Positions 1 through 64,000 of a stretch of 64,000 bases of DNA are shown here, piece after piece. This DNA is from a virus: positions 76,252 to 140,251 of IMG/VR virus record IMGVR_UViG_3300045988_132849. One strand, written 5' to 3'. The translations under genes were made by a program, and so were the position numbers. The notes beneath the pieces are model-generated. The model saw nothing but the letters and a program-made list of their open reading frames with translations. It was not told where the DNA came from and made no database searches. Numbering within the stretch: position 1 is the first letter of the stretch; every line of letters starts with the position of its first letter.

Positions 1-2
1 AA

Positions 3-224
3 GCGTTTGCCATTGTAGAAAATGGTAATTATATTATCTATGCAGATTGTAACAGTATGAAAGATTTAGCTTATCGTTATGTAGAAGATACTGGACTACT
101 TGAAAATATTCCAACAAACGTATCAGATTATTTTGATTATGAAAAATATGGACGTGAAATGAATATGTATGGTTGGTATGTTGATTCTAAAGCATTCAAC
201 GGCTACATTTCAATTTTAAATTAA
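3..224 (+). CDS. 3' end of a CDS entering from upstream; C-terminal region resembles ArdA-type antirestriction (DNA-mimic) proteins
   Basis: Open frame from window edge to TAA at 222-224. Translation ...NVSDYFDYEKYGREMNMYGWYVDSKAFNGYISILN recalls the ArdA C-terminal YFDYEAxGRDL-type motif (from memory only). Confidence 0.35.
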   Translation, partial: AFAIVENGNYIIYADCNSMKDLAYRYVEDTGLLENIPTNVSDYFDYEKYGREMNMYGWYVDSKAFNGYISILN

Positions 225-243
225 ATAAAAGGAGTGTTTTAAA

Positions 244-612
244 ATGAAACAATATTTATATATAGATATATACGACGATAACACAATCAAAGTGCTGACG
301 GTTGGCAAACTGTTAGCACTTTTTAATAAAGAAGTAGACAGACAAAAGAAAAACGCAGAGTTCTTCAATAAATCCGTTAAAATCCCGGCACTTGAAGAAT
401 TCATCGAAACTTTTGATTCTTTCAATCCATCGGCAGAAGGTATTAAAGCGGTATGCAATTTAAGTCCTTTAGCCCGTAAATGGTGCTTACAGCAAGCGGT
501 AAAGTGTTTTGAAGATATGCCGTGGGTAGACACATTCAACGAACTAAAAAACGTATACTATGAAAAAGTTGACAATTTAAATGATACTATTGATTTTTCA
601 GAATTTTATTAA
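244..612 (+). CDS. hypothetical protein (122 aa)
   Basis: ORF with RBS AAAGGAG 8 nt upstream of ATG. Confidence 0.5.
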   Translation: MKQYLYIDIYDDNTIKVLTVGKLLALFNKEVDRQKKNAEFFNKSVKIPALEEFIETFDSFNPSAEGIKAVCNLSPLARKWCLQQAVKCFEDMPWVDTFNELKNVYYEKVDNLNDTIDFSEFY

Positions 613-694
613 GAAAGTATTAAGCATGAAACATTGGAAAATTTAGCCAAAATTATTAACCTACAACAATTTTTATAAGAAGGGGAGAAAACCG

Positions 695-1318
695 ATGAAC
701 AACAAGACAATCAAAAACAAAAAAGTAGTAACTATCGTAGCCGTAGCATTTTTAATTGCTATGGCTTTTTTAATCTTAACAAGCCCCACAAAGCAAGTTG
801 ATGCAAGCACCAGTGGGAAATATCGTACAATTAACGGATTTTTCAATACTGACGGCACAGTTGATACTACAGATGGCATGGCATGGAAAGTCCGAAAAGC
901 TTCTTACGCTTACCCTAACGCAACAAAAGTGATAGTTAAATTTGACACTTGCGGAACAAAAAATAAACTTGATGACAAAATTGTATCTATCAAGGCACAA
1001 AGCAAAAATTTACAGCTCATTAACAATTACTTAGTAAAAAATTACGACCTTAGAGCGTTCAGGGTTAAATATATTAAAAGTAATAAGTTAACGGAAAAAA
1101 TGATTGCTAATCGTGCCATAAACCACACAATCTATATAGAAATTATCAAAAGTGTTTCTAAAGGCGGAAAACGTGGGCTGATTGATGGAAAATACACGAT
1201 TGCTTATAACAAATCTGTTAAAAAAGGCAAAAAGGTCACATCTTATAACATCTGGAATCCAGACAATGCCTATGTTGACGATGTAATTGCGGTAGTTGAC
1301 AACAGAAAAATCAGATAG
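695..1318 (+). CDS. hypothetical exported/membrane-anchored protein (207 aa)
   Basis: RBS GGGGAG; N-terminal hydrophobic segment VVTIVAVAFLIAMAFLIL then a Lys-rich soluble domain. Confidence 0.55.
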   Translation: MNNKTIKNKKVVTIVAVAFLIAMAFLILTSPTKQVDASTSGKYRTINGFFNTDGTVDTTDGMAWKVRKASYAYPNATKVIVKFDTCGTKNKLDDKIVSIKAQSKNLQLINNYLVKNYDLRAFRVKYIKSNKLTEKMIANRAINHTIYIEIIKSVSKGGKRGLIDGKYTIAYNKSVKKGKKVTSYNIWNPDNAYVDDVIAVVDNRKIR

Positions 1319-1411
1319 TTTTATAAGTCGAATATTATAGACAAGTCAAAAACATGGCTTGTCTATTTTATTGAACTTATAAATCGAATAAAGTCCCGTA
1401 AAGGGCAGAAA

Positions 1412-1636
1412 GTGAGTGGAAGAAGAATGAAAAACAAAACACAATTACATAAACCGACATTAACAGACATAGTTGTTGTATTCGTAGGAATTGCAATGGC
1501 TATTGTTACGTTTATAAGAATCCCGTTTGCATTTATCTTAGGCTTTATCATACTAATGTTGGTAGCGACTTATCTATTAGCTTGTATGGGATTATTTGAT
1601 GATGAAACGGAAACAGACAACGGAAAAATCAGATAG
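1412..1636 (+). CDS. small membrane protein (74 aa)
   Basis: Two hydrophobic helices (IVVVFVGIAMAIVTF... ILGFIILMLVATYLLA). Confidence 0.4.
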   Translation: MSGRRMKNKTQLHKPTLTDIVVVFVGIAMAIVTFIRIPFAFILGFIILMLVATYLLACMGLFDDETETDNGKIR

Positions 1637-1652
1637 AAAGAAGGTGAAAGAA

Positions 1653-1868
1653 ATGAATCATCGTGTAACGTATCTTATCTATTATGAAGATAAGAATGGG
1701 TATAGGGATAGCTATGAAGTTTACGGGTATGAACAACTTAGAGAAGCTATGAAGTGGTTACATAGTGATGAGATTAAAGCAACTGATATATCAATCTATA
1801 AGCATGGAAAGGATTTTGAAAATAATTCTGATGACATTATAGAAGTATATAAAAATTGGTGGAAATAA
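1653..1868 (+). CDS. hypothetical protein (71 aa)
   Basis: ATG at 1653 preceded by AAGGTGAAAG RBS; the track ORF starts earlier at a non-ATG codon. Confidence 0.5.
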   Translation: MNHRVTYLIYYEDKNGYRDSYEVYGYEQLREAMKWLHSDEIKATDISIYKHGKDFENNSDDIIEVYKNWWK

Positions 1869-1885
1869 CCAGGAGGAACGATAGA

Positions 1886-2158
1886 ATGGAAATTTTAAAG
1901 ATGACAGAACGCAAAACAGTAGTAATTCAGACAATTGAGAAGGAAGAACGAAATACTTTTGATATTGGAAAAATCAAAGTATCTGCCTTGCCACCGATTG
2001 CAAAACGTGATCTTATCGCAGAACTTAAATGCAAGGGCTTCTGCGATGGAATGATTCACACGGCATTGCAATGTAGACTGGAAGATCTAAAGGACTATGT
2101 GAACGTATGGAAGTATGTGGCGTACATCTTAGCGGTAGAACTGATGGAAAGATTATAA
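1886..2158 (+). CDS. hypothetical protein (90 aa)
   Basis: AGGAGGAACGATAGA-ATG; start chosen at RBS-spaced ATG. Confidence 0.5.
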   Translation: MEILKMTERKTVVIQTIEKEERNTFDIGKIKVSALPPIAKRDLIAELKCKGFCDGMIHTALQCRLEDLKDYVNVWKYVAYILAVELMERL

Positions 2159-2175
2159 GAAGGGAGTTGGAAATT

Positions 2176-2364
2176 ATGATAACAAGAAATACATATCCTG
2201 ACGGTAGAACGGAAATTTTCTGTAACACGCCTGATGAGTATAACGACTTATGTTGTAAATACGATCTTGAAGATTGCGGTAACAGTGGAAAATACGTTGG
2301 ATCTAGTTGGAGCCGTGATGATAAGAACAACGTAGATGTTTATTTTAAATATAAAGAAGAATAG
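2176..2364 (+). CDS. hypothetical protein (62 aa)
   Basis: AAGGGAG RBS, ATG 2176. Confidence 0.45.
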   Translation: MITRNTYPDGRTEIFCNTPDEYNDLCCKYDLEDCGNSGKYVGSSWSRDDKNNVDVYFKYKEE

Positions 2365-2380
2365 AAAGTAGGTGGAAAGA

Positions 2381-2635
2381 ATGAGTCGCAGAACGACAAT
2401 GACAGCACTTGTGTGCCACGTAGAACGCAAGTATAACACGTTATACTTTACGGAAAATCCGCCAAACGCTGGAATTGACGATGATTTGTTTGGCTACAAA
2501 TATTTCTTGCTATTCAAGAACACGTTCGGAATTTTTCGGAAATACAGAACGCAAGAAGAAGCAGTCAACGACATGACGGAAATTTTAAAAGAAGATCCAG
2601 CTAATCTATTCAACTTCTCTGTATGCCGTACATAG
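2381..2635 (+). CDS. hypothetical protein (84 aa)
   Basis: AGGTGGAAAGA-ATG. Confidence 0.45.
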   Translation: MSRRTTMTALVCHVERKYNTLYFTENPPNAGIDDDLFGYKYFLLFKNTFGIFRKYRTQEEAVNDMTEILKEDPANLFNFSVCRT

Positions 2636-2692
2636 TTTATTACATAGCCAATTAAAGGCTTTTACTGTCTGTAATGAAGCAGACTACACCAT

Positions 2693-2795
2693 AACGGAAA
2701 GACTCGACTATTGAAGCTAATAGTTACTTTATATGAACGGAAAGACTGTACTACTGGTTGATGGTAGTGACGTATTGGAACGGAAAAACGGTGGC
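2693..2795. repeat. Three AACGGAAA-core direct repeats with exact 43-bp periodicity (2693, 2736, 2779); the first two share an ~21-bp unit AACGGAAAGACTnnACTAnTG
   Basis: Read directly: aacggaaagactcgactattg / aacggaaagactgtactactg / aacggaaaaacgg. The same TTAACGGAAA core recurs at 4214 and 4604 in intergenic DNA. Confidence 0.5.
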
Positions 2796-2837
2796 GTATG
2801 GTAATTTGTGATAGGTTCGATTCCTATCCCGTCACTT
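2767..2837 (+). other. tRNA-like remnant: perfect T-arm (ATAGG-TTCGATT-CCTAT) and a 6-bp acceptor-like pairing (GTGACG/CGTCAC), but no credible D or anticodon arms
   Basis: Sequence inspection. Shares a GTGGCGTATGGTA box with a second T-arm-bearing element at 3551-3612 (GGCGG-TTCAATT-CCGCC). Confidence 0.25.
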
Positions 2838-2883
2838 TATGGAAAATATAAATCAAAAGAATAAAGAAAGAAGGTACTTAATT

Positions 2884-3543
2884 ATGGGAAATCGTGCAAT
2901 TATTAAAGGAAAGAACCATGCGTTAGGCGTATATGTGCATTGGAATGGTGGTTATGATTCTGTAAATGCTTTTTGTACATATTGTAAATTAAAAGGATAC
3001 AGAAGTCCAGAAACTGATAGCTACGGAATTGCTAGGCTTGCACAAGTGATTGGAAATTTCTTTGGCGGTAATGTTTCAGTAGGAATTGAGATCGTTGACA
3101 ATAATCCGACACCCAAACAAGTTGAGGAATTATGGCTTGATAATGGAATCTATGAGATTGAAGGTTGGAAAATTGTTAACCATATGAATCCTGATATAGT
3201 TATCAAAGAAGATCATGAGGAATATGACTTAATGGAATTTTTAGAAACCATTGACGAAAATATGCCGACTAAAGAACAGTTAGGAAAAGAATTCTTACAT
3301 TCAGAAGAAATGAACGTCACGGATTTAAAAGTCGGTGACGTTGTTTATTATTGGAATGAATTGTATGGAAAATATGAAAGACATACCGTTATAGGAATTG
3401 CAGAAGGCGAAACCATTAGAAACGGACATAATATGGATGGAATTCCATATATTGATTTATACGAAAATAATGGATCATATGATGGAAATCCTAACAATTA
3501 CTTAGCTTATCAGAAAACAATTAGAGTATGTAAAGAAAAGTAA
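2884..3543 (+). CDS. hypothetical protein (219 aa)
   Basis: GAAAGAAGG RBS then ATG 2884; long uninterrupted ORF. Confidence 0.55.
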   Translation: MGNRAIIKGKNHALGVYVHWNGGYDSVNAFCTYCKLKGYRSPETDSYGIARLAQVIGNFFGGNVSVGIEIVDNNPTPKQVEELWLDNGIYEIEGWKIVNHMNPDIVIKEDHEEYDLMEFLETIDENMPTKEQLGKEFLHSEEMNVTDLKVGDVVYYWNELYGKYERHTVIGIAEGETIRNGHNMDGIPYIDLYENNGSYDGNPNNYLAYQKTIRVCKEK

Positions 3544-3661
3544 TTTATAGTGGCGTATGGTAGATAAAAGAGTGCTTTTATCGGGCGGTTCAATTCCGCC
3601 CTCGCTACTTTTCACGATGGAAATTATCGTGTATAATAAACGAGAACAGTTAACTTAAAAT

Positions 3662-3677
3662 CTGATCTTAAGATCAG
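3662..3677. promoter_or_regulatory. Perfect 16-bp palindrome CTGATCTTAAGATCAG just upstream of the 3705 gene; a further inverted repeat CACGAT-N7-ATCGTG lies at 3613-3631
   Basis: Read directly from sequence. Confidence 0.3.
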
Positions 3678-3704
3678 TCGCCAAAGAAAGGAATAGTGAA
3701 AAAT

Positions 3705-4193
3705 ATGATTCTAGAGTTTAGAAGAGTTCCCGATATAGATCCGAATTTTACCAAATTGACTTATCGTGGATACACAATGCCATTAAAGAAAGGTCATTGG
3801 TATTATGGACAAGATCTTGAAACTGGAAATCTTTGTGTTACGAATGGTTTTGAATGTGGTGGACGTACTCAAATATTTATTCAGTATGAGAAATGGAAAA
3901 AATATACAGAAGAATGGCTGAGTTTGTATGATGATAACGGAAATCAGCAAATAACAATCGCAGAACCAGATTTAACTAATATCATGACAGATATTAAGGA
4001 TAATATATCTCATAGTATGGATATTGATGATTGGTGTATTGGAAATGGATATGATGCAGAATATCTTAGACAAACCAAAAAAGAAAACCTTGAAGCATTG
4101 GAAAAAGATTATCAATATTATTTATACATGGGTTGGAAGTATCCTTACTTTGTAAGAAAAATTGCAGAAAAATGTATGGGGAAGAATATTTAA
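3705..4193 (+). CDS. hypothetical protein (162 aa)
   Basis: AAAGGAA RBS, ATG 3705. Confidence 0.55.
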   Translation: MILEFRRVPDIDPNFTKLTYRGYTMPLKKGHWYYGQDLETGNLCVTNGFECGGRTQIFIQYEKWKKYTEEWLSLYDDNGNQQITIAEPDLTNIMTDIKDNISHSMDIDDWCIGNGYDAEYLRQTKKENLEALEKDYQYYLYMGWKYPYFVRKIAEKCMGKNI

Positions 4194-4244
4194 TTAGCTA
4201 TTGTTTATAGCTTAACGGAAAATTAAATAAGAACAAAGTAATCT

Positions 4245-4276
4245 AGGAAGATGCAGAAATGTATCTTCCTTTTTTA
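4245..4276 (+). terminator. Rho-independent terminator (AGGAAGAT...ATCTTCCT + T6)
   Basis: 8-bp stem followed by TTTTTT. Confidence 0.55.
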
Positions 4277-4301
4277 ATGGAAAGAAATGAGGTAAGAATG
4301 A

Positions 4302-4589
4302 ATGAAAGTTAGTAAAGAAGAATATGAAAGATTAGACTTTGAAGATTTTGTGGAAAAATTAAAACCACAATGCAGCACATTATGTAGCTTAGAAGATATG
4401 AAGAACGCTTGCGTTGATGCGGTTAATGTAATGGAAGTTAGCCTTGCAATTCATATCCTGGAGCCGATTGAAGAATACGGAGTATGGTATTACGACTACG
4501 ATAGAGAAAAGGGTATGCAGTATGTACCGCAGCCATTATCACAGAAAGAGGATCTTGTAAAGGCTGGATACTTAGAATTAGTCGGATAA
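4302..4589 (+). CDS. hypothetical protein (95 aa)
   Basis: ORF with GAGG RBS. Confidence 0.5.
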   Translation: MKVSKEEYERLDFEDFVEKLKPQCSTLCSLEDMKNACVDAVNVMEVSLAIHILEPIEEYGVWYYDYDREKGMQYVPQPLSQKEDLVKAGYLELVG

Positions 4590-4625
4590 TAAAATGCAGA
4601 TTTAACGGAAAGTGAGAAATAGATT

Positions 4626-4958
4626 ATGTTAGATTTTACAAAAATTACATTTAACGAATTGGATGTTACAGATAAACCTTATCAGGTATTTTATGGTTAC
4701 GAGTTAGATCAAAACGGAATTGATGATTTACTAAGAATATATGCAGATGATAAAGATATTCCAGAAGATGCTATTGTTCAAAATATTGAACTATGCTTGA
4801 CGTGTTATTCAAGACATGATTATAAATTAGAAGCATGTTGTACAGATATAAACAATAAGCAATATTGGATTGAATTGAGTTTTCGGCTTACAAATTGTGA
4901 TGAATTTATTGAGATAATACCTGAATGTGAAAGAATAAAAATCAAAAAGAGTTTATAG
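4626..4958 (+). CDS. hypothetical protein (110 aa)
   Basis: ORF, GAGAAA RBS. Confidence 0.5.
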   Translation: MLDFTKITFNELDVTDKPYQVFYGYELDQNGIDDLLRIYADDKDIPEDAIVQNIELCLTCYSRHDYKLEACCTDINNKQYWIELSFRLTNCDEFIEIIPECERIKIKKSL

Positions 4959-4979
4959 AAGAATAGGAGAATGGAAATT

Positions 4980-5420
4980 ATGAACAAATATAGAGATTAT
5001 TATAGTGCAATCGTGAAAACAGAGAACGGACTGGATATTGATGTAGTGGAATTAGTTAACTGTGAGCTAGAACAACAGCAAGGTGGAAAACAGCCGATTG
5101 TCGGAATGATTGCAAGTGACATTATTAATGAATTTAAGAAACATAAATTTACATGGCGTGACGTTGTAGAAATTAACGGAAAATGCTATGCAGAAGAATT
5201 TAGTATTAGCGGTATCATGGAAAACCCCCCTGATGCGTATATACTTGATGATTTTTACACAGCGGTTGCAGAAAAGCATAACGTAGATACTACAAAAGAT
5301 GAAATCAAAACTTACATGATGGATAATATCGACTTTAATCCTACGGAATTAGAGTTTGGGGCAGAAGATTGCGGATGTTACATTGACGGAGAACCAGAAT
5401 GGTTTGACGTAGAAGAATAG
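4980..5420 (+). CDS. hypothetical acidic protein (146 aa)
   Basis: Conserved start block AGGAGAATGGAAATT-ATG; the second ATG is chosen because its RBS spacing is better. Confidence 0.5.
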   Translation: MNKYRDYYSAIVKTENGLDIDVVELVNCELEQQQGGKQPIVGMIASDIINEFKKHKFTWRDVVEINGKCYAEEFSISGIMENPPDAYILDDFYTAVAEKHNVDTTKDEIKTYMMDNIDFNPTELEFGAEDCGCYIDGEPEWFDVEE

Positions 5421-5431
5421 AGGTGGAAATT

Positions 5432-5815
5432 ATGAATAAAAAAGAGCTAAAAGCAAGATTAAAACATGGAGAATGCCTTGAAGAAATTTTTGATTTTACT
5501 AATGGTCAAGAGTGTTTGATTTATAAAGGAGAATTTGAAATATCTGATAATATCATCTACGTTCCAGACATTTATCTGAATGAATTAAATATAAATACTG
5601 CAACAACAGATGAAGAATTAAATGATATTTTAAAAAATTGTTATACAGGAAATGATTTCTTAAAAGAATGCAATGGCAATGTACAACTCGCAAAAGCATT
5701 ATTTGGGTTTGTCGATTGGCAACATCCAAACACCCAGGATCTCACTGATTGTTATGATGAAGAAGAATTTTACGATGAATATGGAATTCATTTTGATGAT
5801 TTAGGTAATGATTAG
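5432..5815 (+). CDS. hypothetical acidic protein (127 aa)
   Basis: AGGTGGAAATT-ATG start block. Confidence 0.5.
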   Translation: MNKKELKARLKHGECLEEIFDFTNGQECLIYKGEFEISDNIIYVPDIYLNELNINTATTDEELNDILKNCYTGNDFLKECNGNVQLAKALFGFVDWQHPNTQDLTDCYDEEEFYDEYGIHFDDLGND

Positions 5816-5899
5816 ATGTTGAGATGAAGAGAATTCGAGCTTGTTGAAAAACTATAAATCATGAAAGAAAAGTTTTATCGCAGAATAGGAGTGGAAATT

Positions 5900-6073
5900 A
5901 TGATGATTTATGAATTAGAAAGACCAGATATTGATTGTATTATTGATTGTTGTGAGAAATTAGAAGCAGAAGAAAAATTAAAAGTTCTTTATTTTGGAGA
6001 AAAGCCAATCTTATATTATACATCCACAAAGATGTGGATTATTGCAGAGCAACCGATGAGTTTAATTTGGTAA
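5900..6073 (+). CDS. hypothetical small protein (57 aa; may start at 5861)
   Basis: GGAGTGGAAATT-ATG start block, the same block used by the two preceding genes. Confidence 0.4.
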   Translation: MMIYELERPDIDCIIDCCEKLEAEEKLKVLYFGEKPILYYTSTKMWIIAEQPMSLIW

Positions 6074-6213
6074 CTTGTTCTACTTACAAAGACGGAAAAA
6101 TCGTAGATAGTACGGATGATATTCATGTTACCGACGGTTCATTATACAGAGAACTCGATCGAATTTATCACAATGATTTTAGAAAGTTTATTTAAAAATA
6201 GGAGAGTAAGATT

Positions 6214-6408
6214 ATGAATACAGAAACAAAACAAGAAATTATCGGAATTGTTATGTGCCACGGAGAGAATGATTATGGATACTGGGGAGGCTTTTCCTTG
6301 ACAGAGGAAGAGGAAGAACAGATTTATGAGATTCTGATGAGGCATGACACAGAAGGATGCTCTATTAGAGGAACAAGAAACGACATTGCAAACGAGATTA
6401 AGGAATAG
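6214..6408 (+). CDS. hypothetical protein (64 aa)
   Basis: AGGAGAG RBS. Confidence 0.5.
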   Translation: MNTETKQEIIGIVMCHGENDYGYWGGFSLTEEEEEQIYEILMRHDTEGCSIRGTRNDIANEIKE

Positions 6409-6422
6409 GAGAGTGATTAGTT

Positions 6423-6656
6423 ATGGAAAATAATGAAGTAAAAAGAATCGCAAACATCTTATTTAATATGTCTTTGGGAATGGACTATGACACGTTTGTA
6501 GATGATTATAAAGAAGATATGGAAATGTTAACTGAAAGCGTTGGGAAATTATCTAAGGTAGATGATCCACTGTATTATGTGTTACAGAATGTCGCAGGCA
6601 ACAACGAAGAAATGGGAAATAAGTTTGTCAATGCAGATGGATCTATTTGTAGATAG
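6423..6656 (+). CDS. hypothetical protein (77 aa)
   Basis: AGGAGAG RBS. Confidence 0.5.
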   Translation: MENNEVKRIANILFNMSLGMDYDTFVDDYKEDMEMLTESVGKLSKVDDPLYYVLQNVAGNNEEMGNKFVNADGSICR

Positions 6657-6668
6657 GAGATGGAAACT

Positions 6669-6950
6669 ATGAATGATAAAAAATATGATACAGAAATGAT
6701 GATGGCAATATGCCAAGAGTATGAAGATGCTTCTAAAGATTTATCTAGCCTGACGAAAACATTAGCAATTGTTCATATGAAGTTGGTTCAGGCAGAAAGC
6801 TATACGCAAGAAATCTCATTCAAACAGTATAAAAGACTGAAAGAAGAGGTAAAAGAATTAACAACAGCAGTACATGATGCAACTATTATGCTCAATGTTT
6901 GGGGTAAAGCACGAGAAGTTTGTATGGAATTTATAGATGATGAAAATTAA
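6669..6950 (+). CDS. hypothetical protein (93 aa)
   Basis: TAGGAGA RBS; second ATG chosen. Confidence 0.45.
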   Translation: MNDKKYDTEMMMAICQEYEDASKDLSSLTKTLAIVHMKLVQAESYTQEISFKQYKRLKEEVKELTTAVHDATIMLNVWGKAREVCMEFIDDEN

Positions 6951-6999
6951 ATGTCAATTTTATTAAAATAATATTGTGTAAAAAGTGTGTAAAATATTA

Positions 7000-7027
7000 T
7001 TGACATTGTGTAGATATTGTGTATAAT
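7000..7027 (+). promoter_or_regulatory. Strong sigma-A-type promoter for hicAB (TTGACA-N16-TGTATAAT), embedded in ATATTGTGTA direct repeats that look like operators
   Basis: TTGACA at 7000-7005 and TATAAT at 7022-7027 with TG just upstream. ATTGTGTA repeats at 6972, 7007 and 7015. Confidence 0.55.
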
Positions 7028-7052
7028 ATAAGTAAGTAAAGGAGACAATACA

Positions 7053-7226
7053 ATGAAGCAGAAAGATTTAATCAAGAAGCTCAAAGCAGGCGGATTTGTC
7101 TTTGACAGACATGGCGGTAACCATGATATCTACATCAAAGGAAACAAAGTTGAATCAGTTCCACGGCACAAGGAAGTTGATGAAAGACTTGCTAAAGAGA
7201 TTCTAAGAAGGAACGGGCTGTTATAA
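7053..7226 (+). CDS. hicA: HicA-family toxin (mRNA interferase), 57 aa; absent from the ORF track because it is under 60 aa
   Basis: MKQKDLIKKLKAGGFVFDRHGGNHDIYIKGNKVESVPRHKEVDERLAKEILRRNGLL matches the HicA/YcfA pattern (l..L.k.Gw...r.kGSHh.f..p....vtvP.H). Confidence 0.75.
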   Translation: MKQKDLIKKLKAGGFVFDRHGGNHDIYIKGNKVESVPRHKEVDERLAKEILRRNGLL

Positions 7227-7284
7227 TACAGCCTGCCCTTGGAAAATCTTGTTTGCAATCATATATAAGAATAGAGGTGAAAAT

Positions 7285-7719
7285 ATGAAAGCAGTATATC
7301 CTGTACTATTTACAAAAACCGATGACGGAAAATATTTAATTGAGGCACCAGATTTAAATGTATTAACGGAAGGAAAAGATATGTCGGATGCTATTAAAAT
7401 GGCACGAGACGCAATGGAATTAACTTGTGTTTCTATGGAAGATAGAGAGGTGGAAATTCCTAAACCAACAAATATTACAGATATCGATATTGCGAAAAGT
7501 ACATTTTTTGATGAAGGAGAAACTATTATTTCATTGGTTGATATTGATTCAACAGAATATCGAAGAAAAATTGATACAAAATCTGTAAGAAGAAATGTTG
7601 CATTACCTAGTTGGTTAAATTATGAAGCAGAACATTCTGGAATTAATGTTTCTAAAGTGTTACAAGATGCACTTATTCAAGTATTGAATGTTACTGATAG
7701 ACCAAATTATAATAAATAG
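7285..7719 (+). CDS. hicB: HicB-family antitoxin (144 aa)
   Basis: N-terminus MKAVYPVLFTKTDDGKYLIEAPDLNVLTEGKDMSDAIKMARDAMEL fits the HicB/UPF0150 fold motif; C-terminal RHH-like segment; sits immediately downstream of hicA. Confidence 0.75.
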   Translation: MKAVYPVLFTKTDDGKYLIEAPDLNVLTEGKDMSDAIKMARDAMELTCVSMEDREVEIPKPTNITDIDIAKSTFFDEGETIISLVDIDSTEYRRKIDTKSVRRNVALPSWLNYEAEHSGINVSKVLQDALIQVLNVTDRPNYNK

Positions 7720-7748
7720 TATATATAAAAACGATTAATTTATTGTCA

Positions 7749-7778
7749 ATAGGCACTTTTAATAGTGCCTATTTTTTA
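7749..7778 (+). terminator. Rho-independent terminator (ATAGGCACT...AGTGCCTAT + T6)
   Basis: 9-bp perfect stem and T-run. Confidence 0.6.
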
Positions 7779-7796
7779 GCAAAGGAGAGTAAAATT

Positions 7797-7967
7797 ATGC
7801 CATTGGTTTTATTATTAATAATTATATTTATCGTTCCAGAGGATAGTTTGGAATATATGTTAGGAGCTATCTTAGGTGGTGGCTATGGAATTTTAATGGT
7901 TATAGCATTTGTTGCTATTCTGTATGGAATTTATAAGTTCTTTTCCGATCTTTGGAACGGAAGATAG
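7797..7967 (+). CDS. small membrane protein (56 aa)
   Basis: AAAGGAGAG RBS; two hydrophobic helices. Confidence 0.45.
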   Translation: MPLVLLLIIIFIVPEDSLEYMLGAILGGGYGILMVIAFVAILYGIYKFFSDLWNGR

Positions 7968-8019
7968 AATGGAAAATATCATTTGATAAAGCAGATTATA
8001 TATGGAAGGAGTGACGGAC

Positions 8020-8544
8020 ATGAATAAATTCAAGCATTATGGAAAAGACGTATGGAGACAAGCATCTTCTATAAGAAATTGGGTAAAGGAACTAAAAGAA
8101 AGCGGATTAGAATATACGGCACTTCCAGACCTAGAACATGAAGTATACAAATACATTAAGGATGGAAACGAAAGATATGCTTTAGTTTATTATCCTGATG
8201 TACCTGAAGAAGCTTTACAAGAAGTGTACATAATAGAAAAGATTCCTGATGATCTTAGCTGGGATAACATAATAGAAGATTATAGACAGCAAAGTAGAGG
8301 ATATGATCCGATGAAGCTGCCAACACGAGCTAGACTACTATATGATGAAGCATTTCACAGAGCTTATGAATGGGAAAAAGAAGATAATCCAGACTTCGCT
8401 AAAAATTTTTGGCATAGACCTGCGGGATATGTTGATCCCGAACAATTCAAATTGGCTATTATGTCATTAGGAACTAGCATTGAAGAACTAAGGGAAATGG
8501 ATCATTCCGATACGCCAGAAATTGATGAACTAGAATTAGAGTGA
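8020..8544 (+). CDS. hypothetical protein (174 aa)
   Basis: GGAAGGAG RBS + ATG 8020. Confidence 0.5.
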   Translation: MNKFKHYGKDVWRQASSIRNWVKELKESGLEYTALPDLEHEVYKYIKDGNERYALVYYPDVPEEALQEVYIIEKIPDDLSWDNIIEDYRQQSRGYDPMKLPTRARLLYDEAFHRAYEWEKEDNPDFAKNFWHRPAGYVDPEQFKLAIMSLGTSIEELREMDHSDTPEIDELELE

Positions 8545-8567
8545 ATACAAATTAATATAGGTAACTA

Positions 8568-8601
8568 GGACACTTATGGAAAATTCCAGAGTGTCTTTTT
8601 T
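8568..8601 (+). terminator. Rho-independent terminator (GACACT...AGTGTC + T6)
   Basis: Stem-loop then TTTTTT. Confidence 0.5.
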
Positions 8602-8637
8602 AATACAAATTTTTACATAAGAAAGGTGGAATTAATT

Positions 8638-9990
8638 ATGAATCTAAACGAAATGGAAATTCCTTGCGATCCAATTTTGGACAAAGCAAAGAGGGATGAA
8701 TTGGTGCAGAACACAGAACTTTTGAAACAGGTTACAATTAAGCCGATTCCGTGGCTTCCTGGACGAGATTATATTACTACGGAACAGGTAGCACGATTCT
8801 TTGATGGAGATGTTGAGGAAGTCAAACGATTGTGTACGAAGTATCGTAAAGAATTTTTGGAAGATGGAATGGAAGTTAAGACAGTGCAGGAGATCATTGA
8901 CGGTCAGGACGCAGCAACGGAAAAACAGAAGGGAAGAATCATAGTAACGTATCCGAACGGATTGAATATCTCATTCGGTTACAAGGGTGCTAAGGTATTT
9001 ACTCTTAAATGCTTAATCAGATTGTCTTTGCTGATGGAAACTTCAAAGCTTGCCGAGAGTGTGAGATATTATGTTTTTATCAACGATTATATCACGATAG
9101 AAGAACAGAGAGAACAAGAACAGGTAGAGGCAGGCGTTAAGCTTGTTGACACAACGGAAATTTTAGGTAGACGAATTGATCTGTATAGAAGTATTGAAGA
9201 TCCGTTATTTTTAGCAAGAGATGTCGCAGAATGGATTGATTATAGTAAACGTCCTGATGGAAGTTATAGAACGGATAAAATGTTACAAGCGATTGATTCA
9301 GAAGAAAAATATAAGACCAAAATCTTAACCGCTAATAATGTTAGCGGGTCAAATTTAGGTCAGATTGATTCTACTGGAAAGACCATTAATCCATTTTGGT
9401 TCCTCACAGAAGATGGACTCTATGAAGTGTGTATGCAGTCACGTAAACCGATTGCCAAGCAGATGAAAAAGCAGATCAAAGAATATCTTAGAAACATTCG
9501 TAAGACAGGCGGTGCAGTTGATTTTGGAAAAGAGTCACAGTTCATTGAACACTACTTCCCGTCATTTTCTGAGGATGTCAAGCTTGCTATGGTAACGGAT
9601 CTGCGAACACAGAATAAAGAACTTAAAGAAGAGAATCAGAAGTTGCAGAATGATAACAAGTTATTAGCAGCGGAAATTTTAACATGGGATGATCGCAATA
9701 AGATGAACGCTGGAATTAGGAAGTTGGCTGCCGTTACAGGAACACAATTCTCTGTTATGTGGAACGAGCTTTATAAGAACTTGCAATACAAATACCATAT
9801 TGATGTTAAGAAACGTGGAAAGAAACCATTTCTACAGTGGATTCAAGAACATGAATGGGATAAGGTGCTGAAAGTCTTTTGTGCAATGTGTGAAGCTAGA
9901 AACCTATCTCCAACAGATATGTTCCAGCAGACAGCACCAGTGGAAAATTTGTATGATAATGAAGATGAGGATGATGAAGTATGGAATTAG
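8638..9990 (+). CDS. Bro-N-like domain protein (phage antirepressor family), ~450 aa
   Basis: Internal segment EDGLYEVCMQSRKPIAKQMKKQIKEYLRNIRKTGG parallels the Bro-N core of the 20959 gene (ESGLYALIFGSKLDTAKEFKHWVTSEVLPQIRKTGG). Confidence 0.5.
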   Translation: MNLNEMEIPCDPILDKAKRDELVQNTELLKQVTIKPIPWLPGRDYITTEQVARFFDGDVEEVKRLCTKYRKEFLEDGMEVKTVQEIIDGQDAATEKQKGRIIVTYPNGLNISFGYKGAKVFTLKCLIRLSLLMETSKLAESVRYYVFINDYITIEEQREQEQVEAGVKLVDTTEILGRRIDLYRSIEDPLFLARDVAEWIDYSKRPDGSYRTDKMLQAIDSEEKYKTKILTANNVSGSNLGQIDSTGKTINPFWFLTEDGLYEVCMQSRKPIAKQMKKQIKEYLRNIRKTGGAVDFGKESQFIEHYFPSFSEDVKLAMVTDLRTQNKELKEENQKLQNDNKLLAAEILTWDDRNKMNAGIRKLAAVTGTQFSVMWNELYKNLQYKYHIDVKKRGKKPFLQWIQEHEWDKVLKVFCAMCEARNLSPTDMFQQTAPVENLYDNEDEDDEVWN

Positions 9991-10226
9991 AACAGATTAT
10001 TCATTTCTTTGAACAGTTCTGCGGAATATCTTTTGTGTTATATGTGATTGTTTTCCTAGCTTGGTTATCGCTAAGAAAAATTGATCGTGAACATAATAAG
10101 GTATATTTAAGCAAATATATAGACGTATTAGAGGAAATATTAGAAGCTATTATGAAGCCTATGAAAGCAATTACGACATTATGGGTTATCGTAGCTTTCG
10201 GAATGCTTATTTATCAGCTGATTTAA
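9981..10226 (+). CDS. small membrane protein (81 aa)
   Basis: Two transmembrane helices. Confidence 0.4.
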   Translation: MELEQIIHFFEQFCGISFVLYVIVFLAWLSLRKIDREHNKVYLSKYIDVLEEILEAIMKPMKAITTLWVIVAFGMLIYQLI

Positions 10227-10246
10227 TTCCATATAATAATTTTGGC

Positions 10247-10280
10247 AAAGAACCGAACGGAAGGGGAAGGTTCTTTTTAT
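10247..10280 (+). terminator. Terminator hairpin (AAAGAACC...GGTTCTTT + T-run); a second hairpin GAACCGA...TCGGTTC lies at 10301-10327
   Basis: Stems read from sequence. Confidence 0.45.
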
Positions 10281-10554
10281 TTTACGGAAATATTTGACAG
10301 GAACCGATTTGGCAGGTCGGTTCTTTGTCAAATTTATTATACACAAACTAATGATTAACTAAGCATATAATTGTTAATAGATAAGGTGTTGATTACATAG
10401 AGAGCTAATAGGAATAGAATAGGTTTCTATTAGGATTGACACACTAATAGTTGGAATTAAATGTTGATTTTATTCCTATTGGTTTACGGAATATAGTTAT
10501 ACAAAAATAATGAGTGTAGAGAAAAATAAGACAGTTTAGAAAGGAAGATGAAGA

Positions 10555-11646
10555 ATGAACCTACAGTTAGTAAAAACGGAAAATTTTAATGATTTATCGT
10601 GTGATTTTTATAGTGCTGAGGATGATATTTGGATGACAAGAAATCAAATTGGAGAAGCACTGGAATATGCAGATCCAAGAAAAGCAATTCAAAATATTCA
10701 CGATAAGAACAAGGATCGGTTTATTGGAAAATCAAGTGTCCTCAAAACGAGGACGGTTGATGGAAGGAATAGGGAAACAGTTGTATATAATGAGTTGGGA
10801 GTATTTGAAATATGTAGATTAAGTCGTCAGCCAAAAGCAGATGCCTTTATGGACTGGGCATGGAATGTTATCAAAGCTTATCGTCATGGAAATTTAAGAA
10901 CAGGAACTCCTGTAACGACAGTAGAACGATTTCTTACAGAGCAGACAGAACTTATGAAGCAGATGGAAAGAAACAACGAACGCCTATATAAGGTTACTAT
11001 CAAGGGATTTAATCAGCTGGCAGATATTGTTAAAGAAATGAAAGCCGAGCGGAAAGAACTGTATAAACAGATTGGTAAACCTACGAAAGATATTCCAGTA
11101 GTGGATACGGAAAGCGTTATCGCAGAATACAAACTTAATGAATGGAAGTCTAACGTTTATGGAATCATTAATGATATTTTGAAAGAATCTGATGAGTTAG
11201 GAACTACCACGAGAGATATTCTTAGAGAAGCATATAACTATTTAACCAACACATATGGAATTGTGTGGGAACAGGATCGGAAAGAATACAAAGAGAAATA
11301 CAATATTAGTGAAAGAGGTAATGTACCAACGATTGATCTTTGCTATGATAAATATCCTGACCTACTGGTAAGTGTGCTGGAAAAACTTCTGCGACAGTTC
11401 CGCAAAGAGAACGCACAGCCTGATTGGGATGAAATGAAGATTAAGATTACTAATTATGCGAATCATATTGGAAATAAATCTAAAGGCGGAACTTCTGTTT
11501 ATCGGAAAATTTATACTAAGATGACAGAGAATGGCGTTAATTGGGATGAGTATGCTCATGGATTGTCTAAATCCCAGCTTATTAAAACAAATGCAACTTT
11601 ATACAATAGATTTTATGAGGCTGCGGTGGAAATTATTAGTGAATAA
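10555..11646 (+). CDS. Bro-N family antirepressor-like protein (363 aa)
   Basis: N-terminus FYSAEDDIWMTRNQIGEALEYADPRKAIQNIHDKNKDRF ... GVFEICRLSRQPKADAFMDWAWNV fits the Bro-N domain. Confidence 0.65.
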   Translation: MNLQLVKTENFNDLSCDFYSAEDDIWMTRNQIGEALEYADPRKAIQNIHDKNKDRFIGKSSVLKTRTVDGRNRETVVYNELGVFEICRLSRQPKADAFMDWAWNVIKAYRHGNLRTGTPVTTVERFLTEQTELMKQMERNNERLYKVTIKGFNQLADIVKEMKAERKELYKQIGKPTKDIPVVDTESVIAEYKLNEWKSNVYGIINDILKESDELGTTTRDILREAYNYLTNTYGIVWEQDRKEYKEKYNISERGNVPTIDLCYDKYPDLLVSVLEKLLRQFRKENAQPDWDEMKIKITNYANHIGNKSKGGTSVYRKIYTKMTENGVNWDEYAHGLSKSQLIKTNATLYNRFYEAAVEIISE

Positions 11647-11661
11647 GAAAGAGGAAGAATA

Positions 11662-12288
11662 ATGAAATTTAAAATTGAAACAAATCCTTATGGAAATAAG
11701 AAAACAATGTTTCGGAAAAAGAATATTGAAATTAATCCTGGATTAACCGTATTAGTTGGGTGCAATGGTAGTGGAAAAACAACTTTGTTACAACAGATTA
11801 AAAAAATCGTTACAGACAAAGGTATTAGCTGTATGAACTATGATAATGTATCTGATAACAAGCATAATACAATAGCAGATGCTGTATATCTTGGAAATTT
11901 TGATATAGTAGCACAGCAATATTGTTCATCTGAGGGAGAAGGAATTATTCAAAACATCGGTAGACTTGCAGGACAAATTGGAAATACAGTTGCTATGTGC
12001 AAAACGAAGGATGAAAAAGAATTATTTATTCTTATTGATGCAGTCGATAGTGGATTAAGCGTAGATACCATAAATGAAATTAAAATGGATTTATTTGATA
12101 TTGTATTAGAAGAACCTTTAGATGTTTACCTTATTGTATCTGCTAACGATTATACAATGGTTAGAAATGAACAGTGTTTTGATGTTTATACTGGAAACTA
12201 TAAGTTATTTAAAGATTATGAAGATTATTATAAATTTATTATGAAGTCTCGTGAACGAAAAGATAAAAGAGATGGTAATGACAACTAA
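11662..12288 (+). CDS. P-loop ATPase (208 aa), ABC/SMC-like Walker A
   Basis: GCNGSGKTT Walker A; ILIDAVDSGL Walker-B-like. Confidence 0.5.
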   Translation: MKFKIETNPYGNKKTMFRKKNIEINPGLTVLVGCNGSGKTTLLQQIKKIVTDKGISCMNYDNVSDNKHNTIADAVYLGNFDIVAQQYCSSEGEGIIQNIGRLAGQIGNTVAMCKTKDEKELFILIDAVDSGLSVDTINEIKMDLFDIVLEEPLDVYLIVSANDYTMVRNEQCFDVYTGNYKLFKDYEDYYKFIMKSRERKDKRDGNDN

Positions 12289-12341
12289 GAAAGAGATATG
12301 ATAAAATAAAACAAATATTTGATCGGAAGGAGTGATGTGAA

Positions 12342-12830
12342 ATGGAAAAATCTAAAACTTATACACCAGAAAAACCATATATGTGTATTTATGAAACAAA
12401 AGAAGATGGAATTGGTTATGCAACATTTGACAACAAAGAAGCTTTGATGGAATTGGTACAAGAATGTAAATTTTATGGAGATAAGATTATAGAATCTTGC
12501 AAGATCGAAAGAAAAATAGATATTACACAATCAACAGAAAATAAGTTTATTACCAAAGATATGGTTGAAAAAATAAACGAATATCTAACAAATATTAGAT
12601 CGCCATTTGGATACAGGTACGATGAAAAGACGTATGGTATGTTCGTTGTATTGCATAATCATTTTCCATGTGGATTTAAGATGATTAAAAAATACAATAT
12701 TCAATTAACTGATGAGTATTATCATTGGTTACGAACATGGTTTCAAGAAAATTATCATATGGATATTTCGTATAATGAAAGTGGAACTGTTTGGTCGAGT
12801 TATGTGGAAACGGAAAATGTTGAAGAATAA
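12342..12830 (+). CDS. hypothetical protein (162 aa)
   Basis: GGAAGGAG RBS. Confidence 0.5.
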   Translation: MEKSKTYTPEKPYMCIYETKEDGIGYATFDNKEALMELVQECKFYGDKIIESCKIERKIDITQSTENKFITKDMVEKINEYLTNIRSPFGYRYDEKTYGMFVVLHNHFPCGFKMIKKYNIQLTDEYYHWLRTWFQENYHMDISYNESGTVWSSYVETENVEE

Positions 12831-12862
12831 AATGAAACTTTGATAGAAATGAAGTTGGATAA

Positions 12863-13591
12863 ATGAGAGAAAATACTAGGAAAGAAGGAGATTATATAAT
12901 ATCAGAAGATGCTCTTGGAACATCATATAAACACCCATCATTTGGAATGTTATCATTCAATCGTACTCATGGCGGGCATAGCAATTTATTTGGCAGTAGC
13001 ATTCAGCATAACGATACAATCCATATGGTATTAAGGGAAGGTGTGGTTACAAGGGGACTCAATGATGATTGGTATGTTGGAGAAGATGAGATTCTGGAAG
13101 TAGAAATGTCGCAATCACAATTTGCAGAATTAATTACTTCTATGAATGTTGGAACAGGTACTCCATGTACTATTAAATATTTACGTGGTAAAGGACGTAT
13201 TAACGAAGCGGATTTTATCAATAAAAGACAGCAGATAACAAATGAATTTAAAGAGTGTATGAACGAGCGTATGAGCGATGCAAAAGAATTTTATGATGAA
13301 GTCAAGGAGCTTTTTATTACGAAGAAATCTATTGGAAAAGGTGATCGAGAAATGATTCTGAGAAGACTTGCCAACGTGACTCAAGGTATGGAATCTAGTT
13401 CAAAATTTATCTTTGATCAATTCCAAAATCAGATAGACAAAACAATTACAGAAGCTAAAGAAGAAATCGAGGCTTTTGCACAGAATAAAATTAATGCAAT
13501 AGCTCAACAAGCTCTTGTAGAACAGAAAGAAGATATTGTAAAATTAGAGAATCCTGTTGATGTAAATCATATGGAACTTGATGAAGAATAA
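12863..13591 (+). CDS. hypothetical protein (242 aa)
   Basis: Long ORF. Confidence 0.5.
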   Translation: MRENTRKEGDYIISEDALGTSYKHPSFGMLSFNRTHGGHSNLFGSSIQHNDTIHMVLREGVVTRGLNDDWYVGEDEILEVEMSQSQFAELITSMNVGTGTPCTIKYLRGKGRINEADFINKRQQITNEFKECMNERMSDAKEFYDEVKELFITKKSIGKGDREMILRRLANVTQGMESSSKFIFDQFQNQIDKTITEAKEEIEAFAQNKINAIAQQALVEQKEDIVKLENPVDVNHMELDEE

Positions 13592-13619
13592 AACGAAAAT
13601 TTGATAGGTGGTGGTACGA

Positions 13620-13994
13620 ATGGTGGATTTGAATGATCACAAATGTACGTTTGAATATACAGATGATGAACTGTTGGAGCAGGGAAAGTTAGACATTCAG
13701 GTAAGATCACATGGAATAAGAGACGATAGAACTTTTTTAGAACAATATATAGTCTTGGAAGAAATCGGCAAGCGATGGATTCGAGAACATGAAAATATGA
13801 AGAAAGAAAATATCGTGAGTAATCAGTTCAAAAGCTGGAGCGATGATAAGTTGTTGAAATTTTATAAGGAACGAAAAGAAATTTATAATGGAAATTTCCC
13901 TATCTCGTATATTAATATGTTAGCGGAAATTTCTGATCGTTGGATTAAACAGAATGAAATTAAAGAGATAGAATTAGAAGAAGGTGCTAAATGA
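13620..13994 (+). CDS. hypothetical protein (124 aa)
   Basis: TAGGTGGTGG RBS then ATG 13620. Confidence 0.45.
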   Translation: MVDLNDHKCTFEYTDDELLEQGKLDIQVRSHGIRDDRTFLEQYIVLEEIGKRWIREHENMKKENIVSNQFKSWSDDKLLKFYKERKEIYNGNFPISYINMLAEISDRWIKQNEIKEIELEEGAK

Positions 13995-14236
13995 GAAAAC
14001 CAATAACAAAATGTCCGCACTGCGGAAGTGATCGTGGAATGGCTGTTAGGTTTAAAGCTACTGGAACCGATATATATAGTTTTGATGGACATTTTCAAGA
14101 TGAAGAAATTATTGAATGCTGTACATATAATAAATGTATGACATGCTGTGACTGTGGTAAACGTATAATGAGTTATGATGAATTTATGACACATTATGCA
14201 ATCGATGAATTAACAGGTAAGCATTTAAAACAGTGA
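13991..14236 (+). CDS. Cys-rich zinc-ribbon protein (81 aa)
   Basis: CPHCGS ... CCTYNKCMTCCDCGK. Confidence 0.45.
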   Translation: MRKPITKCPHCGSDRGMAVRFKATGTDIYSFDGHFQDEEIIECCTYNKCMTCCDCGKRIMSYDEFMTHYAIDELTGKHLKQ

Positions 14237-14276
14237 AAGGAGAATTTTATCTCCATATATAGAGGGGAGTGATGCC

Positions 14277-14999
14277 ATGAGTAACACAGGATGGATCAAA
14301 CTCCATCGGGAAATTACAGATCATTGGCTATGGGAAGACAAACCATTTGCCAGAGGACAAGCAATGATTGACTTACTTATTCTCGCAGGTTATAATAATC
14401 AACCTAAGTATATTGATGGAAACTTAGAAACAGTCGAGCGAGGATCGATGGTTACTTCGATCAGAAGATTGTGTGATCGATGGGGGTGGAGTAATTCAAA
14501 GGTTATCAAATTTTTAAAGACACTGGAAAACGACAGTATCATACATGTAAAAAGCGACACTAAAAAGACGGTCATAACCATAGTAAATTACAGTGTTTAT
14601 CAAGGTTTTGTAGACGAACAAGCTACACAGAAACGACACCAAAACGACGCAGAAGCGACACATAAAAAGAAAGTAAAGAATAATAATAAATATAATAATA
14701 ATAATATAAAGCGGTTCAGACCGCCTGATTGCGAGCAAGTCTCCAGATATTGTCAACAAAGAAACAATGGGATTGATCCAGAAGAGTTTGTGGATTATTA
14801 CACAGCCAAAGATTGGATGATGGGCAATAGCAAGATGCAAGACTGGAAGGCAGCAGTACGAAACTGGGAACGAAATCAGGCTAAGAAGAACGCTAAACAA
14901 AAGCCAAAGGTAACGAACCTTGCACACTTGGAATGTGATCGTGATTATGATTTTGGTGCGTTGGAAAGACAGTTGTTTGAGAAGCAGATGACAGGATAA
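14277..14999 (+). CDS. putative replication initiation / replisome-organizer protein with a phage conserved C-terminal domain (phg_2220_C-like)
   Basis: C-terminus ...VSRYCQQRNNGIDPEEFVDYYTAKDWMMGNSKMQDWKAAVRNWERN resembles the conserved phage replication-protein C-terminal domain; N-terminal winged-helix-like region. Confidence 0.45.
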   Translation: MSNTGWIKLHREITDHWLWEDKPFARGQAMIDLLILAGYNNQPKYIDGNLETVERGSMVTSIRRLCDRWGWSNSKVIKFLKTLENDSIIHVKSDTKKTVITIVNYSVYQGFVDEQATQKRHQNDAEATHKKKVKNNNKYNNNNIKRFRPPDCEQVSRYCQQRNNGIDPEEFVDYYTAKDWMMGNSKMQDWKAAVRNWERNQAKKNAKQKPKVTNLAHLECDRDYDFGALERQLFEKQMTG

Positions 15000-15020
15000 G
15001 TTTGACGAAAGGATGGAAAA

Positions 15021-15485
15021 ATGTCAGAAAATATTTATATTCACTACGGAAGTGATAAGTTTGAGAAAGAGTTGTTTATGTCAATTGTGAACAGAAACAT
15101 GATTAACAAACCATTTGGAGGTTTATGGGCATCGGATATAAAGGCGGATCAGCCGGGGGAGAAATGGTGTATTGATAATGATTTTAGAATTGATAAACTA
15201 GACAAAAACTTTAAATTTACATTGGATGATTCGGCAAATATTGTTGAATGGACAGCGAAAGCCGATTTAAAGCAGGTTCCAACGCAAGATCTATCGGGAT
15301 ATCTCCCAGAATATTTATTTGATACAATGGGCGTTGTGCCAGATTTTGAGAAGATGGTCGAAGATGGAGTTGATGCAATTAAGCTTAATTTATCCAAAGG
15401 TGATTATGAGTTATATTATGAGCTTTACGGTTGGGATTGTGATAGTATTCTGATCATGAATCCTGATATTATTAGACCATTGTAG
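15021..15485 (+). CDS. hypothetical protein (154 aa)
   Basis: GAAAGGATGGAAAA-ATG. Confidence 0.5.
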   Translation: MSENIYIHYGSDKFEKELFMSIVNRNMINKPFGGLWASDIKADQPGEKWCIDNDFRIDKLDKNFKFTLDDSANIVEWTAKADLKQVPTQDLSGYLPEYLFDTMGVVPDFEKMVEDGVDAIKLNLSKGDYELYYELYGWDCDSILIMNPDIIRPL

Positions 15486-15509
15486 AAATTGAATAACAGA
15501 ATGAGATTG

Positions 15510-15535
15510 AGAAGCTTATGGCTTCTTTTTATTTT
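15510..15535 (+). terminator. Rho-independent terminator (AGAAGC...GCTTCT + T-run)
   Basis: Stem plus TTTTTATTTT. Confidence 0.5.
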
Positions 15536-15638
15536 GCCTAAATTTAGAGAATAGGAGTAAGAATTATGGAATTAATCGAAGTAGAAATTAGACCAGAAGT
15601 ACGTGAACAGTGCAATAATTAGAGAGGAGATTGGAACA

Positions 15639-15935
15639 ATGAAATTATACGGAACAGTGAATACAGAGGTTGATGTGAGTAAATATAATATATTAATAGC
15701 TGCGGCCCAAATACTATACGATGGACATCTATATGATAGTTGGGGAATTCATACAGAGTTATTGGAGTCAGATCATAGAGAAAATAACACTGGTAAAAGA
15801 GCATTATTTAAGGTTGAAGATATATCATATCATGGTTCCCCAGTATGGAAATATACATTGATTACTGACGATGAAAATGCAATAAATGATTTTCTGTTGG
15901 CACAGGAAATAGAAAAAGTAATTAAGAGAGTGTAA
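15639..15935 (+). CDS. hypothetical protein (98 aa)
   Basis: GAGAGGAG RBS; ATG 15639. Confidence 0.45.
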   Translation: MKLYGTVNTEVDVSKYNILIAAAQILYDGHLYDSWGIHTELLESDHRENNTGKRALFKVEDISYHGSPVWKYTLITDDENAINDFLLAQEIEKVIKRV

Positions 15936-15961
15936 GAATAATTAAGAGAGGAGAGATTATC

Positions 15962-16912
15962 ATGGCAGCAACACAGTTTGAAGTTATTAAAACAGCAAAC
16001 AATAATAACGCAGAAGAACCTGAAGCAAAGATCAAAAGACGTAAGGACGGAAATCCTAAATGGACTCGATCTAATAAACAAAAAGGCGTATCATCTTTAG
16101 TGTATCCAATTAAGAACAAAGAAAAATTTGTAGCCTTTAATGCATATTTTAGAGACCAGATTGATAAATCGTACACAGAGTACAAACGATATGTAGCTGC
16201 CAGAAACAATCTTTTGGTTGCAGTTGGAAACAATACAGCATATCGTATCTCTGATATCGTCAGACTCAAATGGGGCGATTTATTAAACGATAAGACTCGT
16301 AAGCAGGAAAAGAAAACAAAGAAATTCAGAACTGTATACTTTAACGATTTGGTAACTGAAGCAGTGGATATTTTCTTTGAAGCTGTTGCAGGAACTAAAT
16401 ATGATGTCAAGATTGATGGCGAAGTGCCAATGGATGATTATGTTTTTGGAACATGTAAGTCTGGATCAGGACACATGACTGAAGCAAATGCTTTGGATTT
16501 TGTTAAAAAAGGTGCTAAAGCAGTTGGAATTGAGGACAATATTGGTACGCATACATTACGAAAGAACTTTGTGTATTGGACACTTGTCGATCATAAAGAT
16601 GATCAGAACGTATTGTATACACTTATGAGATTATTGAATCATAGTAGCCCTGCAATGACATTTCTGTATGCAACAATCACAGAGGAAGAAACTCATGTAT
16701 TGTTTGATGATATTGCGCAGACATACAAGGAAATTATCAGTGGGGCTTTTAACGGATTGAAGGAAAATGTTGTTAATGTGAGTTATGATAGAGTTATGGA
16801 GATTATCAAGTTTGCTTATAAGACTGGCAAAGATGATGCAGATCAAGATGATAGAGTACATGAAGATAATATGCAGGCATTAGAAGAGTTATTGGAAGGA
16901 GTAATTGTATGA
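15962..16912 (+). CDS. site-specific tyrosine recombinase (phage integrase family), 316 aa
   Basis: Box I AYRISDIVRLKWGDL (Arg); GTHTLRKNF (H-x-x-R); LLNHSSPAMTFLYA (H...Y catalytic Tyr). Confidence 0.75.
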   Translation: MAATQFEVIKTANNNNAEEPEAKIKRRKDGNPKWTRSNKQKGVSSLVYPIKNKEKFVAFNAYFRDQIDKSYTEYKRYVAARNNLLVAVGNNTAYRISDIVRLKWGDLLNDKTRKQEKKTKKFRTVYFNDLVTEAVDIFFEAVAGTKYDVKIDGEVPMDDYVFGTCKSGSGHMTEANALDFVKKGAKAVGIEDNIGTHTLRKNFVYWTLVDHKDDQNVLYTLMRLLNHSSPAMTFLYATITEEETHVLFDDIAQTYKEIISGAFNGLKENVVNVSYDRVMEIIKFAYKTGKDDADQDDRVHEDNMQALEELLEGVIV

Positions 16913-17655
16913 TATTTGTAACAGGAGATACACATGGGGATTGGATGACTCGATTAAACAGTCGTTCTTTCCCAGAGGGAGTTGAGTTAACCAAAGATGA
17001 TTATGTGATTATCTGCGGAGATTTTGGACTGTGGCATGACACAAAAGAAGAACGATATAATCTGGAATGGTTAGATAACAAGCCATTTACTACATTGTTT
17101 GTATGTGGGAATCATGAAAATTATAATCGGCTGTACGAATATCCTGTAGAAGAATGGAATGGAGGAAAGATTCATAAGATTCGTGATTCTATCTTCCATC
17201 TCATGCGAGGACAGGTATTTGATATTCAAGGCAAGAAATTCTTTACGTTTGGCGGAGCAAGTTCCCATGATGTTCAAGATGGAATTTTAGAGCCAGACGA
17301 TCCAAGAATTAATGAATGGTACAGAGATTATGACAAAATGTTTAGGATTAATCATGTGAGCTGGTGGAAAGAAGAATTGCCATCTGATAAAGAGATGGCA
17401 GAAGGTGTGATGAATTTAGAGAAAAATGACTTCCAAGTAGATTACGTTATTACACATAGTCCATACACATCTGTTTTAAGACAAATGGATCAAGGATCAG
17501 GAGTGTACAAATCTGACAAGTTAACGGATTATTTACAGCAAATAAAAGACAAAGTGATTTATCAAAAATGGTTCTTTGGGCATATGCATGTGAACCAGAA
17601 CTTTCCAGGAGATAATGCGATTGCAATTTACGAACAAATTATTAGGATTTTATAG
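16909..17655 (+). CDS. calcineurin-like metallophosphoesterase (Ser/Thr phosphatase-like), 248 aa
   Basis: GDTHGD, GDFG, GNHE, GHMH motifs. Confidence 0.8.
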   Translation: MIFVTGDTHGDWMTRLNSRSFPEGVELTKDDYVIICGDFGLWHDTKEERYNLEWLDNKPFTTLFVCGNHENYNRLYEYPVEEWNGGKIHKIRDSIFHLMRGQVFDIQGKKFFTFGGASSHDVQDGILEPDDPRINEWYRDYDKMFRINHVSWWKEELPSDKEMAEGVMNLEKNDFQVDYVITHSPYTSVLRQMDQGSGVYKSDKLTDYLQQIKDKVIYQKWFFGHMHVNQNFPGDNAIAIYEQIIRIL

Positions 17656-17666
17656 GAGAATTTTGT

Positions 17667-17987
17667 ATGAAGATAAATACGATTAGACAAAATAAGGAAG
17701 AAAAGAAAGCAAACCAGAATCTTATGTGGATTTCAGCAGAGATTCCACCATTAAAACCAGATAATGCATCACGTTACATGAGGTATAAAACATATCCTGT
17801 TATTGTGGATTACAAATATAATGATGGATGTGTGGACGAAGTGCTTGATTTTTGTGACTATGATTTTGAAGAAAAGAAATGGAAACTGGATAAGCCTCAT
17901 AAAGTTAGACAGTATTTCCCCCTTCCAAGTAAGCACAAAGTAAAGTGTTCGAACAAAAAGAGAACACTTGTTCGAAAAATATCTTGA
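17667..17987 (+). CDS. hypothetical protein (106 aa)
   Basis: ORF with RBS. Confidence 0.45.
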   Translation: MKINTIRQNKEEKKANQNLMWISAEIPPLKPDNASRYMRYKTYPVIVDYKYNDGCVDEVLDFCDYDFEEKKWKLDKPHKVRQYFPLPSKHKVKCSNKKRTLVRKIS

Positions 17988-18069
17988 TTTTGTTCTGTAG
18001 TAGCATTATAATAAGAAGTGTAAAAATTCTTTGTTATATTAAACTTTTGAAAAATATCTTTAAATGCTA

Positions 18070-18098
18070 TTGACAAGCATATAAAGGTATGGTATATT
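18070..18098 (+). promoter_or_regulatory. sigma-A-type promoter (TTGACA-N17-TATATT); lies inside a ~44-bp block repeated at 62057-62100
   Basis: Hexamers read directly. Confidence 0.5.
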
Positions 18099-18104
18099 TA
18101 ACTC

Positions 18105-18602
18105 ATGGAAATGAAAATGCAACTGAGGGAAGTTGAGGTACATGAAATGAACGGATATACTAATAAAAAAGAAAATGGAAAGAGATACGACAAAGATGAA
18201 AAGAAACAATATGAATATGGGAAATATATGAAGCCGCATGTGTGGGAAATATATTTTGCCGATCTACCTGAAGTAGAAGATAGTCATATATTGTGTGGGT
18301 TACGACCAGTGATTGTATTTTCAAATGATATATGCAATAGTACGAGTACGGAAATCAATGTTTATCCTCTAACTAAAAGGATAAGAAATTGGATTCCTAC
18401 ACATGTTACTATATGCAAAAATAAAGTAAATGGTCTTAAAAGAAACTCTCAAGTGTATTGTGAGCAAGGACGAACAATTCCAAAACGGAATTTGTTAGAA
18501 TACTGGGGACAAGTAACCAACTTATCTCTTCAATTAAAAATTGCACATGCCATTATGATACAGAATGGCATGTTGTCATATATGAATGTGGCAGCGTCAT
18601 AG
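18105..18602 (+). CDS. MazF/PemK-family endoribonuclease toxin homolog with a ~40-aa N-terminal extension; no cognate antitoxin gene seen
   Basis: VWEIYFADL...GLRPVIVFSNDICNSTSTEINVYPLTKRIRNWIPTHVTI...NSQVYCEQGRTIPKRNLLEYWGQVTNLSLQLKIAHAI fits the PemK/MazF pattern (G.RP..V.S.d..N...v.v.PlT......p.hv.i......S.v.cdQ.rti...rl). Confidence 0.6.
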   Translation: MEMKMQLREVEVHEMNGYTNKKENGKRYDKDEKKQYEYGKYMKPHVWEIYFADLPEVEDSHILCGLRPVIVFSNDICNSTSTEINVYPLTKRIRNWIPTHVTICKNKVNGLKRNSQVYCEQGRTIPKRNLLEYWGQVTNLSLQLKIAHAIMIQNGMLSYMNVAAS

Positions 18603-18617
18603 AATGGAGAAAGTTTT

Positions 18618-19646
18618 ATGAATAATAAAGAATTTATAGAAAATTATATAAAGACAAAAGTCTCAGAGTCAGCACGACCAGGATGGGAATGGATGTTGGA
18701 TTCTGATATTGCAAGAGAGGACGAACAGGGCTTAACATACGCTCCAGGAACAATCCAAGAGGCTATGTTAAGGGCAGGGAAAGGGACTGCAAGAAATCGA
18801 ACCATGAACTCTATTGTGAAAAGATATAACCAACTTGTAGATCTATACACCTACGCAAATGAATGTAACTATATAAAATATAATCCATTCAAAAGCGATA
18901 AATTCATTGATCTACAAATCGTTGTGGATATTTATTTTTCCAATCAGGTCAACGTGAACTACGTGTCGAAAGAACAATTGAACGAACTTCTGATAGCTTT
19001 AGCTCTGCGTAAAAAGCCTTTGGATAAAAAAACAAGGTTGCAAATCGTACTATATCTAGTAAGTTTGTATAACGGTATTGATGCTGACGCCTTAAAGGAC
19101 TTAAAGTTTTCTGAAATCGACGAAGAGAAACAAACGATCTCAGGGAAACCAATTGGTAAAAACTTTTTAGATATGATTGCATACTATAAAAACGCAATGG
19201 GTGAGAATATTTATGAAGATCATATAATTATTCCATCATACAAATGTGATGATTTGCAGGAATATAAAAAAGCACAAGACCGTATTGGTTACAATATCAG
19301 ATTTTTATTTAATACACTTGGTAAATCGTTAAATTATTATAAAATGTCAAAAAATGACGTTATTAATTCTGGGTTTGTACAGTATTTAAAATCAAGAATG
19401 AGCATTGAATCAATATCCGAACTATATTATGTTAAACCAAAAGATGGTGTAGCGAGATCATTAAATGCTAAGATGTTCAATGATATTGCGATTGATTTTT
19501 ATTACAAATACTATAAAACATATAAATTGGATGATGTACCGTATAATTTTAGTAGAAGGCAAACGGTAATTGGGAAAACAATTAGTTATCTATATCAAGA
19601 TGAAGATTACAAGAATTATCGTGCGCATCAAATTATGACAGAGTAA
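18618..19646 (+). CDS. hypothetical protein (342 aa)
   Basis: Long ORF with RBS. Confidence 0.5.
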   Translation: MNNKEFIENYIKTKVSESARPGWEWMLDSDIAREDEQGLTYAPGTIQEAMLRAGKGTARNRTMNSIVKRYNQLVDLYTYANECNYIKYNPFKSDKFIDLQIVVDIYFSNQVNVNYVSKEQLNELLIALALRKKPLDKKTRLQIVLYLVSLYNGIDADALKDLKFSEIDEEKQTISGKPIGKNFLDMIAYYKNAMGENIYEDHIIIPSYKCDDLQEYKKAQDRIGYNIRFLFNTLGKSLNYYKMSKNDVINSGFVQYLKSRMSIESISELYYVKPKDGVARSLNAKMFNDIAIDFYYKYYKTYKLDDVPYNFSRRQTVIGKTISYLYQDEDYKNYRAHQIMTE

Positions 19647-19664
19647 AGGAAGGGATTTTTGTAT

Positions 19665-20030
19665 ATGGACAATCAAATATTAAACATGTTGGTAGCGAAT
19701 CAATCAAATCAAATGCGTGTTGATGTACTTGATTTACACTCGTCAGAAATGTCATCTTGGTTTCTGAGCGAATATAAGATTCGGGCAGATGATGGGAAGA
19801 TAAAAATCTATGGCAAAGATAAAGATCTTTCATATCATTGGATCGAATTTATTCAAGATGAGAATTTGTTCTCTCATATTAAGCAGGACGACATATTTGA
19901 CATAATCAAATGCCTGCAATTTACATACAAAGAGAGATACAATGTTGGAATAAAAATACAGACAACAAAAAAGAAAGCAGAAGTCTTTGGCAAAACTTCT
20001 ACTTTCACACAAACTAATAATTCTAACTAA
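19665..20030 (+). CDS. hypothetical protein (121 aa)
   Basis: GGAAGGGA RBS, ATG 19665. Confidence 0.45.
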   Translation: MDNQILNMLVANQSNQMRVDVLDLHSSEMSSWFLSEYKIRADDGKIKIYGKDKDLSYHWIEFIQDENLFSHIKQDDIFDIIKCLQFTYKERYNVGIKIQTTKKKAEVFGKTSTFTQTNNSN

Positions 20031-20106
20031 ACAAATAATAAATAACAAAAAAGGATTTTTTTGAATCTATCGTGTTGGCAGCACGATAGAAAATCGAATT
20101 AAGTAT

Positions 20107-20165
20107 TTAGAATTGTTTAATAGATAAGGATAATAATATCCTTAAAATCATTATAACAATTCTAA
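20107..20165. promoter_or_regulatory. Nested palindrome: 11-bp inverted repeat TTAGAATTGTT/AACAATTCTAA enclosing an inner hairpin AAGGATA-ataat-TATCCTT
   Basis: Read directly; lies in the intergenic region upstream of the 20225 gene. Confidence 0.3.
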
Positions 20166-20224
20166 ACATGTTCGTCAACATGAAAATTTTCCAAAAAAAC
20201 TACAATTAAATACAGGAGTGATGT

Positions 20225-20875
20225 ATGAAATACATAATTACGAATGAAGAGTTCTATGTGAAAAGAGATCATGCAAGAAATAGATACGTTCGTGATAACC
20301 GTAAGTCTGAAGCTACTCAATTTACATCCAAGCAAGCAAAGCACATTTTAGGTTTGAAGCATAAATATACGTGGATGAAAGACGGATTTCATGCCAGAGA
20401 AATTGAGCTAGGTAAAGTTGGAAAACCTATGGAATCTAGTGAAATAATGCGTAAAGGTAATGGAAATTGCTTTATGGATTGGGAATGTGATAATACATTG
20501 ATCGACAATATAGAGACTGAGGAAAGAGCTATAGTAGGGCTTTTAGCATATGACTCAGATCAATTAGGAGAAAAGAAATTTGAGTTAGAACAGGCATTAT
20601 CATATGCCGATTCTGCCAGAAGTGATATTCTTCATGCAATTGAGTTTAAAAAGATTGATGCTGCGAAACGTGCCGTGATTGTTGGGTATCTTAAAACCTT
20701 ACAAGAATTGCATAGAAAGATCAAGAATTGTATTCGATACATAGAAGTGATGCAGAATTGCATGGATAATCAGAAAGATATATGTACTTTGAAGAAAGAA
20801 TTAAAAGATGCAGAACATAAGTCGTATGTCGGTAGAACAAAGTATTATGAGCTGATCCAGAATATAATCGGGTAG
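20225..20875 (+). CDS. hypothetical protein (216 aa)
   Basis: AGGAGTGATGT-ATG. Confidence 0.5.
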   Translation: MKYIITNEEFYVKRDHARNRYVRDNRKSEATQFTSKQAKHILGLKHKYTWMKDGFHAREIELGKVGKPMESSEIMRKGNGNCFMDWECDNTLIDNIETEERAIVGLLAYDSDQLGEKKFELEQALSYADSARSDILHAIEFKKIDAAKRAVIVGYLKTLQELHRKIKNCIRYIEVMQNCMDNQKDICTLKKELKDAEHKSYVGRTKYYELIQNIIG

Positions 20876-20958
20876 AGTTTCTTCCTTATTATATATGATG
20901 ACTCGCACAGGCATTTGTGCAAAATTGAAATGTAAAATTATAACTTAGGAGGCATTTA

Positions 20959-21783
20959 ATGACAGAAGAAAAGAATATGGTTAATGAAGGGTTAAACACT
21001 TTGGTGTTCAACAATGATGAATTTGGAAATATCCGCACAGCGGTCTTAGATAACGAGCCTTGGTTTTCTGGCAAAGATGTTGCAAGCTGTCTTGGATATG
21101 TAGATACGGTTAATGCATTAAAGAAGCATGTTGATGACGAAGATAAGAGATTATTTCTAAGGTGCCAAATCGCCACCTTAGAAAACGTACCAAACAGAGG
21201 GCTTACATTTATTAATGAATCTGGTTTATACGCTTTAATTTTTGGAAGTAAATTGGATACCGCAAAAGAATTTAAGCATTGGGTCACATCAGAAGTTCTT
21301 CCGCAGATTCGTAAGACAGGTGGATATATTCCAATCGAAAAAGATGATGATGATTTAACCATCATGGCAAAAGCATTGAATATTATGCAAAATACTTTGG
21401 AGCAAAAGGATGAGCTATTAGCCCAGAAAGAAGAAGTTATTAGCCAGCAGAAGCCACTTGTCGATTTTGCCAATACAGTCAGTGCCACAGAAACAATGGT
21501 TGACATGAAAACAATGGCAAAACTTCTTGAGAAAGAAAATCAAGATATTCATATGGGTAGAAACAAATTGTTTGCGTGGTTAAGAAAAGAAGGGTATCTC
21601 ATGTCAGATAACACACCATATGAAAGATATGTTAAGCAGGGCATTTTCAAATTAACAGAGAGTGAAGTTGAGACTAAGAATGGGAGTAAGTTGATCACTA
21701 AGACATATGTGACTGGCAAAGGGCAATTATACTTAGCAAAGAAATTAGCACAATATTTTGCATCACAGAGTGCTTTGGCTTAG
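20959..21783 (+). CDS. phage antirepressor, Bro-N + KilA-C domain protein (274 aa)
   Basis: FNNDEFGNIRTAVLDNEPWFSGKDVASCLGY...ESGLYALIFGSKLDTAKEFKHWVTSEVLPQIRKTGGY is a classic Bro-N; C-terminal KLFAWLRKEGYLM... is KilAC-like. Confidence 0.8.
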   Translation: MTEEKNMVNEGLNTLVFNNDEFGNIRTAVLDNEPWFSGKDVASCLGYVDTVNALKKHVDDEDKRLFLRCQIATLENVPNRGLTFINESGLYALIFGSKLDTAKEFKHWVTSEVLPQIRKTGGYIPIEKDDDDLTIMAKALNIMQNTLEQKDELLAQKEEVISQQKPLVDFANTVSATETMVDMKTMAKLLEKENQDIHMGRNKLFAWLRKEGYLMSDNTPYERYVKQGIFKLTESEVETKNGSKLITKTYVTGKGQLYLAKKLAQYFASQSALA

Positions 21784-21794
21784 AAAGGAGAATT

Positions 21795-22232
21795 ATGGGT
21801 ATTTACATACAAAGATTCGGACATTCAGGACAAAGATATTTTGAACTAGATGAAATAGAATATAGTCCACACTCAGGAGACTGTATTAAAGTGTTAAACA
21901 AGCAAAATGGAAAAGAAAAAACATATGTAGTGATTAATGAAAACGTAGGTGATCTACGATTACATACAAGAGAGTTAATGCCAAGAGTTCATTATACAAT
22001 TTGTGATGAAAAACATTTGGATAATATTTATATGTTTAGTGTTTCAGCTTTGCTTGATAAAGAAAGGTGGATATTGCGTATATATGATTCGTTTGATATT
22101 GAAAGAAAACGAAATGGAATATATTCGTTTGTCGATACATTAGATCAAGATATCGTTATTACCATTTTGATAGGAAAATATAAGCGTGAAGATACGTTTA
22201 ATGTCAAAATACCTTGTGAATTGAAAAATTAA
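21795..22232 (+). CDS. hypothetical protein (145 aa)
   Basis: AAAGGAGAA RBS. Confidence 0.5.
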   Translation: MGIYIQRFGHSGQRYFELDEIEYSPHSGDCIKVLNKQNGKEKTYVVINENVGDLRLHTRELMPRVHYTICDEKHLDNIYMFSVSALLDKERWILRIYDSFDIERKRNGIYSFVDTLDQDIVITILIGKYKREDTFNVKIPCELKN

Positions 22233-22247
22233 AAGAAGGAGAATTAC

Positions 22248-23630
22248 ATGGAAGAAAATAAAACGGGCGTTTGGATACAAGACTTAGAAGGTAGAACGTA
22301 CCCTTATAAAGAAGCAGATGGTACATATAAAGGAATTGTAGGAGATACAGTTATTGTTGGTACGTCTAACATGATTGCTACATTTAGAATTGAAAATATA
22401 TCGTACCAAAAACTTCCATTTACAATGATCAATTACCAAATTAAGCCAATGTATTTTGGAAAGAAGAATGTTGATATATGGAAATCGTATGATTGCAGCG
22501 ATGCTAAGCCAATAGATATGTTTCTGCGAGACGGCACGGCAGTAATTATTGTTCCGTTTGATTATGATAAAAGTCAGTATAGAACAAAAAGCATTTCTTC
22601 AGATGAAGCAATGATTACTTTTTATGAGCAAAATCAGAATAAGACGGAGGCGATTTTGTTTGGTGAACCGACAGCAGGAAAAATACGACCTATTCAAGCA
22701 ATGAATGAGGATCTTGAGATCAAAACATGTACGATTCCAGCCGACAAAATAAAGACTGATGTGCTAAGTATGTCATTTCCAGAACCAATATTGTCTGTTT
22801 CATCATCTGATCAACCAGAACCAATTACGGCTATGTCAGAAGCAGAAAAGAATTGGTGGAAAGAATGTTTTGGAGGATCTGAAGTCGATCGTGGATTACG
22901 AACAGAAACACCAACAACAGAACTGGGTCAAACGTTAAAACAGATTGTTGATAGAATGGGCAAAATGGGCAACATAACGATTAGCAATCTGGGAGAGAAT
23001 CACATCAAAATTAAGGAGAGCGAAATGTATACAGAAAAATTAAAAGAAATGATCAAGAAACCGATTTATGTTGACAAAAAAATTACTGTAAAGGAACCAA
23101 TGTTGGATAACAACGGTAAACAGATTGAAAAAGATGGAGAACCAGTATTTAAAGTAAAACATTATCATGGAATGGTTAAAATCTTATGGAAAGACGGAGC
23201 TGAAACTGTTGCATACGTAGAAGGCAATGATGTGTATGACAGAGAAAATGGTTTCAAGACTTGTGTAATTAAATACCTGTTTGGCAACGCAGATGCTCAT
23301 GACGCAGTTGATTTTTGGACAAATAAATATGTGAAATATCCAAGCAGTTGTATTGAAGTGACAGAAAACTTATGTAAATTAGAAAAAATTCTTGAGAATG
23401 ACAAGAAGAGAGAAGAGGAAAGAAAAGGTTTACCTCATGCGAAGTTCTTAAGAAGAATAGGTTTGCTTTCAGGTGGTTGTGTTGCTGGTAAACTGATTTA
23501 CAAAAACTGTGATATGAAATATGTTAATGAATTCAAAAAACTTGCCAAGAAATATTTTCCAGAACTTAAGGGTAAAGAAATTTATGTGAATGGTAACAAG
23601 AACGATGAAATTTTTGTAGCAATTAAATAA
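22248..23630 (+). CDS. hypothetical protein (460 aa)
   Basis: Long ORF, AAGGAGAA RBS. Confidence 0.5.
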   Translation: MEENKTGVWIQDLEGRTYPYKEADGTYKGIVGDTVIVGTSNMIATFRIENISYQKLPFTMINYQIKPMYFGKKNVDIWKSYDCSDAKPIDMFLRDGTAVIIVPFDYDKSQYRTKSISSDEAMITFYEQNQNKTEAILFGEPTAGKIRPIQAMNEDLEIKTCTIPADKIKTDVLSMSFPEPILSVSSSDQPEPITAMSEAEKNWWKECFGGSEVDRGLRTETPTTELGQTLKQIVDRMGKMGNITISNLGENHIKIKESEMYTEKLKEMIKKPIYVDKKITVKEPMLDNNGKQIEKDGEPVFKVKHYHGMVKILWKDGAETVAYVEGNDVYDRENGFKTCVIKYLFGNADAHDAVDFWTNKYVKYPSSCIEVTENLCKLEKILENDKKREEERKGLPHAKFLRRIGLLSGGCVAGKLIYKNCDMKYVNEFKKLAKKYFPELKGKEIYVNGNKNDEIFVAIK

Positions 23631-23652
23631 TACATAAAAAAGGAGATAAATT

Positions 23653-25722
23653 ATGTGCACACCAATGAATGAAAACTGGAGCAATTTTTTAAGCAAATTG
23701 TCAGAGCGTTTAAATAAAATGCTCGACTATGTAGAGAAAAACAATTCTACATTGTATGAAACCGATATTGATAAGGATGAACTTTGGGAAGTATATCTGA
23801 GTAGTTTCCCTGAAGGAACTAACAAAATGTATCGCAAGCGAAGAGAATATGACTGTGGTCATTGTCGAAACTTTATTAAAACAATCGGTGGAGCTGTGGC
23901 AATTGTTGACGGCAAGATTCATACAATCTGGGAGATCGACACAGATGATGTAGTATTTCAGCCAGTAGTTGATGCTTTAAGAACGTATGTCGAATCAAAG
24001 CCGATCAAAGATATTTGGAGACATTTTACAAACACAGTTGGTACAAAAACCACAAATGAGTATACAGAAGATAAGCAGATTATCAAATGGACTCATATGT
24101 ATACACCGATTCCAGAGAGGTTATTGGAAAGGAAATCTGATATTCCTACAGTTAAAGCAAAAGTGAGAGATCGAAAGAATGTGTTTAAAAGATCACTTGA
24201 TGAAATTACAGAAGAAGCTGTTGATACAGTATTAGAACTGATTGCTTCAAATACTCTTTATAGAGGACAGGAATGGGAAAGAGTATTAAAAGATTTTAGA
24301 AAATATCAGCGAGAATACAACGGTTTGCCAGATGAAGAAAAAGATACATACACATGGACAAAAGCCATGACGATCGGAGATGTAATTGGTCGTATTAGAA
24401 ACCATAGTATCGGTACATTACTTGTGAATATCAGTGAAGGTATGGATTTAGATAATGCAGTAAAAGCTTATGAAAATGTTGTAGCTCCTGCGAATTACAA
24501 ACGACCTAAAGCAATCTTTACAAAGAAAATGCTTGAAGATGCAAAGAAAACTGTAACCGATTTAGGATATATGGATTCATTGCAGCGTAGATTTGCAAGA
24601 CTTGACGATATTACAGTAAACAATATTCTGTTTTGTAATCGTGATGCAGCACCACGTATCCAGGGCGGTTTAGATATTTTTGATGAGATGAGTAAGGAAG
24701 TCGCTGTAAATCCTAAGAAATTCTCTAAAGTAGAAGAGATCAGTGCAGAGAAATTTGTATCAGATGTTCTTCCAACCGCAAAAGAATTAGAAGTCTTGTT
24801 TGAAAATAGACATAAGAAGAACATGGTTTCACTGATCGCACCTGTAAACAAAGATGCCAAGAACATGATGAAGTGGGGTAATCCTTTCAGTTGGGCATAC
24901 TCAGGAAATATGACAGATAGTGAGATGAAAGAAAGAGTTAAGAACGCAGGCGGAGCAGTTGATGGAGTCTTAAGATTTTCAATCCAGTGGAACGCAGGAA
25001 AAGACTGGAATAGGGATGATTTTGATGCACATTGTAAAACACCTTGTCATCATATTTTCTTTGGCCAGATGCTTGATCATAAAACACGAGGCAGACTTGA
25101 TGTTGATGTAATTAATCCAGTAAAGGGGAAACCTGCTGTAGAAAATATCACATGGGCGGATAAATCCAAGATGGTTGATGGAGATTATGAATTTTTCGTA
25201 CGCAATTATTGCCATAACAACGGTACATCAGGATTTACAGCAGAGATTGAATTTGATGGTCAGATTTACGAATTTGAATATGATAAACCTTTAAGACAGG
25301 GGCAGAACGTACCAGTGGCTACAGTTACATTAAAAGATGGAGTGTTCACAATCAAAGAGAAACTTCCATCTACAACATCTTCAAGAGAAATCTGGGGTGT
25401 CAATACAAATCAGTTTGTGCCAGTAACAGTAATGTGTTATTCGCCTAACTATTGGGATGAACAGACAGGTATTGGACACAAACATTATCTGTTCATGTTA
25501 AACGGATGTGTAAATGAAGATACTCCAAATGGATTCTTCAATGAGTTCTTGAAACAGGAATTAGTACAGCACAAGAGAGTATTCGAGGCTTTAGGAAGTA
25601 AGATGCATGTCGCAGATGATTCAAACCAGTTATCAGGAATTGGCTTCAGCTCTACAAAGCGAGATGATGTGATTGTTAAAGTCAAAGGCGCAACTGAAAG
25701 AGTTCTTAAAATTAAATTTTAA
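23653..25722 (+). CDS. large hypothetical protein (689 aa)
   Basis: AAAGGAGAT RBS; no family recognised. Confidence 0.5.
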   Translation: MCTPMNENWSNFLSKLSERLNKMLDYVEKNNSTLYETDIDKDELWEVYLSSFPEGTNKMYRKRREYDCGHCRNFIKTIGGAVAIVDGKIHTIWEIDTDDVVFQPVVDALRTYVESKPIKDIWRHFTNTVGTKTTNEYTEDKQIIKWTHMYTPIPERLLERKSDIPTVKAKVRDRKNVFKRSLDEITEEAVDTVLELIASNTLYRGQEWERVLKDFRKYQREYNGLPDEEKDTYTWTKAMTIGDVIGRIRNHSIGTLLVNISEGMDLDNAVKAYENVVAPANYKRPKAIFTKKMLEDAKKTVTDLGYMDSLQRRFARLDDITVNNILFCNRDAAPRIQGGLDIFDEMSKEVAVNPKKFSKVEEISAEKFVSDVLPTAKELEVLFENRHKKNMVSLIAPVNKDAKNMMKWGNPFSWAYSGNMTDSEMKERVKNAGGAVDGVLRFSIQWNAGKDWNRDDFDAHCKTPCHHIFFGQMLDHKTRGRLDVDVINPVKGKPAVENITWADKSKMVDGDYEFFVRNYCHNNGTSGFTAEIEFDGQIYEFEYDKPLRQGQNVPVATVTLKDGVFTIKEKLPSTTSSREIWGVNTNQFVPVTVMCYSPNYWDEQTGIGHKHYLFMLNGCVNEDTPNGFFNEFLKQELVQHKRVFEALGSKMHVADDSNQLSGIGFSSTKRDDVIVKVKGATERVLKIKF

Positions 25723-25742
25723 CATAAAAAGGAGATTGAATT

Positions 25743-26132
25743 ATGACAACAGAAAATTTATTCGAAATGGCAACAAGAAACAAAATGAGATTCCCATCCA
25801 CAAAGGGTGAGTTATCTGTAGAAGATTTATGGGATTTGTCCGACAAAGATTTAGACGTGGTTTACAAAAATCTGAAAGATCAGGAAGTTAAATCTTCAGA
25901 AGAAAGCCTGTTAGATGATGCAAATGTTGATCCAAAATTAACGGCTGCGATTGGTATTGTAAGATACATCTTTACAACAAAACGTAAAGAGAAACTTGCA
26001 GAGAAGGAACGTATTAATAAGAAACAGACACAGAAAAAGTATATTGATGCTCTTTCCAAGAAACAGGATGAGGCTATTGAGAAGATGTCAGAAGCGGAAT
26101 TACGTGCAATGATTGATTCTTTCGAAGATTAA
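25743..26132 (+). CDS. hypothetical protein (129 aa)
   Basis: AAGGAGAT RBS. Confidence 0.5.
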   Translation: MTTENLFEMATRNKMRFPSTKGELSVEDLWDLSDKDLDVVYKNLKDQEVKSSEESLLDDANVDPKLTAAIGIVRYIFTTKRKEKLAEKERINKKQTQKKYIDALSKKQDEAIEKMSEAELRAMIDSFED

Positions 26133-26189
26133 GATGATATGCCTGAGCGTCCGTTTGGACGTTCGGGTGCTTAAAGAAAGGAGATTACG

Positions 26190-26657
26190 ATGATTTATAA
26201 ATTAGAATTAGGTGATTGGTCGGAAGATGGGCATAAAATATCAGAAAGTTTTTTATTTGATTGTAACTATGATATTCATAAAATTCGACAAGCGTATAAA
26301 GACAGTTGTAAAAAGCTAGGCGTAGGTTTTAATTGTAATGAAGATTATACGGGGCTAGGTCTTGGTTGTAGAAGTGAGAGACTGATTTGGACAGAGTATC
26401 AAGAATCAGAAATTAGCGAAACAGCATTTGAAATTTTAAATAATTTTGGGTGTTTTAAAGAGGTTGATTTTTATAAAGAAGATGGTGTGTATTATATCGA
26501 AGAAAGGAAAGACTGTGCAAAACTTATTATGAATTTTATCGCATTGTCTATGCCTAAAGATTTTCGATATAAGCTCGTCCAAGAGCCAAAAGTTGAATCG
26601 ATTAATAGTTGGAATCATGAACTGAGACAGCACTTTGGGTATGGATTATTTGATTAA
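26190..26657 (+). CDS. hypothetical protein (155 aa)
   Basis: AAGGAGAT RBS. Confidence 0.5.
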   Translation: MIYKLELGDWSEDGHKISESFLFDCNYDIHKIRQAYKDSCKKLGVGFNCNEDYTGLGLGCRSERLIWTEYQESEISETAFEILNNFGCFKEVDFYKEDGVYYIEERKDCAKLIMNFIALSMPKDFRYKLVQEPKVESINSWNHELRQHFGYGLFD

Positions 26658-26688
26658 TAAAACAGTAATTTAATGGAAGGAGAAAACA

Positions 26689-27285
26689 ATGGACGTTAAT
26701 AAATTATTGGTTGTCGTCGATATGCAGAATGATTTCATCGACGGAAGCCTTGGAACCAAAGAAGCACAGGAAATTGTTCCCAAAGTAATTGAGAAAATTA
26801 AAAATTTTGATGGCATTATTGTTACAACAATGGACACACACGATGAAAATTATTTATCTACACAGGAAGGAAAGAATCTTCCAGTAAAGCATTGCATCTG
26901 CGGAGAAGATGGATGGCATTTAAATGAAGAAGTTAGAAAGGCATTATTATCGTCAGAGATGTTTTGTCGCAATGACAAGCAAGAAAATGCTATTTGGCTT
27001 CTTGAGAACTATTGTAAAGAAACATTTGGGTCATTAGAACTTATGGACGATTGTTCTGATGAATTCGGTGAAGATGGTCGGTCTCATCCAGAAGATGTTG
27101 AAATTACCTTAATTGGTCTTTGTACAGATATTTGTGTAATCTCTAATGCAATGTTATTAAAAGCGGCACTTCCAGAGGCAAAGATTCTTGTAGATGCATC
27201 GTGTTGCGCAGGTGTAACACCAGAGAGCCACAAGAACGCACTCGAAGCAATGAAGATGTGTCAGATTGAAGTAATCAATGAGTAA
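26689..27285 (+). CDS. isochorismatase-family hydrolase, possible nicotinamidase (PncA-like), 198 aa
   Basis: LLVVVDMQNDFIDGSLG (Asp), metal-site-like DTHDEN, and LIGLCTDICV (nucleophile Cys) match the isochorismatase/nicotinamidase fold. Confidence 0.6.
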   Translation: MDVNKLLVVVDMQNDFIDGSLGTKEAQEIVPKVIEKIKNFDGIIVTTMDTHDENYLSTQEGKNLPVKHCICGEDGWHLNEEVRKALLSSEMFCRNDKQENAIWLLENYCKETFGSLELMDDCSDEFGEDGRSHPEDVEITLIGLCTDICVISNAMLLKAALPEAKILVDASCCAGVTPESHKNALEAMKMCQIEVINE

Positions 27286-27299
27286 AGGAGTGATGAAGG

Positions 27300-28136
27300 A
27301 TGATTACTATTGGTGGAGTACCAGTTGTTCCAGAATCTTTTCCAGATGGAACACAGAAAATTGGTTTGCCGTTAGGAGCAATGAGATCACGGATTGCAGT
27401 AAATAAATTTGTATCAATTGAATGGCTGTATGAATCAGATAAAGAATTATTTTCGCTATATTGTATTTCAAAAAGTATTCGAGAATATTTCCCACATTTA
27501 TCACAGTGTTTAGTGATGCCGTATATTCCGAATGCAAGATTTGACAGGGTTAAAGATCATAACGAATGTTTTACATTAAAATATTTTGCAGAAATCATCA
27601 ATGAATTAAATTTTAGAAAGGTCATCGTAACAGATCCTCACTCAGATGTTTCTAAAGCATTGATTGATCACCTACAATATATACCAATTAAACTATATAT
27701 TTCTAAGGTTTGCAATAAAGTCCTTAAAGCAGAGCCATCAAGAAATCTCGTAATTTATTTCCCAGATAGCGGATCACTAAAAAGATATTCTGAATTTGTG
27801 TCAGATCATTATCCGATTGTCTATGGAATTAAAAATCGTGATTGGAAGACAGGAGAAATTCTTGGTATTGAGATTCATGGAGATACAGATAAATTAGATG
27901 AGAATACAGCAATTCTAATGATTGATGATATTTGTAGTAAGGGTGGCACATTTTATTATGGATCAAAAGAATTAAGCAAATACGGTTGTAAAGATATGTA
28001 TTTATATGTTAGTCACTGTGAAAATACAATTCTTGATGGCGAATTATTAAAGGAAGATAGTTTGTTTAAAAAAGTGTATACGACACGTAGCATTTTTACA
28101 AAAGAACATGAGAAGGTTGAGGTGTTAGATTTATGA
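27300..28136 (+). CDS. ribose-phosphate pyrophosphokinase (PRPP synthetase)-family enzyme; candidate ADP-ribose pyrophosphokinase (Adps-like) of an NAD reconstitution pathway
   Basis: FPDGTQKI, LVMPYIPNARFDR (vs PRPS PYFGYARQDR), VIVTDPHSD, LVIYFPDSGSLKR, AILMIDDICSKGGTF (PRT type I nucleotide-binding motif). Confidence 0.7.
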   Translation: MITIGGVPVVPESFPDGTQKIGLPLGAMRSRIAVNKFVSIEWLYESDKELFSLYCISKSIREYFPHLSQCLVMPYIPNARFDRVKDHNECFTLKYFAEIINELNFRKVIVTDPHSDVSKALIDHLQYIPIKLYISKVCNKVLKAEPSRNLVIYFPDSGSLKRYSEFVSDHYPIVYGIKNRDWKTGEILGIEIHGDTDKLDENTAILMIDDICSKGGTFYYGSKELSKYGCKDMYLYVSHCENTILDGELLKEDSLFKKVYTTRSIFTKEHEKVEVLDL

Positions 28137-29599
28137 AACAGACAAATCCAATGTTATTAATTGATTTTTATAAAGCAGTTCATGCTGAAATGTTACCAAA
28201 AGGTATTACAAAATCTGTTTCTTATTTTACTCCACGTATGAGCAGGGTAAAACAATGGAACGAAGTCGTGATGTTTGGGTTACAGGGATTCATTAAAGAA
28301 TATCTGATTGATTATTTTAATAAGAATTTCTTTGATCTTAAAGGTGGAGCAGTTACTTCTTACAAGAGAATTATGGACGCAGCTCTTGGAGAAAATGCTT
28401 ATGGATTACAGAAAATCGCAGATCTTTATGAGCTTGGTTATCTTCCGATTGAGATTAAAGCACTTCCCGAAGGAACTTTAGTACCAATGCATGTACCGAT
28501 GTTTAGTATTGAGAATACTCACAAAGATTTTGCATGGTTACCACAGGCATTAGAAAGTTTAATTTCCGCAGAAATGTGGCATCCGATGATTGCTGCGACT
28601 GTCGGGCATACATATAGACAGATCGTTAATAAGTTTTATGAAATGACTTGTGATGATGATATTGTAAAAGCTAAAGCATTAGGGGCTTTCGATTTTCGTG
28701 GCGAAGAATGCTTACAGTCTGCGGTTAAAGCAGGAGCAGGATGGTGTTTATCATTCTTAAATACAGCTACGGTTCCAACAATTCCATATTTAGAGAGAAA
28801 TTATAATTGTGATTGTACGAAAGAACCAGTTGCTTTTGGTAGCCCGTCTACTGAGCATTCGGTTGCGTGTAGTAATTATGCGATTGACGGAGATGAAGAG
28901 ACTCTGATTAAAAGATTACTTACAGAGATTTATCCAAACACAAGCTTCTCCGCAGTATTGGATTCATATGATTATTGGAACGTTGTAGAGAATATTCTTC
29001 CAAAACTCAAGAATGAGATCATGAATCACAATGGATGTTTTCTTGTAAGAGGAGATTCAGGAGATTGTGTAGATGTAGTAACCAGAACGGTATTCAAGTT
29101 ATGGGAAGAATTTGGCGGAACTACGAATAGTAAAGGATACAAAGTATTAGATCCTCATATAAAAGCAATTTACGGAGATTCAATTACAGTGCAGAGATGT
29201 GAGCAGATTTATGACATCTTAGAGAAAAATGGATTCGCAGCAAGCAATGTTGCACTTGGCGTTGGATCATTCTCATTCCAGTGTATTGAAGAAGATAGAG
29301 TTTTGAAACCATTTACAAGAGATACATTTAGTAGCTGTATCAAAGCAACGTATTGCGAGATTGATGGCAAACCATATCCAATTTTCAAGAATCCAAAAGA
29401 TGGCGGATTTAAGAAATCTCAGAGAGGTTTATGTCATGTCTATAAAGAATCAGACGGTAAATTGACATTTAAAGATGGATATACTTCAGAAAATCTTCCA
29501 ATGAATAATCTGCTTGAGACAGTATTTAGAGATGGCAAATTGGTAAAAGAACAGTCATTACAGGAAATTAGAAGAGTTTTAAACGAAGGAGAATTTTAA
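28133..29599 (+). CDS. nicotinamide phosphoribosyltransferase (NAMPT/NadV)-family enzyme; candidate nicotinamide ADP-ribose transferase (Namat-like)
   Basis: 488 aa; N-terminus LLIDFYKAVHAEMLPKGITKSVSYFTPR matches the NAMPT DSYKvtH...ySYfe.R motif; start overlaps the PRPS-like gene. Confidence 0.75.
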   Translation: MKQTNPMLLIDFYKAVHAEMLPKGITKSVSYFTPRMSRVKQWNEVVMFGLQGFIKEYLIDYFNKNFFDLKGGAVTSYKRIMDAALGENAYGLQKIADLYELGYLPIEIKALPEGTLVPMHVPMFSIENTHKDFAWLPQALESLISAEMWHPMIAATVGHTYRQIVNKFYEMTCDDDIVKAKALGAFDFRGEECLQSAVKAGAGWCLSFLNTATVPTIPYLERNYNCDCTKEPVAFGSPSTEHSVACSNYAIDGDEETLIKRLLTEIYPNTSFSAVLDSYDYWNVVENILPKLKNEIMNHNGCFLVRGDSGDCVDVVTRTVFKLWEEFGGTTNSKGYKVLDPHIKAIYGDSITVQRCEQIYDILEKNGFAASNVALGVGSFSFQCIEEDRVLKPFTRDTFSSCIKATYCEIDGKPYPIFKNPKDGGFKKSQRGLCHVYKESDGKLTFKDGYTSENLPMNNLLETVFRDGKLVKEQSLQEIRRVLNEGEF

Positions 29600-30111
29600 T
29601 GATTAAAATTATTGAAGGCGATTTGTTTGATACAAATGCGAAATTTATTTGTCATCAAGTAAATTGTGCAGGGAAAATGGGATCTGGGGTAGCGTTACAG
29701 GTACGACAAAAATATCCGCATGTATATAAAGAATATGAAAAAGTTGCTTCGGAAGATATGTTAGGGGAAGTACAGATCATACCAGTGAATTCAAAATTTA
29801 TTGGACATGAACCAGGAGATATTTGGTGTGGTATGAAAGTAAAAGGGTTCAGGGAAACACAATGGATTTGTAATTTATTTGCTCAAAAGAGTTATGGATA
29901 TGACGGCAAGCAGTATACTTCAAATGAAGCTTTGAGACAGTGCTTTAAAAAACTTGCAGGAATGGTGCATGAGAAAAACAATAACTTTGGACAAACAATC
30001 GCTATGCCATATAAAATTGGATGTTGTCGTGGAGGATCTGATTGGAGTGATGTTGCCAATATTATCGAAGAAGAATTTAAAGATTGTAATGTAGAATTAT
30101 GGAGGTTATAA
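29599..30111 (+). CDS. macrodomain protein of the TARG1/OARD1/DarG type (ADP-ribosyl hydrolase), 170 aa
   Basis: IIEGDLFDTNAKFICHQVNCAGKMGSGVALQVRQKY and IAMPYKIGCCRGGSDWSDVANIIEEEF align with human TARG1 [37 protein letters not shown] / [26 protein letters not shown] (from memory). Confidence 0.7.
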   Translation: MIKIIEGDLFDTNAKFICHQVNCAGKMGSGVALQVRQKYPHVYKEYEKVASEDMLGEVQIIPVNSKFIGHEPGDIWCGMKVKGFRETQWICNLFAQKSYGYDGKQYTSNEALRQCFKKLAGMVHEKNNNFGQTIAMPYKIGCCRGGSDWSDVANIIEEEFKDCNVELWRL

Positions 30112-30114
30112 AAC

Positions 30115-30885
30115 ATGAGTTTTAATGCAGCAGAAACCAAAGACAGATTAGTACAGTGGATCAGAGATTGGTTTGAAATTAATGGCAAAGGATGTAATGC
30201 CATTGTAGGAATTTCAGGAGGCAAGGATTCATCAGTGGTTGCAGCCTTATGTGTAGAAGCACTTGGTAAGGATCGAGTAATTGGAATTATGATGCCACAG
30301 GGTGTGCAGTCGGACATTGAGTATTCTCAAATGCTATGTGATCATCTAGGAATTGAACATTACACAGTTAATATTTTTAATGCTTGCAGAGATATTAAAC
30401 ATGAAATCAGAGATGAATTAGGTGGTAAATGGAGTAAACAGAGTGCTACAAATTTACCTGCTCGTATCCGTATGGCTACATTATATGCTTTTGCACAGAG
30501 TATGAATGGAAGAGTAGCAAATACATGTAATTTATCTGAAGATTGGGTCGGATATGCAACAAGATATGGAGATTCGGCTGGAGATTTTAGTCCATTAAGT
30601 GATCTGACTGTGACAGAAGTTAAAGCAATTGGTAAAGTTCTGGGACTTCCAACAGAGTTAATCGAAAAAACTCCTACTGATGGGTTATGTGGCAAGACAG
30701 ATGAAGATAATCTTGGATTTACATACGAAGTGTTGGATGAATATATCAGAACAGGTGAATGCAAGGATAAAGTAGTGAGACAGATCATTGATGAAATGCA
30801 TGAGAAGAATGTATTTAAACTTGCTCCAATGCCTAAATTTATATCTGGCATGTGGATCGAGGCAGGAATGGAGTTGGATGATTAA
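30115..30885 (+). CDS. nadE: NH3-dependent NAD+ synthetase
   Basis: PP-loop IVGISGGKDSSVVAAL; ~256 aa, typical size. Confidence 0.85.
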   Translation: MSFNAAETKDRLVQWIRDWFEINGKGCNAIVGISGGKDSSVVAALCVEALGKDRVIGIMMPQGVQSDIEYSQMLCDHLGIEHYTVNIFNACRDIKHEIRDELGGKWSKQSATNLPARIRMATLYAFAQSMNGRVANTCNLSEDWVGYATRYGDSAGDFSPLSDLTVTEVKAIGKVLGLPTELIEKTPTDGLCGKTDEDNLGFTYEVLDEYIRTGECKDKVVRQIIDEMHEKNVFKLAPMPKFISGMWIEAGMELDD

Positions 30886-30887
30886 AT

Positions 30888-31220
30888 ATGGAAGTTAAAG
30901 CAAAATGGACAGGTCGTGGTTTTGCACTCTGTATTGGAGAATGGAAGCTTTATGTTGATGGCAAAGATGTTACCGATAAGATTCCAGAAGACTTACGCAC
31001 AGAACCTATGAATACATATAAGAAATATGAGAGATGGTATTTCAAAGGTTGGGTTGAAGAATGGGAGTCATATTATGACGGACTGAAACAAGATGAATGG
31101 ATTGAGTCTAATAAGTATTGGTTAGATGAAATTACAACAGATATTGATGTTCAGCGTCAGATCTTCAAAGCAATCAATGAAGAGGATTTTCGCCCTAACT
31201 CATGTGGTGGGTGTATTTAA
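30888..31220 (+). CDS. hypothetical protein (110 aa), translationally coupled to nadE
   Basis: ATG overlaps the nadE stop (TAAATATGG). Confidence 0.5.
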   Translation: MEVKAKWTGRGFALCIGEWKLYVDGKDVTDKIPEDLRTEPMNTYKKYERWYFKGWVEEWESYYDGLKQDEWIESNKYWLDEITTDIDVQRQIFKAINEEDFRPNSCGGCI

Positions 31221-31285
31221 TAACAAGATTATAACATCTATATATGGTGTTATGATAAATAAATTTTATAACAAAGGAGATATTT

Positions 31286-32746
31286 ATGATTGAAGTAATT
31301 GGAACAGTGGTACCAGTGGTTATTGCGGTAGGTGGCGTAGGAGCTATTATCGGTAGCGGTTATGTCAAAGCAAGTCCAGATAAAGCTTATATTATTTCTG
31401 GACTTAGAAAGACACCTAAGACATTAATTGGTAAGGCAGGGTTAAAAATCCCATTCTTTGAAAAAGCAGATCATCTTAATCTTGAGTTAATTCCAATTGA
31501 TGTTAAGACATCAAGCTCTGTGCCTACAGCAGATTATATCAATATCAATGTAGATGCAGCGGTCAATGTAAAGGTTAGCAGTAATCCAGAAAGATTAAAA
31601 CTTGCAGCAGAAAACTTCTTAAATAAGCCAGTAGGCGATATTGGACAGGTCGCAAGAGAAGTCCTTGAAGGTAATATGCGAGAGATCGTTGGAAAGATGA
31701 GCCTCGAAGAAATGGTTTTTGATCGTCAGAAATTTGCACAGCTTGTTACAGAAAATGCGAAGCCAGATCTTGCTGCAATGGGATTAGATATTATCAGTTT
31801 TAATGTTCAGAATTTTATGGATGATAATGATGTTATTGAAAATCTTGGTGTAGATAATGTTGTTAAAATCAAGAAGAAGGCTGCGATTTCCAGAGCTGAA
31901 AGCGAAAGAGATATTGAAAAAGCAAAAGCAATGGCTGAAAAAGAAGCAAATGATGCAAAGGTAGAGTCAGCAACAGCGATTGCAGAAAAGAATAACAATT
32001 TGGAGATTAAAAAATCTGAACTTGAAAAGATTTCAAAAGCAAAGAAAGCTGAGGCAGATGCAGCATACAAGATCCAGGAAGAAAAATCACGTAAAGAAAT
32101 TGAAGTTGTAACTGCGGATGCTAATATTATGCGTCAGGAAAAGGAAATTGAACTGAAACGCAAAGACGTTGAGGTAACAGAGCAGACATTAGATGCACAG
32201 ATCAAGAAGCAGGCAGAGGCTGAAAGATATGCTTCACAGCAGAAAGCAGATGCAGACTTATACAAGAAACAGAAAGAATCTGAAGCTAACAAATATGCCA
32301 AAGAAAAAGAAGCCGAATCTACAAAATATGCTATGGAGCAGGAAGCTGAAGGTATTCGTGCAAAGGGTGTAGCAGAAGCCGAAGCAATCAAAGCTAAAGG
32401 TATTGCTGAAGCAGAAGCAATCGAAAAGAAAGCAGAAGCTATGAAACAGATGGGTAAAGCATCTATTGTAGAAATGATGTGTCAGATGTTCCCAGAAGCA
32501 GTTAAAAATGCAGCCGCACCATTAGGAAATGTAGGAAGTATCACTATGTATGGAGAAGGAAACACAACAAAATTAACAAAAGATATTATGAATGTTGTGA
32601 ATCAGGTATCAGATGGTGTTAAAGGATCTACAGGTGTTGATCTTGCAAAGATGTTAAAAGATTTTGTTTCTGAAGACAACGAAGTAGAATCTACAGATAA
32701 TGAAAATCTTGGAACACCAGAGCCAGCAGATTACCGTGAGTTCTAA
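31286..32746 (+). CDS. flotillin / SPFH (band-7) domain membrane protein (486 aa)
   Basis: N-terminal TM, SPFH domain, then long EA-rich coiled coil (AEAEAIKAKGIAEAEAIEKKAEA), typical of FloT/YqiK/YdjI-type flotillins. Confidence 0.8.
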   Translation: MIEVIGTVVPVVIAVGGVGAIIGSGYVKASPDKAYIISGLRKTPKTLIGKAGLKIPFFEKADHLNLELIPIDVKTSSSVPTADYININVDAAVNVKVSSNPERLKLAAENFLNKPVGDIGQVAREVLEGNMREIVGKMSLEEMVFDRQKFAQLVTENAKPDLAAMGLDIISFNVQNFMDDNDVIENLGVDNVVKIKKKAAISRAESERDIEKAKAMAEKEANDAKVESATAIAEKNNNLEIKKSELEKISKAKKAEADAAYKIQEEKSRKEIEVVTADANIMRQEKEIELKRKDVEVTEQTLDAQIKKQAEAERYASQQKADADLYKKQKESEANKYAKEKEAESTKYAMEQEAEGIRAKGVAEAEAIKAKGIAEAEAIEKKAEAMKQMGKASIVEMMCQMFPEAVKNAAAPLGNVGSITMYGEGNTTKLTKDIMNVVNQVSDGVKGSTGVDLAKMLKDFVSEDNEVESTDNENLGTPEPADYREF

Positions 32747-32760
32747 TAGGAGAAATTATT

Positions 32761-33495
32761 ATGACAATTATTATTATTTGTGTAATTGTAGCGATTATCG
32801 TATATTTACAATTTACTAAAAATGGAAAGCAGATTAAAAATGTAGCATCTGGAACAGTTACAGAGAAAATCAAAGAAAATGCAATGACCCCAGAGGGAGC
32901 AAGAGCCAGATATAATACTGCAATTAAAGAGAAACAGGACTTTTACAAGAAAACAATGGGTACATACACAACGGTGGCTGGTAGATTAGCAACAATGGAA
33001 GATGATCTCAAAGAAACTAAAGAAGAAATTTCTAAAACCGAGGTAATGATCAACCAGTACATTGATAACAACGATGACAAAAAAGCAATGTATTATGCTC
33101 AAAAATTAGCCACGCTAAAGGCACAGAAATCAGTGTACGAAAAGAAAATCCCAGAGTTGCAATCCACAAAAGATAAACAAGAAGAAATTAAAAACCAAGC
33201 ATATGATCAGCTCATTAAGTTAAAAGGCGAAAAAGATACTGTGGTTCTCCAGATGGAAGCGGATCAGCAGATTGCAGAATTGCAGAAAAATTTAGATCAA
33301 TACAATAGTTCTAATGCTGCTCAGGAAGGATTGGAAGAGGTTCGAGAAGGAGCAAAGAAGCTTAGCGAACAAGCCAAAGGCGTTACCATTGCGTATGAAT
33401 CTAGTGCAGAAACATTGGATTATCATATGGAACAAGAAGAGCGACAGCAGGAAGCTAAATCTATATTAGATCAGATGAAAAACGCTCGCAAATAG
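32761..33495 (+). CDS. membrane-anchored coiled-coil protein, weakly PspA/IM30-like (244 aa)
   Basis: N-terminal TM helix then ~220-aa amphipathic coiled coil; the PspA resemblance is loose. Confidence 0.35.
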   Translation: MTIIIICVIVAIIVYLQFTKNGKQIKNVASGTVTEKIKENAMTPEGARARYNTAIKEKQDFYKKTMGTYTTVAGRLATMEDDLKETKEEISKTEVMINQYIDNNDDKKAMYYAQKLATLKAQKSVYEKKIPELQSTKDKQEEIKNQAYDQLIKLKGEKDTVVLQMEADQQIAELQKNLDQYNSSNAAQEGLEEVREGAKKLSEQAKGVTIAYESSAETLDYHMEQEERQQEAKSILDQMKNARK

Positions 33496-33625
33496 CAAAT
33501 AAATTTATCTATAAAAATTAATTTCACAAACATAAAACTGGCATTTTATGACTCTATAAAACACAATATATAGTGATTATCCAATTATTGAACCACTATA
33601 TATAGTTGTATAAAGTGCCAGTCAT

Positions 33626-33763
33626 GGAAACATAGCTCAGTTGGTAGAGCAGGCAATACATAAACATTCATTTTTCTACCTCCATATAAGTATTTTTATT
33701 TATTTACATTTAATTTTCATCACATATAAATTGCCGACACAGGTTCGATTCCTGTTGTTTCCA
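33626..33763 (+). tRNA. tRNA-like gene (anticodon probably CAU: Met or Ile2-type) interrupted by a ~67-70-nt AT-rich insertion in the anticodon loop
   Basis: Acceptor GGAAACA/TGTTTCC, D-arm GCTC-AGTTGGTA-GAGC, anticodon stem GGCAA/TTGCC, T-arm ACAGG-TTCGATT-CCTGT, discriminator A. Loop begins TA-CAT-AA. The insert is flanked by ACATAAA / ACATATAAA direct repeats. Confidence 0.5.
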
Positions 33764-33767
33764 CTAA

Positions 33768-33801
33768 AAAAGACCTCAACCTAAATGGTTAAAGTCTTTT
33801 T
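33768..33801. terminator. Bidirectional terminator hairpin between the tRNA and the convergent repressor gene (AAAAGAC...GTCTTTT flanked by A-run and T-run)
   Basis: Stem with A6 upstream and T5 downstream. Confidence 0.5.
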
Positions 33802-33803
33802 GG

Positions 33804-34007
33804 TTAATCGTTTGGTATGACCTCGATAACATCTTCAACTTTGCAATCAAGATATAAGCAAATTTTGTCAATGTTTTCGAGACTGATATACTGATTCTTT
33901 GCCATCTTGGCAATTGTACCAGACCCCATATTTAAAGCGGTTCGTAAATCAGATTTTGTCATACCCTTTTTCGCTAAAGTTACGAAAAGCGGTTTATAAC
34001 TTATCAT
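33804..34007 (-). CDS. XRE-family (Cro/CI-type) HTH transcriptional repressor, 67 aa
   Basis: MISYKPLFVTLAKKGMTKSDLRTALNMGSGTIAKMAKNQYISLENIDKICLYLDCKVEDVIEV; GGAGG RBS on the minus strand; the only clearly minus-strand gene in the window. Confidence 0.75.
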   Translation of the reverse strand: MISYKPLFVTLAKKGMTKSDLRTALNMGSGTIAKMAKNQYISLENIDKICLYLDCKVEDVIEVIPND

Positions 34008-34088
34008 ATGATATACCTCCACATCTATATTGTAACATATTATATACAGGATGTAAAATAAAATATTCAAGAAGTTGAAGATTTTGTA

Positions 34089-34118
34089 TTGACACTATGT
34101 GCAAGAAGTGGTATATTA
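34089..34118 (+). promoter_or_regulatory. sigma-A-type promoter TTGACA-N18-TATATT driving the + strand genes divergent from the repressor
   Basis: Hexamers at 34089-34094 and 34113-34118. Confidence 0.5.
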
Positions 34119-34173
34119 TATTCAACAAATGAAAGATAAACTTCAAGAAAATGAAATATGAAGGAGTGAGAAA

Positions 34174-34581
34174 ATGTCAAATAAAATTTACAGATATTAT
34201 CAACCAAACGATAAAGATACAAAAGACAATCATTCAGATTGCGTGATCAGAGCATTAACAAAAGTGCTTGATAAAGAATGGTTAACAACATTTGATGATT
34301 TGTTACCATACGCAAGGGATATGCAGTGTATGCCATCAGAGCGAAAATGTTACGAAGAATATTTATTCGATAATGGGTTTGCTTATCAAGGTATTAGCAA
34401 CCGAAAAGGATCTAAACGACCAACAGTTGAAAGTTTTGCAAAAGATCATAAACAAGGCAATTACTTGGTAAATGTTGCGAATCATGTAGTTGCAATTTCA
34501 GACGGTTGTTATTACGACACATGGGATTCTGGAGATTGTTGCTTGTATGGATATTACTATAAGGAAGAAGGAGAGAAATAA
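34174..34581 (+). CDS. hypothetical Cys/His-containing protein (135 aa)
   Basis: AAGGAGTGAG RBS. Confidence 0.5.
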   Translation: MSNKIYRYYQPNDKDTKDNHSDCVIRALTKVLDKEWLTTFDDLLPYARDMQCMPSERKCYEEYLFDNGFAYQGISNRKGSKRPTVESFAKDHKQGNYLVNVANHVVAISDGCYYDTWDSGDCCLYGYYYKEEGEK

Positions 34582-34869
34582 ATGAGAAAGAAAATTTTGG
34601 CAACGGTTCTAGGAACAACGATTTGCTTAGGATCAATGACAGGATGTACCGCAGGATTCAAAAGAGGAGTTGTTGATATGAAAAGCAATTGGAATGGTGG
34701 TATGAATAGAGTCATTACAGTATACACGGCAGACGGTAAGAAGATTGCTGAATATAAAGGAAAAATTGATATTGATACAAATGATGGTGGATATGTCAAG
34801 TTTGACTACAAAGGTAAGAGATATATTTATTATAACTGTTTTGTAGAGAGTATCGCAGATATTGATTAG
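34582..34869 (+). CDS. lipoprotein (95 aa), candidate superinfection-exclusion-type lipoprotein
   Basis: Signal peptide with lipobox ...CLGSMTGC; sits beside the repressor, where Ltp-like sie lipoproteins are often found. Confidence 0.55.
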   Translation: MRKKILATVLGTTICLGSMTGCTAGFKRGVVDMKSNWNGGMNRVITVYTADGKKIAEYKGKIDIDTNDGGYVKFDYKGKRYIYYNCFVESIADID

Positions 34870-34884
34870 AGAGGAGAGAAACAA

Positions 34885-35277
34885 ATGAATTTAGAAGAAA
34901 CTATCAAATGCGCAAATGATATGACAACAAAGAAATACACAGAAGCCATGTTGTGTCATGCGAATCCAGACGATGAAGAACTTGATGGATTGATTGACTG
35001 TGCCTTAAATCATGAGCAACTTGCGAAGTGGCTGGGAGAATTGAAAGAGTTAAAAGAATATAAAGAAAAGTATAGATGGCATGACTTAAGAAAGAATCCT
35101 GATGATCTGCCAGAAGATATTAAGTACGTTTGGGTTTTTATAAAAGGTGAATGCACTCATAGGCCATGGCACGATTCTCATGGATGGAGAAGGCGTAACA
35201 GTAACATTTTATACTATAACGACGAAAGTGTTTTGGCGTGGAGAGAGATTGAAGAGTTTAAAAGTGAGGGGAAATAA
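34885..35277 (+). CDS. hypothetical protein (130 aa)
   Basis: GAGGAGAGAAA RBS. Confidence 0.5.
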   Translation: MNLEETIKCANDMTTKKYTEAMLCHANPDDEELDGLIDCALNHEQLAKWLGELKELKEYKEKYRWHDLRKNPDDLPEDIKYVWVFIKGECTHRPWHDSHGWRRRNSNILYYNDESVLAWREIEEFKSEGK

Positions 35278-35790
35278 ATGAGTACAACAAAAACAATTGA
35301 TATTTCAGTGCTGCCAGAGGCAGAACAGGATCTAATAAAAGCATTATTTGATAAATGTTGTGAAAGAGCGAAACCAAAAGAAAAAACTAATTCAGGGTCT
35401 AAAGTTTGGAAACCAAAATACGGTGAAAGATATCATTACATTGATGGTAGCGGATCTATTTATAGTGCAATATGGTTTAATAGCATTGTCGATAACGGTA
35501 GATGGGTATTAGGCAACGTATTTAAAACACAAGAAGAAGCAGTATTTGCAAGAAAGAAAAGAAAAGTAGAAGTTGAACTTGAGCGGTATGCAAAGGAACA
35601 CAATGGCACAGAATTTGCCAATCGTTGTTATTGTATTCGATGTGAAGAAGACGGAAAAAGACTTCTTTGCGATACATGGGCTACAACAAAAATACAGGGT
35701 ACAGTTATGTTTACATCAAAAGATGTTTTAGTTGATGCAATTGAAGCAATCGGAAGAGACAGAATCATTAAATACATCTTTGGAGCATAA
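35278..35790 (+). CDS. hypothetical protein, paralog A of a tandem pair (170 aa)
   Basis: M.T.KTIDIS.L.EA.Q.L.K.LF...CER and LGNVFKT.E conserved with the next gene. Confidence 0.5.
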   Translation: MSTTKTIDISVLPEAEQDLIKALFDKCCERAKPKEKTNSGSKVWKPKYGERYHYIDGSGSIYSAIWFNSIVDNGRWVLGNVFKTQEEAVFARKKRKVEVELERYAKEHNGTEFANRCYCIRCEEDGKRLLCDTWATTKIQGTVMFTSKDVLVDAIEAIGRDRIIKYIFGA

Positions 35791-35806
35791 AGTGAGGTGA
35801 AAGAAA

Positions 35807-36340
35807 ATGGGTACAGAAAAGACAATTGATATTTCAAAATTATCTGAAGCACAACAGAATTTATTCAAATCATTATTTGAGCAATTTTGTGAAAGATCAG
35901 AAAAAGAAGAAAAAGCTAATTCATGTGGTTTAAAGAATGGGGATACGTATTATTTCATCACTGATGATGGGCATATCTGTATGGCAAAATGGCAAGGTAG
36001 AGCATCAGATTTTAGAAGATTAGCTTTAGGTAATGTATTTAAGACTGAAAAGGATACAGAGTTTGCTATTGAAAAGCAGAAGGTTAGGGTTGAATTGCAA
36101 ATATATGCTGATGAACATAATGATCCTGATCAAGAAGAATGGGATGGAGCGAATTTTCATTATTATATTGGATATGATGTGACTGAGGATGATTTGGCAA
36201 AAATCCCTGCCGTACAACTTAGACGCCTAAATGAGGTATATTTTTCTTCTAAAGAAATCGCTGAGGATGCCGCCAACAAGGTTGGAGCAAAACGCATCAT
36301 AAAATATCTATTTGATGTTGATTGTGAGGTGGATGAATAG
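35807..36340 (+). CDS. hypothetical protein, paralog B of the tandem pair (177 aa)
   Basis: See paralog A. Confidence 0.5.
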   Translation: MGTEKTIDISKLSEAQQNLFKSLFEQFCERSEKEEKANSCGLKNGDTYYFITDDGHICMAKWQGRASDFRRLALGNVFKTEKDTEFAIEKQKVRVELQIYADEHNDPDQEEWDGANFHYYIGYDVTEDDLAKIPAVQLRRLNEVYFSSKEIAEDAANKVGAKRIIKYLFDVDCEVDE

Positions 36341-36341
36341 T

Positions 36342-36533
36342 ATGAAAGTTTTATACAAAGGTAAGCCATACAAAGTGTATGGGGTATGCTCAGATAAATA
36401 TACGAAAGGTTACGAATTCGAACATTATGCAGATTTCTTAATTTATAGAAAAAATTGTTGGCGATGGGTCTCATCCGATTATTGCACACCATACAAAAAG
36501 AAACATAAGAAGCCCAGTAAAAAAGAGGATTAA
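36342..36533 (+). CDS. hypothetical small basic protein (63 aa)
   Basis: ATG 36342 overlaps the upstream stop. Confidence 0.4.
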   Translation: MKVLYKGKPYKVYGVCSDKYTKGYEFEHYADFLIYRKNCWRWVSSDYCTPYKKKHKKPSKKED

Positions 36534-36537
36534 AAAC

Positions 36538-36858
36538 ATGAATTATAATCTAACATTTCCTGTTGTAGTTCTGAAAGATGAAAATGACTCAGTTCCATAT
36601 ATAGCATATATCCCATATTTTGATGTAATGACGCAGGGATATGATGAAGAAGAATTGCAGATGATGATCAAAGATTTGTTGAATCTCTGCTTAGAAGATA
36701 AGGAATCTTACACAATTCCAGGTTGGGCATATCATTATTTCAATGAAGACGATGTCAAAGAACGAGGTAGGAAATATTTTGAGGAACTTGATGACGGTGA
36801 TGATACATATTTTCAAAAGCATTTTTACACAGTATGGTGGTTTGATTTTAAGAGATAG
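36538..36858 (+). CDS. hypothetical protein with a HicB-like N-terminal fold (106 aa)
   Basis: NLTFPVVVLKDENDSVPYIAYIPYFDVMTQGYDEEELQMMIKDLLNL resembles the UPF0150/HicB N-domain; no HicA partner. Confidence 0.35.
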   Translation: MNYNLTFPVVVLKDENDSVPYIAYIPYFDVMTQGYDEEELQMMIKDLLNLCLEDKESYTIPGWAYHYFNEDDVKERGRKYFEELDDGDDTYFQKHFYTVWWFDFKR

Positions 36859-36885
36859 TAGTAGATAAAAAAGGAGAAAGATAAA

Positions 36886-37068
36886 ATGGACGTTTTGTTT
36901 TACATAATTTGGGTATTGGCGTTTATGGTAATCGTAGCAATTGGAATTGGAGTACCATATATGACCTATTACAATTACAAAAGAATTAAGGCAATGGATA
37001 AGAAACTTACGGGTATGTGCACAGGTCTTGGCATTATGTTAAGACCAGAAGAGGGTGATGAAAAATGA
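36886..37068 (+). CDS. small membrane protein (60 aa)
   Basis: AAAGGAGAAAG RBS; one TM helix. Confidence 0.4.
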   Translation: MDVLFYIIWVLAFMVIVAIGIGVPYMTYYNYKRIKAMDKKLTGMCTGLGIMLRPEEGDEK

Positions 37069-37373
37069 AAGATATGAGAAATAATCCCATTGAAAATGGA
37101 AATCTGTGTTTTAGATCAAGAATGGTAAATGGAGAAACATTGATGGGATATGCATTAGTTATCTCAAACAAGTTGTTTTGGATAGACGGATGGAATAACT
37201 ATATTTCTAGTTACGACAAACTTAATTCTAAGCAATTAATTGTTATCGAACACCTAAATGATGACGAAAAGAAAATGAGAAAAGAGTGGTTAGAGTTTAT
37301 GGCAACAACAAAATCAAAAAAGGTTAAAGATGAAGATAAAGAAATTGTGAAAGACTTATTGAGTAAAAAATGA
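37065..37373 (+). CDS. hypothetical protein (102 aa)
   Basis: Overlapping start. Confidence 0.45.
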   Translation: MKDMRNNPIENGNLCFRSRMVNGETLMGYALVISNKLFWIDGWNNYISSYDKLNSKQLIVIEHLNDDEKKMRKEWLEFMATTKSKKVKDEDKEIVKDLLSKK

Positions 37374-37388
37374 GGTGCAAGGTATTAA

Positions 37389-37568
37389 ATGAGAAGACTA
37401 ATTTGGTATATAAGATCTTGTTTTTGTAAGCATGATTGGGAGTTAATATTTGATACCCGCTACGAAGAAGAATCTTATGGTAAATGGTACGACATTATTA
37501 CAACTAAAGGTAGGCAAAAGGTTTATCGTTGTAAAAAATGTGGTTGCGAAAAAAGATATAGAACGTAA
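37389..37568 (+). CDS. small zinc-ribbon protein (59 aa), not in the ORF track
   Basis: MRRLIWYIRSCFCKHDWE...YRCKKCGCEKRY; AGGTGCAAGG RBS. Confidence 0.35.
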   Translation: MRRLIWYIRSCFCKHDWELIFDTRYEEESYGKWYDIITTKGRQKVYRCKKCGCEKRYRT

Positions 37569-37601
37569 AATCTGAGTTTTATGTAAAGTGAGGTGATTAA
37601 C

Positions 37602-37913
37602 ATGGAAGCCAATATTGAGTTTGCCATTGGCTATGCCATTGGGTTTTGTATCGTTGGGGCGATCGTATTTCTAAGACATGAAAGAAAGATGGATCGCCTG
37701 AGGCAGACAAATGTAAATCTGATCTTAGATAAGATGTCGTTTATGGCTGATGCTAACAACAAAGAAAATGATACATATAATAAGGAAGAAACTCGTTCAG
37801 ATGTTAAGGACGCAGTGAAGTATGCAATGAAGAAAAGTCATCCAGATAATGGTGGCAGTGCAGATGATTTTAGAAAATTTAGAGAGCTTTATGAAGAAAT
37901 GGAAGGTAAGTAA
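37602..37913 (+). CDS. membrane-anchored hypothetical protein (103 aa)
   Basis: GAGGTGATTAAC-ATG; N-terminal TM. Confidence 0.45.
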   Translation: MEANIEFAIGYAIGFCIVGAIVFLRHERKMDRLRQTNVNLILDKMSFMADANNKENDTYNKEETRSDVKDAVKYAMKKSHPDNGGSADDFRKFRELYEEMEGK

Positions 37914-38195
37914 ATGCTAAAGGTCGGAGATAGAGTTTATATTTATAGAATGAAGCCAGCGGCTAAAGGAGGTTTGGTTAGAAATAACGACAAAGGTACA
38001 ATTACTCGCATCGGAACAGATGAGATTGGTCGCAGATATGGGTATAGATATATGACCGTTAAATTTGACAAACCAGTAAATACCTCTAATCGTGATATTT
38101 ACTCTTTAGAATTTTTTGAAAACAAGGATGATCGTAAGATAGGTAGAATACGAGATATTGGATTCTTACTATATGGTAGAAAATGTGAGGAATAA
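37914..38195 (+). CDS. hypothetical protein (93 aa)
   Basis: ORF. Confidence 0.45.
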   Translation: MLKVGDRVYIYRMKPAAKGGLVRNNDKGTITRIGTDEIGRRYGYRYMTVKFDKPVNTSNRDIYSLEFFENKDDRKIGRIRDIGFLLYGRKCEE

Positions 38196-38200
38196 GACTC

Positions 38201-38386
38201 ATGAGTAAACAAGAATCATTGAAGTTTTTGCAAGGTTTGATTGACGAAGTAGAAAATTGGACAAAAGAAGATATTGAGCGAGGTCGGAAGTTGATGGAGA
38301 AAATATATAAAGAAGAACCAAAAGAAGTTGAAAATAGTGATGGGTATTGGGAATTTATAATGCCAGATGGTAAGGAAGTGAAGTAG
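38201..38386 (+). CDS. hypothetical protein (61 aa)
   Basis: ORF. Confidence 0.4.
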   Translation: MSKQESLKFLQGLIDEVENWTKEDIERGRKLMEKIYKEEPKEVENSDGYWEFIMPDGKEVK

Positions 38387-38520
38387 ATATGGCTAAGAAA
38401 CAAAATAAAACATACTTATAAAAAATTGTATTTTAATACATGGCGTGTTCTGGAGAATTTATCTCGCTTATTTGTTTGATAAGTACGCTAAAAGTGAGAC
38501 ATAAATGTACTCACTAAAAT

Positions 38521-38627
38521 CTATGTTAATTGAATATTTGAGGTACAAGACCTATCAAATTTAACATAGGTACGGAACGTGGATCATTAAATAACGAAGA
38601 AACGTGGAGCTTAAGACCTATCAAATT
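38521..38627. repeat. 15-bp perfect direct repeat AAGACCTATCAAATT (38547-38561 and 38613-38627); the first copy sits inside the inverted repeat CTATGTTAA...TTAACATAG, and ACGTGGA is also repeated
   Basis: Read directly. The second copy overlaps the GTG start of the 38604 ORF. Confidence 0.45.
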
Positions 38628-38795
38628 GAACAAAAACTAAAGGAAATTAAACAAAAAATGAAAACAAGGCAACAGCGTAAACAGGAAATAAAACGATTCT
38701 TTGATCAGTTGAGCCCAGACGAATTGGACAGGCTATTAGAAAGAAATGGAATTAATGACAAAGAGTCTGATGAGGCTCTTGCATATAATTATTAA
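38604..38795 (+). CDS. small coiled-coil protein (63 aa), GTG start
   Basis: ORF track; weak. Confidence 0.35.
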   Translation: MELKTYQIEQKLKEIKQKMKTRQQRKQEIKRFFDQLSPDELDRLLERNGINDKESDEALAYNY

Positions 38796-38822
38796 AGAAG
38801 AAATTGAGAAAGGAGAGATAAC

Positions 38823-39179
38823 ATGAACCACTTTTTATATATTGAATCACGAGAAGAAGAGGATTCATCGCTTGACTCTAAGCGTGTTTTATTGAATGAA
38901 GAAAACTACAAACATATTATTGCATCATTAGATCATTATCCACCGACAGCACAAGAAGTTAAGAAAGCAATTTGTATTTTGGTAGGAAGATTGATTTACA
39001 GAAGTGTTTGGAATATGGAAACTGATATTGATAGTTTGAATATGAGTTATTCTCCGCCAAAAGAAATGACGATTGAAGAAATTGAAAAGGAACTTGGTTA
39101 TAAAGTTAAGCTTGTAAAGGAGGAAAAAGAACAAAAACTAAGAAGGGCTATGAAAACAACAGTATTGAAAACTGTCTAA
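38823..39179 (+). CDS. hypothetical protein (118 aa)
   Basis: AAAGGAGAGATAAC-ATG. Confidence 0.5.
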   Translation: MNHFLYIESREEEDSSLDSKRVLLNEENYKHIIASLDHYPPTAQEVKKAICILVGRLIYRSVWNMETDIDSLNMSYSPPKEMTIEEIEKELGYKVKLVKEEKEQKLRRAMKTTVLKTV

Positions 39180-39208
39180 ATCATTATAAATCAGCACAAC
39201 AATTATTT

Positions 39209-39838
39209 ATGGAACTGTATAATACAGGGGACCTTTACTTGATAGGCGGAGCCCTAAGAGAATTTTTAGAAACAGGCAACATTAAAGATGCAAAAGATAT
39301 TGACGTTGTGATTGATACAAAAGAAACAGATAAGTTTGATGCAGTTTGTAAAAAATATCATGCCAGAAAGAACTTTTTTGATGGATATAAAATTACCTAC
39401 CATGACATTGTTGTTGATGTATGGAGAATAGAGCAAACATGGGCATATAGAGAGAATATCATTAACTGTTCTGAAGAAGATTATCTAAAGAATTTACCTT
39501 TTACTGTATTTTTCAACTTAGATTCTTTAGTGTACGACATAAAAAGAAACGTATGGTATGATGAGCTTTATATAAAGGCAAAGGAAAGCAATACATTAGA
39601 TATTGTATTAGAAGAAAATCCACATATTGATCTAAATATTTTGAGGGGAATGATTTTTCAAAACAGATATCATATGAAATATTCTATTCGTCTTAAAGAG
39701 TTGATCTTGGATCACTATAAGAAAGAGAGAGAATATGAAAAGATACTGCATGACATTCAATTTAAACGATATAAGAAAGAAATTTTGTCTTTGAATGATA
39801 TTAAAAATCAATTGGATTATATCTTTTCAAAAAGATAG
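39209..39838 (+). CDS. minimal Pol-beta-type nucleotidyltransferase of the tRNA-nucleotidyltransferase / poly(A) polymerase family (head-domain-sized, 209 aa)
   Basis: LYLIGGALREFLETGNIKDAKDIDVVIDT matches the CCA-enzyme motif A (yfVGGaVRD....kDiDiat); FTVFFN is motif-B-like. Confidence 0.55.
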   Translation: MELYNTGDLYLIGGALREFLETGNIKDAKDIDVVIDTKETDKFDAVCKKYHARKNFFDGYKITYHDIVVDVWRIEQTWAYRENIINCSEEDYLKNLPFTVFFNLDSLVYDIKRNVWYDELYIKAKESNTLDIVLEENPHIDLNILRGMIFQNRYHMKYSIRLKELILDHYKKEREYEKILHDIQFKRYKKEILSLNDIKNQLDYIFSKR

Positions 39839-39888
39839 ATTAGTAGATGTTTGTATATAAACAGAGAAATGAGAAGGAGGACTAAAGA

Positions 39889-40842
39889 ATGAAATGTTTT
39901 TATCATGTGGATCAAGACGGAATCGTGTCTGGATTCTACGTCAGAAAAGCTTGCGAACAGCGAGGCTTGGCATTTGAACCAGAGGACTTTCGAAAAATTA
40001 ATTACGGTATGAAATTCCCGTTTCATGACATTAAGCAGGATGAATTTGTATTCATTGTAGACTACAGCATTGAGCCAGAAGAGATGTGGCAGTTGCTTAG
40101 TATCACAAAGAATGTATTCTGGATCGACCATCATCAATCTACGATTGAAACGTATAAAGATTTCAAGTGTGATGTAAAAGGCATTCGAATTACTGGAGCA
40201 GGTATTTCGGGAGCGAATTTGACATGGTTATATTTTAAAGAAATGTGTGACGAAGATTGGGAGCAAATTGAGAGGACAGATGAGAAAAATGTAAAAAGAT
40301 TACTCAATATATATAAATATAAAGAAGATTATCCAAAACTGGCAGAATATACAGCCATGTGGGATACATTTTATTTTGGTGCAACGTCAAAAAAATTCAT
40401 AAAAGCATTTCACTATGCATTTGAATCGTATGATTTTGATGCGTTAAGTCCATTGCTAAACACGTTAAATGAAGATCAAGGAATTTATGAAGCAGCAAAA
40501 ATTATTGGTGATATGATAACAGATGGCTTATCAATTATTGAGTATTTAGCAGCAAATGCAGAACAATATCTTAGAGCATATGGTTTTGAAACCACATTTG
40601 AGGGACATAAAGTCTATGCGATCAATCGAGCATTAATCAATTCTGATTTCTTTGAATCTATTGATGCTTCTAAATATGATATGTTCATTGGTTTTTCATT
40701 CAATGGTAGTATGTGGGAATATCAGTTACGATCCGCAGAACAGGATAAAGTAAATGTGTATGAGCTTGCTGTGAAATATGGTGGTGGCGGTCACCCAAAT
40801 GCAGCTGGGTTCAGGAGCGATAAATATGTATTAGGAGTGTGA
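39889..40842 (+). CDS. DHH-DHHA1 phosphoesterase, NrnA-like (nanoRNase / pAp phosphatase family), 317 aa
   Basis: Motif I HVDQDGIVSG, motif III VFWIDHHQS, DHHA1 GGGGHPNAAGF. Confidence 0.75.
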   Translation: MKCFYHVDQDGIVSGFYVRKACEQRGLAFEPEDFRKINYGMKFPFHDIKQDEFVFIVDYSIEPEEMWQLLSITKNVFWIDHHQSTIETYKDFKCDVKGIRITGAGISGANLTWLYFKEMCDEDWEQIERTDEKNVKRLLNIYKYKEDYPKLAEYTAMWDTFYFGATSKKFIKAFHYAFESYDFDALSPLLNTLNEDQGIYEAAKIIGDMITDGLSIIEYLAANAEQYLRAYGFETTFEGHKVYAINRALINSDFFESIDASKYDMFIGFSFNGSMWEYQLRSAEQDKVNVYELAVKYGGGGHPNAAGFRSDKYVLGV

Positions 40843-40845
40843 TGT

Positions 40846-41646
40846 ATGTCAAGAAAAAATACAAGAGAAATTGAACTTGCTTTTAGTAAAAATAGAGATC
40901 CAGATTGGGAAGCCGATGTGGAAATTTATAGAAGAAGAAAGTTCGAAGTAGTGCGTGGTATTTGTCTGGGAGATGAGTTTGCTGAAATTGAATCTTTAGA
41001 ATACAAAAATTGTGACGAGTTAGATGAAATGTATTATCGTTTTGATTATAATTTAAAAATGCTTATGAAGTCTTATTTGCATGAATATACAGATTATGTG
41101 CCAATCGAAACAATGCATATTACATCTCCTGCAATATTGTGTTGTGATGAAATTGTATTAAAAAACGGTGAGAAAATTTCTATTGATAACATATGTATTG
41201 ATAAATCAAACGGCAATGAAGTTTATAAATTATATTCTAATAGTACATATACAGATGATGTATATTATGAATCTACTAAAGCATTAGTTTATGAATTGGC
41301 TAGTAAAGATGTTTGCGAGGCTATACATATAATGAAAGATATAATGGACAAAGCGTATATAAAAGCAAGAAATGAACGAAGCATACATCCTTTTATTAGC
41401 CACCTGTTTAACGACCCTCCAATTCCATGTATTAAAAATAAATATTCTATACATGATTTAATGGGTACATTAAAATGCAGTGGTGATATTTATGAAGAAA
41501 TAAAAAAAGAAGTCCCAAATGCTATAGATATGATTGTGCCTCATCCTGGAAGACATGCAGAGTATTATTTTGGGTTAGATTATACAGATGAAGTAGAGCA
41601 ATTTATTAAAGAACAGGAGGTTAAGAAATGTGAAGAAACTAAATGA
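40846..41646 (+). CDS. hypothetical protein (266 aa)
   Basis: ORF. Confidence 0.5.
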   Translation: MSRKNTREIELAFSKNRDPDWEADVEIYRRRKFEVVRGICLGDEFAEIESLEYKNCDELDEMYYRFDYNLKMLMKSYLHEYTDYVPIETMHITSPAILCCDEIVLKNGEKISIDNICIDKSNGNEVYKLYSNSTYTDDVYYESTKALVYELASKDVCEAIHIMKDIMDKAYIKARNERSIHPFISHLFNDPPIPCIKNKYSIHDLMGTLKCSGDIYEEIKKEVPNAIDMIVPHPGRHAEYYFGLDYTDEVEQFIKEQEVKKCEETK

Positions 41647-42181
41647 TGAACAGCGAAAGCTGATTGAAGATAATTATTCTTTGATTTGGCATTTGCATGA
41701 GAAGTATTTTACAAAATTTAAAGATTTTGATACATATATGGATCTTGGTCATATGGCAATTTGCAAAGCAGCATTAAAATGGGATGAGTCTAAAGGTAAT
41801 TTTGGGACGTATTTTAGATGGGTATTACAGTCAGAAATTAATAAATATTATATAAAATGGCATAGCCCAACAGAGAAAATGAACAGAAATGCGGAATCAT
41901 TGGATACACCTGTTGACGAAAGAGTTGACGCAGAAGAATTAACAATTGGTAGTTTGCTTGTGAGTAACGATGACGTAGAGAGTCAAGTACTAACAACAGT
42001 ATATTACCAAGGTGAATTTAACAAATTGTCAGACAAGCAGAAGAAAATTATATATATGTTACTTGATGATATTGAACATAAATACATAGCCAAAGAATTT
42101 GGAAAGAGTATTCAATGGGTAAGTTGGCAACTTGGTAATATTAAAAAATTAATGCATAGGGCAAAGGCGGTGAGACTATGA
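41630..42181 (+). CDS. sigma-70-family RNA polymerase sigma factor (phage-encoded), 183 aa
   Basis: Region 2-like: LIEDNYSLIWHLHEKY...DLGHMAICKAALKWDESKGNFGTYFRWVLQSEINKY; C-terminal HTH. Paralog of the 48276 gene (both begin LNDEQRKL). Confidence 0.65.
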   Translation: MKKLNDEQRKLIEDNYSLIWHLHEKYFTKFKDFDTYMDLGHMAICKAALKWDESKGNFGTYFRWVLQSEINKYYIKWHSPTEKMNRNAESLDTPVDERVDAEELTIGSLLVSNDDVESQVLTTVYYQGEFNKLSDKQKKIIYMLLDDIEHKYIAKEFGKSIQWVSWQLGNIKKLMHRAKAVRL

Positions 42182-43011
42182 CAATTGAAGAAGTAAAGGA
42201 TTACATAAACTCGTCTACAGAGTATGACTTTTTGCGAGATTATCCGCACAAAATCGCTTTTCTCACGTTGGGTGGAAGTTATGCCTACGGAACAAACACA
42301 GAGAATTCTGACATTGATTTACGTGGTGTTTTCCTTAGTGATAAAAGAGAGATTTTGTTGAATAATAATCCAAATAATCTTGAAAAGACAGACGATCATA
42401 AAGATGTTGATACTGTGTTACATTCGCATATTAAGATGATCAATATGCTTGCAAAGGGTAATCCTACGTTTTTAGAGCTGTTATATTTTGCACCAGACCG
42501 CTATTTATATATATCTGATATTGGTATGGAACTGATCAAAAATAGAGATATGTTTTTATCTAAGAGAGTTTATCATGCATATAAAGGATATATATGTGAT
42601 TGCCTGACTCGAACGAGTTTTAAGTATTATAAAAATAAAGATTCAGAGAAAGAAAAGCAAAAGGCGGAACGATACGCTAATAAATCAATGATGCATGCAG
42701 TTCGATTATTGTTGCAGGGCATTGAATTATTACATAACGGAACAATGTTTGGGTCTATGGATGACATAGGAAAAGATCTTGTAAAGATCAAAGAAGGATA
42801 CAATAGTACGCATAAAACATATAGATTTGGCAAACACAATGAGCATACAGAATATTTCCCAAATCAGTCATACGATGTTTTTATTGAAGGATTACTTTAT
42901 CAATTTGATTATGATTATATGAATACTGATTTGCCAGACGAACCAGACTGGGATCGTATCAATAACTTCTTGATGACAACAAATGAACGAATTGTGAGAG
43001 GAATGGTGTAA
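42178..43011 (+). CDS. Pol-beta-superfamily nucleotidyltransferase (COG3541-like predicted NTase), 277 aa
   Basis: LGGSYAYGTNTENSDIDLRGVF = G[GS]x9-13 D.D nucleotidyltransferase motif. Confidence 0.55.
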   Translation: MTIEEVKDYINSSTEYDFLRDYPHKIAFLTLGGSYAYGTNTENSDIDLRGVFLSDKREILLNNNPNNLEKTDDHKDVDTVLHSHIKMINMLAKGNPTFLELLYFAPDRYLYISDIGMELIKNRDMFLSKRVYHAYKGYICDCLTRTSFKYYKNKDSEKEKQKAERYANKSMMHAVRLLLQGIELLHNGTMFGSMDDIGKDLVKIKEGYNSTHKTYRFGKHNEHTEYFPNQSYDVFIEGLLYQFDYDYMNTDLPDEPDWDRINNFLMTTNERIVRGMV

Positions 43012-43013
43012 AA

Positions 43014-43283
43014 ATGTATGTAAAGATTGGAGACGAAATTGCTTTTCATCCTGGCGAATGCTTAGAAGAATTTGTTGAATCTTGCAGGATGACTCCTTAT
43101 CAGCTTGCGAGTAAAATTGGCATAGATGTTGATTATGTGCAAGGGCTGATTAACGGATCACAAAGTGTTACAAAAGAATTTGCGAAAAAAATGGCAGACC
43201 ATTATGGGTTTGCTGATGATGGACAGTTCTGGTTAAATTTGCAAGAAACATTTGATAAGAAAGTAGGTGGCAGAGATGTTTAA
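43014..43283 (+). CDS. HigA-family (XRE) HTH antitoxin-like protein, 89 aa
   Basis: FHPGECLEEFVE...TPYQLASKIGIDVDYVQGLINGSQSVTKEFAKKMADHYGFADDGQFWLNLQETFD matches HigA (iHPGEiL.Ee.l..lgls...lA..Lgv....in.ii.G.r.it.d.A.rLa..fG.s..fWlNLQ..yDl). Confidence 0.7.
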   Translation: MYVKIGDEIAFHPGECLEEFVESCRMTPYQLASKIGIDVDYVQGLINGSQSVTKEFAKKMADHYGFADDGQFWLNLQETFDKKVGGRDV

Positions 43284-43815
43284 ATTAATAAAACGCCCAC
43301 GTTCTGATAACGATAAATGTACTAAATATGATGTTGTGCTTGATAAAGAGTATACTGTAGAAGAATTTATTGATGCGATTGCAGATGGAAGAAATGGAAC
43401 GCATGGTCAAATCACAATAAAAAATGATAAAGAAGCCATTGAATCATTTGTCTATAATATCGAGAGTATTGATTATAGACATTGTAAACTTCAAAATGCT
43501 GAAGAAAAAATTAAACAAGTATGGGCAGATGGTAGCTGGTTAAAAATCAATTATACTATCTTACTTGAAAACAAACAGGAAACACAAAAAGGTGCGCTCA
43601 GATTTATTGTTAAGAAGCCAAATGGGGAAGAATCAGTGGTGGTTATTTTTAAGAACAAATCCGATGGCACATATTCATTTGTTAATTTGACTAAGGAGCA
43701 TATTTGTTCATGTAAATTTAAAACAATCGATGAAGCCATTCAGGATATGAATGACCGACTAAAGAAAGGATTGATTAAGTCCTATGTTATGAAAGGAGAA
43801 AGAAATAGTGAGTGA
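43276..43815 (+). CDS. hypothetical protein (179 aa)
   Basis: AGTAGGTGG RBS, ATG 43276. Confidence 0.45.
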   Translation: MFKLIKRPRSDNDKCTKYDVVLDKEYTVEEFIDAIADGRNGTHGQITIKNDKEAIESFVYNIESIDYRHCKLQNAEEKIKQVWADGSWLKINYTILLENKQETQKGALRFIVKKPNGEESVVVIFKNKSDGTYSFVNLTKEHICSCKFKTIDEAIQDMNDRLKKGLIKSYVMKGERNSE

Positions 43816-44287
43816 CGTATTTCAGATCTATCTTGCAGGCGGTATGCAGGATCTGTCGTTTGAAGAACAGGATGCGTGGAGAAAAGAAATTTGTAGGTGT
43901 ATCAATAGTTGCTGCGAGAAATCATTGGTTGATGTAAAACCAGTTAGTATTATCAATCCAGTAGATTATTACAATTTCGAAAACGACAAACATGAGACAG
44001 AAAAAGAAGTTATGCGATTTGATACTCGTCTTGTTAAGAATAGTGATTTGATTATTGTGTATGCAAATGATCCAAAGAGTATTGGCACATCTATGGAAAT
44101 TGCTATTGCTCATGAAAACAATATTCCAGTATTGATCTTAAATGATGGTAATGAAAAACTTCATTCTTGGTGGATTGAGATGTCTGATAGGGTGTTTAGT
44201 GAGTATATTGGTCTGTGTCAATATGTTGTAGATTTTTATTTAGAGATGAAACATTATCGTTGTGTACATAATGTGACAATAAAATAG
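43808..44287 (+). CDS. nucleoside 2-deoxyribosyltransferase-like protein (159 aa)
   Basis: IYLAGGM...EIAIAHENNIPVLIL matches the NDT/Rcl-family YLAGP ... E.a.A...g.Pv pattern. Confidence 0.55.
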   Translation: MSDVFQIYLAGGMQDLSFEEQDAWRKEICRCINSCCEKSLVDVKPVSIINPVDYYNFENDKHETEKEVMRFDTRLVKNSDLIIVYANDPKSIGTSMEIAIAHENNIPVLILNDGNEKLHSWWIEMSDRVFSEYIGLCQYVVDFYLEMKHYRCVHNVTIK

Positions 44288-44308
44288 GAATTTGATGTTA
44301 AAAATAAC

Positions 44309-44353
44309 CACAATATATAGTATGCCTATAAATATTATATACTATATATTGTG
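44309..44353. promoter_or_regulatory. Perfect 15-bp inverted repeat CACAATATATAGTAT-N15-ATACTATATATTGTG; operator-like
   Basis: Read directly. The 13-mer CACAATATATAGT recurs at 33563-33575 upstream of the tRNA. Confidence 0.45.
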
Positions 44354-44483
44354 ATAGAAAAGGAGTTGAAACACTATTACAGCAGAAAAACAAGGCAAGT
44401 TTATTATTTTCCATCTGGATGATGGTAAAACTTGCAAATATGATTTATCAAATGGTGATTGTTATGGCAAAAGTGGTAAGAAA

Positions 44484-45515
44484 GTGAAAGCTTTAAATAA
44501 TATTCTGTCTGGACATTCAGCTGATGAATTGGATAAATTGTTTGTGTCCGATCCACATTATGCAGAGTTTCTAAAATATGTAAATTGGCGAAGAAATTGT
44601 GAAATGGGAAGAACTACATATGGCTTCATTGATTATAATTTGGGAACTTTGTTTGAATATGCAAGTCAATATTCAGTATGTGAGCAGTTCTTCGCTATAG
44701 GGTTTACGCACAAACAAATTGCAGAAGATTTCAGATATTCAATTAATGAAGTACCAAAATGGTTAAGAAATTATTGTATTGGTGTGAAGATGAACCGCTT
44801 ATTAAATAACAAGTTTGTTGATTTTTACAAAAAATATCCAGATTATGTTCAAACAATTCTTCAAACACAATATATGACAGTGACTCAATCCGACTTAATG
44901 TTCTTTTTTGCTAATCGTAGCACAGATTATTATATGGAAATATTAACGTCTTTAAATAAGGATTATGGATATAATCTCGCAGATGTATTTGTTTATATGG
45001 ATAAGATAATGACGTTTGAAGCAATTGTTGCTATAAATTGGTTGCTCAGAGAATTGCGTGATTATGCCCGTATGATGGACGCAATCAGTCATAAATTTGA
45101 TAGATATCCAAGACATTTCAAAACAACAATGGATATTGTCACAAGAAATTACAAAAGATTACAAAAAGAATTTTCGGAAGAAGTCTTTAAGAGCCGTATT
45201 AATAAAGAATACGAATTTACATATAAAGGACTGAGATTCTTTTATCCAGACTCCACTCAAGACATTAAAGACGAAGCGGTACAGCAGAATAATTGTGTGG
45301 CAAGTTACATAGATCGAGTCATTGATGGCGAATGCCATATTATGTTCTTGAGAAGAGTAAAAGAACCAGAAAAATCGTTAGTGACGATTGAAATACAAAA
45401 TGGACGAATCGTACAAGCACTGCAAAGATTCAATGATCCTCTAACCGCTGATCAGCAAGAAGCGGTCGATGCATGGAATGAACATTTTAGCAAGAAAGGT
45501 AAGGTGGCAGTATGA
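44484..45515 (+). CDS. hypothetical protein (343 aa); start uncertain
   Basis: The frame is open from 44370 with no in-frame ATG; candidates are GTG 44484 or ATT 44376, the latter 9 nt after AAAGGAG. Confidence 0.45.
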   Translation: MKALNNILSGHSADELDKLFVSDPHYAEFLKYVNWRRNCEMGRTTYGFIDYNLGTLFEYASQYSVCEQFFAIGFTHKQIAEDFRYSINEVPKWLRNYCIGVKMNRLLNNKFVDFYKKYPDYVQTILQTQYMTVTQSDLMFFFANRSTDYYMEILTSLNKDYGYNLADVFVYMDKIMTFEAIVAINWLLRELRDYARMMDAISHKFDRYPRHFKTTMDIVTRNYKRLQKEFSEEVFKSRINKEYEFTYKGLRFFYPDSTQDIKDEAVQQNNCVASYIDRVIDGECHIMFLRRVKEPEKSLVTIEIQNGRIVQALQRFNDPLTADQQEAVDAWNEHFSKKGKVAV

Positions 45516-46063
45516 TTAATATTAATGAATTGACAACAGACCATAAGATTAAATTAAAGAAACCAATGGGATGCTTCGATAATCTTGGCGAGGTATGTGA
45601 GATTGTTAAGATTGATACAGATGAAAATGTTATTAATTTTAGATTTGGTGTAGATGGTGTACATCTTGGCGTGATGTCAGGAGATGAATTGGAAAAATAT
45701 TTTGATGTCATTGAACCAGCTGTTGTACCAGATGATTATGATTGGCATCCATATGGGTTTATTGAAGATAATCCAGTTGAGTACATGGCATTGAAAAATG
45801 GCGGTATTTTGATGGAGACCACATATAATGGAGAAGATGGAATGATTTCTGCCGAATATGTTCACCCTGAAAGTTTTTATCGAAAAGTTAAGAACGGACA
45901 GAGGGGTAAATTTTATAAAGGTGACTTACAAGTAGCATTTTTTAAGCTCAAGAAAATGTATTACGACACATTATATGAAGATATGAAAAAAGAAGGAGAA
46001 TTAGATTTTATAAAAAATAAAGATAAATTGGTATCAGTTGAAGTCGATGGATGGCAAGAGTAA
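45512..46063 (+). CDS. hypothetical protein (183 aa)
   Basis: ORF with overlapping start. Confidence 0.5.
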   Translation: MININELTTDHKIKLKKPMGCFDNLGEVCEIVKIDTDENVINFRFGVDGVHLGVMSGDELEKYFDVIEPAVVPDDYDWHPYGFIEDNPVEYMALKNGGILMETTYNGEDGMISAEYVHPESFYRKVKNGQRGKFYKGDLQVAFFKLKKMYYDTLYEDMKKEGELDFIKNKDKLVSVEVDGWQE

Positions 46064-46284
46064 CTATGAATGATTTAAAATTGATAATCCGATTAGTAAG
46101 TATTTTCATAGCATGTGTCGTTTATGTTGGAATATGGTACTGGATTTATGACAATAGAGATGAATATTTATATATATCATATCCAAAAGGGTTTGATGAA
46201 AGATTCTTGAGTATGTTCTCTCAGATATGGTGTGTTATACATATTGTTGGTGCTATAGGTGCAATTATATGGGCTTGGTGCTAG
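46051..46284 (+). CDS. small membrane protein (77 aa)
   Basis: Two TM helices. Confidence 0.4.
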   Translation: MARVTMNDLKLIIRLVSIFIACVVYVGIWYWIYDNRDEYLYISYPKGFDERFLSMFSQIWCVIHIVGAIGAIIWAWC

Positions 46285-46296
46285 AAAGAGGTGGTA

Positions 46297-46697
46297 TGAT
46301 GTGCGATTTTAAGGTTGGAGATAAGGTGTATTTTGCTTGGTACGGTGAACCATATACTGTTAAGTCTGGAATTATTACGGAGATTAAATGTCTTGGCGAT
46401 CTAACATATATAATGATACAAGACAGTATAACACATGGTTTATATTTAATGCTTTTAGAAGAAATATATCGCACTGAATCAGAAATAAAGGCGATTCTAA
46501 AACGAGAGTTTTATGGCAAGGTAAATGAGGTTAAAAAAGACATTCATACCTTAGAAGATTTGCTGAAATTTATGTATGACAATGGTCTCGCAGATTGGTC
46601 ATCACCACATATAAATGGTTGGCAGACAGATTGGGTAAGTCGTGTTGCAGTACGAGAACTGGCAAAAGAAATTTGCGGTATTGAGTTAGGAGAGTAA
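46297..46697 (+). CDS. hypothetical protein (133 aa)
   Basis: AAGAGGTGGT-ATG. Confidence 0.45.
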
Positions 46698-46702
46698 TGT
46701 AG

Positions 46703-47344
46703 ATGGAGAAGAAACTTTTGTGCGCATATTGTCGAAAGCTAGTTGATTATGAACTTGAAACAAGGTTTACAATTGTTCCAATGATAGGTGAAAGAATTTC
46801 GTTTGCAGAGACATATGGTATTTGTAAGATTTGTGGAAGGGAAATTTTTATTCCAGAGGTACATGATCATAACATGGAAGCTATGGACAGAGTATATCGG
46901 ATTACAAAAGAGCGAAAGGGGAATTTAGCAATGAATCAAACCTATCAAAATTGTGGTATGTACTGCAAGGCACAGAATTATGATACTAATAAGTGGATTA
47001 CTGGGACATACATCGGTAAAGGATGGTTATTATTCCCAAGATGTGAACCAGCAGACCATAGTGGTATGTATGGGTGTCAAGTAAAAGAAGATACCATTTG
47101 TCAATCAACTGGCAGAGAAAATGAATTCGAATATGATGTTGTACAATTGGTTGATGATGACGAAGACGTATATTTGATTATTTATAATGATGAAGATTTG
47201 GCGTGGCAGATGTTATCTGTTTATGGTTCTGATATGATTGATTTAGGAGAAATTAAACCAGATCAATATGTGAAACTTGGCAATATCAAAGAAGATGATT
47301 ATTGGAGAAAGGAATGGGAAAGACAGAGTGAAAAAAGAAAATAA
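46703..47344 (+). CDS. Cys-rich hypothetical protein (213 aa)
   Basis: CAYC...CKIC zinc-ribbon-like N-terminus. Confidence 0.5.
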   Translation: MEKKLLCAYCRKLVDYELETRFTIVPMIGERISFAETYGICKICGREIFIPEVHDHNMEAMDRVYRITKERKGNLAMNQTYQNCGMYCKAQNYDTNKWITGTYIGKGWLLFPRCEPADHSGMYGCQVKEDTICQSTGRENEFEYDVVQLVDDDEDVYLIIYNDEDLAWQMLSVYGSDMIDLGEIKPDQYVKLGNIKEDDYWRKEWERQSEKRK

Positions 47345-47567
47345 TAAAGTATTTACATACGGGCAATTAGAAGAATTAAGAAATAGTTTAGCACTTTCAA
47401 TAGGCGAGGTTGAATCATCAAATAAGCAAGATCATATACTTCGAAAATATTATAATATATGTAGTTTACTTGATACGTTTCAACTGACGAAACCGCTAGT
47501 TGATGAACTAAAACGTCATCCGATTGCAGCGAGATATTTTGTTTTTCGCTATGGAACGAATTGGTGA
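47295..47567 (+). CDS. hypothetical protein (start uncertain: ATG 47295, GTG 47328 or TTG 47277)
   Basis: Overlaps the end of the upstream gene. Confidence 0.35.
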   Translation: MIIGERNGKDRVKKENNKVFTYGQLEELRNSLALSIGEVESSNKQDHILRKYYNICSLLDTFQLTKPLVDELKRHPIAARYFVFRYGTNW

Positions 47568-47785
47568 ATTCGTGTATTAATGCTTGCGACATACTGACTG
47601 TGAACGACATAGAGAATCGAGATTCCAAAAACCTATTATCTACTAAAATCAATGCGGCACAGTACATTCATGTATTAAATGATATGATTTCCGTAAATGA
47701 TTATACAACAATTCAAGATGAAGCGTTGCAGTTTGCAATTGATACAATTAAGGAGAAATATAATGGAGAAAGAAAAGAAAAGTAA
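47561..47785 (+). CDS. hypothetical protein (74 aa), TTG start
   Basis: ORF track only. Confidence 0.3.
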   Translation: MVNSCINACDILTVNDIENRDSKNLLSTKINAAQYIHVLNDMISVNDYTTIQDEALQFAIDTIKEKYNGERKEK

Positions 47786-47996
47786 ATTACATACATCTGA
47801 AGAAATTTTAAATGCATTGCATGTAATTCAGGATACATGTGAGTATTATCTTCATGGCAATGATGAAGATTGCGAAAAATGCCCATTATGTACAACGACA
47901 GGGAGGGCGCCAAGTTGCACGATTAGAGATTCTGATCCTTGTATTTGGGAGATTGATGATGATCCAAATACTGTATGGCGAGCATTTGGAAAGTAG
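47763..47996 (+). CDS. small Cys-rich protein, paralog A (77 aa)
   Basis: AAGGAGAAATATA-ATG; ALHVIQDTCEYY...DCEKCPLC resembles the next gene. Confidence 0.45.
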   Translation: MEKEKKSKLHTSEEILNALHVIQDTCEYYLHGNDEDCEKCPLCTTTGRAPSCTIRDSDPCIWEIDDDPNTVWRAFGK

Positions 47997-48007
47997 GAGG
48001 TACTTAT

Positions 48008-48244
48008 ATGTTTGAGAAAAATTATGGAGAGTACACAGAAGAAGCAGTGGCTGTTGCGTTAAAAACAATTCAAGATATTTGTGCTCTTAACAAAGATTGT
48101 TATGGCTGTAGCATTACATGTCCATTTTTAGAATTACAGGATGGAGGAGCTAGACAAATATGTCATATCTCCTATGATTATCCTGTTGATTGGAGATTAA
48201 ATGAATTTCCACCTAAGCAATGGGAGCCTTTTTACAAGGGATAA
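48008..48244 (+). CDS. small Cys-rich protein, paralog B (78 aa)
   Basis: AGGAGGTACTTAT-ATG; ALKTIQDICALNKDCYGCSITCP. Confidence 0.45.
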   Translation: MFEKNYGEYTEEAVAVALKTIQDICALNKDCYGCSITCPFLELQDGGARQICHISYDYPVDWRLNEFPPKQWEPFYKG

Positions 48245-48275
48245 ACTACATAAACACAAGTAAATAAAGGAGAAA

Positions 48276-48815
48276 ATGTCGTTGAAATTAAATGACGAAC
48301 AGAGAAAATTAGTGGAACAAAATCATAATTTGATTTACTCTGCTATGACAAAATGCGGTATCCGCAGACAAGATTTTGATGACTATTATGGATTCGCTGC
48401 TATTGGGTTGTGTAAGGCAACAATTGATTATGATGAATCCAAAGCTAAATCATTTTCTACATATGCATATAAATGTATGCAAAAAGAAATTATAGCATAT
48501 ACTCGATGGAGATTTGCAGATAAAAGAGATGAACGACTTACCTTATCGTACAATCAGTTAATGAATGATTTAGATGAAGACGAAAAAGAATATTCTTTTT
48601 TGTTAGCTGATAAAAAAAATAATGAAAAAAAATTAATTTTCTTTTTGTGTTTTGATGAGCAAATGCGAATACTAAATAATAAGGACAGGTTAATTATTAA
48701 TTTAAAGGCAAAAGGGTATACGAACGAAGAAATAGGAAATACCCTTGGTGTTACATATCAAGCAATTCAATATCAATTGAAAAAAATTAAAAATAAATTA
48801 ATCCCATCCTTATAA
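48276..48815 (+). CDS. sigma-70-family RNA polymerase sigma factor (phage-encoded), 179 aa
   Basis: Region 2 DYYGFAAIGLCKATIDYDESKAKSFSTYAYKCMQKEI; region-4 HTH GYTNEEIGNTLGVTYQAIQYQLKKI. Confidence 0.7.
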   Translation: MSLKLNDEQRKLVEQNHNLIYSAMTKCGIRRQDFDDYYGFAAIGLCKATIDYDESKAKSFSTYAYKCMQKEIIAYTRWRFADKRDERLTLSYNQLMNDLDEDEKEYSFLLADKKNNEKKLIFFLCFDEQMRILNNKDRLIINLKAKGYTNEEIGNTLGVTYQAIQYQLKKIKNKLIPSL

Positions 48816-49022
48816 TTTCAAAAAAGCTTTTTGCTTTTATTATTTTTTTGACGCATTTGTTATAAACGTACTAGAACGATTATAGCAATATAAGCCGATC
48901 AGATAAAATTATTTTTTGTTCCTGTTAGCTTTGGCAGAGTTGACAGTGGATATAAATTGATGACTTATTTACAAACTAAAAACTAACTAAACAAATTTAA
49001 TAACAGAAAGAGGTAAATTCAT

Positions 49023-50135
49023 TTGGCAGAAAACACAAAATCTAAAAGACTTTTCAACTTACCAGAAACTAAAGGTACATTTCAGTTAGAAGGATTAATC
49101 ACTGATTGTGCAAAAGACGACTTTTATAAGGAAGGTAAAACGCAGAAAGGCAAAGATAAACGAACATTATCTTTCGGAGTTAAAGTAGAACCTGACGTAA
49201 AAGTTGGATGTAAAATTCAGGCATTTGAAAAACCTACAGTATGTTTTATCAAACGAGAGAAAGATGGTACATACAAAACTAAAAAAATTCCTTGGGCGGA
49301 TCGTTTTAAATCGGCTGAAGAATTAGGACTTGGCGAAGGTTGGGCAATTATTGGTTCAAGAGCAGGTCTTGAAAAAGAGACCAATGATAAAGGACAGGTT
49401 GTTAATAAGAAAATTGTCTTAGATCCATTTGATTTAACAAAATATACTTCAGAACATATGGCAGACAACCAGAGTGTATTCATCAAAGGAGATATTGAAT
49501 ATGGAAGTTTTACTGGGGAAGACGGTACTAAACGTCAGTGGTCAAGAATGTCTCCAACACAGATTAGTTTAACAAGTAAAGAAATTGATCTTGATGATGA
49601 AGAACGTAAAGTAAGATCTGATTTCAAACAGACAATGGTATTCACAAATATCGAACAGGAAAAAGAAAATGATGTGCCAACAGGACGTTTTATCGTTTAT
49701 GGAAAGATTATTGGTTATTCATCTGTTGATGATGCTGAATTCTATATGACAAATAAGAAATTAGCAAAAACTTTTAAGAAGAATGTTAAGCCATATTCAT
49801 CTATTGAAGTTTGGGGACATATTAAGACAGAAATTCAGACAGAAGAAGTTGAAGTAGAAGATGATGGATGGGGAGAAGCAGATCCTACAAAGAGAGTCGT
49901 AAATTCTGCAAGAAAAGAACTTATTATCACTGGCGCAAGCAAAAATAGTATTGATTCAGAAACATACACCAGAGAAGCAATTGATACAGCGATTGAAGCT
50001 ATTAAAAAGGCAGAAGCGGCAAGAAGTGATTTTGGTGAATCTGATGATAAACAGACAAGTGGTTTTTCTACAGATGATGAATGGGGATCTGGTTTTGATG
50101 ATTCTTCAGATGATACTGAAGGCGATGTTTGGTAA
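49023..50135 (+). CDS. putative ssDNA-binding protein with acidic C-terminal tail (370 aa), TTG start
   Basis: AAGAGG RBS + TTG; C-terminus DDEWGSGFDDSSDDTEGDVW is typical of SSB-type acidic tails; sits directly upstream of a RecA-like ATPase. Confidence 0.3.
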   Translation: MAENTKSKRLFNLPETKGTFQLEGLITDCAKDDFYKEGKTQKGKDKRTLSFGVKVEPDVKVGCKIQAFEKPTVCFIKREKDGTYKTKKIPWADRFKSAEELGLGEGWAIIGSRAGLEKETNDKGQVVNKKIVLDPFDLTKYTSEHMADNQSVFIKGDIEYGSFTGEDGTKRQWSRMSPTQISLTSKEIDLDDEERKVRSDFKQTMVFTNIEQEKENDVPTGRFIVYGKIIGYSSVDDAEFYMTNKKLAKTFKKNVKPYSSIEVWGHIKTEIQTEEVEVEDDGWGEADPTKRVVNSARKELIITGASKNSIDSETYTREAIDTAIEAIKKAEAARSDFGESDDKQTSGFSTDDEWGSGFDDSSDDTEGDVW

Positions 50136-50200
50136 GAACAATTCTAAATCATTTCACAAATAAATAACAAAAATAATATATACATAAAGGAGTTTTACAT

Positions 50201-51388
50201 TTGGCAAAAGCAAGAAAAGCAGCAAAAACACAGAGTAAGTTGATGACTATTATTTATGGAGAATCTTTCACTGGTAAGAGTACACTGGCAATGCAGTTAG
50301 CATATTTTAAACGACCAGATGGAAAGCCTTTCAGAATCTTATATTTAGACTCTGAATCAGGAAGTATTGATGATTATTTACCAGAATTAGAGGCAAATGG
50401 TGTAAATCTTGAAAATATTTATATTGTATACACTCAGAGTTTAGGAGAAGTTAGATATTATATTGATACGGTTAAAACAAATAGCGACTTCTATGAGCTT
50501 AACGAAAAAGGAGAAGAAACTGACGATGTAGTTTTAGATGCAGATGGTCTTCCATTTAGAGCTGATGCAATTGTCGTAGATGGATCAACAATCTTAAATC
50601 TGACCACAAAACAGGGGTTAATTGAGTTCTCTAAAAAAAGAAACCGTGTAAAAGCGGATGCTGCAAATATGACAGGCGAAGCTAGACTTGTCAAAATTGA
50701 AGGATCAGGTATGGAATTAAAAGATTACCAGACTGTAAACTTTAAAGGTCAGGATTTAATTCTTGATTTATTAGCTTCTGGGGTACATTGTGTTGTAACA
50801 GCAAGAGAAAAAGATGAGACCGAATCTAAGATGATTGATGGTAAGAGAGAAACTGTTACTACAGGTCGCAAGATTATTGATGGGTTCAAGGGCATGGATT
50901 ACAATGCAAAAACAGTAATTCGTACATTCGTTGATGATGAAACTGACATGGTTTGTGCACAGATTGTGAAAGATAGAACACATACATATAAAAAGAATGA
51001 AATTGTTGAAGATCCGCAGATGTTAGCATGGCAGAAAGTTATTGACAATTCTGTTGGTAACAAAGAGTTTACACTTGGTAATGCCCTCACAAAAGCAGTT
51101 GATGTTGAACAGAAAATCTATAAGAGAGAAATTCTTGGAGAAGCAGGTAAGCCAGTTTCCGAAGAGGAAGCAGAAAAAGAAGAATCTGGTGTAACTAATG
51201 ACGGAGTTTCCAATAATGAAGATTCTGTTGAGGCAGTTAGAAAGCGAATTATTAATATGATTAAACAGATGACGCCTCCAGAGAAACAGGAGATGAAAGA
51301 CAAGCTTGTGAAAGAAGGATTACCTACTACAATTACACGAATTAAAGATCTTGGACAGTTGAAAAAGATTGAGGAAGTTTTATCATAA
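50201..51388 (+). CDS. RecA-superfamily ATPase (AAA_24/Sak4-like recombination/annealing ATPase), 395 aa, TTG start
   Basis: Walker A IIYGESFTGKSTLAMQLA; Walker-B-like AIVVDGST. Confidence 0.5.
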   Translation: MAKARKAAKTQSKLMTIIYGESFTGKSTLAMQLAYFKRPDGKPFRILYLDSESGSIDDYLPELEANGVNLENIYIVYTQSLGEVRYYIDTVKTNSDFYELNEKGEETDDVVLDADGLPFRADAIVVDGSTILNLTTKQGLIEFSKKRNRVKADAANMTGEARLVKIEGSGMELKDYQTVNFKGQDLILDLLASGVHCVVTAREKDETESKMIDGKRETVTTGRKIIDGFKGMDYNAKTVIRTFVDDETDMVCAQIVKDRTHTYKKNEIVEDPQMLAWQKVIDNSVGNKEFTLGNALTKAVDVEQKIYKREILGEAGKPVSEEEAEKEESGVTNDGVSNNEDSVEAVRKRIINMIKQMTPPEKQEMKDKLVKEGLPTTITRIKDLGQLKKIEEVLS

Positions 51389-51455
51389 AAGGATTTATGT
51401 GGCAGCCCTTTTGGGCTGTCTGATCCTTAGATATTAAGTGAGGAGTAACTGTAGT

Positions 51456-52151
51456 ATGGCAGATGTTTTAACAGTAAAATGTGCTTATTGTAAAGAAGTA
51501 ATTGAACTTGATTTAGATAAAGTACAAGAGATTGTTAAATATGACAATAGTTATTATCACAAAGAATGTTTCCGAAAAATGTGTGAAGCAAAATTATTAT
51601 CCAAAAATACTAAACATGATAAATGGTTATCTGCATTATCTAAGATTGACGAATATAATCAGAAAGCACGATTGTTACTTGAACCAAGATTATTAGAAGA
51701 CAAAGTATATCGGTTTATTCTTGATAATTATAATTACATTGGTTCTGTACCAGCATATGTTTTTACAAAATTGAAAAGTATTTACAAAGGTACATATCGT
51801 GGTTTGGCGAAACCAATTCCACCAAGTGACCTTTTAGATATGTGGAAGCGTCAAATGAAATATCTTAAGAAAAATCGAACATTTTTAATACAAAAAGGAA
51901 CGATGGATAAAGATAACCCAACACACCAGGTTAATTATGATTTAGCGGTTTTAGTGGGAAAATATGATAGTTATTTACGATGGAAAGAGAAACAGAAATT
52001 AAATGAAGTAGACAAAAAGAATAATGAAAATTTTGCAAAATCTTTTGTTGAAACAAATAATATCACAACTCAGAAAACTGTAGTAACAGCCACGCAAGAC
52101 GATAACATGGATGACATTTTAAGTGATATTTTTGGTGAGGGACTTGATTGA
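51456..52151 (+). CDS. hypothetical protein with N-terminal zinc finger (232 aa)
   Basis: KCAYCKE...YHKEC; GAGGAG RBS. Confidence 0.45.
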   Translation: MADVLTVKCAYCKEVIELDLDKVQEIVKYDNSYYHKECFRKMCEAKLLSKNTKHDKWLSALSKIDEYNQKARLLLEPRLLEDKVYRFILDNYNYIGSVPAYVFTKLKSIYKGTYRGLAKPIPPSDLLDMWKRQMKYLKKNRTFLIQKGTMDKDNPTHQVNYDLAVLVGKYDSYLRWKEKQKLNEVDKKNNENFAKSFVETNNITTQKTVVTATQDDNMDDILSDIFGEGLD

Positions 52152-53701
52152 CAGAAGAAACAGTGGAACGTAAAAGTGTAACTAACATTCAGAGTGAAAT
52201 GATGTTTATCGGTGCTTTGTATAAACAACCAGATTTATATGTTTCTTATGGTGGATATATGAGAAGCCAGTATGATTTCAGTGATGAGGCATGTAAATTC
52301 TTCTATGATATGTTTGAGATTATGTACAAAACATTTACTCAGACGATTGAGGAAGATAAGGTAAATATGTTCATGAGTCAATCAGATGAAAGACTTAGGA
52401 CATATAAAAGATACAAAGGGTGGAAAACAATTTCATCATGGATGCAGGTTGCAGATTGTGATGATTTTAAAAAATATTATAATCTCGTTAAGAAATACTC
52501 TCTTACAAGAGAGTATGACAGAAATGGATATCCTGTTCAAAGAATTTTAAACCATAGATTATTTGAAAAATGGGAAGCAAAAGATATTTATAGAGTGATT
52601 CGATCTCAGGCAGATAAAATTAATACTGTTATTAGCGCAGGCGAAGATTCTGTCTTATTGAATAGTGGTGTTGAATCACAGGTTGAATCATTTTTATCAA
52701 AACCAGATTTAGGGATTCCGTTACCTTGGGGGATTCTCAATAAGATGTTCAGAGGGTGTCGACTTGGAAAGGTAATTTTTAATGGATTCTTAAGTAATGA
52801 AGGAAAATCAAGAAATATGATGTTGTTGATCGCATATATCGTATTGGCAATGGATGAGAAATTTTTATTACTCAGTAACGAGATGGATGAAGACGATTTG
52901 CGAAATTGTTTAGTCGTTACAGTGATCAACAACAAATGTTTTAAAGAGCTTCATGGGGTTGATATTGAAAAGCCAGAAGAAGAAATAGTTCTTGGTATTT
53001 ACAGAGACAACAATGGTAATGTGATTGAAAGAAAAACAAATGACAATGGTGACTTTATTGAAACAGAAGAGGAGTACAGACATAGAGTAGCTACGACGTC
53101 AGATGAGTTTCAAAAAGTTATGCAAGTTGCAAAATGGGTAGATCAGAAACGTCAAGGAAAATTATATTTCAAAGATGTTGGCTCTGATTACTCAGATTCG
53201 GCATTAGAGTTTGAATTTAGAAAACATCGTATGTTATATGATGTGAAATATTGTGGTTATGACACGTTAAAAGGTTATCGTATTGATGATTGGCAAACGG
53301 TGAAACAGACAGCCACAAAAATTAAAGAGCTTATGAAAGAGATCCATATGTTTTGTTTTTCTGTATTCCAGTTAACAGATGACACAGTGTATACAGATAT
53401 ATTCCAACTAAGTAGTAATAATATTGCCAATGCAAAACAGATTAAGCACGTTGCTGACATCTTAATGCTTGGTAAAAGATTACATCCTGACGAATATTAC
53501 AAATATCAGTATATATCAATTAGTGATTGGGGAGAACCACAGGCGCACGATCTAAAAAAGGACAAGACATATTTCTGTATTAAGGTTGATAAAAACCGAG
53601 GCGGTAATAAGAATGTTATTCCAATTTTTGAAATCAATTTGGATTTAAATACTTGGGACGAAATAGGATATGTTATAAAACGAGAGAAAAACGGAGCGTA
53701 G
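52148..53701 (+). CDS. DnaB-like replicative helicase (517 aa), TTG start overlapping the upstream stop
   Basis: N-terminus IQSEMMFIGALYKQPDL is DnaB-N-like; RecA-like C-terminal domain with degenerate P-loop FLSNEGKS. Confidence 0.55.
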   Translation: MTEETVERKSVTNIQSEMMFIGALYKQPDLYVSYGGYMRSQYDFSDEACKFFYDMFEIMYKTFTQTIEEDKVNMFMSQSDERLRTYKRYKGWKTISSWMQVADCDDFKKYYNLVKKYSLTREYDRNGYPVQRILNHRLFEKWEAKDIYRVIRSQADKINTVISAGEDSVLLNSGVESQVESFLSKPDLGIPLPWGILNKMFRGCRLGKVIFNGFLSNEGKSRNMMLLIAYIVLAMDEKFLLLSNEMDEDDLRNCLVVTVINNKCFKELHGVDIEKPEEEIVLGIYRDNNGNVIERKTNDNGDFIETEEEYRHRVATTSDEFQKVMQVAKWVDQKRQGKLYFKDVGSDYSDSALEFEFRKHRMLYDVKYCGYDTLKGYRIDDWQTVKQTATKIKELMKEIHMFCFSVFQLTDDTVYTDIFQLSSNNIANAKQIKHVADILMLGKRLHPDEYYKYQYISISDWGEPQAHDLKKDKTYFCIKVDKNRGGNKNVIPIFEINLDLNTWDEIGYVIKREKNGA

Positions 53702-53704
53702 GTT

Positions 53705-54733
53705 ATGGATGTAGCACAGCTAAAAGAATATATATACGACAATAATTATGTAGAAAATATTCTGAAAGATATAGGCTGTCATCATATTAAATATCATTCG
53801 TCTGGATATTGGAGCTGTGCAAATAAAGATGGGGATAATGAATCCGCAGTTATTACATATAACAACGAAAACCTAAATTGCACAAATTATACAAGAAAAA
53901 TGACAGCAAAAGAAAGACAGACGGATTTAATTGACTTGGTATGCTTTACAAAAAGTCTGTCTTTCCCAGACGGTTTAAAATATCTAGCCAATTTGATCGG
54001 CATAGATTACTATCATGATTTTAATGAGCAACTGCCAGAAAGTTTGCAGATCACCCAATTGATTCATGATATGAAAGAACATATAGAAACTGAAGAAGAT
54101 AAACCAGTCAAACCAATTTCAAAACGAATTCTTTCTTATTATAAGGACTATGTTAATGATCTGTTTTATGAAGATCATATTAGTTATTTAACGCAGAAGG
54201 AATTTAATATTGGCTATGACGAAGATACAAATAGAATTACAATACCTATTTTTTCTGAAATTGGTGATTTGGTAGGTGTTAAAGGACGATTGTTTAAGAA
54301 AGAGTTAGATAAACATGATTTGAAATATTTATATATTGAGCCATGCGCTAGACAAAGAATCTTATATGGATTAAATAAAACTCTACCTTATATAGAAAGG
54401 GTTGGAAGAGTATATGTTGCTGAAGCAGAAAAAGCTGTCATGCAGCTATGGTCATATGGATATCAAAATGTTGTGGCGACTGGCGGCAAGCAAGTTTCAA
54501 GACAGCAAATTGACATGTTAACAAGACTCGGAGTTGAAGTAGTATTTATTTTTGACAAAGATGTTGAGTTAGAAGAGATTCAAAAGCTTGGCGATCGTTT
54601 TATTGATGGAGTTCCGATTTCATACATTATGGATAACTCAAAAGAAGGAATCCTTGATGAAAAAGAATCACCTACTGATGACCCTAAAAAATGGGAACTA
54701 TTGTTAAATAACTATTTGTATACACTTAAATAA
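53705..54733 (+). CDS. DnaG-like DNA primase (zinc-binding + TOPRIM), 342 aa
   Basis: CHHIKYHSSGYWSC zinc motif; TOPRIM VYVAEAEKAVMQLWSYGYQNVVATGG ... FIFDKD. Confidence 0.7.
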   Translation: MDVAQLKEYIYDNNYVENILKDIGCHHIKYHSSGYWSCANKDGDNESAVITYNNENLNCTNYTRKMTAKERQTDLIDLVCFTKSLSFPDGLKYLANLIGIDYYHDFNEQLPESLQITQLIHDMKEHIETEEDKPVKPISKRILSYYKDYVNDLFYEDHISYLTQKEFNIGYDEDTNRITIPIFSEIGDLVGVKGRLFKKELDKHDLKYLYIEPCARQRILYGLNKTLPYIERVGRVYVAEAEKAVMQLWSYGYQNVVATGGKQVSRQQIDMLTRLGVEVVFIFDKDVELEEIQKLGDRFIDGVPISYIMDNSKEGILDEKESPTDDPKKWELLLNNYLYTLK

Positions 54734-54800
54734 GAACAGGCAGGTTATACATATAAAATACAAATTATATGAAGGTGGCACAAATGATACCTCTAATGTT

Positions 54801-56549
54801 GTGCCAGAAATTTTAAGAAATAGAGGGATTGATGATTATGAAACGTATTTGAACCTTGATGATAGCGTAATTCAAGATTATGCCGATTTAGAGGGTATCA
54901 AAAATGCAGTAAATACAACGATTTTTGCACTTAAAAATGGACATAAAATCGGTATTTTAATTGACGAGGACGTAGACGGATTTTGCTCGGCTTCAATGAC
55001 ATATATGTACTTAAATCGCATTAATAATGAACTTTATGATGGTAAGAGTAACATTTGTTACTTATTACATAAAAAAGCAAAAGCTCACGGATTAAGTGAA
55101 GATATTACTATACCTGAAGACGTGAAACTTTTAATAATTCCAGATGCAGGCACCAATGATGTAGCACAATGTACAGAACTTGTAGACCGTGGTGTACAGA
55201 TTGTAATTCTTGATCACCATGAGAAAGAAGAATCTGAAGAAATAATGCCAGAGGAAGTTGTAATTGTAAATAATCAGTGTAGTCCACGATATAGAAATAA
55301 AGACTTATGTGGGGCTGGGATTGTCTATAGATTTTTACAGGCAATGGATGATGAGTTATGGATTAATTATGCAGATGATTATTTAGATTTATGTGCATTA
55401 GCCAATATTGGCGATGTGATGGATATGAGATCCTTTGAGACACGTCGTTTAGTCAATAAAGGAATACAGAATATTCAGAATGAATGCTTCAAAGCGCTGA
55501 TCAATGCACAAGATTATTCAATGCACAGTATTGTTAATATTCATAATATTCAGTGGTATATCGTTCCAATTATCAATGGTATGGTGCGATTTGGTTCTTT
55601 GAAAGATAAAGAATTGGTTTTTAGAGCATTTATCGAAGACTATGAGGTATTTGATTATAAGAAAAGAGCAACAAAAAACAATCCTGCGGAAGTAATCAAA
55701 GAGAACATTTACGATCGTGCTGCTCGATTATGCAAAAATGCCAAAGGCAAACAGGATCGTCAAAAGAAAAAGATGGTTCCAATTATTATGAAAGAGGCTG
55801 AAAAAGATAAAGATAGCAAGATTACTATTCTTGATGTTACAGAAACATTAGATAGCAGTTTGACAGGATTGGTTGCTATCAAGATCGCTGAAGATATGAA
55901 CAGACCATGCTTATTATTACGAAAGCATATTAATCCAGAAACAGGATTAGTAGAAATGAGTGGTAGCGCAAGGAATGTAGACCATAGTCCGATTGATAGT
56001 TTGAAAGATGTGATATCCGAAACAAATTCATTTTTATGGGCAAAAGGTCATGCCAATGCATTTGGATGTTCGACAGATAATATCTCTGGAGCAATCACAG
56101 AATTAAACGACAAGCTGAAAGATATTAAATATGATGCAACTTATAGAGTTGATTTCATTGTAGATGCTTGCAGATTAGATTTTGAACTACTACAGGAAAT
56201 GTCTAAATTAGATGATATTCGTGGGCAGGGTATTGATGATCCGATGATTGCTGTTAAGAATATTACATTAAATAAGGAAGAGATTAATGTTGTTGGTAAG
56301 AAAATGGATACAATCCAATTTAAAATTAATGATATTCCATGTGTGATGTTCAAGTGCGATGAGAAGAATAAAATCTATGATTGGATTATGAATGATTTCT
56401 CTGACGAAGGCACAGTTATATTTGAATTAGTAGGAACCGCACAAACTAATATTTTTAATGGTATTAGGCAATATCAAATTGCGGTTAATGATATTAATGT
56501 TCTGAGCATCACAACAGATGAAGAATTAGACGAAGATATTTGGGATTGA
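54801..56549 (+). CDS. RecJ-like DHH-family ssDNA exonuclease (582 aa), GTG start
   Basis: GILIDEDVDGFCSASM (motif I), IIPDAGTND (II), VILDHHE (III). Confidence 0.7.
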   Translation: MPEILRNRGIDDYETYLNLDDSVIQDYADLEGIKNAVNTTIFALKNGHKIGILIDEDVDGFCSASMTYMYLNRINNELYDGKSNICYLLHKKAKAHGLSEDITIPEDVKLLIIPDAGTNDVAQCTELVDRGVQIVILDHHEKEESEEIMPEEVVIVNNQCSPRYRNKDLCGAGIVYRFLQAMDDELWINYADDYLDLCALANIGDVMDMRSFETRRLVNKGIQNIQNECFKALINAQDYSMHSIVNIHNIQWYIVPIINGMVRFGSLKDKELVFRAFIEDYEVFDYKKRATKNNPAEVIKENIYDRAARLCKNAKGKQDRQKKKMVPIIMKEAEKDKDSKITILDVTETLDSSLTGLVAIKIAEDMNRPCLLLRKHINPETGLVEMSGSARNVDHSPIDSLKDVISETNSFLWAKGHANAFGCSTDNISGAITELNDKLKDIKYDATYRVDFIVDACRLDFELLQEMSKLDDIRGQGIDDPMIAVKNITLNKEEINVVGKKMDTIQFKINDIPCVMFKCDEKNKIYDWIMNDFSDEGTVIFELVGTAQTNIFNGIRQYQIAVNDINVLSITTDEELDEDIWD

Positions 56550-56560
56550 GGTGAAAGTTA

Positions 56561-59500
56561 GTGAGCAGTTCATTACATACACATTCGCATTATTCATTAT
56601 TAGATGGATATGCATTACCTGAAGAAAATTTACAAAGGGCAGAAGAGATAGGATTAAAAGCCCTGGCTATCACAGAACATGGAAATGAGTATAGCTGGTG
56701 CTATTATGATAAGCTTCATGAGAAATATCCAAGTGTTAAATTAATCTTCGGTGTTGAATTTTATGAATGTTTTGATATGACAGAGCAAAACAAGGAAAGC
56801 AAATATTTCCATTTAATTGTTTTAGCCAAAAATGAAAATGGGCGCAAGGCAATTAATCAATTGGTAACTGATTCGAACTTTCATGGATTTTACTACAAAC
56901 CACGAATTGATCTGGACGCATTAAAACCATATGCAAAGGATCTGATTGTGAGCAGTGCTTGTTTGGCATCTAAACTTGCCAGAGAGCCAGATTATCAGAA
57001 GTGTATTAAATATGTTCATGAATACAAAGAGATTTTCCCACATTTTTATTTAGAAATGCAGTCACATTCGCATCAGGATCAAGTGGTATATAATCAGAAA
57101 ATCTTACAGCTTTCCAAAGACACGAAGACGCCATACATTATCACAACTGATAGTCATGCTGCTAGAAAAGAAGACCTGTATTATCAGAATTGGCATGTAA
57201 AACTTGCTCACGATACCGAAACCGCAGCAGAAATTTACGAAGGATGTTATTTGCAATCTGATGATGAAATTCATGCAATTATGGATAGTCAAATTGGAGA
57301 AGACGCAGTAACTAAAGGACTTGAAGAAACTGATAGGATTGCAGATTTAATTGATGAAATCCACATGCCATTTCAGGCACCTCAGTTACCATCTTTCCCA
57401 TTACCAGAAGGGTTTGAAGATAATTATTCTTATTTAAAGTATCTGATTGATACAGGGTGGGTAAAACGAGGATTCGATAAATTACCAGAAGATGAGCAGA
57501 AACTCAGAAAAGAAAGAATTGATTATGAGTTAGATATTATTCATTCGATGGGATTCGATGGATACTTCTTGATTGTTTGGGATTTTATCAATTTTGCAAG
57601 AGAAAATGGTATTCCAATTGGTGCTGGTCGAGGTAGTTGTGCAGGTAGTTTGGTGTGTTACACGATTACAATTACAGACTTAGATCCTATCAAATATGGA
57701 CTGATTTTTGAAAGATTTTTAAATCCAGAGCGAATTTCAATGCCAGATACAGATACAGATGTTGGTACACGAGATGAGATTATCCAATACTTGATCGATA
57801 AGTATGGCGAAAACAGAGTATGCCAGATTATCAATTTCAGTTTTATTACTCCAATTGTAGCGATCAAAGATGTTGGTAAGGTCTTAGGGTTCAATTATCA
57901 CGAGATGGACAAATTAAGTAAAAAATTCGTATATGACACAATTGAAGAATCTTTGTGGAATAACAGAGATTTAGCAGAGAACCCAAGATATGAAGAACTT
58001 TTTGATGTTGCATCACATCTTGCAGGCAGAGTAAAAACAGTATCTTCTCATGCAGGTGGTGTAGGAATTGTTGATACAGATATTAGTGATTATATGGCAA
58101 TGAAACTTGGAACTGACGGAGAACACGTCATCCAAGTAGATAAACGTATCGTTGAAGAGATTGGAATTATTAAATTTGATATTTTGGGTGTTGCTACATT
58201 GAACACTGTAAAAGAAGCCGAAATTGACGCAGGGTTAACTGAGTTTGATGTAAATATTAACAATCCAAAGTTTGAAATGGATAAAGGATCATATGAATTA
58301 TTGCGTAGTGCAATGACGAATGGTGTTTTCCAGGTCGAAAGTGCTGGTATGAAGGATTTGCTGGTTAGGTTACAAGTCTCAAACATGGAAGAGTTGGCAG
58401 CTGTATTAGCACTGTATAGACCAGATGCAATGGATGTCTTAGAAGAATTCATTGAGTATAAACATCATCCAGAGAAAATTACATATATCCATCCAGATAT
58501 GGAGCCAATCTTAAAGGAAACGTATGGATGTATGATTTATCAGGAGCAATTACTTGATATTGTTCGTAAATTTGGTGGTCGAAGTTATGGAGGAGCTGAC
58601 TTATTCCGTAAGGCGATTGGTAAGAAGAATATTGAACTTGTAAAGTCTGAATCTAAAAAGCTTTATTACGAGATTATTGAGAATGGATACCCCGAAGAAA
58701 TTGCAAAACAGATTAGCGAGACATTATCCCAAAAAGGGGGATACTTATTCAACAAAAGTCATGCGTACTCCTACGCTGTATTATGCTTACAAACAGCGTT
58801 TTTAAAGAAACATTATGCGTTGTGTTTTTTTAAGGCATTATTGAATCGCAATAAAGATAAGGCAGGAATGGTAAATAAATATATTCTTGATGCCAAGGCG
58901 TTTAAGATTCAAGTGTTACCACCAAACTTAAATAAATCAATGATGAATTTCAGTATTGACGATGTGTATATATTGTTTGGATTATCGGCTATCAGTGGTA
59001 TTGGAGAAAAAATTGCAAAGGTGATTCTTGAAGACCGTGATAAAAATGGTAAATTCATAGGATTTGAAAACTTTTGCGAACGTATTAACCCAAGTAAATC
59101 ACAGGTTATTCAGTTGATCAAAGCAGGTGCAATTCCAACAAAGAATAAACGTAAAACTTTAATTCAATATTTGAAATCTATGTATCAGCCAACAACATTT
59201 AAACCAGTTGCGAAAGCACCGAGTTACAAACAATTACTTATTAAATGGGATATTGACGCTGAAGATTACCGTATAGGTGAGAAGAAATATGATTACGACA
59301 AAGATGCAATATTAAAAGCTTACAACGATAAAAAGTATGAACTGTATAAAGATAAGGAAAAAGAACGATTTCAGAAATTTATCGCACAGAATCAAAAATA
59401 TCTTGAGAATGAAGATTTTTGGGAATTTGAAGCATTGCAAATCTTTATCAACGATAACCCATTTGATCAGGCATATAAGTATATGTCAAAACAATTTCAA

Positions 59501-59794
59501 GATGTTGAAGATGGAGATGATTGTACTGTGGTTGCAGTGATCGCTAAAGTTGATAAAAAGAAAGACAAAAATAAAAAGACATTTGCGTATGTGAATTTAT
59601 ATTCTAGTTTTGGATTGACTGAGGCAATCGTCTGGCATTCGCAATTAAAAGAATATGAAGATATGATTGTCAAAGGAAATCAGATTGCGATGTTATGCAG
59701 AAAAGATTCAGACGAGAAGGTTATCGCAAAGAAAATTAAACCATATAAACAATGGCTAGAAGATATTAAGAAAGTGAAGGGGGTTGTCGCCTAA
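56561..59794 (+). CDS. dnaE: DNA polymerase III alpha subunit (DnaE-type), 1077 aa, GTG start
   Basis: PHP domain LHTHSHYSLLDGYA...ITEHGN; size and organisation of Pol III alpha. Confidence 0.8.
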   Translation: MSSSLHTHSHYSLLDGYALPEENLQRAEEIGLKALAITEHGNEYSWCYYDKLHEKYPSVKLIFGVEFYECFDMTEQNKESKYFHLIVLAKNENGRKAINQLVTDSNFHGFYYKPRIDLDALKPYAKDLIVSSACLASKLAREPDYQKCIKYVHEYKEIFPHFYLEMQSHSHQDQVVYNQKILQLSKDTKTPYIITTDSHAARKEDLYYQNWHVKLAHDTETAAEIYEGCYLQSDDEIHAIMDSQIGEDAVTKGLEETDRIADLIDEIHMPFQAPQLPSFPLPEGFEDNYSYLKYLIDTGWVKRGFDKLPEDEQKLRKERIDYELDIIHSMGFDGYFLIVWDFINFARENGIPIGAGRGSCAGSLVCYTITITDLDPIKYGLIFERFLNPERISMPDTDTDVGTRDEIIQYLIDKYGENRVCQIINFSFITPIVAIKDVGKVLGFNYHEMDKLSKKFVYDTIEESLWNNRDLAENPRYEELFDVASHLAGRVKTVSSHAGGVGIVDTDISDYMAMKLGTDGEHVIQVDKRIVEEIGIIKFDILGVATLNTVKEAEIDAGLTEFDVNINNPKFEMDKGSYELLRSAMTNGVFQVESAGMKDLLVRLQVSNMEELAAVLALYRPDAMDVLEEFIEYKHHPEKITYIHPDMEPILKETYGCMIYQEQLLDIVRKFGGRSYGGADLFRKAIGKKNIELVKSESKKLYYEIIENGYPEEIAKQISETLSQKGGYLFNKSHAYSYAVLCLQTAFLKKHYALCFFKALLNRNKDKAGMVNKYILDAKAFKIQVLPPNLNKSMMNFSIDDVYILFGLSAISGIGEKIAKVILEDRDKNGKFIGFENFCERINPSKSQVIQLIKAGAIPTKNKRKTLIQYLKSMYQPTTFKPVAKAPSYKQLLIKWDIDAEDYRIGEKKYDYDKDAILKAYNDKKYELYKDKEKERFQKFIAQNQKYLENEDFWEFEALQIFINDNPFDQAYKYMSKQFQDVEDGDDCTVVAVIAKVDKKKDKNKKTFAYVNLYSSFGLTEAIVWHSQLKEYEDMIVKGNQIAMLCRKDSDEKVIAKKIKPYKQWLEDIKKVKGVVA

Positions 59795-62057
59795 AGTGGT
59801 GGATAGTACAAAAGAATATGAGTTTGAGATTGTCCCATTATATCAGATTTATTATAATGAAGAATCTTTATTTGGGATTTACACATTCTGTACAGCAGAA
59901 GATTTACCAGAATGTAAACCATATAATAATAATGATTTTGATGACTTATCCGATAAAAAAATGAATAAATGTGGCAAATTGGTTGGTAATATGCAGGAGT
60001 TGTATTTAGGAACGAAATATAAGGTCAAAGCCAATATGACATATTCTAAGAAATACAATGAATACCAATATAAACCACTTTCTATAGTTGCTGAAGTTCC
60101 TAAAACTTTTGAAGCACAAAAGGTATTTTTAAAAACACAGACGAACGCAGTGATCGCAGATCAGTTAATTGCGAAATATCCTAATGTTGTCGAAGATGTA
60201 ATGAATGGTCAGTTAAAGATGATTGACCATTCAGAAATTAAAGGACTAGGAGATAAAACTTGGAAGAAGCTTAGAGATAAAATTATTAAAAATTATGTGA
60301 TTTCTGACATTGTTGTAATGTTGCAACCATATGGGGTTACGTTACCAACGATTGAAAGATTATTGAAATCCGAACCTAATCCAAGTGTCTTAAAAAAGCA
60401 GATTGAACAAAATCCATATATACTAACTAGAGTAAAGGGTATGGGATTTAAACGAGTTGATGATATTGCACTCAAATTGAAACCAGAATTGCGATGCTCA
60501 AATCAACGGTTAAATGCATTTATTTCCTACGACTTGCATCAAGTTGGTGATAATGATGGACATACATATGTGTATATCAAAAATTTAAGAAGCAATATTA
60601 GTAATGCAGTATCTGAATGCCTACCTATATTTGACGAATGGTTTGATGAAGAATCAGATAAAAATTTACCAAATTATTTATATACATCGGGAGACAAAAT
60701 TGGTCTGAGATCGTATTATAAAATTGAAATGGATATTTACGAATTGATTAAAGATATGGAGAAGTATGCATTTGGGAATACAACAGATTACGAACCAATA
60801 ACAGATAGTGAGATTAGTCAGACGATTTCTGAAGTTGAAGATGAAGAAGGGTTTATGTTTTCAGAAGAGCAAATTACAGGAGTTAACAAAGCATTAAATT
60901 GCCAAGTTGTGTTTATTTCTGGAGAAGCTGGAACTGGTAAAACAACAATTCTGAAACCAATTATTAAATGCTACCAAAAAAGAAATAATAGCATTGTTGC
61001 GTGTGCCTTATCTGCAAAAGCAGCCCAAAGAATTAAAGAAGCAACAGGCTTAGACTCACGGACTATTCATAGATTGCTTATGGCAGAAGGTATTGATAGT
61101 TTTTGTTACAATCAAGATAACCCATTACCTGCTGATGTAGTAATTATGGACGAAAGTAGTATGACAAATGCGAGCCTTTTCTATAATTTTTTATTAGCAA
61201 TTCGACCAGGAACACGATTAATTTTTTGTGGTGACTATATGCAGTTGCCACCAATTGGATTTGGTAATATTTTCTCGGATCTGTTAAAAAAGAAAGGTTT
61301 AAATAGTGTGCAGCTTACCAAACCGATGAGACAAGCAGAAAAATCTGGTATTTTAACGGATGCAAGAAAGATTCGAAGAGGGATTAATCCATTGGATAGT
61401 CCACAGTTAAAAATTGTCCATGGTGAACTAAATGATATGTTTTATTTGTTTAGGAAGAATAGAGAATCATTGTTTAATATGGCAGTAAAACAGTATATCA
61501 AATCTGTTAAAGAGGAAGGAATTGACAATGTTGTGATTGTTTCTCCACGAAGAAGTAATTGTACGAACAGTACAGATGAATTGAACAAAGCAGTACAGAA
61601 AGAATTATTTGCTAGTAGTAATAAACCATTTGTTGAATTCAAAGATCGTAAATACTATTTAGGAGATAAGGTATTACAGACCTCAAATGATTACGAGCGA
61701 GACGTATTTAATGGTGATATTGGATACATTACAGCGATTGATAAAGAAAAAGAAATATGTTTGGTGTCTATGAATGCAAATATCGAAGAGAAGATGATTG
61801 AATATTCTTTCGCTCAACTTGGACAACTGCAATTAGCATACGCATTAACCACGCATAAGCTTCAAGGATCGGCAGCACAGACCATGATCGGTATTATTGA
61901 CAATACGCATTACAAATTGCTTGATAACTGTATGTTATATACGATGTTAACACGAGCTAAGAAAAGATTTGCGCTCCTTGCAGAGCCAGAAGCGTTCAAA
62001 AGATGTATTATGACAAATCATAATAAGCGACGTACATGGCTAAGTTTACAATCATAA
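59784..62057 (+). CDS. RecD/RecD2-like ATP-dependent DNA helicase (757 aa)
   Basis: Walker A GEAGTGKTT; Walker B VVIMDESSM; C-terminal LAYALTTHKLQGS (motif V/VI-like). Confidence 0.75.
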   Translation: MSPKVVDSTKEYEFEIVPLYQIYYNEESLFGIYTFCTAEDLPECKPYNNNDFDDLSDKKMNKCGKLVGNMQELYLGTKYKVKANMTYSKKYNEYQYKPLSIVAEVPKTFEAQKVFLKTQTNAVIADQLIAKYPNVVEDVMNGQLKMIDHSEIKGLGDKTWKKLRDKIIKNYVISDIVVMLQPYGVTLPTIERLLKSEPNPSVLKKQIEQNPYILTRVKGMGFKRVDDIALKLKPELRCSNQRLNAFISYDLHQVGDNDGHTYVYIKNLRSNISNAVSECLPIFDEWFDEESDKNLPNYLYTSGDKIGLRSYYKIEMDIYELIKDMEKYAFGNTTDYEPITDSEISQTISEVEDEEGFMFSEEQITGVNKALNCQVVFISGEAGTGKTTILKPIIKCYQKRNNSIVACALSAKAAQRIKEATGLDSRTIHRLLMAEGIDSFCYNQDNPLPADVVIMDESSMTNASLFYNFLLAIRPGTRLIFCGDYMQLPPIGFGNIFSDLLKKKGLNSVQLTKPMRQAEKSGILTDARKIRRGINPLDSPQLKIVHGELNDMFYLFRKNRESLFNMAVKQYIKSVKEEGIDNVVIVSPRRSNCTNSTDELNKAVQKELFASSNKPFVEFKDRKYYLGDKVLQTSNDYERDVFNGDIGYITAIDKEKEICLVSMNANIEEKMIEYSFAQLGQLQLAYALTTHKLQGSAAQTMIGIIDNTHYKLLDNCMLYTMLTRAKKRFALLAEPEAFKRCIMTNHNKRRTWLSLQS

Positions 62058-62074
62058 AATATCTTTAAATGCTA

Positions 62075-62103
62075 TTGACAAGCACATAAAGGTATGGTAA
62101 GAT
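62075..62103 (+). promoter_or_regulatory. Promoter TTGACA-N17-TAAGAT (with TG); second copy of the repeated ~44-bp promoter block
   Basis: 62057-62100 matches 18050-18095 with one mismatch. Confidence 0.45.
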
Positions 62104-62136
62104 AAGGACATGTTAAAGAAAGGAGATGTGGAAATG

Positions 62137-62772
62137 AGAAAAAGATTTTTAATGAAAGTTATTTCGTTTAGTTTTTTAGCAATGTGTTCGGGGTTTATGA
62201 CTCACACAGTCAAAGCAGAGGAGCGACCCTCTGTAGAGGCTTCAACACTATCAACAGAGACAACTGCTGTAGAAAATAAGCAAGACAATGTGATTTCAAA
62301 TAATCCAATCAGTCAAAGCGTTGAATTAAAAGACGTTCATGAGCATTATCAGAAATGTAAGAAAGCTGATGAAGAAAAAGCAAGACAGATTCGATTAGAA
62401 ACACTTCGGAAGAAACGATTGCGAATTAAACGACAACGGCTGAAGCGAAAGCAAGAGCTTGAAAAGAGTTCACTTGGAACATTTTTGATCACGGCATATT
62501 GTCCATGTTATGAATGTTCTGAAGGATATGGATCTAAGATTGCTTGGAATCATGCAGGGCATAGATTTGCTCGACCGTATCATACGATTGCGGTTGATAA
62601 AAACATTATCCCTTACGGGACAAAAGTTAAAATTGAGGGATACGGTGATACAATCTTTGTGGCAGAAGATTGCGGAGGCAAAGTAAAAGGAATGCATGTA
62701 GACGTGTTCAAATCAACACATTCCGAAACAATAAATGTGCAACAGCACAGAAAAATATATGTAGTGAAGTAA
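62137..62772 (+). CDS. secreted 3D-domain protein (MltA/YuiC-like peptidoglycan-binding/lytic domain), 211 aa
   Basis: Signal peptide MRKRFLMKVISFSFLAMCSGFMTHTVKA; 3D domain FLITAYCPCYECSEGYGSKIAW...GTKVKIEGYGDTIFVAEDCGGKVKGMHVDVF. Confidence 0.7.
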   Translation, partial: RKRFLMKVISFSFLAMCSGFMTHTVKAEERPSVEASTLSTETTAVENKQDNVISNNPISQSVELKDVHEHYQKCKKADEEKARQIRLETLRKKRLRIKRQRLKRKQELEKSSLGTFLITAYCPCYECSEGYGSKIAWNHAGHRFARPYHTIAVDKNIIPYGTKVKIEGYGDTIFVAEDCGGKVKGMHVDVFKSTHSETINVQQHRKIYVVK

Positions 62773-62856
62773 TTGGCAGTTACTGAAAGACATAGAAACA
62801 CAAATTAAAATAATCAACTAAACAATATAAACAAGAAAAGGAAAATCCAAAAAATT

Positions 62857-64000
62857 ATGAAAACTGAATATGTGAAAGAAATGAATGTCTTGATCGACAG
62901 AATCAATGATGCTTCATATGCGTACTACGCAGAGGATAATCCGATCATTTCAGATAAAGAATTTGACGATTTATGTGCTACTTTAGAACGACTTGAGAGA
63001 GATTCTGGCGTTGTTTTGAATAATTCGCCCATCCATCACGTTCAAGGATTTATAATTGATTCTCTGGCTAAAGTAAAGCATACACGCCCAATGTTATCAG
63101 CTCAGAAGACGAAGGATGTCAATGAGGTCAAAAAATTTCTTGCGGATAAAATTGGTGTTTTATCGTGGAAGGAAGATGGTCTGACGGTGGTACTAAGGTA
63201 CGAAAATGGGCGCTTGAAACAAGCAATTACAAGGGGAAATGGCGAAATCGGCGAAGATGTTACTCATACAGCACGTATGATTTTCAATTTGCCTCTTAAG
63301 ATTCCAGATAAGCGTAGCATTGAAGTGCGTGGCGAAGCAGTTATCAGCTATGAAGACTTCCAGAAAATCAATGAAGCGTTACATGGTAAGTATAAAAATG
63401 CAAGAAATCTTGCGGCAGGTACAATCAGGCAGTTAGATGCAAACATAGCAAAAGAAAGAAAACTTGCTTATAAAGCATTTGAATTAGTAAAAATTGATGG
63501 CGTATCTGAGAAAGAGATGCCAAGTATCGCAGATAGCTTTAAATATCTGGCAGAACAGGGATTTGATGTCGTAGAACATCAAGTTGTTAATCGAGATAAT
63601 GTTGAAGAATATATCAGGAACTTTGATCCAGAGACATATGAATATCCTGTTGATGGTTTGATTTTTACTTATAACGATTATCAGTATGGAAAATCTCTTG
63701 GCACTACTTCGCATCATGGACTCAATATGATCGCTTTAAAATGGTTCGATTCTCTCTACAAAACAACGATCAGAGATATTGAATGGAATACATCTCGCAC
63801 AGGACTGATTAATCCAGTTGCTGTATTTGATCCAGTTGATCTTGATGGAGCTGAAACCACAAGAGCCACATTGCATAATGTAAGTTATATTGAAAAATTA
63901 GAACTTGGTGTAGGTGATACAATCCAGGTTTACCGAAGTAACATGGTTATCCCTAAAGTACACGACAATCTGACAAGAAGCAATACTTTCAAGATCCCAG
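62857..64000 (+). CDS. ligA: NAD+-dependent DNA ligase (LigA), 5' portion; continues past the window end
   Basis: RPMLSAQKTKD, KxDG-like SWKEDGLTV, adenylation-domain architecture; no stop before 64000. Confidence 0.75.
   Translation, partial: MKTEYVKEMNVLIDRINDASYAYYAEDNPIISDKEFDDLCATLERLERDSGVVLNNSPIHHVQGFIIDSLAKVKHTRPMLSAQKTKDVNEVKKFLADKIGVLSWKEDGLTVVLRYENGRLKQAITRGNGEIGEDVTHTARMIFNLPLKIPDKRSIEVRGEAVISYEDFQKINEALHGKYKNARNLAAGTIRQLDANIAKERKLAYKAFELVKIDGVSEKEMPSIADSFKYLAEQGFDVVEHQVVNRDNVEEYIRNFDPETYEYPVDGLIFTYNDYQYGKSLGTTSHHGLNMIALKWFDSLYKTTIRDIEWNTSRTGLINPVAVFDPVDLDGAETTRATLHNVSYIEKLELGVGDTIQVYRSNMVIPKVHDNLTRSNTFKIP

What the first reader, a model, noticed from the sequence alone, without database searches (positions are those of the whole stretch)
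26689..30885. Five-gene phage NAD+/ADP-ribose metabolism block: nicotinamidase-like, PRPS-like, NAMPT-like, TARG1-like macrodomain and NadE
Five consecutive, mostly translationally coupled genes encode an isochorismatase/nicotinamidase-like hydrolase, a PRPP-synthetase-family enzyme, a NAMPT-family phosphoribosyltransferase, a TARG1/DarG-type macrodomain and NH3-dependent NAD synthetase. The PRPS-like and NAMPT-like pair is the signature of the recently described phage NAD+ reconstitution pathway 1 (ADPR pyrophosphokinase plus nicotinamide ADPR transferase), which rebuilds NAD+ from ADPR and nicotinamide after NAD-depleting immunity (Thoeris, DSR, SIR2-type). The co-located macrodomain, NadE and nicotinamidase-like genes are not part of the described two-gene module as far as I recall. 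They suggest a larger cassette that also removes ADP-ribosyl adducts or processes ADPR derivatives and feeds deamidated precursors (NaAD to NAD via NadE). The phage ligase (62857 onward) and presumably other functions are NAD-dependent, which gives a rationale. The extended five-gene arrangement may be undescribed.
Basis: partly seen in the sequence, partly recalled or inferred. Interest (0 to 1): 0.85.

Follow-up and report, generated by a model that had tools for sequence, protein, structure and literature searches.

The report
Nicotinate-route phage NAD rebuilding cassette
A gut phage of Lachnospiraceae carries the known phage operon that rebuilds NAD+ after bacterial immunity destroys it, but in a so far undescribed form that appears to go through nicotinic acid and deamido-NAD instead of nicotinamide.

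Summary
Three of them (Adps-like, Namat-like, macrodomain) match NARP1 with its associated phosphatase, NARP1-AP, described in 2024 and in a January 2026 preprint.

The new part is the nicotinamidase and NadE. Across hundreds of related gut-phage contigs the conserved unit is four genes: nicotinamidase, Adps, Namat-like and NadE. The slot between Namat and NadE is variable: macrodomain, small HAD-like protein, NADAR or empty.

Every Namat-like protein of this clade has lost the Asp that binds the amide of nicotinamide (SPbetaL1 D215, human NAMPT D219). It is Ala212 in the window and Ala or Ser in relatives. A second nicotinamide contact is also switched (A242 to Ser).

Among loci collected without regard to NadE, 0 of 81 Asp/Glu-type operons carry NadE and 15 of 15 Ala/Ser-type do.

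Best reading, all inferred from sequence:
- nicotinamide is deamidated to nicotinate;
- nicotinate is joined to ADPR-PP to give NaAD;
- NadE amidates NaAD to NAD+.

No paper found describes this. It is a new variant of a known kind.

The parts
26689..27285 (+). Nicotinamidase (PncA-like isochorismatase-family hydrolase). Inferred reaction: nicotinamide + H2O -> nicotinate + NH3.
   Evidence: PF00857 at 65 bits. The best solved-structure matches are all nicotinamidases: 1ilw/1im5, 29iv, 2wt9, 3pl1. The catalytic triad D11-K110-C149 and the metal site D49-H51-H68 are invariant in 105 of 105 unique homologs. phAss-1 annotates its ortholog as nicotinamidase.
27300..28136 (+). Adps-like PRPP-synthetase-family pyrophosphokinase. 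Inferred reaction: ADPR + ATP -> ADPR-PP + AMP.
   Evidence: phrog_619 at 223 bits; TIGR01251 only 75 bits against a cutoff of 113. It is 34.8% identical over 97% of its length to the experimentally validated SPbetaL1 Adps, against 41 bits to B. subtilis PRS. At 278 aa, the match ends at position 285 of the 309-position PRS model. R80, H114, D156, K178, D209 and D210 correspond to Adps R87, H121, D161, K185, D212 and D213, and are invariant in 130 Ala/Ser-clade and 44 Asp/Glu-clade Adps. K178 corresponds to Gary Adps K192, whose K192A mutant is listed among the constructs used to inactivate each operon gene.
28133..29599 (+). Namat-clade NAMPT-family transferase with a remodelled pyridine pocket. 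Inferred reaction: nicotinate + ADPR-PP -> NaAD + PPi.
   Evidence: 390 bits to the top solved-structure entries 9w5x/9w5w, whose printed sequence matches the SPbetaL1 Namat given, against 175 bits to canonical NAMPT. Retained: catalytic H242, ring stackers F186 and Y13, R189, R306, D308, and clamp residues R38 and F380. Changed: D215->A212, A242->S239, G213->N210, and Y396->C384 followed by a 9-aa insertion in the clamp helix.
28766..28768 (+). Codon for Ala212, the position of SPbetaL1 Namat Asp215 and human NAMPT Asp219, the nicotinamide-amide contact.
   Evidence: Alignment. The position is Ala or Ser in 116 of 116 unique clade members and Asp or Glu in all 32 unique canonical Namats sampled. 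D215A lowers NAD+ formation from nicotinamide 8.1-fold in SPbetaL1 Namat. Human NaPRT has Ser214 at this position.
29599..30111 (+). Macrodomain of the TARG1/DarG/Poa1p class, Adpp-like. Inferred reaction: ADPR-1''-phosphate -> ADPR. It occupies a variable accessory slot.
   Evidence: PF01661 at 27.7 bits; phrog_335 'phosphatase', E = 2.5e-40. Solved-structure matches are DarG macro 5m3i/5m31, BT1257, Poa1p 6lfq and TARG1. It is 22% identical to the characterised Vibrio phage Gary Adpp (E = 3e-8), and Adpp His24 (mutated as H24A in that study) is conserved as H19. Homologs at 25-32% identity sit inside canonical Namat-Macro-Adps operons.
30115..30885 (+). Single-domain NH3-dependent NAD synthetase (NadE). 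Inferred reaction: NaAD + NH3 + ATP -> NAD+ + AMP + PPi.
   Evidence: TIGR00552 at 187.5 bits against a cutoff of 63.65; PF02540 at 190.7 bits. At 256 aa it has no glutaminase domain. The best solved structures are 2e18 (P. horikoshii NadE), then 3fiu, which I recall as the F. tularensis NMN synthetase. NadE is present next to every Ala/Ser-type Namat in the unbiased sample and next to no Asp/Glu-type one.

Best explanation
This is a phage counter-defence operon of the NARP1 lineage that rebuilds NAD+ from the products of immune NADases. It is re-routed through deamidated intermediates.

Proposed steps, all inferred from sequence and gene context:
1. The nicotinamidase converts the released nicotinamide to nicotinate plus NH3.
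2. Adps pyrophosphorylates ADPR to ADPR-PP.
3. The Namat-like enzyme has lost the amide-binding Asp. It joins nicotinate to ADPR-PP and gives nicotinic acid adenine dinucleotide (NaAD).
4. The NH3-dependent NadE amidates NaAD to NAD+. It can use the ammonia freed in step 1.

The macrodomain is an exchangeable accessory. It most likely returns ADPR-1''-phosphate, the product of aRES-type defence, to the ADPR pool, as Adpp does in NARP1-AP.

Net reaction: nicotinamide + ADPR + 2 ATP -> NAD+. That is one ATP more than canonical NARP1.

Why a phage would take the detour is speculation. Possibilities:
- trapping the freely diffusible nicotinamide as charged nicotinate;
- using the nicotinate that hosts with active PncA accumulate;
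- an extra ATP-driven irreversible step.

The general claim, that this is a NARP1-family NAD+ reconstitution cassette, I hold at about 0.9. The confidence given below is for the nicotinate/NaAD route specifically.
For: Pocket change:
- SPbetaL1 Namat binds nicotinamide through F189, R192, D215, A242, R306, D13' and Y15', with D215 hydrogen-bonding the ligand.
- In 116 unique clade sequences the five ring and ribose contacts are invariant. Exactly D215 (to Ala/Ser) and A242 (to Ser) are switched in all 116. G213 also changes to Asn/Lys.
- The window has A212, S239 and N210.
- D215A cuts NAD+ synthesis from nicotinamide 8.1-fold.
- Asp219 is described as defining NAMPT substrate specificity. [quoted passage not shown]

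Gene linkage:
- Loci were retrieved with canonical Namat queries, so without regard to NadE.
- 81 Asp/Glu-type loci have 0 NadE and 0 nicotinamidase. 15 Ala/Ser-type loci have 15 NadE and 12 nicotinamidase.
- All 146 Namat-bearing loci retrieved through the nicotinamidase or NadE are Ala/Ser-type.
- The 40 bacterial-genome loci with a readable motif are Ala-type.

Pathway logic:
- The nicotinamidase has an intact triad and metal site. NadE is a bona fide single-domain NAD synthetase.
- Their product and substrate bracket exactly the proposed transferase reaction.

Conservation of the unit:
- The four genes stay together from more than 90% down to 33-45% protein identity (phAss-1), and through a rearrangement in MT835544, where the nicotinamidase sits after NadE.
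- Flanking genes are conserved only among close relatives.

Retention of ADPR chemistry:
- Adps catalytic residues are invariant, with no clade-specific changes.
- Clamp residues R38 and F380 are kept.
- The accessory slot holds ADPR-handling domains: Macro or NADAR.

Specificity of the NadE link:
- NadE-like genes of marine phages lie in sugar-modification clusters, not NAD cassettes.
- No NadD, PncB or NMNAT was found among the window ORFs scanned.
Against: - No biochemistry exists for any member of this clade. Specificity is inferred from two pocket positions and gene context.
- The Ala/Ser sequences form one clade (65% bootstrap). The link between Asp loss and NadE gain is therefore essentially one evolutionary event maintained over a deep clade, not many independent replicates.
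- From memory, a D219S NAMPT mutant gains nicotinate use but keeps nicotinamide use. The enzyme could be dual-specific.
- The adenine-clamp helix carries a 9-30 aa insertion and has lost one stacking Tyr (C384) in most members. This could alter donor preference.
- The route costs an extra ATP, with no demonstrated benefit.
- The second-best solved-structure match of NadE is 3fiu, which I recall as the Francisella enzyme that prefers NaMN.
- L233 has nicotinamidase, Adps and Ala-type Namat but no NadE within 6 kb.
- L232 has NADAR, Namat, Macro and NadE without an adjacent Adps or nicotinamidase.
Confidence: 0.55

Rival explanations
1. Canonical NARP1-AP plus two independent helpers. The Namat-like enzyme still joins nicotinamide to ADPR-PP to give NAD+ directly. 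The nicotinamidase and NadE separately boost the host's Preiss-Handler salvage (phage PncA -> host PncB -> host NadD -> phage NadE).
For: - The Adps/Namat pair is clearly of the NARP1 lineage.
- D215A keeps residual activity: it is 8-fold down, not dead.
- Host PncB and NadD are near-universal in bacteria (general knowledge).
- L233 lacks an adjacent NadE.
Against: - It does not explain why both amide-side contacts (D215 and A242) are replaced in 116 of 116 clade members and in none of 32 canonical ones.
- It does not explain why NadE is never found beside an Asp/Glu-type Namat: 0 of 81.
- A phage nicotinamidase would compete with Namat for the same nicotinamide.
Confidence: 0.2
2. A phage-encoded Preiss-Handler-type route through mononucleotides. 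The PRS-like enzyme makes PRPP. The NAMPT-like enzyme acts as a nicotinate phosphoribosyltransferase and gives NaMN. Then either NadE acts as an NMN synthetase (as in Francisella), or host NadD makes NaAD for NadE.
For: - The pocket looks nicotinate-adapted.
- The clamp helix that enforces ADPR-PP selectivity is disrupted by an insertion and has lost Tyr396.
- 3fiu, which I recall as the Francisella NMN synthetase, is the second-best solved-structure match of NadE.
- Namat can use PRPP in vitro.
Against: - The PRS-like protein sits in the Adps clade. It scores 223 bits on phrog_619, falls below the PRS family cutoff, lacks the PRS C-terminal module, and has an SPbetaL1-type PP loop.
- Clamp residues R38 and F380 are kept, and some Ala/Ser-type members (phAss-1 and four Ser-type sequences) keep an uninterrupted clamp motif.
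- The slot genes are ADPR-handling domains, which have no role in a PRPP route.
- No NMNAT or NadD was found in the window.
- Archaeal-type short NadE enzymes are true NAD synthetases.
Confidence: 0.1
3. This concerns the macrodomain only and is not exclusive of the above. It may be a DarG/TARG1-type glycohydrolase that removes ADP-ribose from DNA or protein, countering DarT-type defence and releasing ADPR, rather than an ADPR-1''-phosphate phosphatase.
For: - The best NCBIfam and solved-structure matches are DarG macrodomains.
- It is only 22% identical to the characterised Adpp.
- In relatives the same slot can hold NADAR. From memory, NADAR is known to reverse guanine ADP-ribosylation.
Against: - The DarG model score is 72.7 against a cutoff of 250, and the protein lacks the DarT-binding C-terminal half.
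- The position inside a NARP1 operon meets the published NARP1-AP criterion.
- Adpp His24 is conserved.
- Intermediate homologs link it to macros of canonical NARP1-AP operons.
- In relatives the slot can instead hold a small HAD-like putative phosphatase.
Confidence: 0.25

Closest known systems
NARP1 (Adps + Namat; Osterman et al. 2024, bioRxiv 10.1101/2024.02.11.579819)
   Same: An adjacent, translationally coupled Adps-clade PRS-like gene and a Namat-clade NAMPT-like gene. Catalytic residues are conserved. It is phage-borne. The inferred role is rebuilding NAD+ from ADPR after immune NADase action.
   Different: - The Namat-like enzyme lacks the nicotinamide-amide contacts (D215->Ala, A242->Ser).
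- It carries an insertion in the selectivity-clamp helix.
- The operon always includes a nicotinamidase and NadE.
- The predicted product of the transferase is NaAD, not NAD+.
NARP1-AP (Adps + Adpp macrodomain phosphatase + Namat; bioRxiv 10.64898/2026.01.28.702374)
   Same: A Pfam Macro-domain gene within the NARP1 operon. It is of the Poa1p/TARG1 class, and the His mutated in Adpp is conserved.
   Different: - The gene order is Adps-Namat-Macro rather than Adps-Macro-Namat.
- It is only 22% identical to the characterised Adpp.
- Here the macrodomain is one of several interchangeable occupants of a slot: Macro, HAD-like, NADAR or none.
Preiss-Handler salvage (PncA, PncB, NadD, NadE)
   Same: The first enzyme (nicotinamidase) and the last (NH3-dependent NAD synthetase) are the same. 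Deamidated intermediates are amidated at the end.
   Different: The two middle steps, PncB (nicotinate + PRPP -> NaMN) and NadD (NaMN + ATP -> NaAD), are proposed to be replaced. Adps plus a nicotinate-using Namat-like enzyme would make NaAD in one transfer onto ADPR-PP.
NARP2 (Nampt + Nmnat, phage KVP40) and NARP3 (PnuC-like + NadR-like; PMC13464706)
   Same: Phage-encoded NAD+ restoration that counters NAD-depleting immunity.
   Different: - No NMN adenylyltransferase, NadR or PnuC was found in the window.
- The NAMPT-family protein here belongs to the Namat branch, not the Nampt branch.

Membership tests
NARP1 | The PRS-like protein belongs to the phage Adps clade, separate from cellular Prs. 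| tested here: met
   phrog_619 at 223 bits; TIGR01251 at 75 bits against a cutoff of 113. 34.8% identity and E = 6e-33 to the validated SPbetaL1 Adps, against 41 bits to B. subtilis PRS.
NARP1 | Adps lacks the C-terminal alpha11-alpha12 module of PRPS (PMC13586617). | tested here: met
   278 aa. The match to the 309-position PRS model ends at model position 285, at residue 276. The feature is described. This was judged from sequence length and alignment only, not from a structure.
NARP1 | Adps catalytic Lys (K185; Gary K192) and acceptor-site R87, H121, D161, D212, D213. | tested here: met
   Window K178, R80, H114, D156, D209 and D210. They are invariant in 130 + 44 Adps sequences. Residues are defined. 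The ICP1-type numbering was mapped through Gary Adps with an assumed offset of 7.
NARP1 | A Namat homolog immediately next to adps (97% of the Adps clade). | tested here: met
   The stop of adps overlaps the start of the Namat-like gene by 4 nt.
NARP1 | Namat is closer to Namat than to Nampt, with the catalytic His present. | tested here: met
   390 bits to 9w5x/9w5w (whose sequence matches SPbetaL1 Namat) against 175 bits to NAMPTs. H242 corresponds to H245.
NARP1 | Namat selectivity-clamp helix motif GS-X-Phi-X-Phi-X-Phi-TRD, with aromatic X at positions 3 and 7 (PMC12774641). | tested here: not met
   The window reads GSFSFQC-IEEDRVLKP-FTRD. Position 3 is Phe, position 7 is Cys, and a 9-aa insertion comes before TRD. 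The clamp-loop Arg (R38) is present.
NARP1 | Namat nicotinamide-binding pocket includes Asp215 hydrogen-bonded to nicotinamide. | tested here: not met
   Ala212 in the window, and A242 is replaced by Ser239.
NARP1 | Activity: ADPR + ATP -> ADPR-PP, then ADPR-PP + nicotinamide -> NAD+. | not testable with these tools
   Needs purified proteins and LC-MS.
NARP1-AP | A protein with Pfam PF14519, PF01661 or PF20016 within two genes of the Adps/Namat pair. | tested here: met
   PF01661 at 27.7 bits against a cutoff of 22, in the gene directly after the Namat-like gene. That study used HHpred, whereas hmmscan was used here.
NARP1-AP | Adpp active-site His (the H24A mutant of Gary Adpp was made to inactivate it). 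| tested here: met
   Window H19 aligns with Gary H24.
NARP1-AP | ADPR-1''-phosphate phosphatase activity. | not testable with these tools
   Only 22% identity to the characterised enzyme.
Nicotinamidase (PncA) | Asp-Lys-Cys catalytic triad plus an Asp-His-His metal site. | tested here: met
   D11, K110, C149 and D49, H51, H68. All are invariant in 105 of 105 homologs. The top solved-structure matches are nicotinamidases.
NH3-dependent NAD synthetase (NadE) | Score above the family cutoff, and single-domain with no glutaminase domain. | tested here: met
   TIGR00552 at 187.5 bits against a cutoff of 63.65; 256 aa.
NH3-dependent NAD synthetase (NadE) | Prefers NaAD over NaMN. | not testable with these tools
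   Solved-structure neighbours include the P. horikoshii NadE 2e18 and 3fiu, which I recall as the Francisella NMN synthetase.
DarG antitoxin | Full-length match above cutoff, including the C-terminal DarT-binding domain. | tested here: not met
   NF048014 at 72.7 bits against a cutoff of 250. Only model positions 1-142 of 338 are matched.
NARP2 | Nampt plus an NMN adenylyltransferase. | tested here: not met
   No NMNAT was found among the window ORFs scanned. The nucleotidyltransferase at 42178-43011 is RlaP. Only the larger ORFs were scanned.

The most novel reading that the evidence does not exclude
A widespread clade of gut Clostridia phages uses a four-enzyme 'deamido-NARP1'. It contains a new enzyme activity, nicotinate:ADPR-PP ADP-ribosyltransferase, which makes NaAD in one step. 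A nicotinamidase precedes it and an NH3-dependent NadE follows it. An accessory slot (Macro, HAD-like, NADAR or empty) turns over rapidly and tailors which ADPR derivative can be fed in.
Probability: 0.5. Interest if true: 0.8.

Novelty: new variant of a known kind. Interest (0 to 1): 0.72.

Why it matters
NAD+ depletion is one of the commonest bacterial antiviral strategies. The known phage answers are NARP1, NARP1-AP, NARP2 and NARP3.

If the nicotinate route is real, it would:
- add a fifth pathway and a new enzymatic reaction, direct synthesis of NaAD from nicotinate and ADPR-PP;
- show that a single pocket switch plus two recruited housekeeping-type enzymes can re-route a counter-defence pathway;
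- raise the question of what in Lachnospiraceae hosts selects for it, such as nicotinamide loss, host PncA activity, or a defence that defeats nicotinamide-based NARP1.

It also matters for annotation:
- About 350 IMG/VR contigs encode relatives of the cassette's nicotinamidase and NadE.
- More than 8,000 protein clusters match the Namat-like protein at E <= 1e-30.
- Those that carry a source name are called nicotinamide or nicotinate phosphoribosyltransferase.
- Anti-defence finders would score these operons as plain NARP1.

Cultured carriers exist for experiments: Anaerostipes sp. Marseille-Q3525, Mogibacterium pumilum ATCC 700696 and Filifactor villosus CCUG 46385.

Tried and rejected
- Megablast of the block against 50,697 phage records found nothing. 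Relatives appeared only at protein level.
- The promoter and terminator scan of 25600-33700 gave fewer sites than shuffled sequence and says nothing about operon boundaries.
- I first misread 'HDF' as the Asp219 motif. The alignment showed that the relevant Asp lies in GTD(T), and the conclusion rests on that.
- I considered that the neighbours might be part of the module: the 155-aa ORF upstream and the 110-aa ORF downstream. I rejected this because they are conserved only among relatives with at least 90% identity.
- I considered that phage NadE is generally NAD-linked. I rejected this because the marine phage NadE-like genes sit in sugar and carbamoyl-transferase clusters.
- Pfam found nothing for the HAD-like slot protein. 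A profile search of solved structures gave only a weak match to 2obb (E = 0.002). Its phosphatase assignment rests on the DxDxT motif.
- The first 50 kb of phage Gary was fetched and did not contain its NARP1 operon. The sequences were taken from the paper's supplement instead.
- No structure prediction was run. The tools return no coordinates, so pocket geometry could not have been examined.

Full report
**Observation**

The window is a + strand, low-GC (about 34%) phage replication and early region.

| Coordinates | Length | Assignment |
|---|---|---|
| 26689-27285 | 198 aa | isochorismatase-like |
| 27300-28136 | 278 aa | PRPP-synthetase-like |
| 28133-29599 | 488 aa | NAMPT family |
| 29599-30111 | 170 aa | macrodomain |
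| 30115-30885 | 256 aa | NadE |

They are separated by 14, -4, -1 and 3 nt, each with a Shine-Dalgarno-like motif. Pfam, NCBIfam and PHROG scans confirm the five families. The NAD-dependent ligase from 62857 onward is also real.

**What is already known**

NARP1 is the two-gene phage pathway of Adps and Namat. Adps converts ADPR + ATP to ADPR-PP. Namat converts ADPR-PP + nicotinamide to NAD+.

A January 2026 preprint showed that 15% of 859 NARP1 operons also carry a macrodomain protein, Adpp. Adpp dephosphorylates ADPR-1''-phosphate, the product of the aRES defence system, and the extended pathway is called NARP1-AP. A May 2026 preprint adds RyDEP, another neighbour that feeds ADPR into NARP1. 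NARP3 is an unrelated PnuC/NadR pair.

Three of the five genes therefore correspond to a described system. None of the NARP papers read mentions nicotinate, NaAD, NadE or a nicotinamidase. Full-text searches for such combinations found nothing relevant.

**Membership of the core pair**

The PRS-like protein:
- scores 223 bits on the phage PRS family and falls below the cellular PRS cutoff;
- is 35% identical to the validated SPbetaL1 Adps;
- is short at the C-terminus, as Adps proteins are;
- keeps the catalytic Lys and acceptor residues.

The NAMPT-like protein scores 390 bits against the top solved-structure entries (9w5x/9w5w), whose sequence matches SPbetaL1 Namat, and 175 bits against NAMPTs.

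**Comparative genomics**

No nucleotide-level relative exists among deposited phages. At protein level, the nicotinamidase has relatives on 351 IMG/VR contigs and NadE on 343. Most are 90-170 kb human-gut phage contigs. The same gene order occurs in phage phAss-1, a code-15 gut phage, at 33-45% identity.

Among 102 unique Namat genes from the nicotinamidase- and NadE-seeded loci:
- 50 loci read nicotinamidase-Adps-Namat-Macro-NadE;
- 20 have Namat followed directly by NadE;
- 21 carry a 136-aa HAD-like protein (DFDDT ... TGN ... DDR) in the macro slot;
- others carry a NADAR domain or a homing-endonuclease-like insert.

In MT835544 the nicotinamidase sits after NadE instead of first. Flanking genes are conserved only among near relatives. 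The four genes persist in every identity bin.

The module is therefore four genes plus a variable slot. In the window's own lineage the macrodomain is a minority variant, present in 9 of 60 loci.

**The pocket switch**

The SPbetaL1 Namat-nicotinamide crystal structure lists F189, R192, D215, A242, R306, D13' and Y15' as contacts, with D215 hydrogen-bonded to the ligand. In the window the D215 position is Ala212.

Across 116 unique sequences of the clade, the five stacking and ribose contacts are invariant. D215 is always Ala or Ser, and A242 is always Ser. In 32 unique canonical Namats these positions are Asp (one Glu) and Ala.

The wider literature agrees on the role of this residue:
- D215A lowers NAD+ synthesis from nicotinamide 8.1-fold.
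- In the NAMPT/NaPRT pair this residue (NAMPT Asp219, NaPRT Ser214) is the recognised discriminator between nicotinamide and nicotinate.

**Linkage test**

I retrieved Namat loci with two canonical queries, SPbetaL1 and Vibrio phage Gary, so selection was blind to NadE.

| Residue at the D215 position | Loci | With NadE | With nicotinamidase |
|---|---|---|---|
| Asp or Glu | 81 | 0 | 0 |
| Ala or Ser | 15 | 15 | 12 |

The Ala/Ser sequences form one clade in a neighbour-joining tree (65% bootstrap), with Ala and Ser interleaved. This is one ancient switch that has been maintained, never reverting to Asp, rather than many independent events.

**The flanking enzymes**

- The isochorismatase-like protein has the nicotinamidase triad and metal site in 105 of 105 homologs, and only nicotinamidases as close solved structures.
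- NadE is a single-domain, ammonia-type NAD synthetase.
- No NadD, PncB or NMNAT was found in the window ORFs scanned.

**Mechanism proposed**

All steps are inferred.
1. Nicotinamide -> nicotinate + NH3 (nicotinamidase).
2. ADPR -> ADPR-PP (Adps).
3. Nicotinate + ADPR-PP -> NaAD (Namat-like enzyme).
4. NaAD + NH3 + ATP -> NAD+ (NadE).

The macrodomain is most likely an Adpp-type supplier of ADPR. It meets the published NARP1-AP criterion and keeps the His mutated in Adpp. It has intermediate homologs inside canonical NARP1-AP operons. Its closest profile matches are DarG macrodomains, so a de-ADP-ribosylating role is not excluded.

**Weaknesses**

- There is no biochemistry.
- The switch has a single evolutionary origin.
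- The clamp helix that selects ADPR-PP carries an insertion and has lost one Tyr in most members.
- The route costs an extra ATP.
- The second-best solved-structure match of NadE is 3fiu, which I recall as the Francisella NMN synthetase.
- There are two atypical loci, L233 and L232.

**Host**

Close relatives lie on Lachnospiraceae and other Clostridia MAG contigs. They are also found in cultured Anaerostipes sp. Marseille-Q3525 (95% identical Namat-like protein, with the HAD-like protein in the slot), Mogibacterium pumilum ATCC 700696 (chromosome) and Filifactor villosus. By the count in that preprint's supplement, aRES is most frequent in Bacillota, at 10.4% of genomes.

**Verdict**

The cassette is a new variant of NARP1/NARP1-AP, and the nicotinate/NaAD route is a specific, testable prediction.

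Noticed in passing
L006:9913-10323, L101, L012, L020, L057, L223, L307:7470-7880; phAss-1 L001:4784-5203 (- strand): In many relatives a ~136-aa protein occupies the macrodomain slot. It has HAD-like motifs (DFDDT ... TGN ... DDR). The same protein also lies between Namat and Adps in canonical Asp/Glu-type NARP1 operons (for example L278-L281, L285, L287). It has no Pfam match and only a weak match to the solved structure 2obb. It may be a non-homologous replacement for the Adpp phosphatase, and I found no description of it.
   Followed up: partly
L068 (slot ORF starting at 9861), L214, L206, L203, L248, L232:1540-1971: A NADAR-domain protein (PF08719, 99 bits) occupies or adjoins the accessory slot in some cassettes. 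It is also found next to some canonical NARP1 operons (L184, L186, L178).
   Followed up: partly
L005 (ORF starting at 10157), L014 (ORF starting at 10156): A 200-266 aa Cys-rich protein with a DUF2726 endonuclease-like C-terminus is inserted between Namat and NadE in close relatives. It looks like a mobile homing-endonuclease-type insert.
   Followed up: no
window 30888-31220: A 110-aa ORF starts 2 nt after the nadE stop (phrog_20678; Pfam PF27390 in the Anaerostipes relative). It is conserved only in relatives with at least 90% identity, so it is probably not part of the module. Function unknown.
   Followed up: partly
window 31286-32746 and 32761-33495: An SPFH/flotillin protein, followed by a coiled-coil protein whose counterpart in the Anaerostipes relative carries a weak PspA/IM30 hit, lies directly downstream. 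In the Anaerostipes relative this position instead holds a P-type cation ATPase, a vWA/TerF-like protein and TerD. It looks like a membrane-stress cargo region that varies between close relatives.
   Followed up: no
window 23653-25722: A 689-aa protein lies upstream of the cassette (phrog_1735 at 875 bits; DUF8224). It is conserved in close relatives. Function unknown.
   Followed up: no
window 8626-9990, 10555-11646, 20959-21783: Three paralogous anti-repressor-type genes lie in the same early region.
   Followed up: no
window 15962-16912 and 16909-17655: An integrase-like gene (phrog_216) overlaps a calcineurin-like metallophosphoesterase. One relative lies inside the Mogibacterium pumilum chromosome. 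Together these suggest a temperate lifestyle for a ~160-kb phage.
   Followed up: no
window 39889-40842 and 42178-43011: A DHH-family phosphoesterase and an RlaP (RNA-repair-pathway Pol-beta-type) nucleotidyltransferase. This may be an RNA repair or anti-defence pair. RlaP is not an NMN/NaMN adenylyltransferase.
   Followed up: partly
L305:5986-6744 (HTVC008M), L306:5980-6720 (Bellamy): The 'NadE' genes of marine myophages sit among carbamoyltransferase, methyltransferase, UDP-glucose dehydrogenase and glycosyltransferase genes. They are probably sugar amidotransferases and not NAD synthetases.
   Followed up: partly
L233 (Lachnospiraceae MAG, 161-kb contig) and L232: L233 has nicotinamidase, Adps and Ala-type Namat but no NadE within 6 kb downstream. 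L232 has NADAR, Namat, Macro and NadE with no adjacent Adps or nicotinamidase. These are exceptions to the four-gene rule and were not resolved.
   Followed up: partly
window 28133-29599 and relatives: NCBIfam NF006629 names this NAMPT-like family 'nicotinate phosphoribosyltransferase', and the window protein passes its cutoff (438 bits against 405). The Anaerostipes ortholog is so named in NCBI, while JGI calls relatives nicotinamide phosphoribosyltransferase. Neither name reflects the Namat-type chemistry.
   Followed up: no

Follow-up and report, generated by a model that had tools for sequence, protein, structure and literature searches.

The PspA/Vipp1/ESCRT-III proteins and the flotillins are the two main membrane-organizing and repair scaffolds of bacteria, and research normally treats both as defences of the host against envelope stress, phage-induced stress included. 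In Bacillus subtilis, the PspA homologue LiaH has a small membrane anchor, LiaI. The same species carries the pspA-ydjGHI (samGHI) operon, in which the short SPFH protein YdjI is recruited by YdjG/YdjH, brings PspA to the membrane and is needed for its localization (Scholz et al., 2021; PMC8581546). In bacterial PspA-Band-7/flotillin operons, which are cellular and contain a CesT/Tir-PspA dyad, YqiJ/YuaF (NfeD-like) and often an AAA+ ATPase, the flotillin has been proposed to recruit or interface with PspA at special lipid domains (PMC11237479). Transmembrane-bearing PspA/Snf7 homologues have been described in operons with an ABC ATPase, a permease and a PBPB-OmpA protein (Ravi et al., 2024; PMC11237479). 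Among phages, Kuttervirus SeF3a encodes a predicted PspA homologue (Gp_125; phrog_1203), for which an anti-abortive-infection hypothesis has already been proposed (PMC9409062). [quoted passage not shown]

Layout of the locus and comparison with described systems

In the window (the whole stretch of 64,000 nucleotides analysed here), which derives from a large human-gut phage, a flotillin gene (ORF1) lies directly 5′ of ORF2, which belongs to a phage gene family and encodes a PspA relative anchored in the membrane. Both ORFs start with ATG, and their coordinates are exactly those of the first-pass annotation. The features of the locus were as follows:

31221..31285, + strand: upstream cassette junction, a 65-nt intergenic stretch in which the first cassette gene has its RBS, AAAGGAGAtattt-ATG (sequence read)
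31286..32746, + strand: flotillin gene, 486 aa (profile searches; absent or replaced exactly as this ORF in relatives)
32747..32760, + strand: 14-nt spacer at the 3′ junction of the inserted flotillin, holding the RBS of the PspA-like gene, TAGGAGAaattatt-ATG (sequence read)
32761..33495, + strand: gene for a membrane-anchored PspA/IM30-like protein (ESCRT-III superfamily), 244 aa, phrog_33389
32764..32814, + strand: codons of the N-terminal transmembrane helix, aa 2–18, TIIIICVIVAIIVYLQF (AF2 helix; family hydrophobicity)
32890..33489, + strand: codons of the PspA-like body, α1 to α5 (AF2 secondary structure; HMM alignment to Vipp1)

Each ORF was preceded by its own Shine-Dalgarno-like AGGAG. 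A promoter/terminator scan, whose counts were not above those of shuffled sequences, gave no promoter directly 5′ of the flotillin gene and no terminator between the two genes or after them, and the operon limits are therefore drawn from gene spacing. Neighbours of the pair were PM0253-like, NadE and HTH_26 genes, and the surroundings held a Prs-like and NAMPT-like pair resembling NARP1, together with NadE, nicotinamidase and macro genes. This neighbourhood is a host-maintenance/counter-defence island. No defence-system model of PADLOC fitted the flotillin or the PspA-like protein.

The locus resembles pspA-ydjGHI, the precedent named by the first-pass annotation and a genuine one, in that genes for a PspA protein of the ESCRT-III type and for an SPFH protein are coupled in a Bacillota-type cell. 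Unlike in B. subtilis, it is phage-borne, the SPFH gene comes first, and the SPFH partner is not a short YdjI but a 486-aa FloT-like flotillin with an anchor of its own; YdjG (zinc-ribbon) and YdjH (TPM) domains were absent from the neighbouring genes. The phage PspA-like protein also has its own transmembrane helix, whereas the PspA of B. subtilis is a soluble protein that has an amphipathic α0. A PspA-type protein with a dedicated transmembrane anchor recalls LiaI-LiaH, although in the phage protein anchor and PspA-like body are joined in cis as one polypeptide, and there is no LiaFSR-type regulation. The two protein classes adjoin as in the cellular PspA-flotillin operons, but none of the accessory genes of those operons occurs at the phage locus. 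A transmembrane segment joined to a PspA body is likewise shared with the PspA/Snf7 type, although the window has a flotillin instead of the transporter/OmpA set and ORF2 is only ∼23–28% identical to the phage alleles of that type. Relatives of the window phage share TerD, a PspA-like gene and a Ca2+ ATPase with Jug; they carry ATPase, vWA-TerF, TerD and PspA-like genes, the first three in the slot of the flotillin. SeF3a Gp_125 and the PspA/IM30 protein of Acinetobacter phage ME3 are also phage-encoded members of the PspA superfamily, but they fall into another PHROG family, have no reported transmembrane anchor or SPFH partner, and come from phages of Gram-negative hosts.

Identity of the two proteins

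Pfam searches placed a Band_7 domain (PF01145) at residues 50–207 of ORF1 (E = 8.4e-23; 81.7 bits against a cut-off of 23.6), and the Flot domain (PF15975) passed marginally (E = 2.7e-6; 27.9 bits against 27). The NCBIfam FloT model NF058507 aligned to residues 47–461 at 9.4e-89, with 298.6 bits against an equivalog cut-off of 700, and human flotillin-1/2 cryo-EM chains matched residues 29–455 at 1.6e-52. By these scores, ORF1 is a flotillin-family protein and not a FloT equivalog. Its hydrophobic N-terminus (MIEVIGTVVPVVIAVGGVGAIIGSGYV, IGTVVPVVIAVGGVGAIIGSG), read from the sequence alone, corresponds to a membrane anchor at about aa 5–25; an EA-rich coiled coil, with repeats AEAEAIKAKGIAEAEAIEKKAEAM, and the Flot domain occupy about aa 210–430, and the C-terminal tail is acidic. 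The first-pass annotation had described ORF1 as flotillin-like, with a TM segment, an SPFH domain and an EA-repeat coiled coil, a description borne out by the Band_7 and flotillin-1/2 matches. Its statement that flotillins are seldom annotated in phages was also well founded, with tblastn matches in 10 of 50,697 GenBank phage records, two of them annotated as flotillin.

The likeness of ORF2 to PspA was weak as a single sequence and significant at the level of the family. ORF2 alone reached 14.8 bits with PspA_IM30 (PF04012; E = 0.022), under the cut-off of 33.9, in an alignment running nearly end to end (residues 52–242 to model positions 29–217 of 220). The same model was matched by 11 of 12 and 58 of 94 homologues of ORF2 (best 6.6e-13), and one phage homologue (L014:3082-3912) scored 42.4 bits, over the Pfam cut-off. 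With a profile of the 94-sequence family, solved Vipp1/PspA chains were the first matches, in register (1.1e-7). This PDB match required the deeper alignment, a shallow one of 12 sequences giving spurious matches only (fatty-acid-binding protein and others, E > 0.1). NCBIfam searches with ORF2 returned noise, and a word-indexed protein search with the family was swamped by coiled-coil words, with nothing gained. One homologue cluster carries the JGI name ‘phage shock protein A’. Another observation on naming is that one family cluster has the RefSeq name ‘MULTISPECIES [Clostridia]’; its contigs look phage-like.

The AF2 model of ORF2 (pLDDT 87) showed five helices after the transmembrane helix, with α1 (aa 44–102) and α2/3 (aa 106–183) forming a long hairpin, followed by α4 (191–214) and α5 (216–243). 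Foldseek searches with this model gave Vipp1/PspA as 13 of the 18 top matches, at TM 0.5–0.66. The family motif TPEGA, which precedes the PspA-like body, aligned with the DPEK motif of Vipp1, and T43, G46, I55, G74, L154 and G207 were nearly invariant in the family. The amphipathic α0 of PspA/Vipp1 is missing in ORF2, the alignment beginning at Vipp1 residue 25; its place is taken by the hydrophobic transmembrane helix at residues 2–18 and a linker. A strongly hydrophobic N-terminal helix was present in 100 of 105 full-length family representatives. In ORF2 it is followed by a Lys-rich stretch and then by the long helices, and this Lys-rich segment suggests, by the positive-inside rule, that the C-terminal body is cytoplasmic.

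By its fold and its family-level homology to PspA/Vipp1, ORF2 is a PspA/ESCRT-III-like protein, and phrog_33389, a PHROG of ‘unknown function’, thereby acquires a fold and a probable role. The PspA/IM30 resemblance suggested by the first-pass annotation thus held for fold and family, but not for the score of ORF2 itself, which lies below the Pfam cut-off; neither protein identity was refuted by the domain searches (Band_7/SPFH; PspA/ESCRT-III-like fold), and the homologies greatly exceed what chance would give.

Three other identities for ORF2 were rejected. Pfam gave no match to TelA (toxic-anion resistance) at E ≤ 1, and a viral TelA appeared only at rank 16 in BFVD, with E of about 0.05. 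An i-spanin-like lysis protein was discounted because the likely host is monoderm, no lysis cassette is nearby, the body is predicted to be cytoplasmic and the PspA homology is significant. SMC/JetC-like coiled coils matched at noise level only.

Exchange of cassettes upstream of the PspA-like gene

The phage group was found in hundreds of assemblies, as viral contigs of ∼140–166 kb and metagenome contigs of up to about 290 kb; a near-DNA search of GenBank phages gave no close relative, and relatives occurred only in metagenome-derived collections. At 78 viral loci, the position 5′ of the PspA-like gene was occupied by a flotillin (33 loci), by a Ca2+ exporter and TerD, with or without vWA-TerF (44 loci), or by nothing (one locus), the exporter being a Ca2+ P-type ATPase or a Na/Ca exchanger. 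Other related phages had a cassette of an ABC transporter and an OmpA/solute-binding protein, a context (ABC ATPase/permease/PBPB-OmpA) seen for homologues in Bacillus phage G (gp243-250) and in gut contigs L014, L093-95, L101 and L103. In L101, a second, unrelated SPFH protein was linked to the PspA-like family, and in P0018, TerD and the PspA-like protein were fused. The PspA-like gene, a member of an old phage family (phrog_33389), is the constant element and its partners vary. All known alternative partners in related phages are membrane or ion-homeostasis devices, and the whole resembles a phage toolkit, with exchangeable parts, for managing the membrane of the host.

Similarity to the relatives of the ATPase/vWA/TerD type extended to position 31291 and that to the flotillin-less relative L030 to 31220; with both, it restarted at 32744–32751. 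The boundaries of the swap coincide with the flotillin ORF, and the flanks were often near-identical (96–100%). The flotillin has recently taken the place of a Ca2+-ATPase/vWA-TerF/TerD cassette. Each cassette type had its own divergent PspA-like allele between flanks 96–100% identical, and the cassettes therefore behave as integrated modules. The PspA-like alleles of all 33 flotillin loci were 95–99% identical, which indicates that the pairing with flotillin is young. Nor is the flotillin obligatory, as L030, which has precisely lost or never gained it, keeps a PspA-like gene 96% identical; in L021 the flotillin is apparently frameshifted. A natural chimera, P0003, combines a flotillin with a PspA-like gene whose C-terminal half comes from a Ter-type allele, so that at least this half of the protein is not partner-specific. 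Among phage relatives, dN/dS was 0.03–0.11 for the flotillin and for the PspA-like gene, and both are maintained under purifying selection.

The flotillin was ∼70% identical to chromosomal flotillins of Longibaculum muris and Coprobacillus (Coprobacillaceae), whose loci have no PspA-like neighbour. By sequence, it was captured from a Coprobacillaceae-like host, the likely host of the phage. A transferred bacterial operon is rejected on account of the donor locus without a PspA partner; together with the occurrence of the PspA-like gene behind different partners or none, this implies that the two genes were brought together within phage genomes. The proposal of the first-pass annotation that the phage holds a copy of a B. 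subtilis-like pair was accordingly not supported, the flotillin not being YdjI-like and YdjG/H-type genes being absent.

These data also bear on whether the two genes are functionally coupled at all. The flotillin could be an accessory gene of host origin that acts alone and came to lie in a recombination hot spot just 5′ of an unrelated phage gene, where cassette exchange placed it by accident, as might be expected from insertion limits that match its ORF exactly, from the unaffected PspA-like gene of L030, from the chimeric allele behind the flotillin in P0003 and from a donor locus without PspA. The neighbouring macro gene, present in some relatives and absent in others, shows that the region is generally plastic. 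We consider this explanation rather unlikely, since all occupants of the slot found so far are membrane-associated, an independent SPFH protein is tied to the same PspA-like family in L101, and the 14-nt spacing implies co-expression. Bacterial PspA is, moreover, repeatedly linked to Band-7/flotillin genes, and that of B. subtilis depends physically on an SPFH protein.

Proposed role of the pair

A role in protecting or remodelling the membrane, perhaps in answer to abortive-infection effectors, is plausible from homology and gene context, and we put at about even the chance that the pair is a membrane-maintenance module encoded by the phage. [quoted passage not shown] This protein would be expected to polymerize, to seal or stabilize stressed membrane and to preserve the proton-motive force. 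The flotillin would build SPFH scaffolds in the same membrane and organize or concentrate the PspA-like polymer, as SPFH proteins do for PspA in bacteria. The pair would thus probably keep the infected cell energized and intact through a long infection, and may in particular counter premature lysis, or abortive-infection effectors that depolarize the membrane or form pores in it. Polymerization, physical interaction of the two proteins, the timing of their expression and the benefit to the phage are what we infer here.

The prevalence of Ter-type cassettes suggests another function. TerD/vWA-TerF is the majority partner (44 of 78 loci), and the Ter systems (TerD/TerF/TelA) of jumbo phages have been proposed to build sub-membrane structures against superinfecting phages (Iyer et al., 2021; PMC7824862); phage ME3, with a near-complete Ter system, also encodes its PspA/IM30 family protein. 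The module might accordingly remodel or stiffen the sub-membrane layer and block the DNA of competing phages, bacteriocins or xenobiotics. Such superinfection exclusion seems improbable here, as the window lacks TerD and vWA-TerF or any other Ter gene, the known roles of flotillin and PspA lie in membrane organization and repair, not in blocking entry, and the module adjoins NAD+-salvage genes that support replication of the infecting phage itself.

A still less probable function is in the timing of lysis, in which the PspA-like polymer, with the flotillin, would buffer the depolarization caused by holin and delay lysis, giving a bigger burst of a large, slowly replicating phage. PspA is established to counteract loss of the proton-motive force (summarized in PMC9409062), and the PspA-like protein is membrane-anchored with a body predicted to be cytoplasmic; but there is no holin, endolysin or other lysis gene nearby, the region being metabolic/replicative, and this function is hard to tell from membrane maintenance.

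Beyond membrane maintenance by this pair, we tentatively propose that the membrane-anchored PspA-like family may be the core of a phage ESCRT-III-type repair system with interchangeable sensor or organizer front ends: a flotillin scaffold; a Ca2+ exporter with Ca2+-binding TerD and copine-like vWA; or an ABC transporter with a peptidoglycan-binding OmpA. It would act as counter-defence of abundant gut phages against membrane-disrupting abortive-infection effectors, and in its Ter variant an influx of Ca2+ would gate repair, in the manner of ESCRT-III at the eukaryotic plasma membrane. More speculatively, a phage PspA-like protein could interfere with CBASS, as a CBASS cyclase is kept inactive by conjugation to host PspA (PMC11153139).

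A widespread group of human-gut phages thus has its own permanently anchored PspA-type protein with alternative partners, and the flotillin, Ter and partnerless variants form a natural near-isogenic set in which function is directly testable. The locus connects the long-enigmatic Ter/TerD genes and Ca2+ export with ESCRT-III-like membrane repair, and is a candidate new class of phage genes for counter-defence or for maintenance of the host, located beside the NAD+-reconstitution cluster.

The flotillin and the membrane-anchored PspA-like protein

The first-pass annotation proposed a flotillin gene followed by a PspA-like gene, and both ORFs were recovered at exactly the coordinates it gave:

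31286-32746, flotillin ORF (ORF1), 486 aa
32761-33495, PspA-like ORF (ORF2), 244 aa

The two are spaced by 14 nt, and an AGGAG-type ribosome-binding site precedes each. The assignment of ORF1 to the flotillin/SPFH proteins held, with Pfam matches to Band_7 (8.4e-23) and Flot (2.7e-6) and with residues 29-455 matching the human flotillin-1/2 cryo-EM chains (1.6e-52); the NCBIfam FloT model was matched at 9.4e-89, yet far under its equivalog cut-off. Flotillins are rare in phages, as had been claimed, with a match in 10 of 50,697 catalogued records. The closest cellular relatives, at about 70% identity, were flotillins encoded on the chromosomes of Longibaculum muris and Coprobacillus cateniformis (Coprobacillaceae, Erysipelotrichales), and ORF1 is a flotillin acquired recently from the lineage of the likely host. 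The bacterial locus was found on metagenome scaffolds:

L001-L003 4746-5891, Longibaculum-type flotillin locus, gene order PadR, HAAS-domain protein, 80-aa ORF, flotillin, radical-SAM gene

No PspA-like gene was present in this locus, indicating that the flotillin ORF alone was captured by the phage, and the idea that the phage carries a copy of a bacterial pair was abandoned. PadR-HAAS pairs are described partners of PSP envelope-stress systems (PMC11237479), so the host flotillin may be under envelope-stress control.

ORF2 belongs to phrog_33389, annotated as "unknown function", and by itself matched PspA_IM30 below threshold (E 0.022), although nearly end to end. An exhaustive HMM search of 1.84 billion proteins returned 251 family representatives at E ≤ 1e-3, compact proteins of 240-260 aa in nearly all cases, with a strongly hydrophobic N-terminal helix in 100 of the 105 that were full-length. 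PspA_IM30 was matched by 11 of the 12 close members and by 58 of the 94 diverse ones (best 6.6e-13), and a homologue on the GenBank phage contig MT835556 scored 42.4 bits, over the Pfam cut-off of 33.9. Solved Vipp1/PspA chains were the first matches of the 94-sequence family profile (1.1e-7), family positions 44-205 aligning with Vipp1 25-187; the motif TPEGA..Y..AI of the family fell on the Vipp1 segment DPEKMLEQAI. The AlphaFold model built from a deep alignment (pLDDT 87) had a transmembrane helix at 2-18 and a juxtamembrane one at 20-41, followed by a long hairpin of helices 44-102 and 106-183 and by helices 191-214 and 216-243; Vipp1/PspA made up 13 of its 18 top Foldseek PDB hits (TM 0.5-0.66, E about 7e-3). 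Together, these sequence matches and predicted structures establish ORF2 as a member of the PspA/IM30 (ESCRT-III) superfamily, and the PspA-like character first proposed for it was upheld at family level. Its defining difference from PspA/Vipp1 is a transmembrane anchor in place of the N-terminal amphipathic helix alpha0, and a Lys-rich segment after the transmembrane helix suggests that the body of the protein is cytoplasmic.

Exchange of partner cassettes

Cassettes were counted in the best 78 IMG/VR loci of 156 confirmed relatives, where the gene directly 5' of the PspA-like gene was flotillin in 33, TerD in 44 and neither in 1. The PspA-like gene is the constant element and its partner a swappable cassette. 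In Ter-type relatives whose flanking NadE, PM0253-like, HTH_26 and 135-aa genes were 90-100% identical to those of the window, a P-type cation (Ca2+-type) ATPase, a vWA-TerF-like protein and TerD stood in place of the flotillin ORF, and similarity stopped at positions 31291 and 32744-32751. Locus L057 matched the window at 99-100% DNA identity on both sides but at only 53-72% in the PspA-like gene (protein 50%), showing that the exchanged unit includes a cassette-specific PspA-like allele. More distant phages carried an ATPase, three TerD genes and the PspA-like gene, and L102 a Na/Ca exchanger instead of the ATPase. A natural fusion was also found in a more distant phage:

L012 6001-7080, TerD::PspA-like fusion protein (P0018), no transmembrane helix

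This "Rosetta-stone" protein hints at joint physical action of TerD and the PspA-like family.

A second phage group, with the same DUF8224 family as the window, showed the same slot behavior. Its loci held either ATPase, vWA-TerF, TerD and PspA-like genes or a third cassette of ABC permease, ABC ATPase, a 177-aa coiled-coil protein, PspA-like and OmpA/solute-binding protein; flanks were 96-99% identical, whereas the two PspA-like alleles shared only 25%. The ABC/OmpA arrangement also occurs in Bacillus phage G (gp243-250). In L101 an unrelated 288-aa TM+SPFH protein precedes it, a second, independent SPFH association of the PspA-like family. Further genes lie in or near the PspA-like cassettes of relatives:

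L094 737-1297 and 8750-11616, homing-endonuclease-type genes interrupting module or neighboring genes
L093 5015-5509, Tad2-like (anti-Thoeris family) gene, shared by L093-95, the PspA-like cassette following a few genes later
L008 11550-12458, IS605 OrfB / Cas12f-like TnpB gene, downstream of the cassette

In L094 the DNA ligase gene is in two parts around a NUMOD4/HNH_3 ORF, as is the OmpA/solute-binding gene 3' of the PspA-like gene around a GIY-YIG ORF; both are intact in L093.

Several observations count against a functional pair and for mere adjacency of the flotillin and PspA-like genes, a reading we nevertheless consider unlikely. Flotillin is dispensable in L030, which has no counterpart for window positions 31221-32745 (flotillin and its upstream spacer) and has the PM0253-like gene directly before the PspA-like gene; in L021 flotillin is apparently frameshifted. 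PspA-like alleles in flotillin-type loci are 95-99% identical, and the flotillin variant of the locus is young. P0003 is a natural chimera in which the window-type N-terminal 117 residues are joined to a Ter-type C-terminal half, behind flotillin. Even so, purifying selection on each of the two genes is strong among phage relatives (dN/dS 0.03-0.11).

Phage setting and neighboring genes

The window is AT-rich (G+C about 31-37%) with positive GC skew throughout, and almost all ORFs of at least 120 aa lie on the + strand. PHROG matches comprised Ant-like anti-repressors, a DnaB-like helicase, a primase and phage-only families, and replication/repair genes included a DnaE-type polymerase, a RecD2-like helicase and RecJ. 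Near-identical IMG/VR viral contigs measured about 140-166 kb, and an NR flotillin named "Caudoviricetes sp.", 96% identical to ORF1, lies on contigs of up to 293,787 bp. The window looks like a portion of a large tailed phage. An integrase gene is present on the distantly related contig L010.

8626-9990 and 10555-11646, +, Ant-like anti-repressor ORFs (phrog_130 and phrog_5060)
23653-25722, +, 689-aa protein (phrog_1735, 9.5e-263)
26689-30885, +, NAD+ salvage/reconstitution cluster, directly upstream of the module
33626-33763, +, tRNA-like gene, in the 308-nt gap directly 3' of the PspA-like gene
35278-35790 and 35807-36340, +, adjacent paralogous ORFs of 170 and 177 aa with like N- and C-termini

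The NAD+ cluster encodes an isochorismatase-type nicotinamidase, Prs-like (ribose-phosphate-pyrophosphokinase-like), NAMPT-like and macro-domain proteins and NadE. The Prs-like gene (phrog_619) overlaps the NAMPT-like gene (phrog_448), and the pair resembles Adps/Namat of NARP1, an NAD+ reconstitution pathway; close relatives differ in whether they have the macro gene (29599-30111). The cluster supports a counter-defense or host-maintenance neighborhood for the module.

A local scan gave the 689-aa protein no Pfam match. Related contigs carry homologues labeled DUF8224, and in the second phage group (L093-L098) a DUF8224 protein of equal length is likewise encoded 5' of the PspA-like slot, making the family a useful marker for this assemblage. 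The 170- and 177-aa paralogues cross-match at about 76% DNA identity (blastn). The tRNA-like gene covers the full Rfam tRNA model (46.4 bits, cut-off 29) with intact acceptor, D and T arms, and has 81 nt where the model has 15 anticodon-arm positions, an anticodon-like stem (GGCAA/TTGCC) surrounding an AT-rich insert of about 70 nt. ARAGORN called no tRNA in the window or related loci. We read the gene as a tRNA that has been interrupted, has decayed or carries an intron, though not a group I intron, for which the insert is much too short.

Candidate functions and relation to known systems

PspA/Vipp1 proteins polymerize where membranes are under stress and maintain the proton-motive force, and SPFH proteins are scaffolds of membrane domains. 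The best-supported reading, on which our confidence is evenly balanced, is that the two genes form a phage membrane-maintenance module, in which a permanently tethered PspA-type effector would be organized by a flotillin scaffold and expressed jointly with host-sustaining genes. Localization of PspA in B. subtilis requires YdjI (PMC8581546), and comparative genomics has repeatedly linked PspA to Band-7/flotillin proteins and TM-bearing PspA/Snf7 to ABC/PBPB-OmpA operons (PMC11237479). The first-pass interpretation is partly supported: both protein identities were right, the copied bacterial pair was wrong, and membrane protection or remodeling is a plausible candidate function. Superinfection exclusion, which has been proposed for phage Ter genes (PMC7824862), seems a rather improbable role for the module, and control of lysis timing more improbable still. 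The alternative Ter cassettes combine a Ca2+ exporter with TerD, which binds Ca2+, and a copine-like vWA protein; the exporter alongside TerD hints that the PspA-like polymer may be Ca2+-responsive in Ter variants.

The phage pair lacks what defines the pspA-ydjGHI operon of B. subtilis, and ORF2 lacks the alpha0 of canonical PspA; the pair therefore belongs to neither of these systems. A phage PspA-superfamily protein for which an anti-Abi role was hypothesized is that of Kuttervirus SeF3a (PMC9409062), and another has been noted in Acinetobacter phage ME3. In Jug phages a "pspA-like gene" adjoins terD, and Ca2+ P-type ATPases are also carried (PMC12880540). In the literature searched, no account was found of a flotillin-PspA pair in a phage, of a phage family made up of these transmembrane-anchored PspA-like proteins, or of a cassette polymorphism with these three alternatives. 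The module joins Ter/Ca2+ genes, SPFH proteins and ESCRT-III-like repair in abundant gut phages, and natural near-isogenic variants of the locus make its function directly testable.

Follow-up and report, generated by a model that had tools for sequence, protein, structure and literature searches.

A phage-borne CloB-family nucleotidyltransferase as a candidate counter-defence against Clover, next to a conserved block led by a DHH phosphoesterase

The 64,000-nt viral sequence analysed here (the window) encodes a small nucleotidyltransferase (NTase) that, judged by sequence and gene neighbourhood, is a member of the family of CloB from the bacterial defence system Clover. No homologue of CloA, the dGTPase that CloB controls, is found in the window or in 80 loci sharing the DHH phosphoesterase gene that follows the NTase. 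What we regard as the best explanation builds on observed features of the gene: it belongs to this family, its bacterial homologues are linked to cloA in operons, it is an orphan in a variable slot, its catalytic residues are intact and it is under purifying selection. A presumed nucleotide product, a presumed target and a proposed anti-defence effect complete the explanation. On balance, we think it probable that a phage CloB without CloA is a candidate anti-Clover counter-defence gene and that the DHH gene is a separate member of an RNA-repair block.

Results

Gene content of the locus

The original prediction read the two adjacent genes as a minimal CCA/poly(A) polymerase-family NTase and an NrnA-like DHH-DHHA1 phosphoesterase that could jointly heal RNA 3' ends. 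Both open reading frames are present as described (Table 1), and the quoted motifs are found in the translations: GGALRE (residues 13-18), DIDVVIDT (30-37) and FTVFFN (98-103) in the NTase, and HVDQDG (6-11), DHH (80-82) and GGGGH (298-302) in the DHH protein. There are no tRNA genes within the window. A promoter and terminator scan of the 36.5-44.5 kb region gave counts at or below shuffled expectation and is therefore uninformative on operon structure.

Table 1. Features of the locus, in window coordinates.
Feature	Position	Strand	Basis
Small gene upstream of the NTase, 118 aa	38823..39179	+	
Vestigial former 5' end of the NTase gene	39150..39179	+	Comparison with 228-aa homologues
'AC' insertion, 2 nt, relative to L010 and L011	39171..39172	+	Alignment
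Orphan CloB-family Pol-beta nucleotidyltransferase (NTase), 209 aa, class II head and neck	39209..39838	+	Fold, family alignment
NTase catalytic D30	39296-39298	+	
NTase catalytic D32	39302-39304	+	
NTase catalytic D70	39416-39418	+	
DHH-DHHA1 (NrnA-like) stand-alone phosphoesterase, 317 aa	39889..40842	+	Motifs, PHROG_4771, fold
Protein without detectable family, 266 aa, variable block member	40846..41646	+	
Sigma-70-like factor, 183 aa	41630..42181	+	
RlaP-family (PF10127) RNA-repair nucleotidyltransferase, 277 aa	42178..43011	+	
HTH_3 protein, 89 aa, closes the conserved block	43014..43283	+	

Fold and active site of the NTase

A PDB search with the AlphaFold2 model of the NTase (pLDDT 90.6) led to class II tRNA nucleotidyltransferases and to poly(A) polymerase (Foldseek E ~6e-7, TM 0.5-0.66). 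Its best 45 matches are all class II nucleotidyltransferases or poly(A) polymerase, and viral tRNA nucleotidyltransferases in BFVD are matched as well. The predicted minimal CCA/poly(A) polymerase fold is thus borne out for the head and neck. Fold comparison alone reached these enzymes, as phmmer and a 21-sequence profile run against PDB sequences found no nucleotidyltransferase. The Pfam PolyA_pol head model aligns with residues 9-49 only of the NTase and stays below threshold (13.7 bits, cut-off 23, E 0.082); a distant homologue, P0035, clears the cut-off with 25.8 bits. DNA and tblastn searches of 50,697 GenBank phages gave no match to the NTase, and no PADLOC model matches it.

The Pol-beta site, D30-I-D32 together with V-D70-V, is conserved across 44 phage and operon sequences, with G13, G14, R17, D30, D32 and D70 kept in 97-100% of this family set. 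The carboxylates D30, D32 and D70 are intact, and the window protein retains every family-conserved residue (G13 G14 R17, D30 D32, D70 W72, T77 W78 A79, and further N103 D105 and D131-P138). The phage copies keep these residues unaltered, which speaks for an unchanged chemistry.

In class II enzymes, motif B (RRD) serves ribose recognition and motif D (EDxxR) serves C/A templating. Neither string occurs in the 209 residues of the NTase; at these places its family conserves LPxTVFxNxD and LDIVLEENP instead. With the class II CCA-, A- and CC-adding enzymes and poly(A) polymerase (PF01743; 1vfg, 4wbz, 3wfq, 3h39, 3aql) the NTase shares the head and neck fold and motif A (helix, GGxxR[DE], then DxD), but identity is 12-19% and it covers only 0.25-0.41 of the 340-460-residue structural targets. 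The protein stops after the neck and lacks the body and tail domains that hold the acceptor/T arm of tRNA. Moreover, the genomic partner of its family is a dGTPase, not a set of tRNA-repair genes. When the NTase family was compared by hhalign with a genuine phage CCA enzyme, motif A alone aligned; we therefore rejected the idea that the NTase arose in situ from the CCA gene found before DHH in other phages.

The NTase belongs to the CloB family on sequence and neighbourhood evidence

In Clover, a two-gene operon with cloB placed immediately behind cloA, CloB makes p3diT, an inhibitor of the dGTPase CloA; p3diT-bound CloA stays off until phage-induced dTTP overrides the inhibition, and operons with a dead CloB are toxic (Yamaguchi et al., bioRxiv 2025, PMC12265719). 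The NTase has the same Pol-beta active site as CloB, described as [D/E]h[D/E] ... h[D/E]h (PMC12265719), and a similarly small size. In all GTDB bacterial species genomes with an NTase homologue (38/38), the gene immediately upstream of this homologue is that of a CloA-type dGTPase or its remnant. The upstream dGTPase is intact in approximately 30 of the 38 loci, with intergenic gaps of -50 to +130 nt, and the arrangement is the same in Clostridia, Bacilli, Bacteroidota, Acidobacteriota and Gammaproteobacteria. It is to these dGTPases, and not to CCA-adding enzymes, that the bacterial relatives of the NTase are coupled, so the proposed CCA re-adding role is not upheld.

The operon dGTPases match TIGR01353 (E 1e-96) and the PADLOC dGTPase model (E 5e-71). 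Their best PDB match is 9p8s-9p8v (E 5e-73 for L007, 8e-75 for L020 and 7e-149 for L048), and E. coli Dgt is matched more weakly (E 1e-39 to 3e-53). We identify 9p8s-9p8v as Salmonella CloA because 19 of the 20 residues named in PMC12265719 match. The link from the NTase to experimentally characterised CloB (Salmonella SA20044414, E. coli H5, Xanthomonas), a protein with no chain in the PDB, is indirect and runs through such CloA neighbours, for example that of the gammaproteobacterial member L048, which is 31% identical to the window NTase and whose upstream CloA is the one matching Salmonella CloA with E 7e-149. The CloA of a Lachnospiraceae operon (L020) keeps 8 of 9 residues of the dTTP site, 6 of 6 catalytic residues and 5 of the 10 p3diT contact residues of the Salmonella protein; with its p3diT pocket half conserved, the inhibitor may differ in the clostridial clade. 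A tblastn search of plasmids found NTase homologues on Bacillus megaplasmids. A blastn search of 5,426 E. coli genomes with a degraded Morganella locus found housekeeping dgt only and no Clover operon.

Phage copies are orphans that occupy a variable slot

The window NTase differs from operon CloB in being phage-encoded, in residing in an accessory slot that it shares with anti-defence genes, and in its N-terminally truncated allele. The phage orphans form a monophyletic group nested inside the CloB sequences of Lachnospiraceae/Clostridia. Their dN/dS of 0.09-0.17 indicates purifying selection; in the L001 lineage the ratio is somewhat higher, 0.31. In a distant viral orphan, L064, the DxD motif is lost. 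The 209-aa protein is also found, 100% or 99.5% identical, in L014 and six IMG/VR contigs, and its cluster has 40 member sequences; the truncated form of the L001 type is present on 53 contigs.

Among close loci with the same DHH gene, 6 of 51 carry the NTase, and none of the 29 distant DHH loci does. NTase homologues at 68% identity or less adjoin unrelated genes. Three different genes can precede one and the same DHH protein. Across 50 sister loci, tandem Tad2-like genes (34 and 42 bits to PF11195, cut-off 25) fill the slot in 27, a deoxyribosyltransferase-like gene is present in 24 and the NTase in six, and six have an empty slot. The NTase-DHH pairing is incidental, and this lack of co-conservation, which the original prediction itself named as refuting, tells against the predicted tRNA 3'-end repair module. 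A 317-aa gene following the 68%-identical NTase of L001 has the length of the DHH protein but proved unrelated to it by BLASTP, and a 321-aa gene in L004 is not a DHH gene either. That 317-aa gene is a recurrent companion of the NTase in the L001 lineage, where a deoxyribosyltransferase-like gene is a further neighbour of the NTase, and in L063 it stands next to a complete Clover operon. The early region that contains the slot further includes an NAD-salvage cluster, which we count as other counter-defence content.

The window allele has lost its original start

Compared with its 228-aa relatives, the window NTase frame is 5'-truncated by a 2-nt insertion (shared by L014 and L058 in the alignment) so that the first ~19 residues are missing; the 209-aa frame is shared by all of L056-L061. 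The original ATG at 39150, preceded by AAGAAGGG, still encodes MKTTVLK as in the 228-aa homologues, but it is now separated from the body of the gene by the insertion at 39171-39172 and runs out of frame to a stop after 9 codons. The upstream small gene encodes 103 aa in sister phages. In the window a change of its TAA stop to CAA has lengthened the product to 118 aa, with the frame continuing across the vestigial NTase start as far as the TAA at 39177-39179. No Shine-Dalgarno sequence precedes the ATG at 39209. Since the insertion removed both the original start and its ribosome-binding site, expression of the window allele is uncertain; ribosomes that complete the upstream frame end 30 nt short of ATG 39209 and could re-initiate there. 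Programmed frameshifting across the insertion was considered and rejected, as there is no slippery heptamer and a -1 slip of Lys-tRNA would land on GAA. The L001 lineage lost the same N-terminus independently, by a nonsense mutation.

The DHH gene leads a conserved block

The DHH gene has a strong ribosome-binding site (AGAAGGAGGA). Its product was predicted to be an NrnA-like DHH-DHHA1 enzyme, and motifs, PHROG_4771 ('DHH phosphoesterase', E 3.6e-35) and fold agree on this. Pfam scores for DHH (20.1 bits) and DHHA1 (21.5 bits) are sub-threshold, so that profile searches bear out the assignment through PHROG_4771 and leave all three Pfam domains expected for the pair, PolyA_pol included, below their cut-offs. 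The best Foldseek matches of the model (pLDDT 90.4) are NrnA/Pde2, DhhP, Rv2837c and TM1595 (E ~1e-9), and RecJ-Cdc45 is matched too. Like NrnA/Pde2, DhhP and Rv2837c, the DHH protein has a two-lobed DHH-DHHA1 fold and all the metal-binding and GGGH motifs (D8, D10, D58, D80-H81-H82, D159 and GGGGH 298-302); among 24 homologues D10, D58, D80-H81-H82, D159 and G298-H302 are invariant and D8 nearly so. It differs from those enzymes in its low identity to them (12-16% only), in being phage-encoded and in its linkage to a sigma-like factor and RlaP.

The DHH gene is the first of a conserved DHH / unknown / sigma-like / RlaP block. All 51 close loci have the sigma-like gene after DHH, as do 13 of the 29 distant ones; RlaP is linked in 49 of the 51 close loci, and in some relatives a 175-aa protein replaces the 266-aa member. 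Distant homologues of the DHH protein occur in RlaP-CCA-DHH clusters (6 of 29 distant loci, and L068), with Thg1 nearby in 2 of 29 distant loci and in L068; in phage EL an RNA ligase adjoins the DHH gene. The window RlaP shares 41% identity with its counterpart in the CCA/DHH/Thg1 cluster of L068, whose genuine CCA enzyme has PolyA_pol_RNAbd, HD and tRNA_NucTran2_2 domains. No CCA-adding enzyme or Thg1 was found within ~6 kb of DHH in the close relatives, or in the neighbourhood of DHH in the window. RlaP adds 1-2 NMP to damaged RNA 3' ends (PMC12776372), and phage RNA-repair cassettes consist of RlaP, CCA-adding enzyme, Thg1 and RNA ligase (Iyer et al. 2021, PMC7824862); DHH is not among their described members, although RlaP lies three genes after it here and its distant homologues sit in RlaP-CCA-DHH(-Thg1) clusters. 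Judged from this neighbourhood, the most likely task of the DHH protein is the processing of RNA 3' ends or of short oligonucleotides in RNA (tRNA) repair. The RNA-repair part of the original prediction therefore survives for the DHH enzyme by itself, through its RlaP, CCA and Thg1 neighbours, and not for the NTase.

Discussion

How a CloB without CloA could benefit a phage may be pictured as follows. The phage lineage would have captured cloB, without cloA, from hosts of the Lachnospiraceae/Clostridia type and would carry it in a hypervariable accessory slot, the one that holds Tad2-like anti-Thoeris genes in sister phages. Early in infection the NTase would make the host's own inhibitory nucleotide, either p3diT or a clade-specific relative. 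The extra inhibitor would raise the dTTP threshold for CloA activation, and depletion of dGTP would be prevented. We advance this specific mechanism, in which an orphan viral CloB locks the CloA of Clover in its suppressed state by adding the 'off' signal (p3diT or an analogue), tentatively, as a possibility that falls somewhat short of an even chance.

Several other readings of the two genes deserve consideration. The model we started from, in which the DHH enzyme trims or dephosphorylates tRNA 3' ends and the NTase re-adds CCA as one RNA healing module, draws on the CCA/poly(A) polymerase-type head and neck with intact carboxylates, on the CCA-adding enzyme that directly precedes members of the DHH family in other phages, and on RlaP three genes downstream. 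We now consider it highly improbable: the pair is found in so few loci (6/51 close, 0/29 distant), the CCA enzymes beside DHH elsewhere are full-length proteins (451 aa, PolyA_pol+HD+tRNA_NucTran2_2) that resemble the NTase at motif A only, the NTase has no body or tail domain and neither RRD nor EDxxR, and its homologues are coupled to dGTPases rather than to RNA-repair genes. For the DHH protein, a counter-defence role as a phosphodiesterase that breaks down cyclic or linear immune oligonucleotides (CBASS, type III CRISPR cOA, c-di-AMP, pApA) would agree with its nearest folds, which include Pde2/NrnA, GdpP, PggH and TM1595 (cleaving pApA, pGpG or c-di-AMP), with the adjoining anti-defence slot and with the role predicted for DHH phosphodiesterases of jumbo phages (PMC7824862). 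Its association in distant phages with RlaP, CCA-adding enzymes and Thg1 and the RNA ligase neighbour in phage EL speak for repair instead, and a general dinucleotide degrader would also destroy p3diT, thus opposing the neighbouring NTase; signal destruction by DHH is, in our estimate, rather unlikely.

The NTase product might also act on something other than CloA, either as a decoy or regulator in another defence system or in phage nucleotide metabolism. The half-conserved p3diT pocket of clostridial CloA, the deoxyribosyltransferase-like neighbour in the L001 lineage, the recurrent 317-aa gene (with the NTase in that lineage and by a Clover operon in L063) and the ease with which Pol-beta nucleotidyltransferases change substrate are all consistent with such a target, but with the family coupled to CloA in 38 of 38 bacterial genomes sampled we judge it improbable. 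Finally, the window gene could be a decaying remnant without current function, its start and ribosome-binding site lost to the insertion. The frameshift at 39171-39172, the early stop behind the old ATG and the missing Shine-Dalgarno sequence at ATG 39209 point this way, as do the separate N-terminal loss in the L001 lineage (dN/dS 0.31) and the disappearance of DxD from L064. Against decay, the remaining 209 codons are intact with every family-conserved residue kept, the 209-aa protein recurs (L014, six IMG/VR contigs, a 40-member cluster) and the L001-type form is on 53 contigs, re-initiation from the upstream stop 30 nt away is possible, and truncation to one and the same internal Met happened twice independently, a possible sign that the shorter protein is tolerated or even favoured. 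Decay thus appears unlikely to us, and we retain an anti-Clover role of the phage CloB as the preferred reading.

The proposed role has parallels among viral inhibitors. T7 Gp1.2 inhibits E. coli Dgt, and the proposed outcome here is the same, namely that the host dGTPase is inactive and phage DNA synthesis continues. Gp1.2 is, however, a stoichiometric protein inhibitor, whereas the NTase would act by enzymatic synthesis of an inhibitory nucleotide. Tad1/2, Acb1 and Apyc1 are likewise accessory early genes directed against nucleotide-signal immunity, and Tad2-like genes fill the very slot of the NTase in sister phages. Those proteins remove or sequester activating signals, while the NTase would add an inhibitory one. 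If this is true, supplying the phage gene should relieve the lethality of a Clover operon with a dead cloB. Neither the Clover preprint (PMC12265719) nor a 2026 review was found to mention a phage-borne cloB without cloA.

Two further implications concern the interpretation of phage genomes. The recurrent clusters of RlaP, CCA-adding enzyme, DHH and Thg1 suggest that stand-alone DHH proteins are an unrecognised part of phage tRNA-repair cassettes. The NTase, in turn, is a cautionary case: a fold resembling CCA enzymes and gene adjacency are insufficient for inferring a tRNA-repair module.

Clover, Hailong and Panoptes are bacterial defences that are held in check by an inhibitory nucleotide. 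A weak point can be predicted for defences gated in this way, since a virus could supply the inhibitor itself, and a phage cloB without cloA in a slot otherwise used by Tad2-like genes is a concrete candidate for this strategy. If the proposal is true, inhibitor supply would be a recurrent strategy, since mobile elements have taken up cloB without cloA at least twice independently (in the clade of the window and in L004, with the catalytically dead L064 as a third case).

Gene content and reading frames

Every gene in the window lies on the plus strand, with a GC content of 31-37% and a GC skew that is positive throughout. By gene content this is the early and replication region of a phage: it encodes a DNA polymerase, an exonuclease V/Dda-like helicase, a RecJ-like exonuclease, a DnaB-like helicase and a Toprim protein, along with Ant/Bro anti-repressors, an integrase-family protein, PcfJ and two sigma-70-like factors, a pair that suggests phage-directed transcription reprogramming. 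Because the replication module has a RecJ-like protein of its own, the 317-aa DHH-DHHA1 phosphoesterase (hereafter DHH) is not the RecJ of the phage. Proteins 95-100% identical to DHH and to the small nucleotidyltransferase (NTase) are found on IMG/VR contigs of 142-166 kb, and GenBank phages contain nothing similar at the DNA level.

Positions of the features discussed in the text
Feature	Position	Strand	Length	Remarks
NAD-salvage cluster	26689-30885			
Isochorismatase/nicotinamidase-like gene	26689-27285			
Gene without assigned family	27300-28136			in NAD-salvage cluster
NamPT-like gene	28133-29599			phrog_448, E 3e-159
Macro domain gene	29599-30111			
NAD synthase	30115-30885			
Upstream 103-aa gene	38823-39179			
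Accessory slot	39180-39888			
NTase	39209-39838	+	209 aa	
DHH	39889-40842	+	317 aa	
Sigma-70-like factor	41630-42181			~30% identical to the other
Deoxyribosyltransferase-like gene	43808-44287			
Sigma-70-like factor	48276-48815			~30% identical to the other
Larger DHH-family protein, RecJ-like ssDNA exonuclease	54801-56549			replication module; phrog_2484, E 9e-145

Both reading frames lie where the original prediction placed them and contain every motif it quoted. Profile support is weak for NTase and mixed for DHH. The Pfam PolyA_pol head model matches only residues 9-49 of NTase (E 0.082; 13.7 bits, with a cut-off of 23), and PHROG, NCBIfam and PADLOC profile searches returned no match for this protein. 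DHH scores under the cut-offs of both the DHH and the DHHA1 models of Pfam and is matched by PHROG_4771, “DHH phosphoesterase” (E 3.6e-35). The fold assignments of both proteins are settled by structure prediction. For the NTase model (pLDDT 90.6), the first 45 PDB matches are exclusively class II tRNA nucleotidyltransferases or poly(A) polymerase (E about 6e-7, query TM 0.5-0.66, identity 12-19%), and viral tRNA nucleotidyltransferases in BFVD also match; the DHH model (pLDDT 90.4) matches NrnA/Pde2, DhhP, Rv2837c, TM1595, PggH, GdpP and RecJ-Cdc45.

These matches do not make NTase a CCA-adding enzyme; the Pfam score below cut-off and three further results speak against that assignment. The RRD and EDxxR motifs are absent from NTase, the family carrying LPxTVFxNxD and LDIVLEENP there instead; NTase has none of the body and tail domains of CCA-adding enzymes; and a profile-profile alignment of its family with a genuine phage CCA enzyme aligned motif A alone. 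RRD is the ribose-sensing motif of class II enzymes, and its loss would, by analogy, fit a dNTP substrate.

Bacterial relatives of NTase are encoded next to a Clover dGTPase

When one genome from each GTDB species was scanned by pattern, with no selection on neighbours, 38 loci emerged, in Lachnospiraceae, Oscillospiraceae, Clostridium, Acetivibrio, Desulfosporosinus, Brevibacillus, Oceanobacillus, Sphingobacterium, Pyrinomonadaceae, Sedimentisphaerales and many Gammaproteobacteria. An HD protein of ~480 residues, or its remnant, is located directly upstream of the NTase homologue in all 38 (tblastn). Its reading frame is intact in about 30 loci (454-547 aa; gap to the NTase homologue -50 to +130 nt), and in most Gammaproteobacteria the two genes share about 11-14 nt, with 28-29 nt in two cases. 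Profile matches identify the HD protein as a dGTP triphosphohydrolase (TIGR01353, E 1e-96; PADLOC dGTPase model, E 4.6e-71; PRK01096, 431 bits with a cut-off of 439).

In the bacterial anti-phage system Clover, CloA is a dGTPase switched on by dTTP, and CloB is an accessory Pol-beta nucleotidyltransferase whose product p3diT (5'-triphosphothymidyl-3'5'-thymidine) binds and suppresses CloA; operons with a dead CloB are toxic, and >650 dNTPase-NTase operons are distributed across Proteobacteria, Bacillus, Clostridia and Myxococcia (PMC12265719). Four 8-chain PDB entries named “DNTP triphosphohydrolase” (9p8s to 9p8v) are numbered beside 9P8W of that study, and 19 of the 20 residues it names match their chain at an offset of +2, which identifies the entries as Salmonella CloA (PMC12265719). 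At three bacterial loci, the dGTPase adjoining the NTase homologue finds its best PDB match in these entries: L007 (E 5e-73, versus 3e-53 for E. coli Dgt), the Lachnospiraceae locus L020 (8e-75) and the gammaproteobacterial locus L048 (7e-149, versus 7e-49 for the next best match). The bacterial context of the family is thus Clover, and NTase is assigned to the CloB family through the CloA encoded beside its bacterial homologues.

At three loci from Lachnospiraceae and Hungatella (L019, L030, L041), cloA is reduced to a C-terminal remnant of 30-130 residues beside cloB, which is intact in L019 and L030 (227-229 aa) and matches over about 100 residues only in L041. This is as expected if cloA is toxic without cloB and the reverse is harmless. 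At two enterobacterial loci both genes are degraded. In an alignment of 44 phage and operon sequences, NTase retains all positions that are conserved in 85% or more of them, namely G7, L11, G13, G14, R17, D30, D32, N55, F57, G59, D70, W72, T77, W78, A79, L96, T99, N103, D105, Y121, D131, V133, L134, E135, N137, P138, R146, S159 and Y188. The Pol-beta triad D30/D32/D70 is intact, in a layout expected from the strands of the predicted model.

DHH belongs to a different gene neighborhood

The original prediction held that NTase and DHH could form one module repairing RNA 3' ends, and named lack of co-conservation as evidence against it; the two genes indeed proved not to be co-conserved. A set of 5.8 billion proteins contains 35 relatives of NTase and 451 of DHH. 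Among 80 DHH loci from IMG/VR scored for gene content by tblastn, NTase is present in 6 of the 51 close ones (at least 79% identity) and in none of the 29 distant ones (36-47%); the close loci encode the sigma-like factor (51), RlaP (49), an HTH gene (45) and the downstream deoxyribosyltransferase-like gene (46). The gene upstream of one DHH protein, P0070, differs from locus to locus, being a 103-aa gene in L012, a deoxyribosyltransferase-like gene in L013 and NTase in L014, and the variant P0041 has a TnpB insertion upstream. Relatives of NTase at 41-46% identity have neighbours other than DHH. At 68% identity (L001-L003, L062), the next gene encodes a 317-aa protein that equals DHH in length by chance and is unrelated to it.

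DHH, whose catalytic motifs are all invariant among 24 homologues, is the first gene of a block that continues with a variable gene without assigned family, the sigma-like factor, RlaP (PF10127, E 5.8e-23) and the HTH gene. RlaP puts one or two NMPs on the 3'-OH of damaged RNA and is required if heavily damaged tRNA is to regain its function (PMC12776372). In the distant locus L068 (1669-6778), the order is RlaP (41% identical to that of the window over the N-terminal ~150 residues), a gene without assigned family, a 451-aa CCA-adding enzyme (PolyA_pol, E 5e-38, plus HD and tRNA_NucTran2_2), a DHH 41% identical to ours and a Thg1-like protein. RlaP and the CCA enzyme are encoded upstream of DHH in 6 of the 29 distant loci, adjoining DHH in the case of the CCA gene in 5 of those 6, and Thg1 is found within 3 kb of DHH in two others. 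Clusters of RlaP, CCA enzyme and DHH, sometimes with Thg1, recur in L068, L136, L137, L141, L144, L146 and L151. In phage EL, DHH is located between RNase H and an RNA ligase.

An association of CCA enzyme and DHH therefore exists in phages, with full-length CCA enzymes and not with this NTase. The tRNA-repair reading finds no support for NTase or for the pair, and partial support for DHH alone, through its RlaP and CCA-enzyme neighborhoods, which suggest that phage tRNA-repair cassettes can include a stand-alone DHH phosphoesterase, a member not described so far. Tentatively, DHH would act in RNA repair, either healing or trimming 3' ends or removing short oligonucleotides. The published alternative, a signal-degrading phosphodiesterase (PMC7824862), seems rather unlikely for this protein.

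NTase occupies an accessory slot and is under purifying selection

The contents of the slot between the upstream 103-aa gene and DHH were catalogued in 50 sister loci carrying close DHH orthologues (L073-L123). The slot holds a tandem pair of small genes in 27, NTase alone in 6 and nothing in 6; a 137-aa deoxyribosyltransferase-like gene is present in 24, in 13 of these together with the tandem pair. Both tandem proteins pass PF11195, “Thoeris anti-defense 2-like” (34.2 and 42.5 bits; cut-off 25), so that NTase sits in a hypervariable accessory slot shared with a known anti-defence protein class, and the slot behaves as an anti-defence accessory hot spot. TnpB/IS605-family genes are found beside the variable slot (L015, 3556-5184; L016, 3359-4984) and flank the NTase of the L001 lineage (1609-2631 and 5710-7290); they may be vehicles of cassette exchange. 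About 10 kb upstream of NTase is the NAD-salvage cluster, which resembles the published phage NAD+ reconstitution counter-defence against NAD-depleting systems.

Neither the window nor any of the 80 DHH loci yielded a CloA homologue. Scanning IMG/VR for CloA identified a single contig (L063/L065, 47 kb; 3371-6621) with a complete cloA-cloB operon. Just upstream of its cloA is a 37%-identical homologue of the 317-aa unannotated protein following the orphan NTase in L001 (8802-9755), which is thus a recurrent neighbour of both the orphan and a complete Clover operon. By neighbour-joining, the phage orphans (window, L059, L010, L011, L001, L062) form a single clade inside Lachnospiraceae/Clostridia CloB; a second orphan, L004, on a mobile element, groups with an Oscillospiraceae CloB. 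A distant viral orphan with 27% identity (L064, a 138-kb IMG/VR contig; 5911-6510) is probably catalytically dead, judging from its NIN where the catalytic DxD should be and its T at the position of the third Asp. Between pairs of phage orphans, dN/dS is 0.09-0.17 (dS 0.7-2.0), indicating that NTase is maintained by purifying selection despite the lack of cloA.

The 5' end of the gene bears on whether the window allele is functional. Compared with the 228-aa forms in L010 and L011, it carries two extra nucleotides, “AC”, at about 39171-39172, which put the original start out of frame. Reading from that start (ATG 39150, behind AAGAAGGG, with MKTTVLK as its first residues) ends at a stop at 39177-39179, and the body of NTase restarts at ATG 39209, before which there is no Shine-Dalgarno sequence; DHH, in contrast, has the ribosome-binding sequence AGAAGGAGGA. 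A sequencing error in a single assembly is unlikely, since the insertion is also present in L014 and L058, an identical 209-aa ORF in L056-L061, and the protein cluster comprises 40 sequences. A change from TAA to CAA, seen only in the window, abolishes the stop of the upstream 103-aa gene, whose frame continues for 15 more codons and reads through the vestigial start of NTase. In the L001 lineage (L001 7970-8001, L002, L003), a separate event removed the same N-terminal ~23 residues: a nonsense mutation turned CAA into TAA three codons ahead of the same internal Met. This truncated form is on 53 contigs, and L062 carries the full-length sister allele. Either the N-terminal helix is dispensable or the truncated alleles are decaying, and for the window allele we consider decay improbable.

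A candidate counter-Clover function

Membership in the CloB family, the lack of a CloA partner, the intact active site, purifying selection and the anti-defence slot lead us to propose that the phage NTase supplies the Clover inhibitor and preserves dGTP, a reading to which we give slightly less than even chances. During infection, NTase would make the inhibitory nucleotide, adding to the pool from host CloB and raising the dTTP level needed to activate CloA; CloA would be kept off, and dGTP spared for phage replication. Overcoming 20 uM p3diT reportedly takes >200 uM dTTP (PMC12265719). Compared with the Salmonella protein, a Lachnospiraceae CloA (L020) conserves 6 of 6 catalytic-site residues, 8 of 9 in the dTTP site and 5 of 10 in the p3diT pocket, where both base-reading residues are partly changed (Q311R, N75A); in this clade, a dinucleotide other than p3diT may serve as the signal. 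Several nucleoside 2-deoxyribosyltransferase-like genes surround the block, downstream in the window, in the slot of L013/L103 and directly upstream of the L001 orphan; any manipulation of the deoxynucleotide pool by them would bear on a dTTP-sensing defence.

Phage-encoded, prophage and orphan CloB go unmentioned in the Clover preprint (PMC12265719), as does evasion, although the journal version may cover them; in the literature consulted, p3diT or CloB appears in that preprint and in one 2026 review only. Although the window allele is possibly crippled, NTase presents a candidate counter-defence principle that is specific, cheap to test and apparently undescribed in the literature consulted. 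Whereas bacterial CloB is encoded with CloA, NTase is viral and partner-less; the family is known, and this new setting would imply the opposite role, counter-defence rather than defence.
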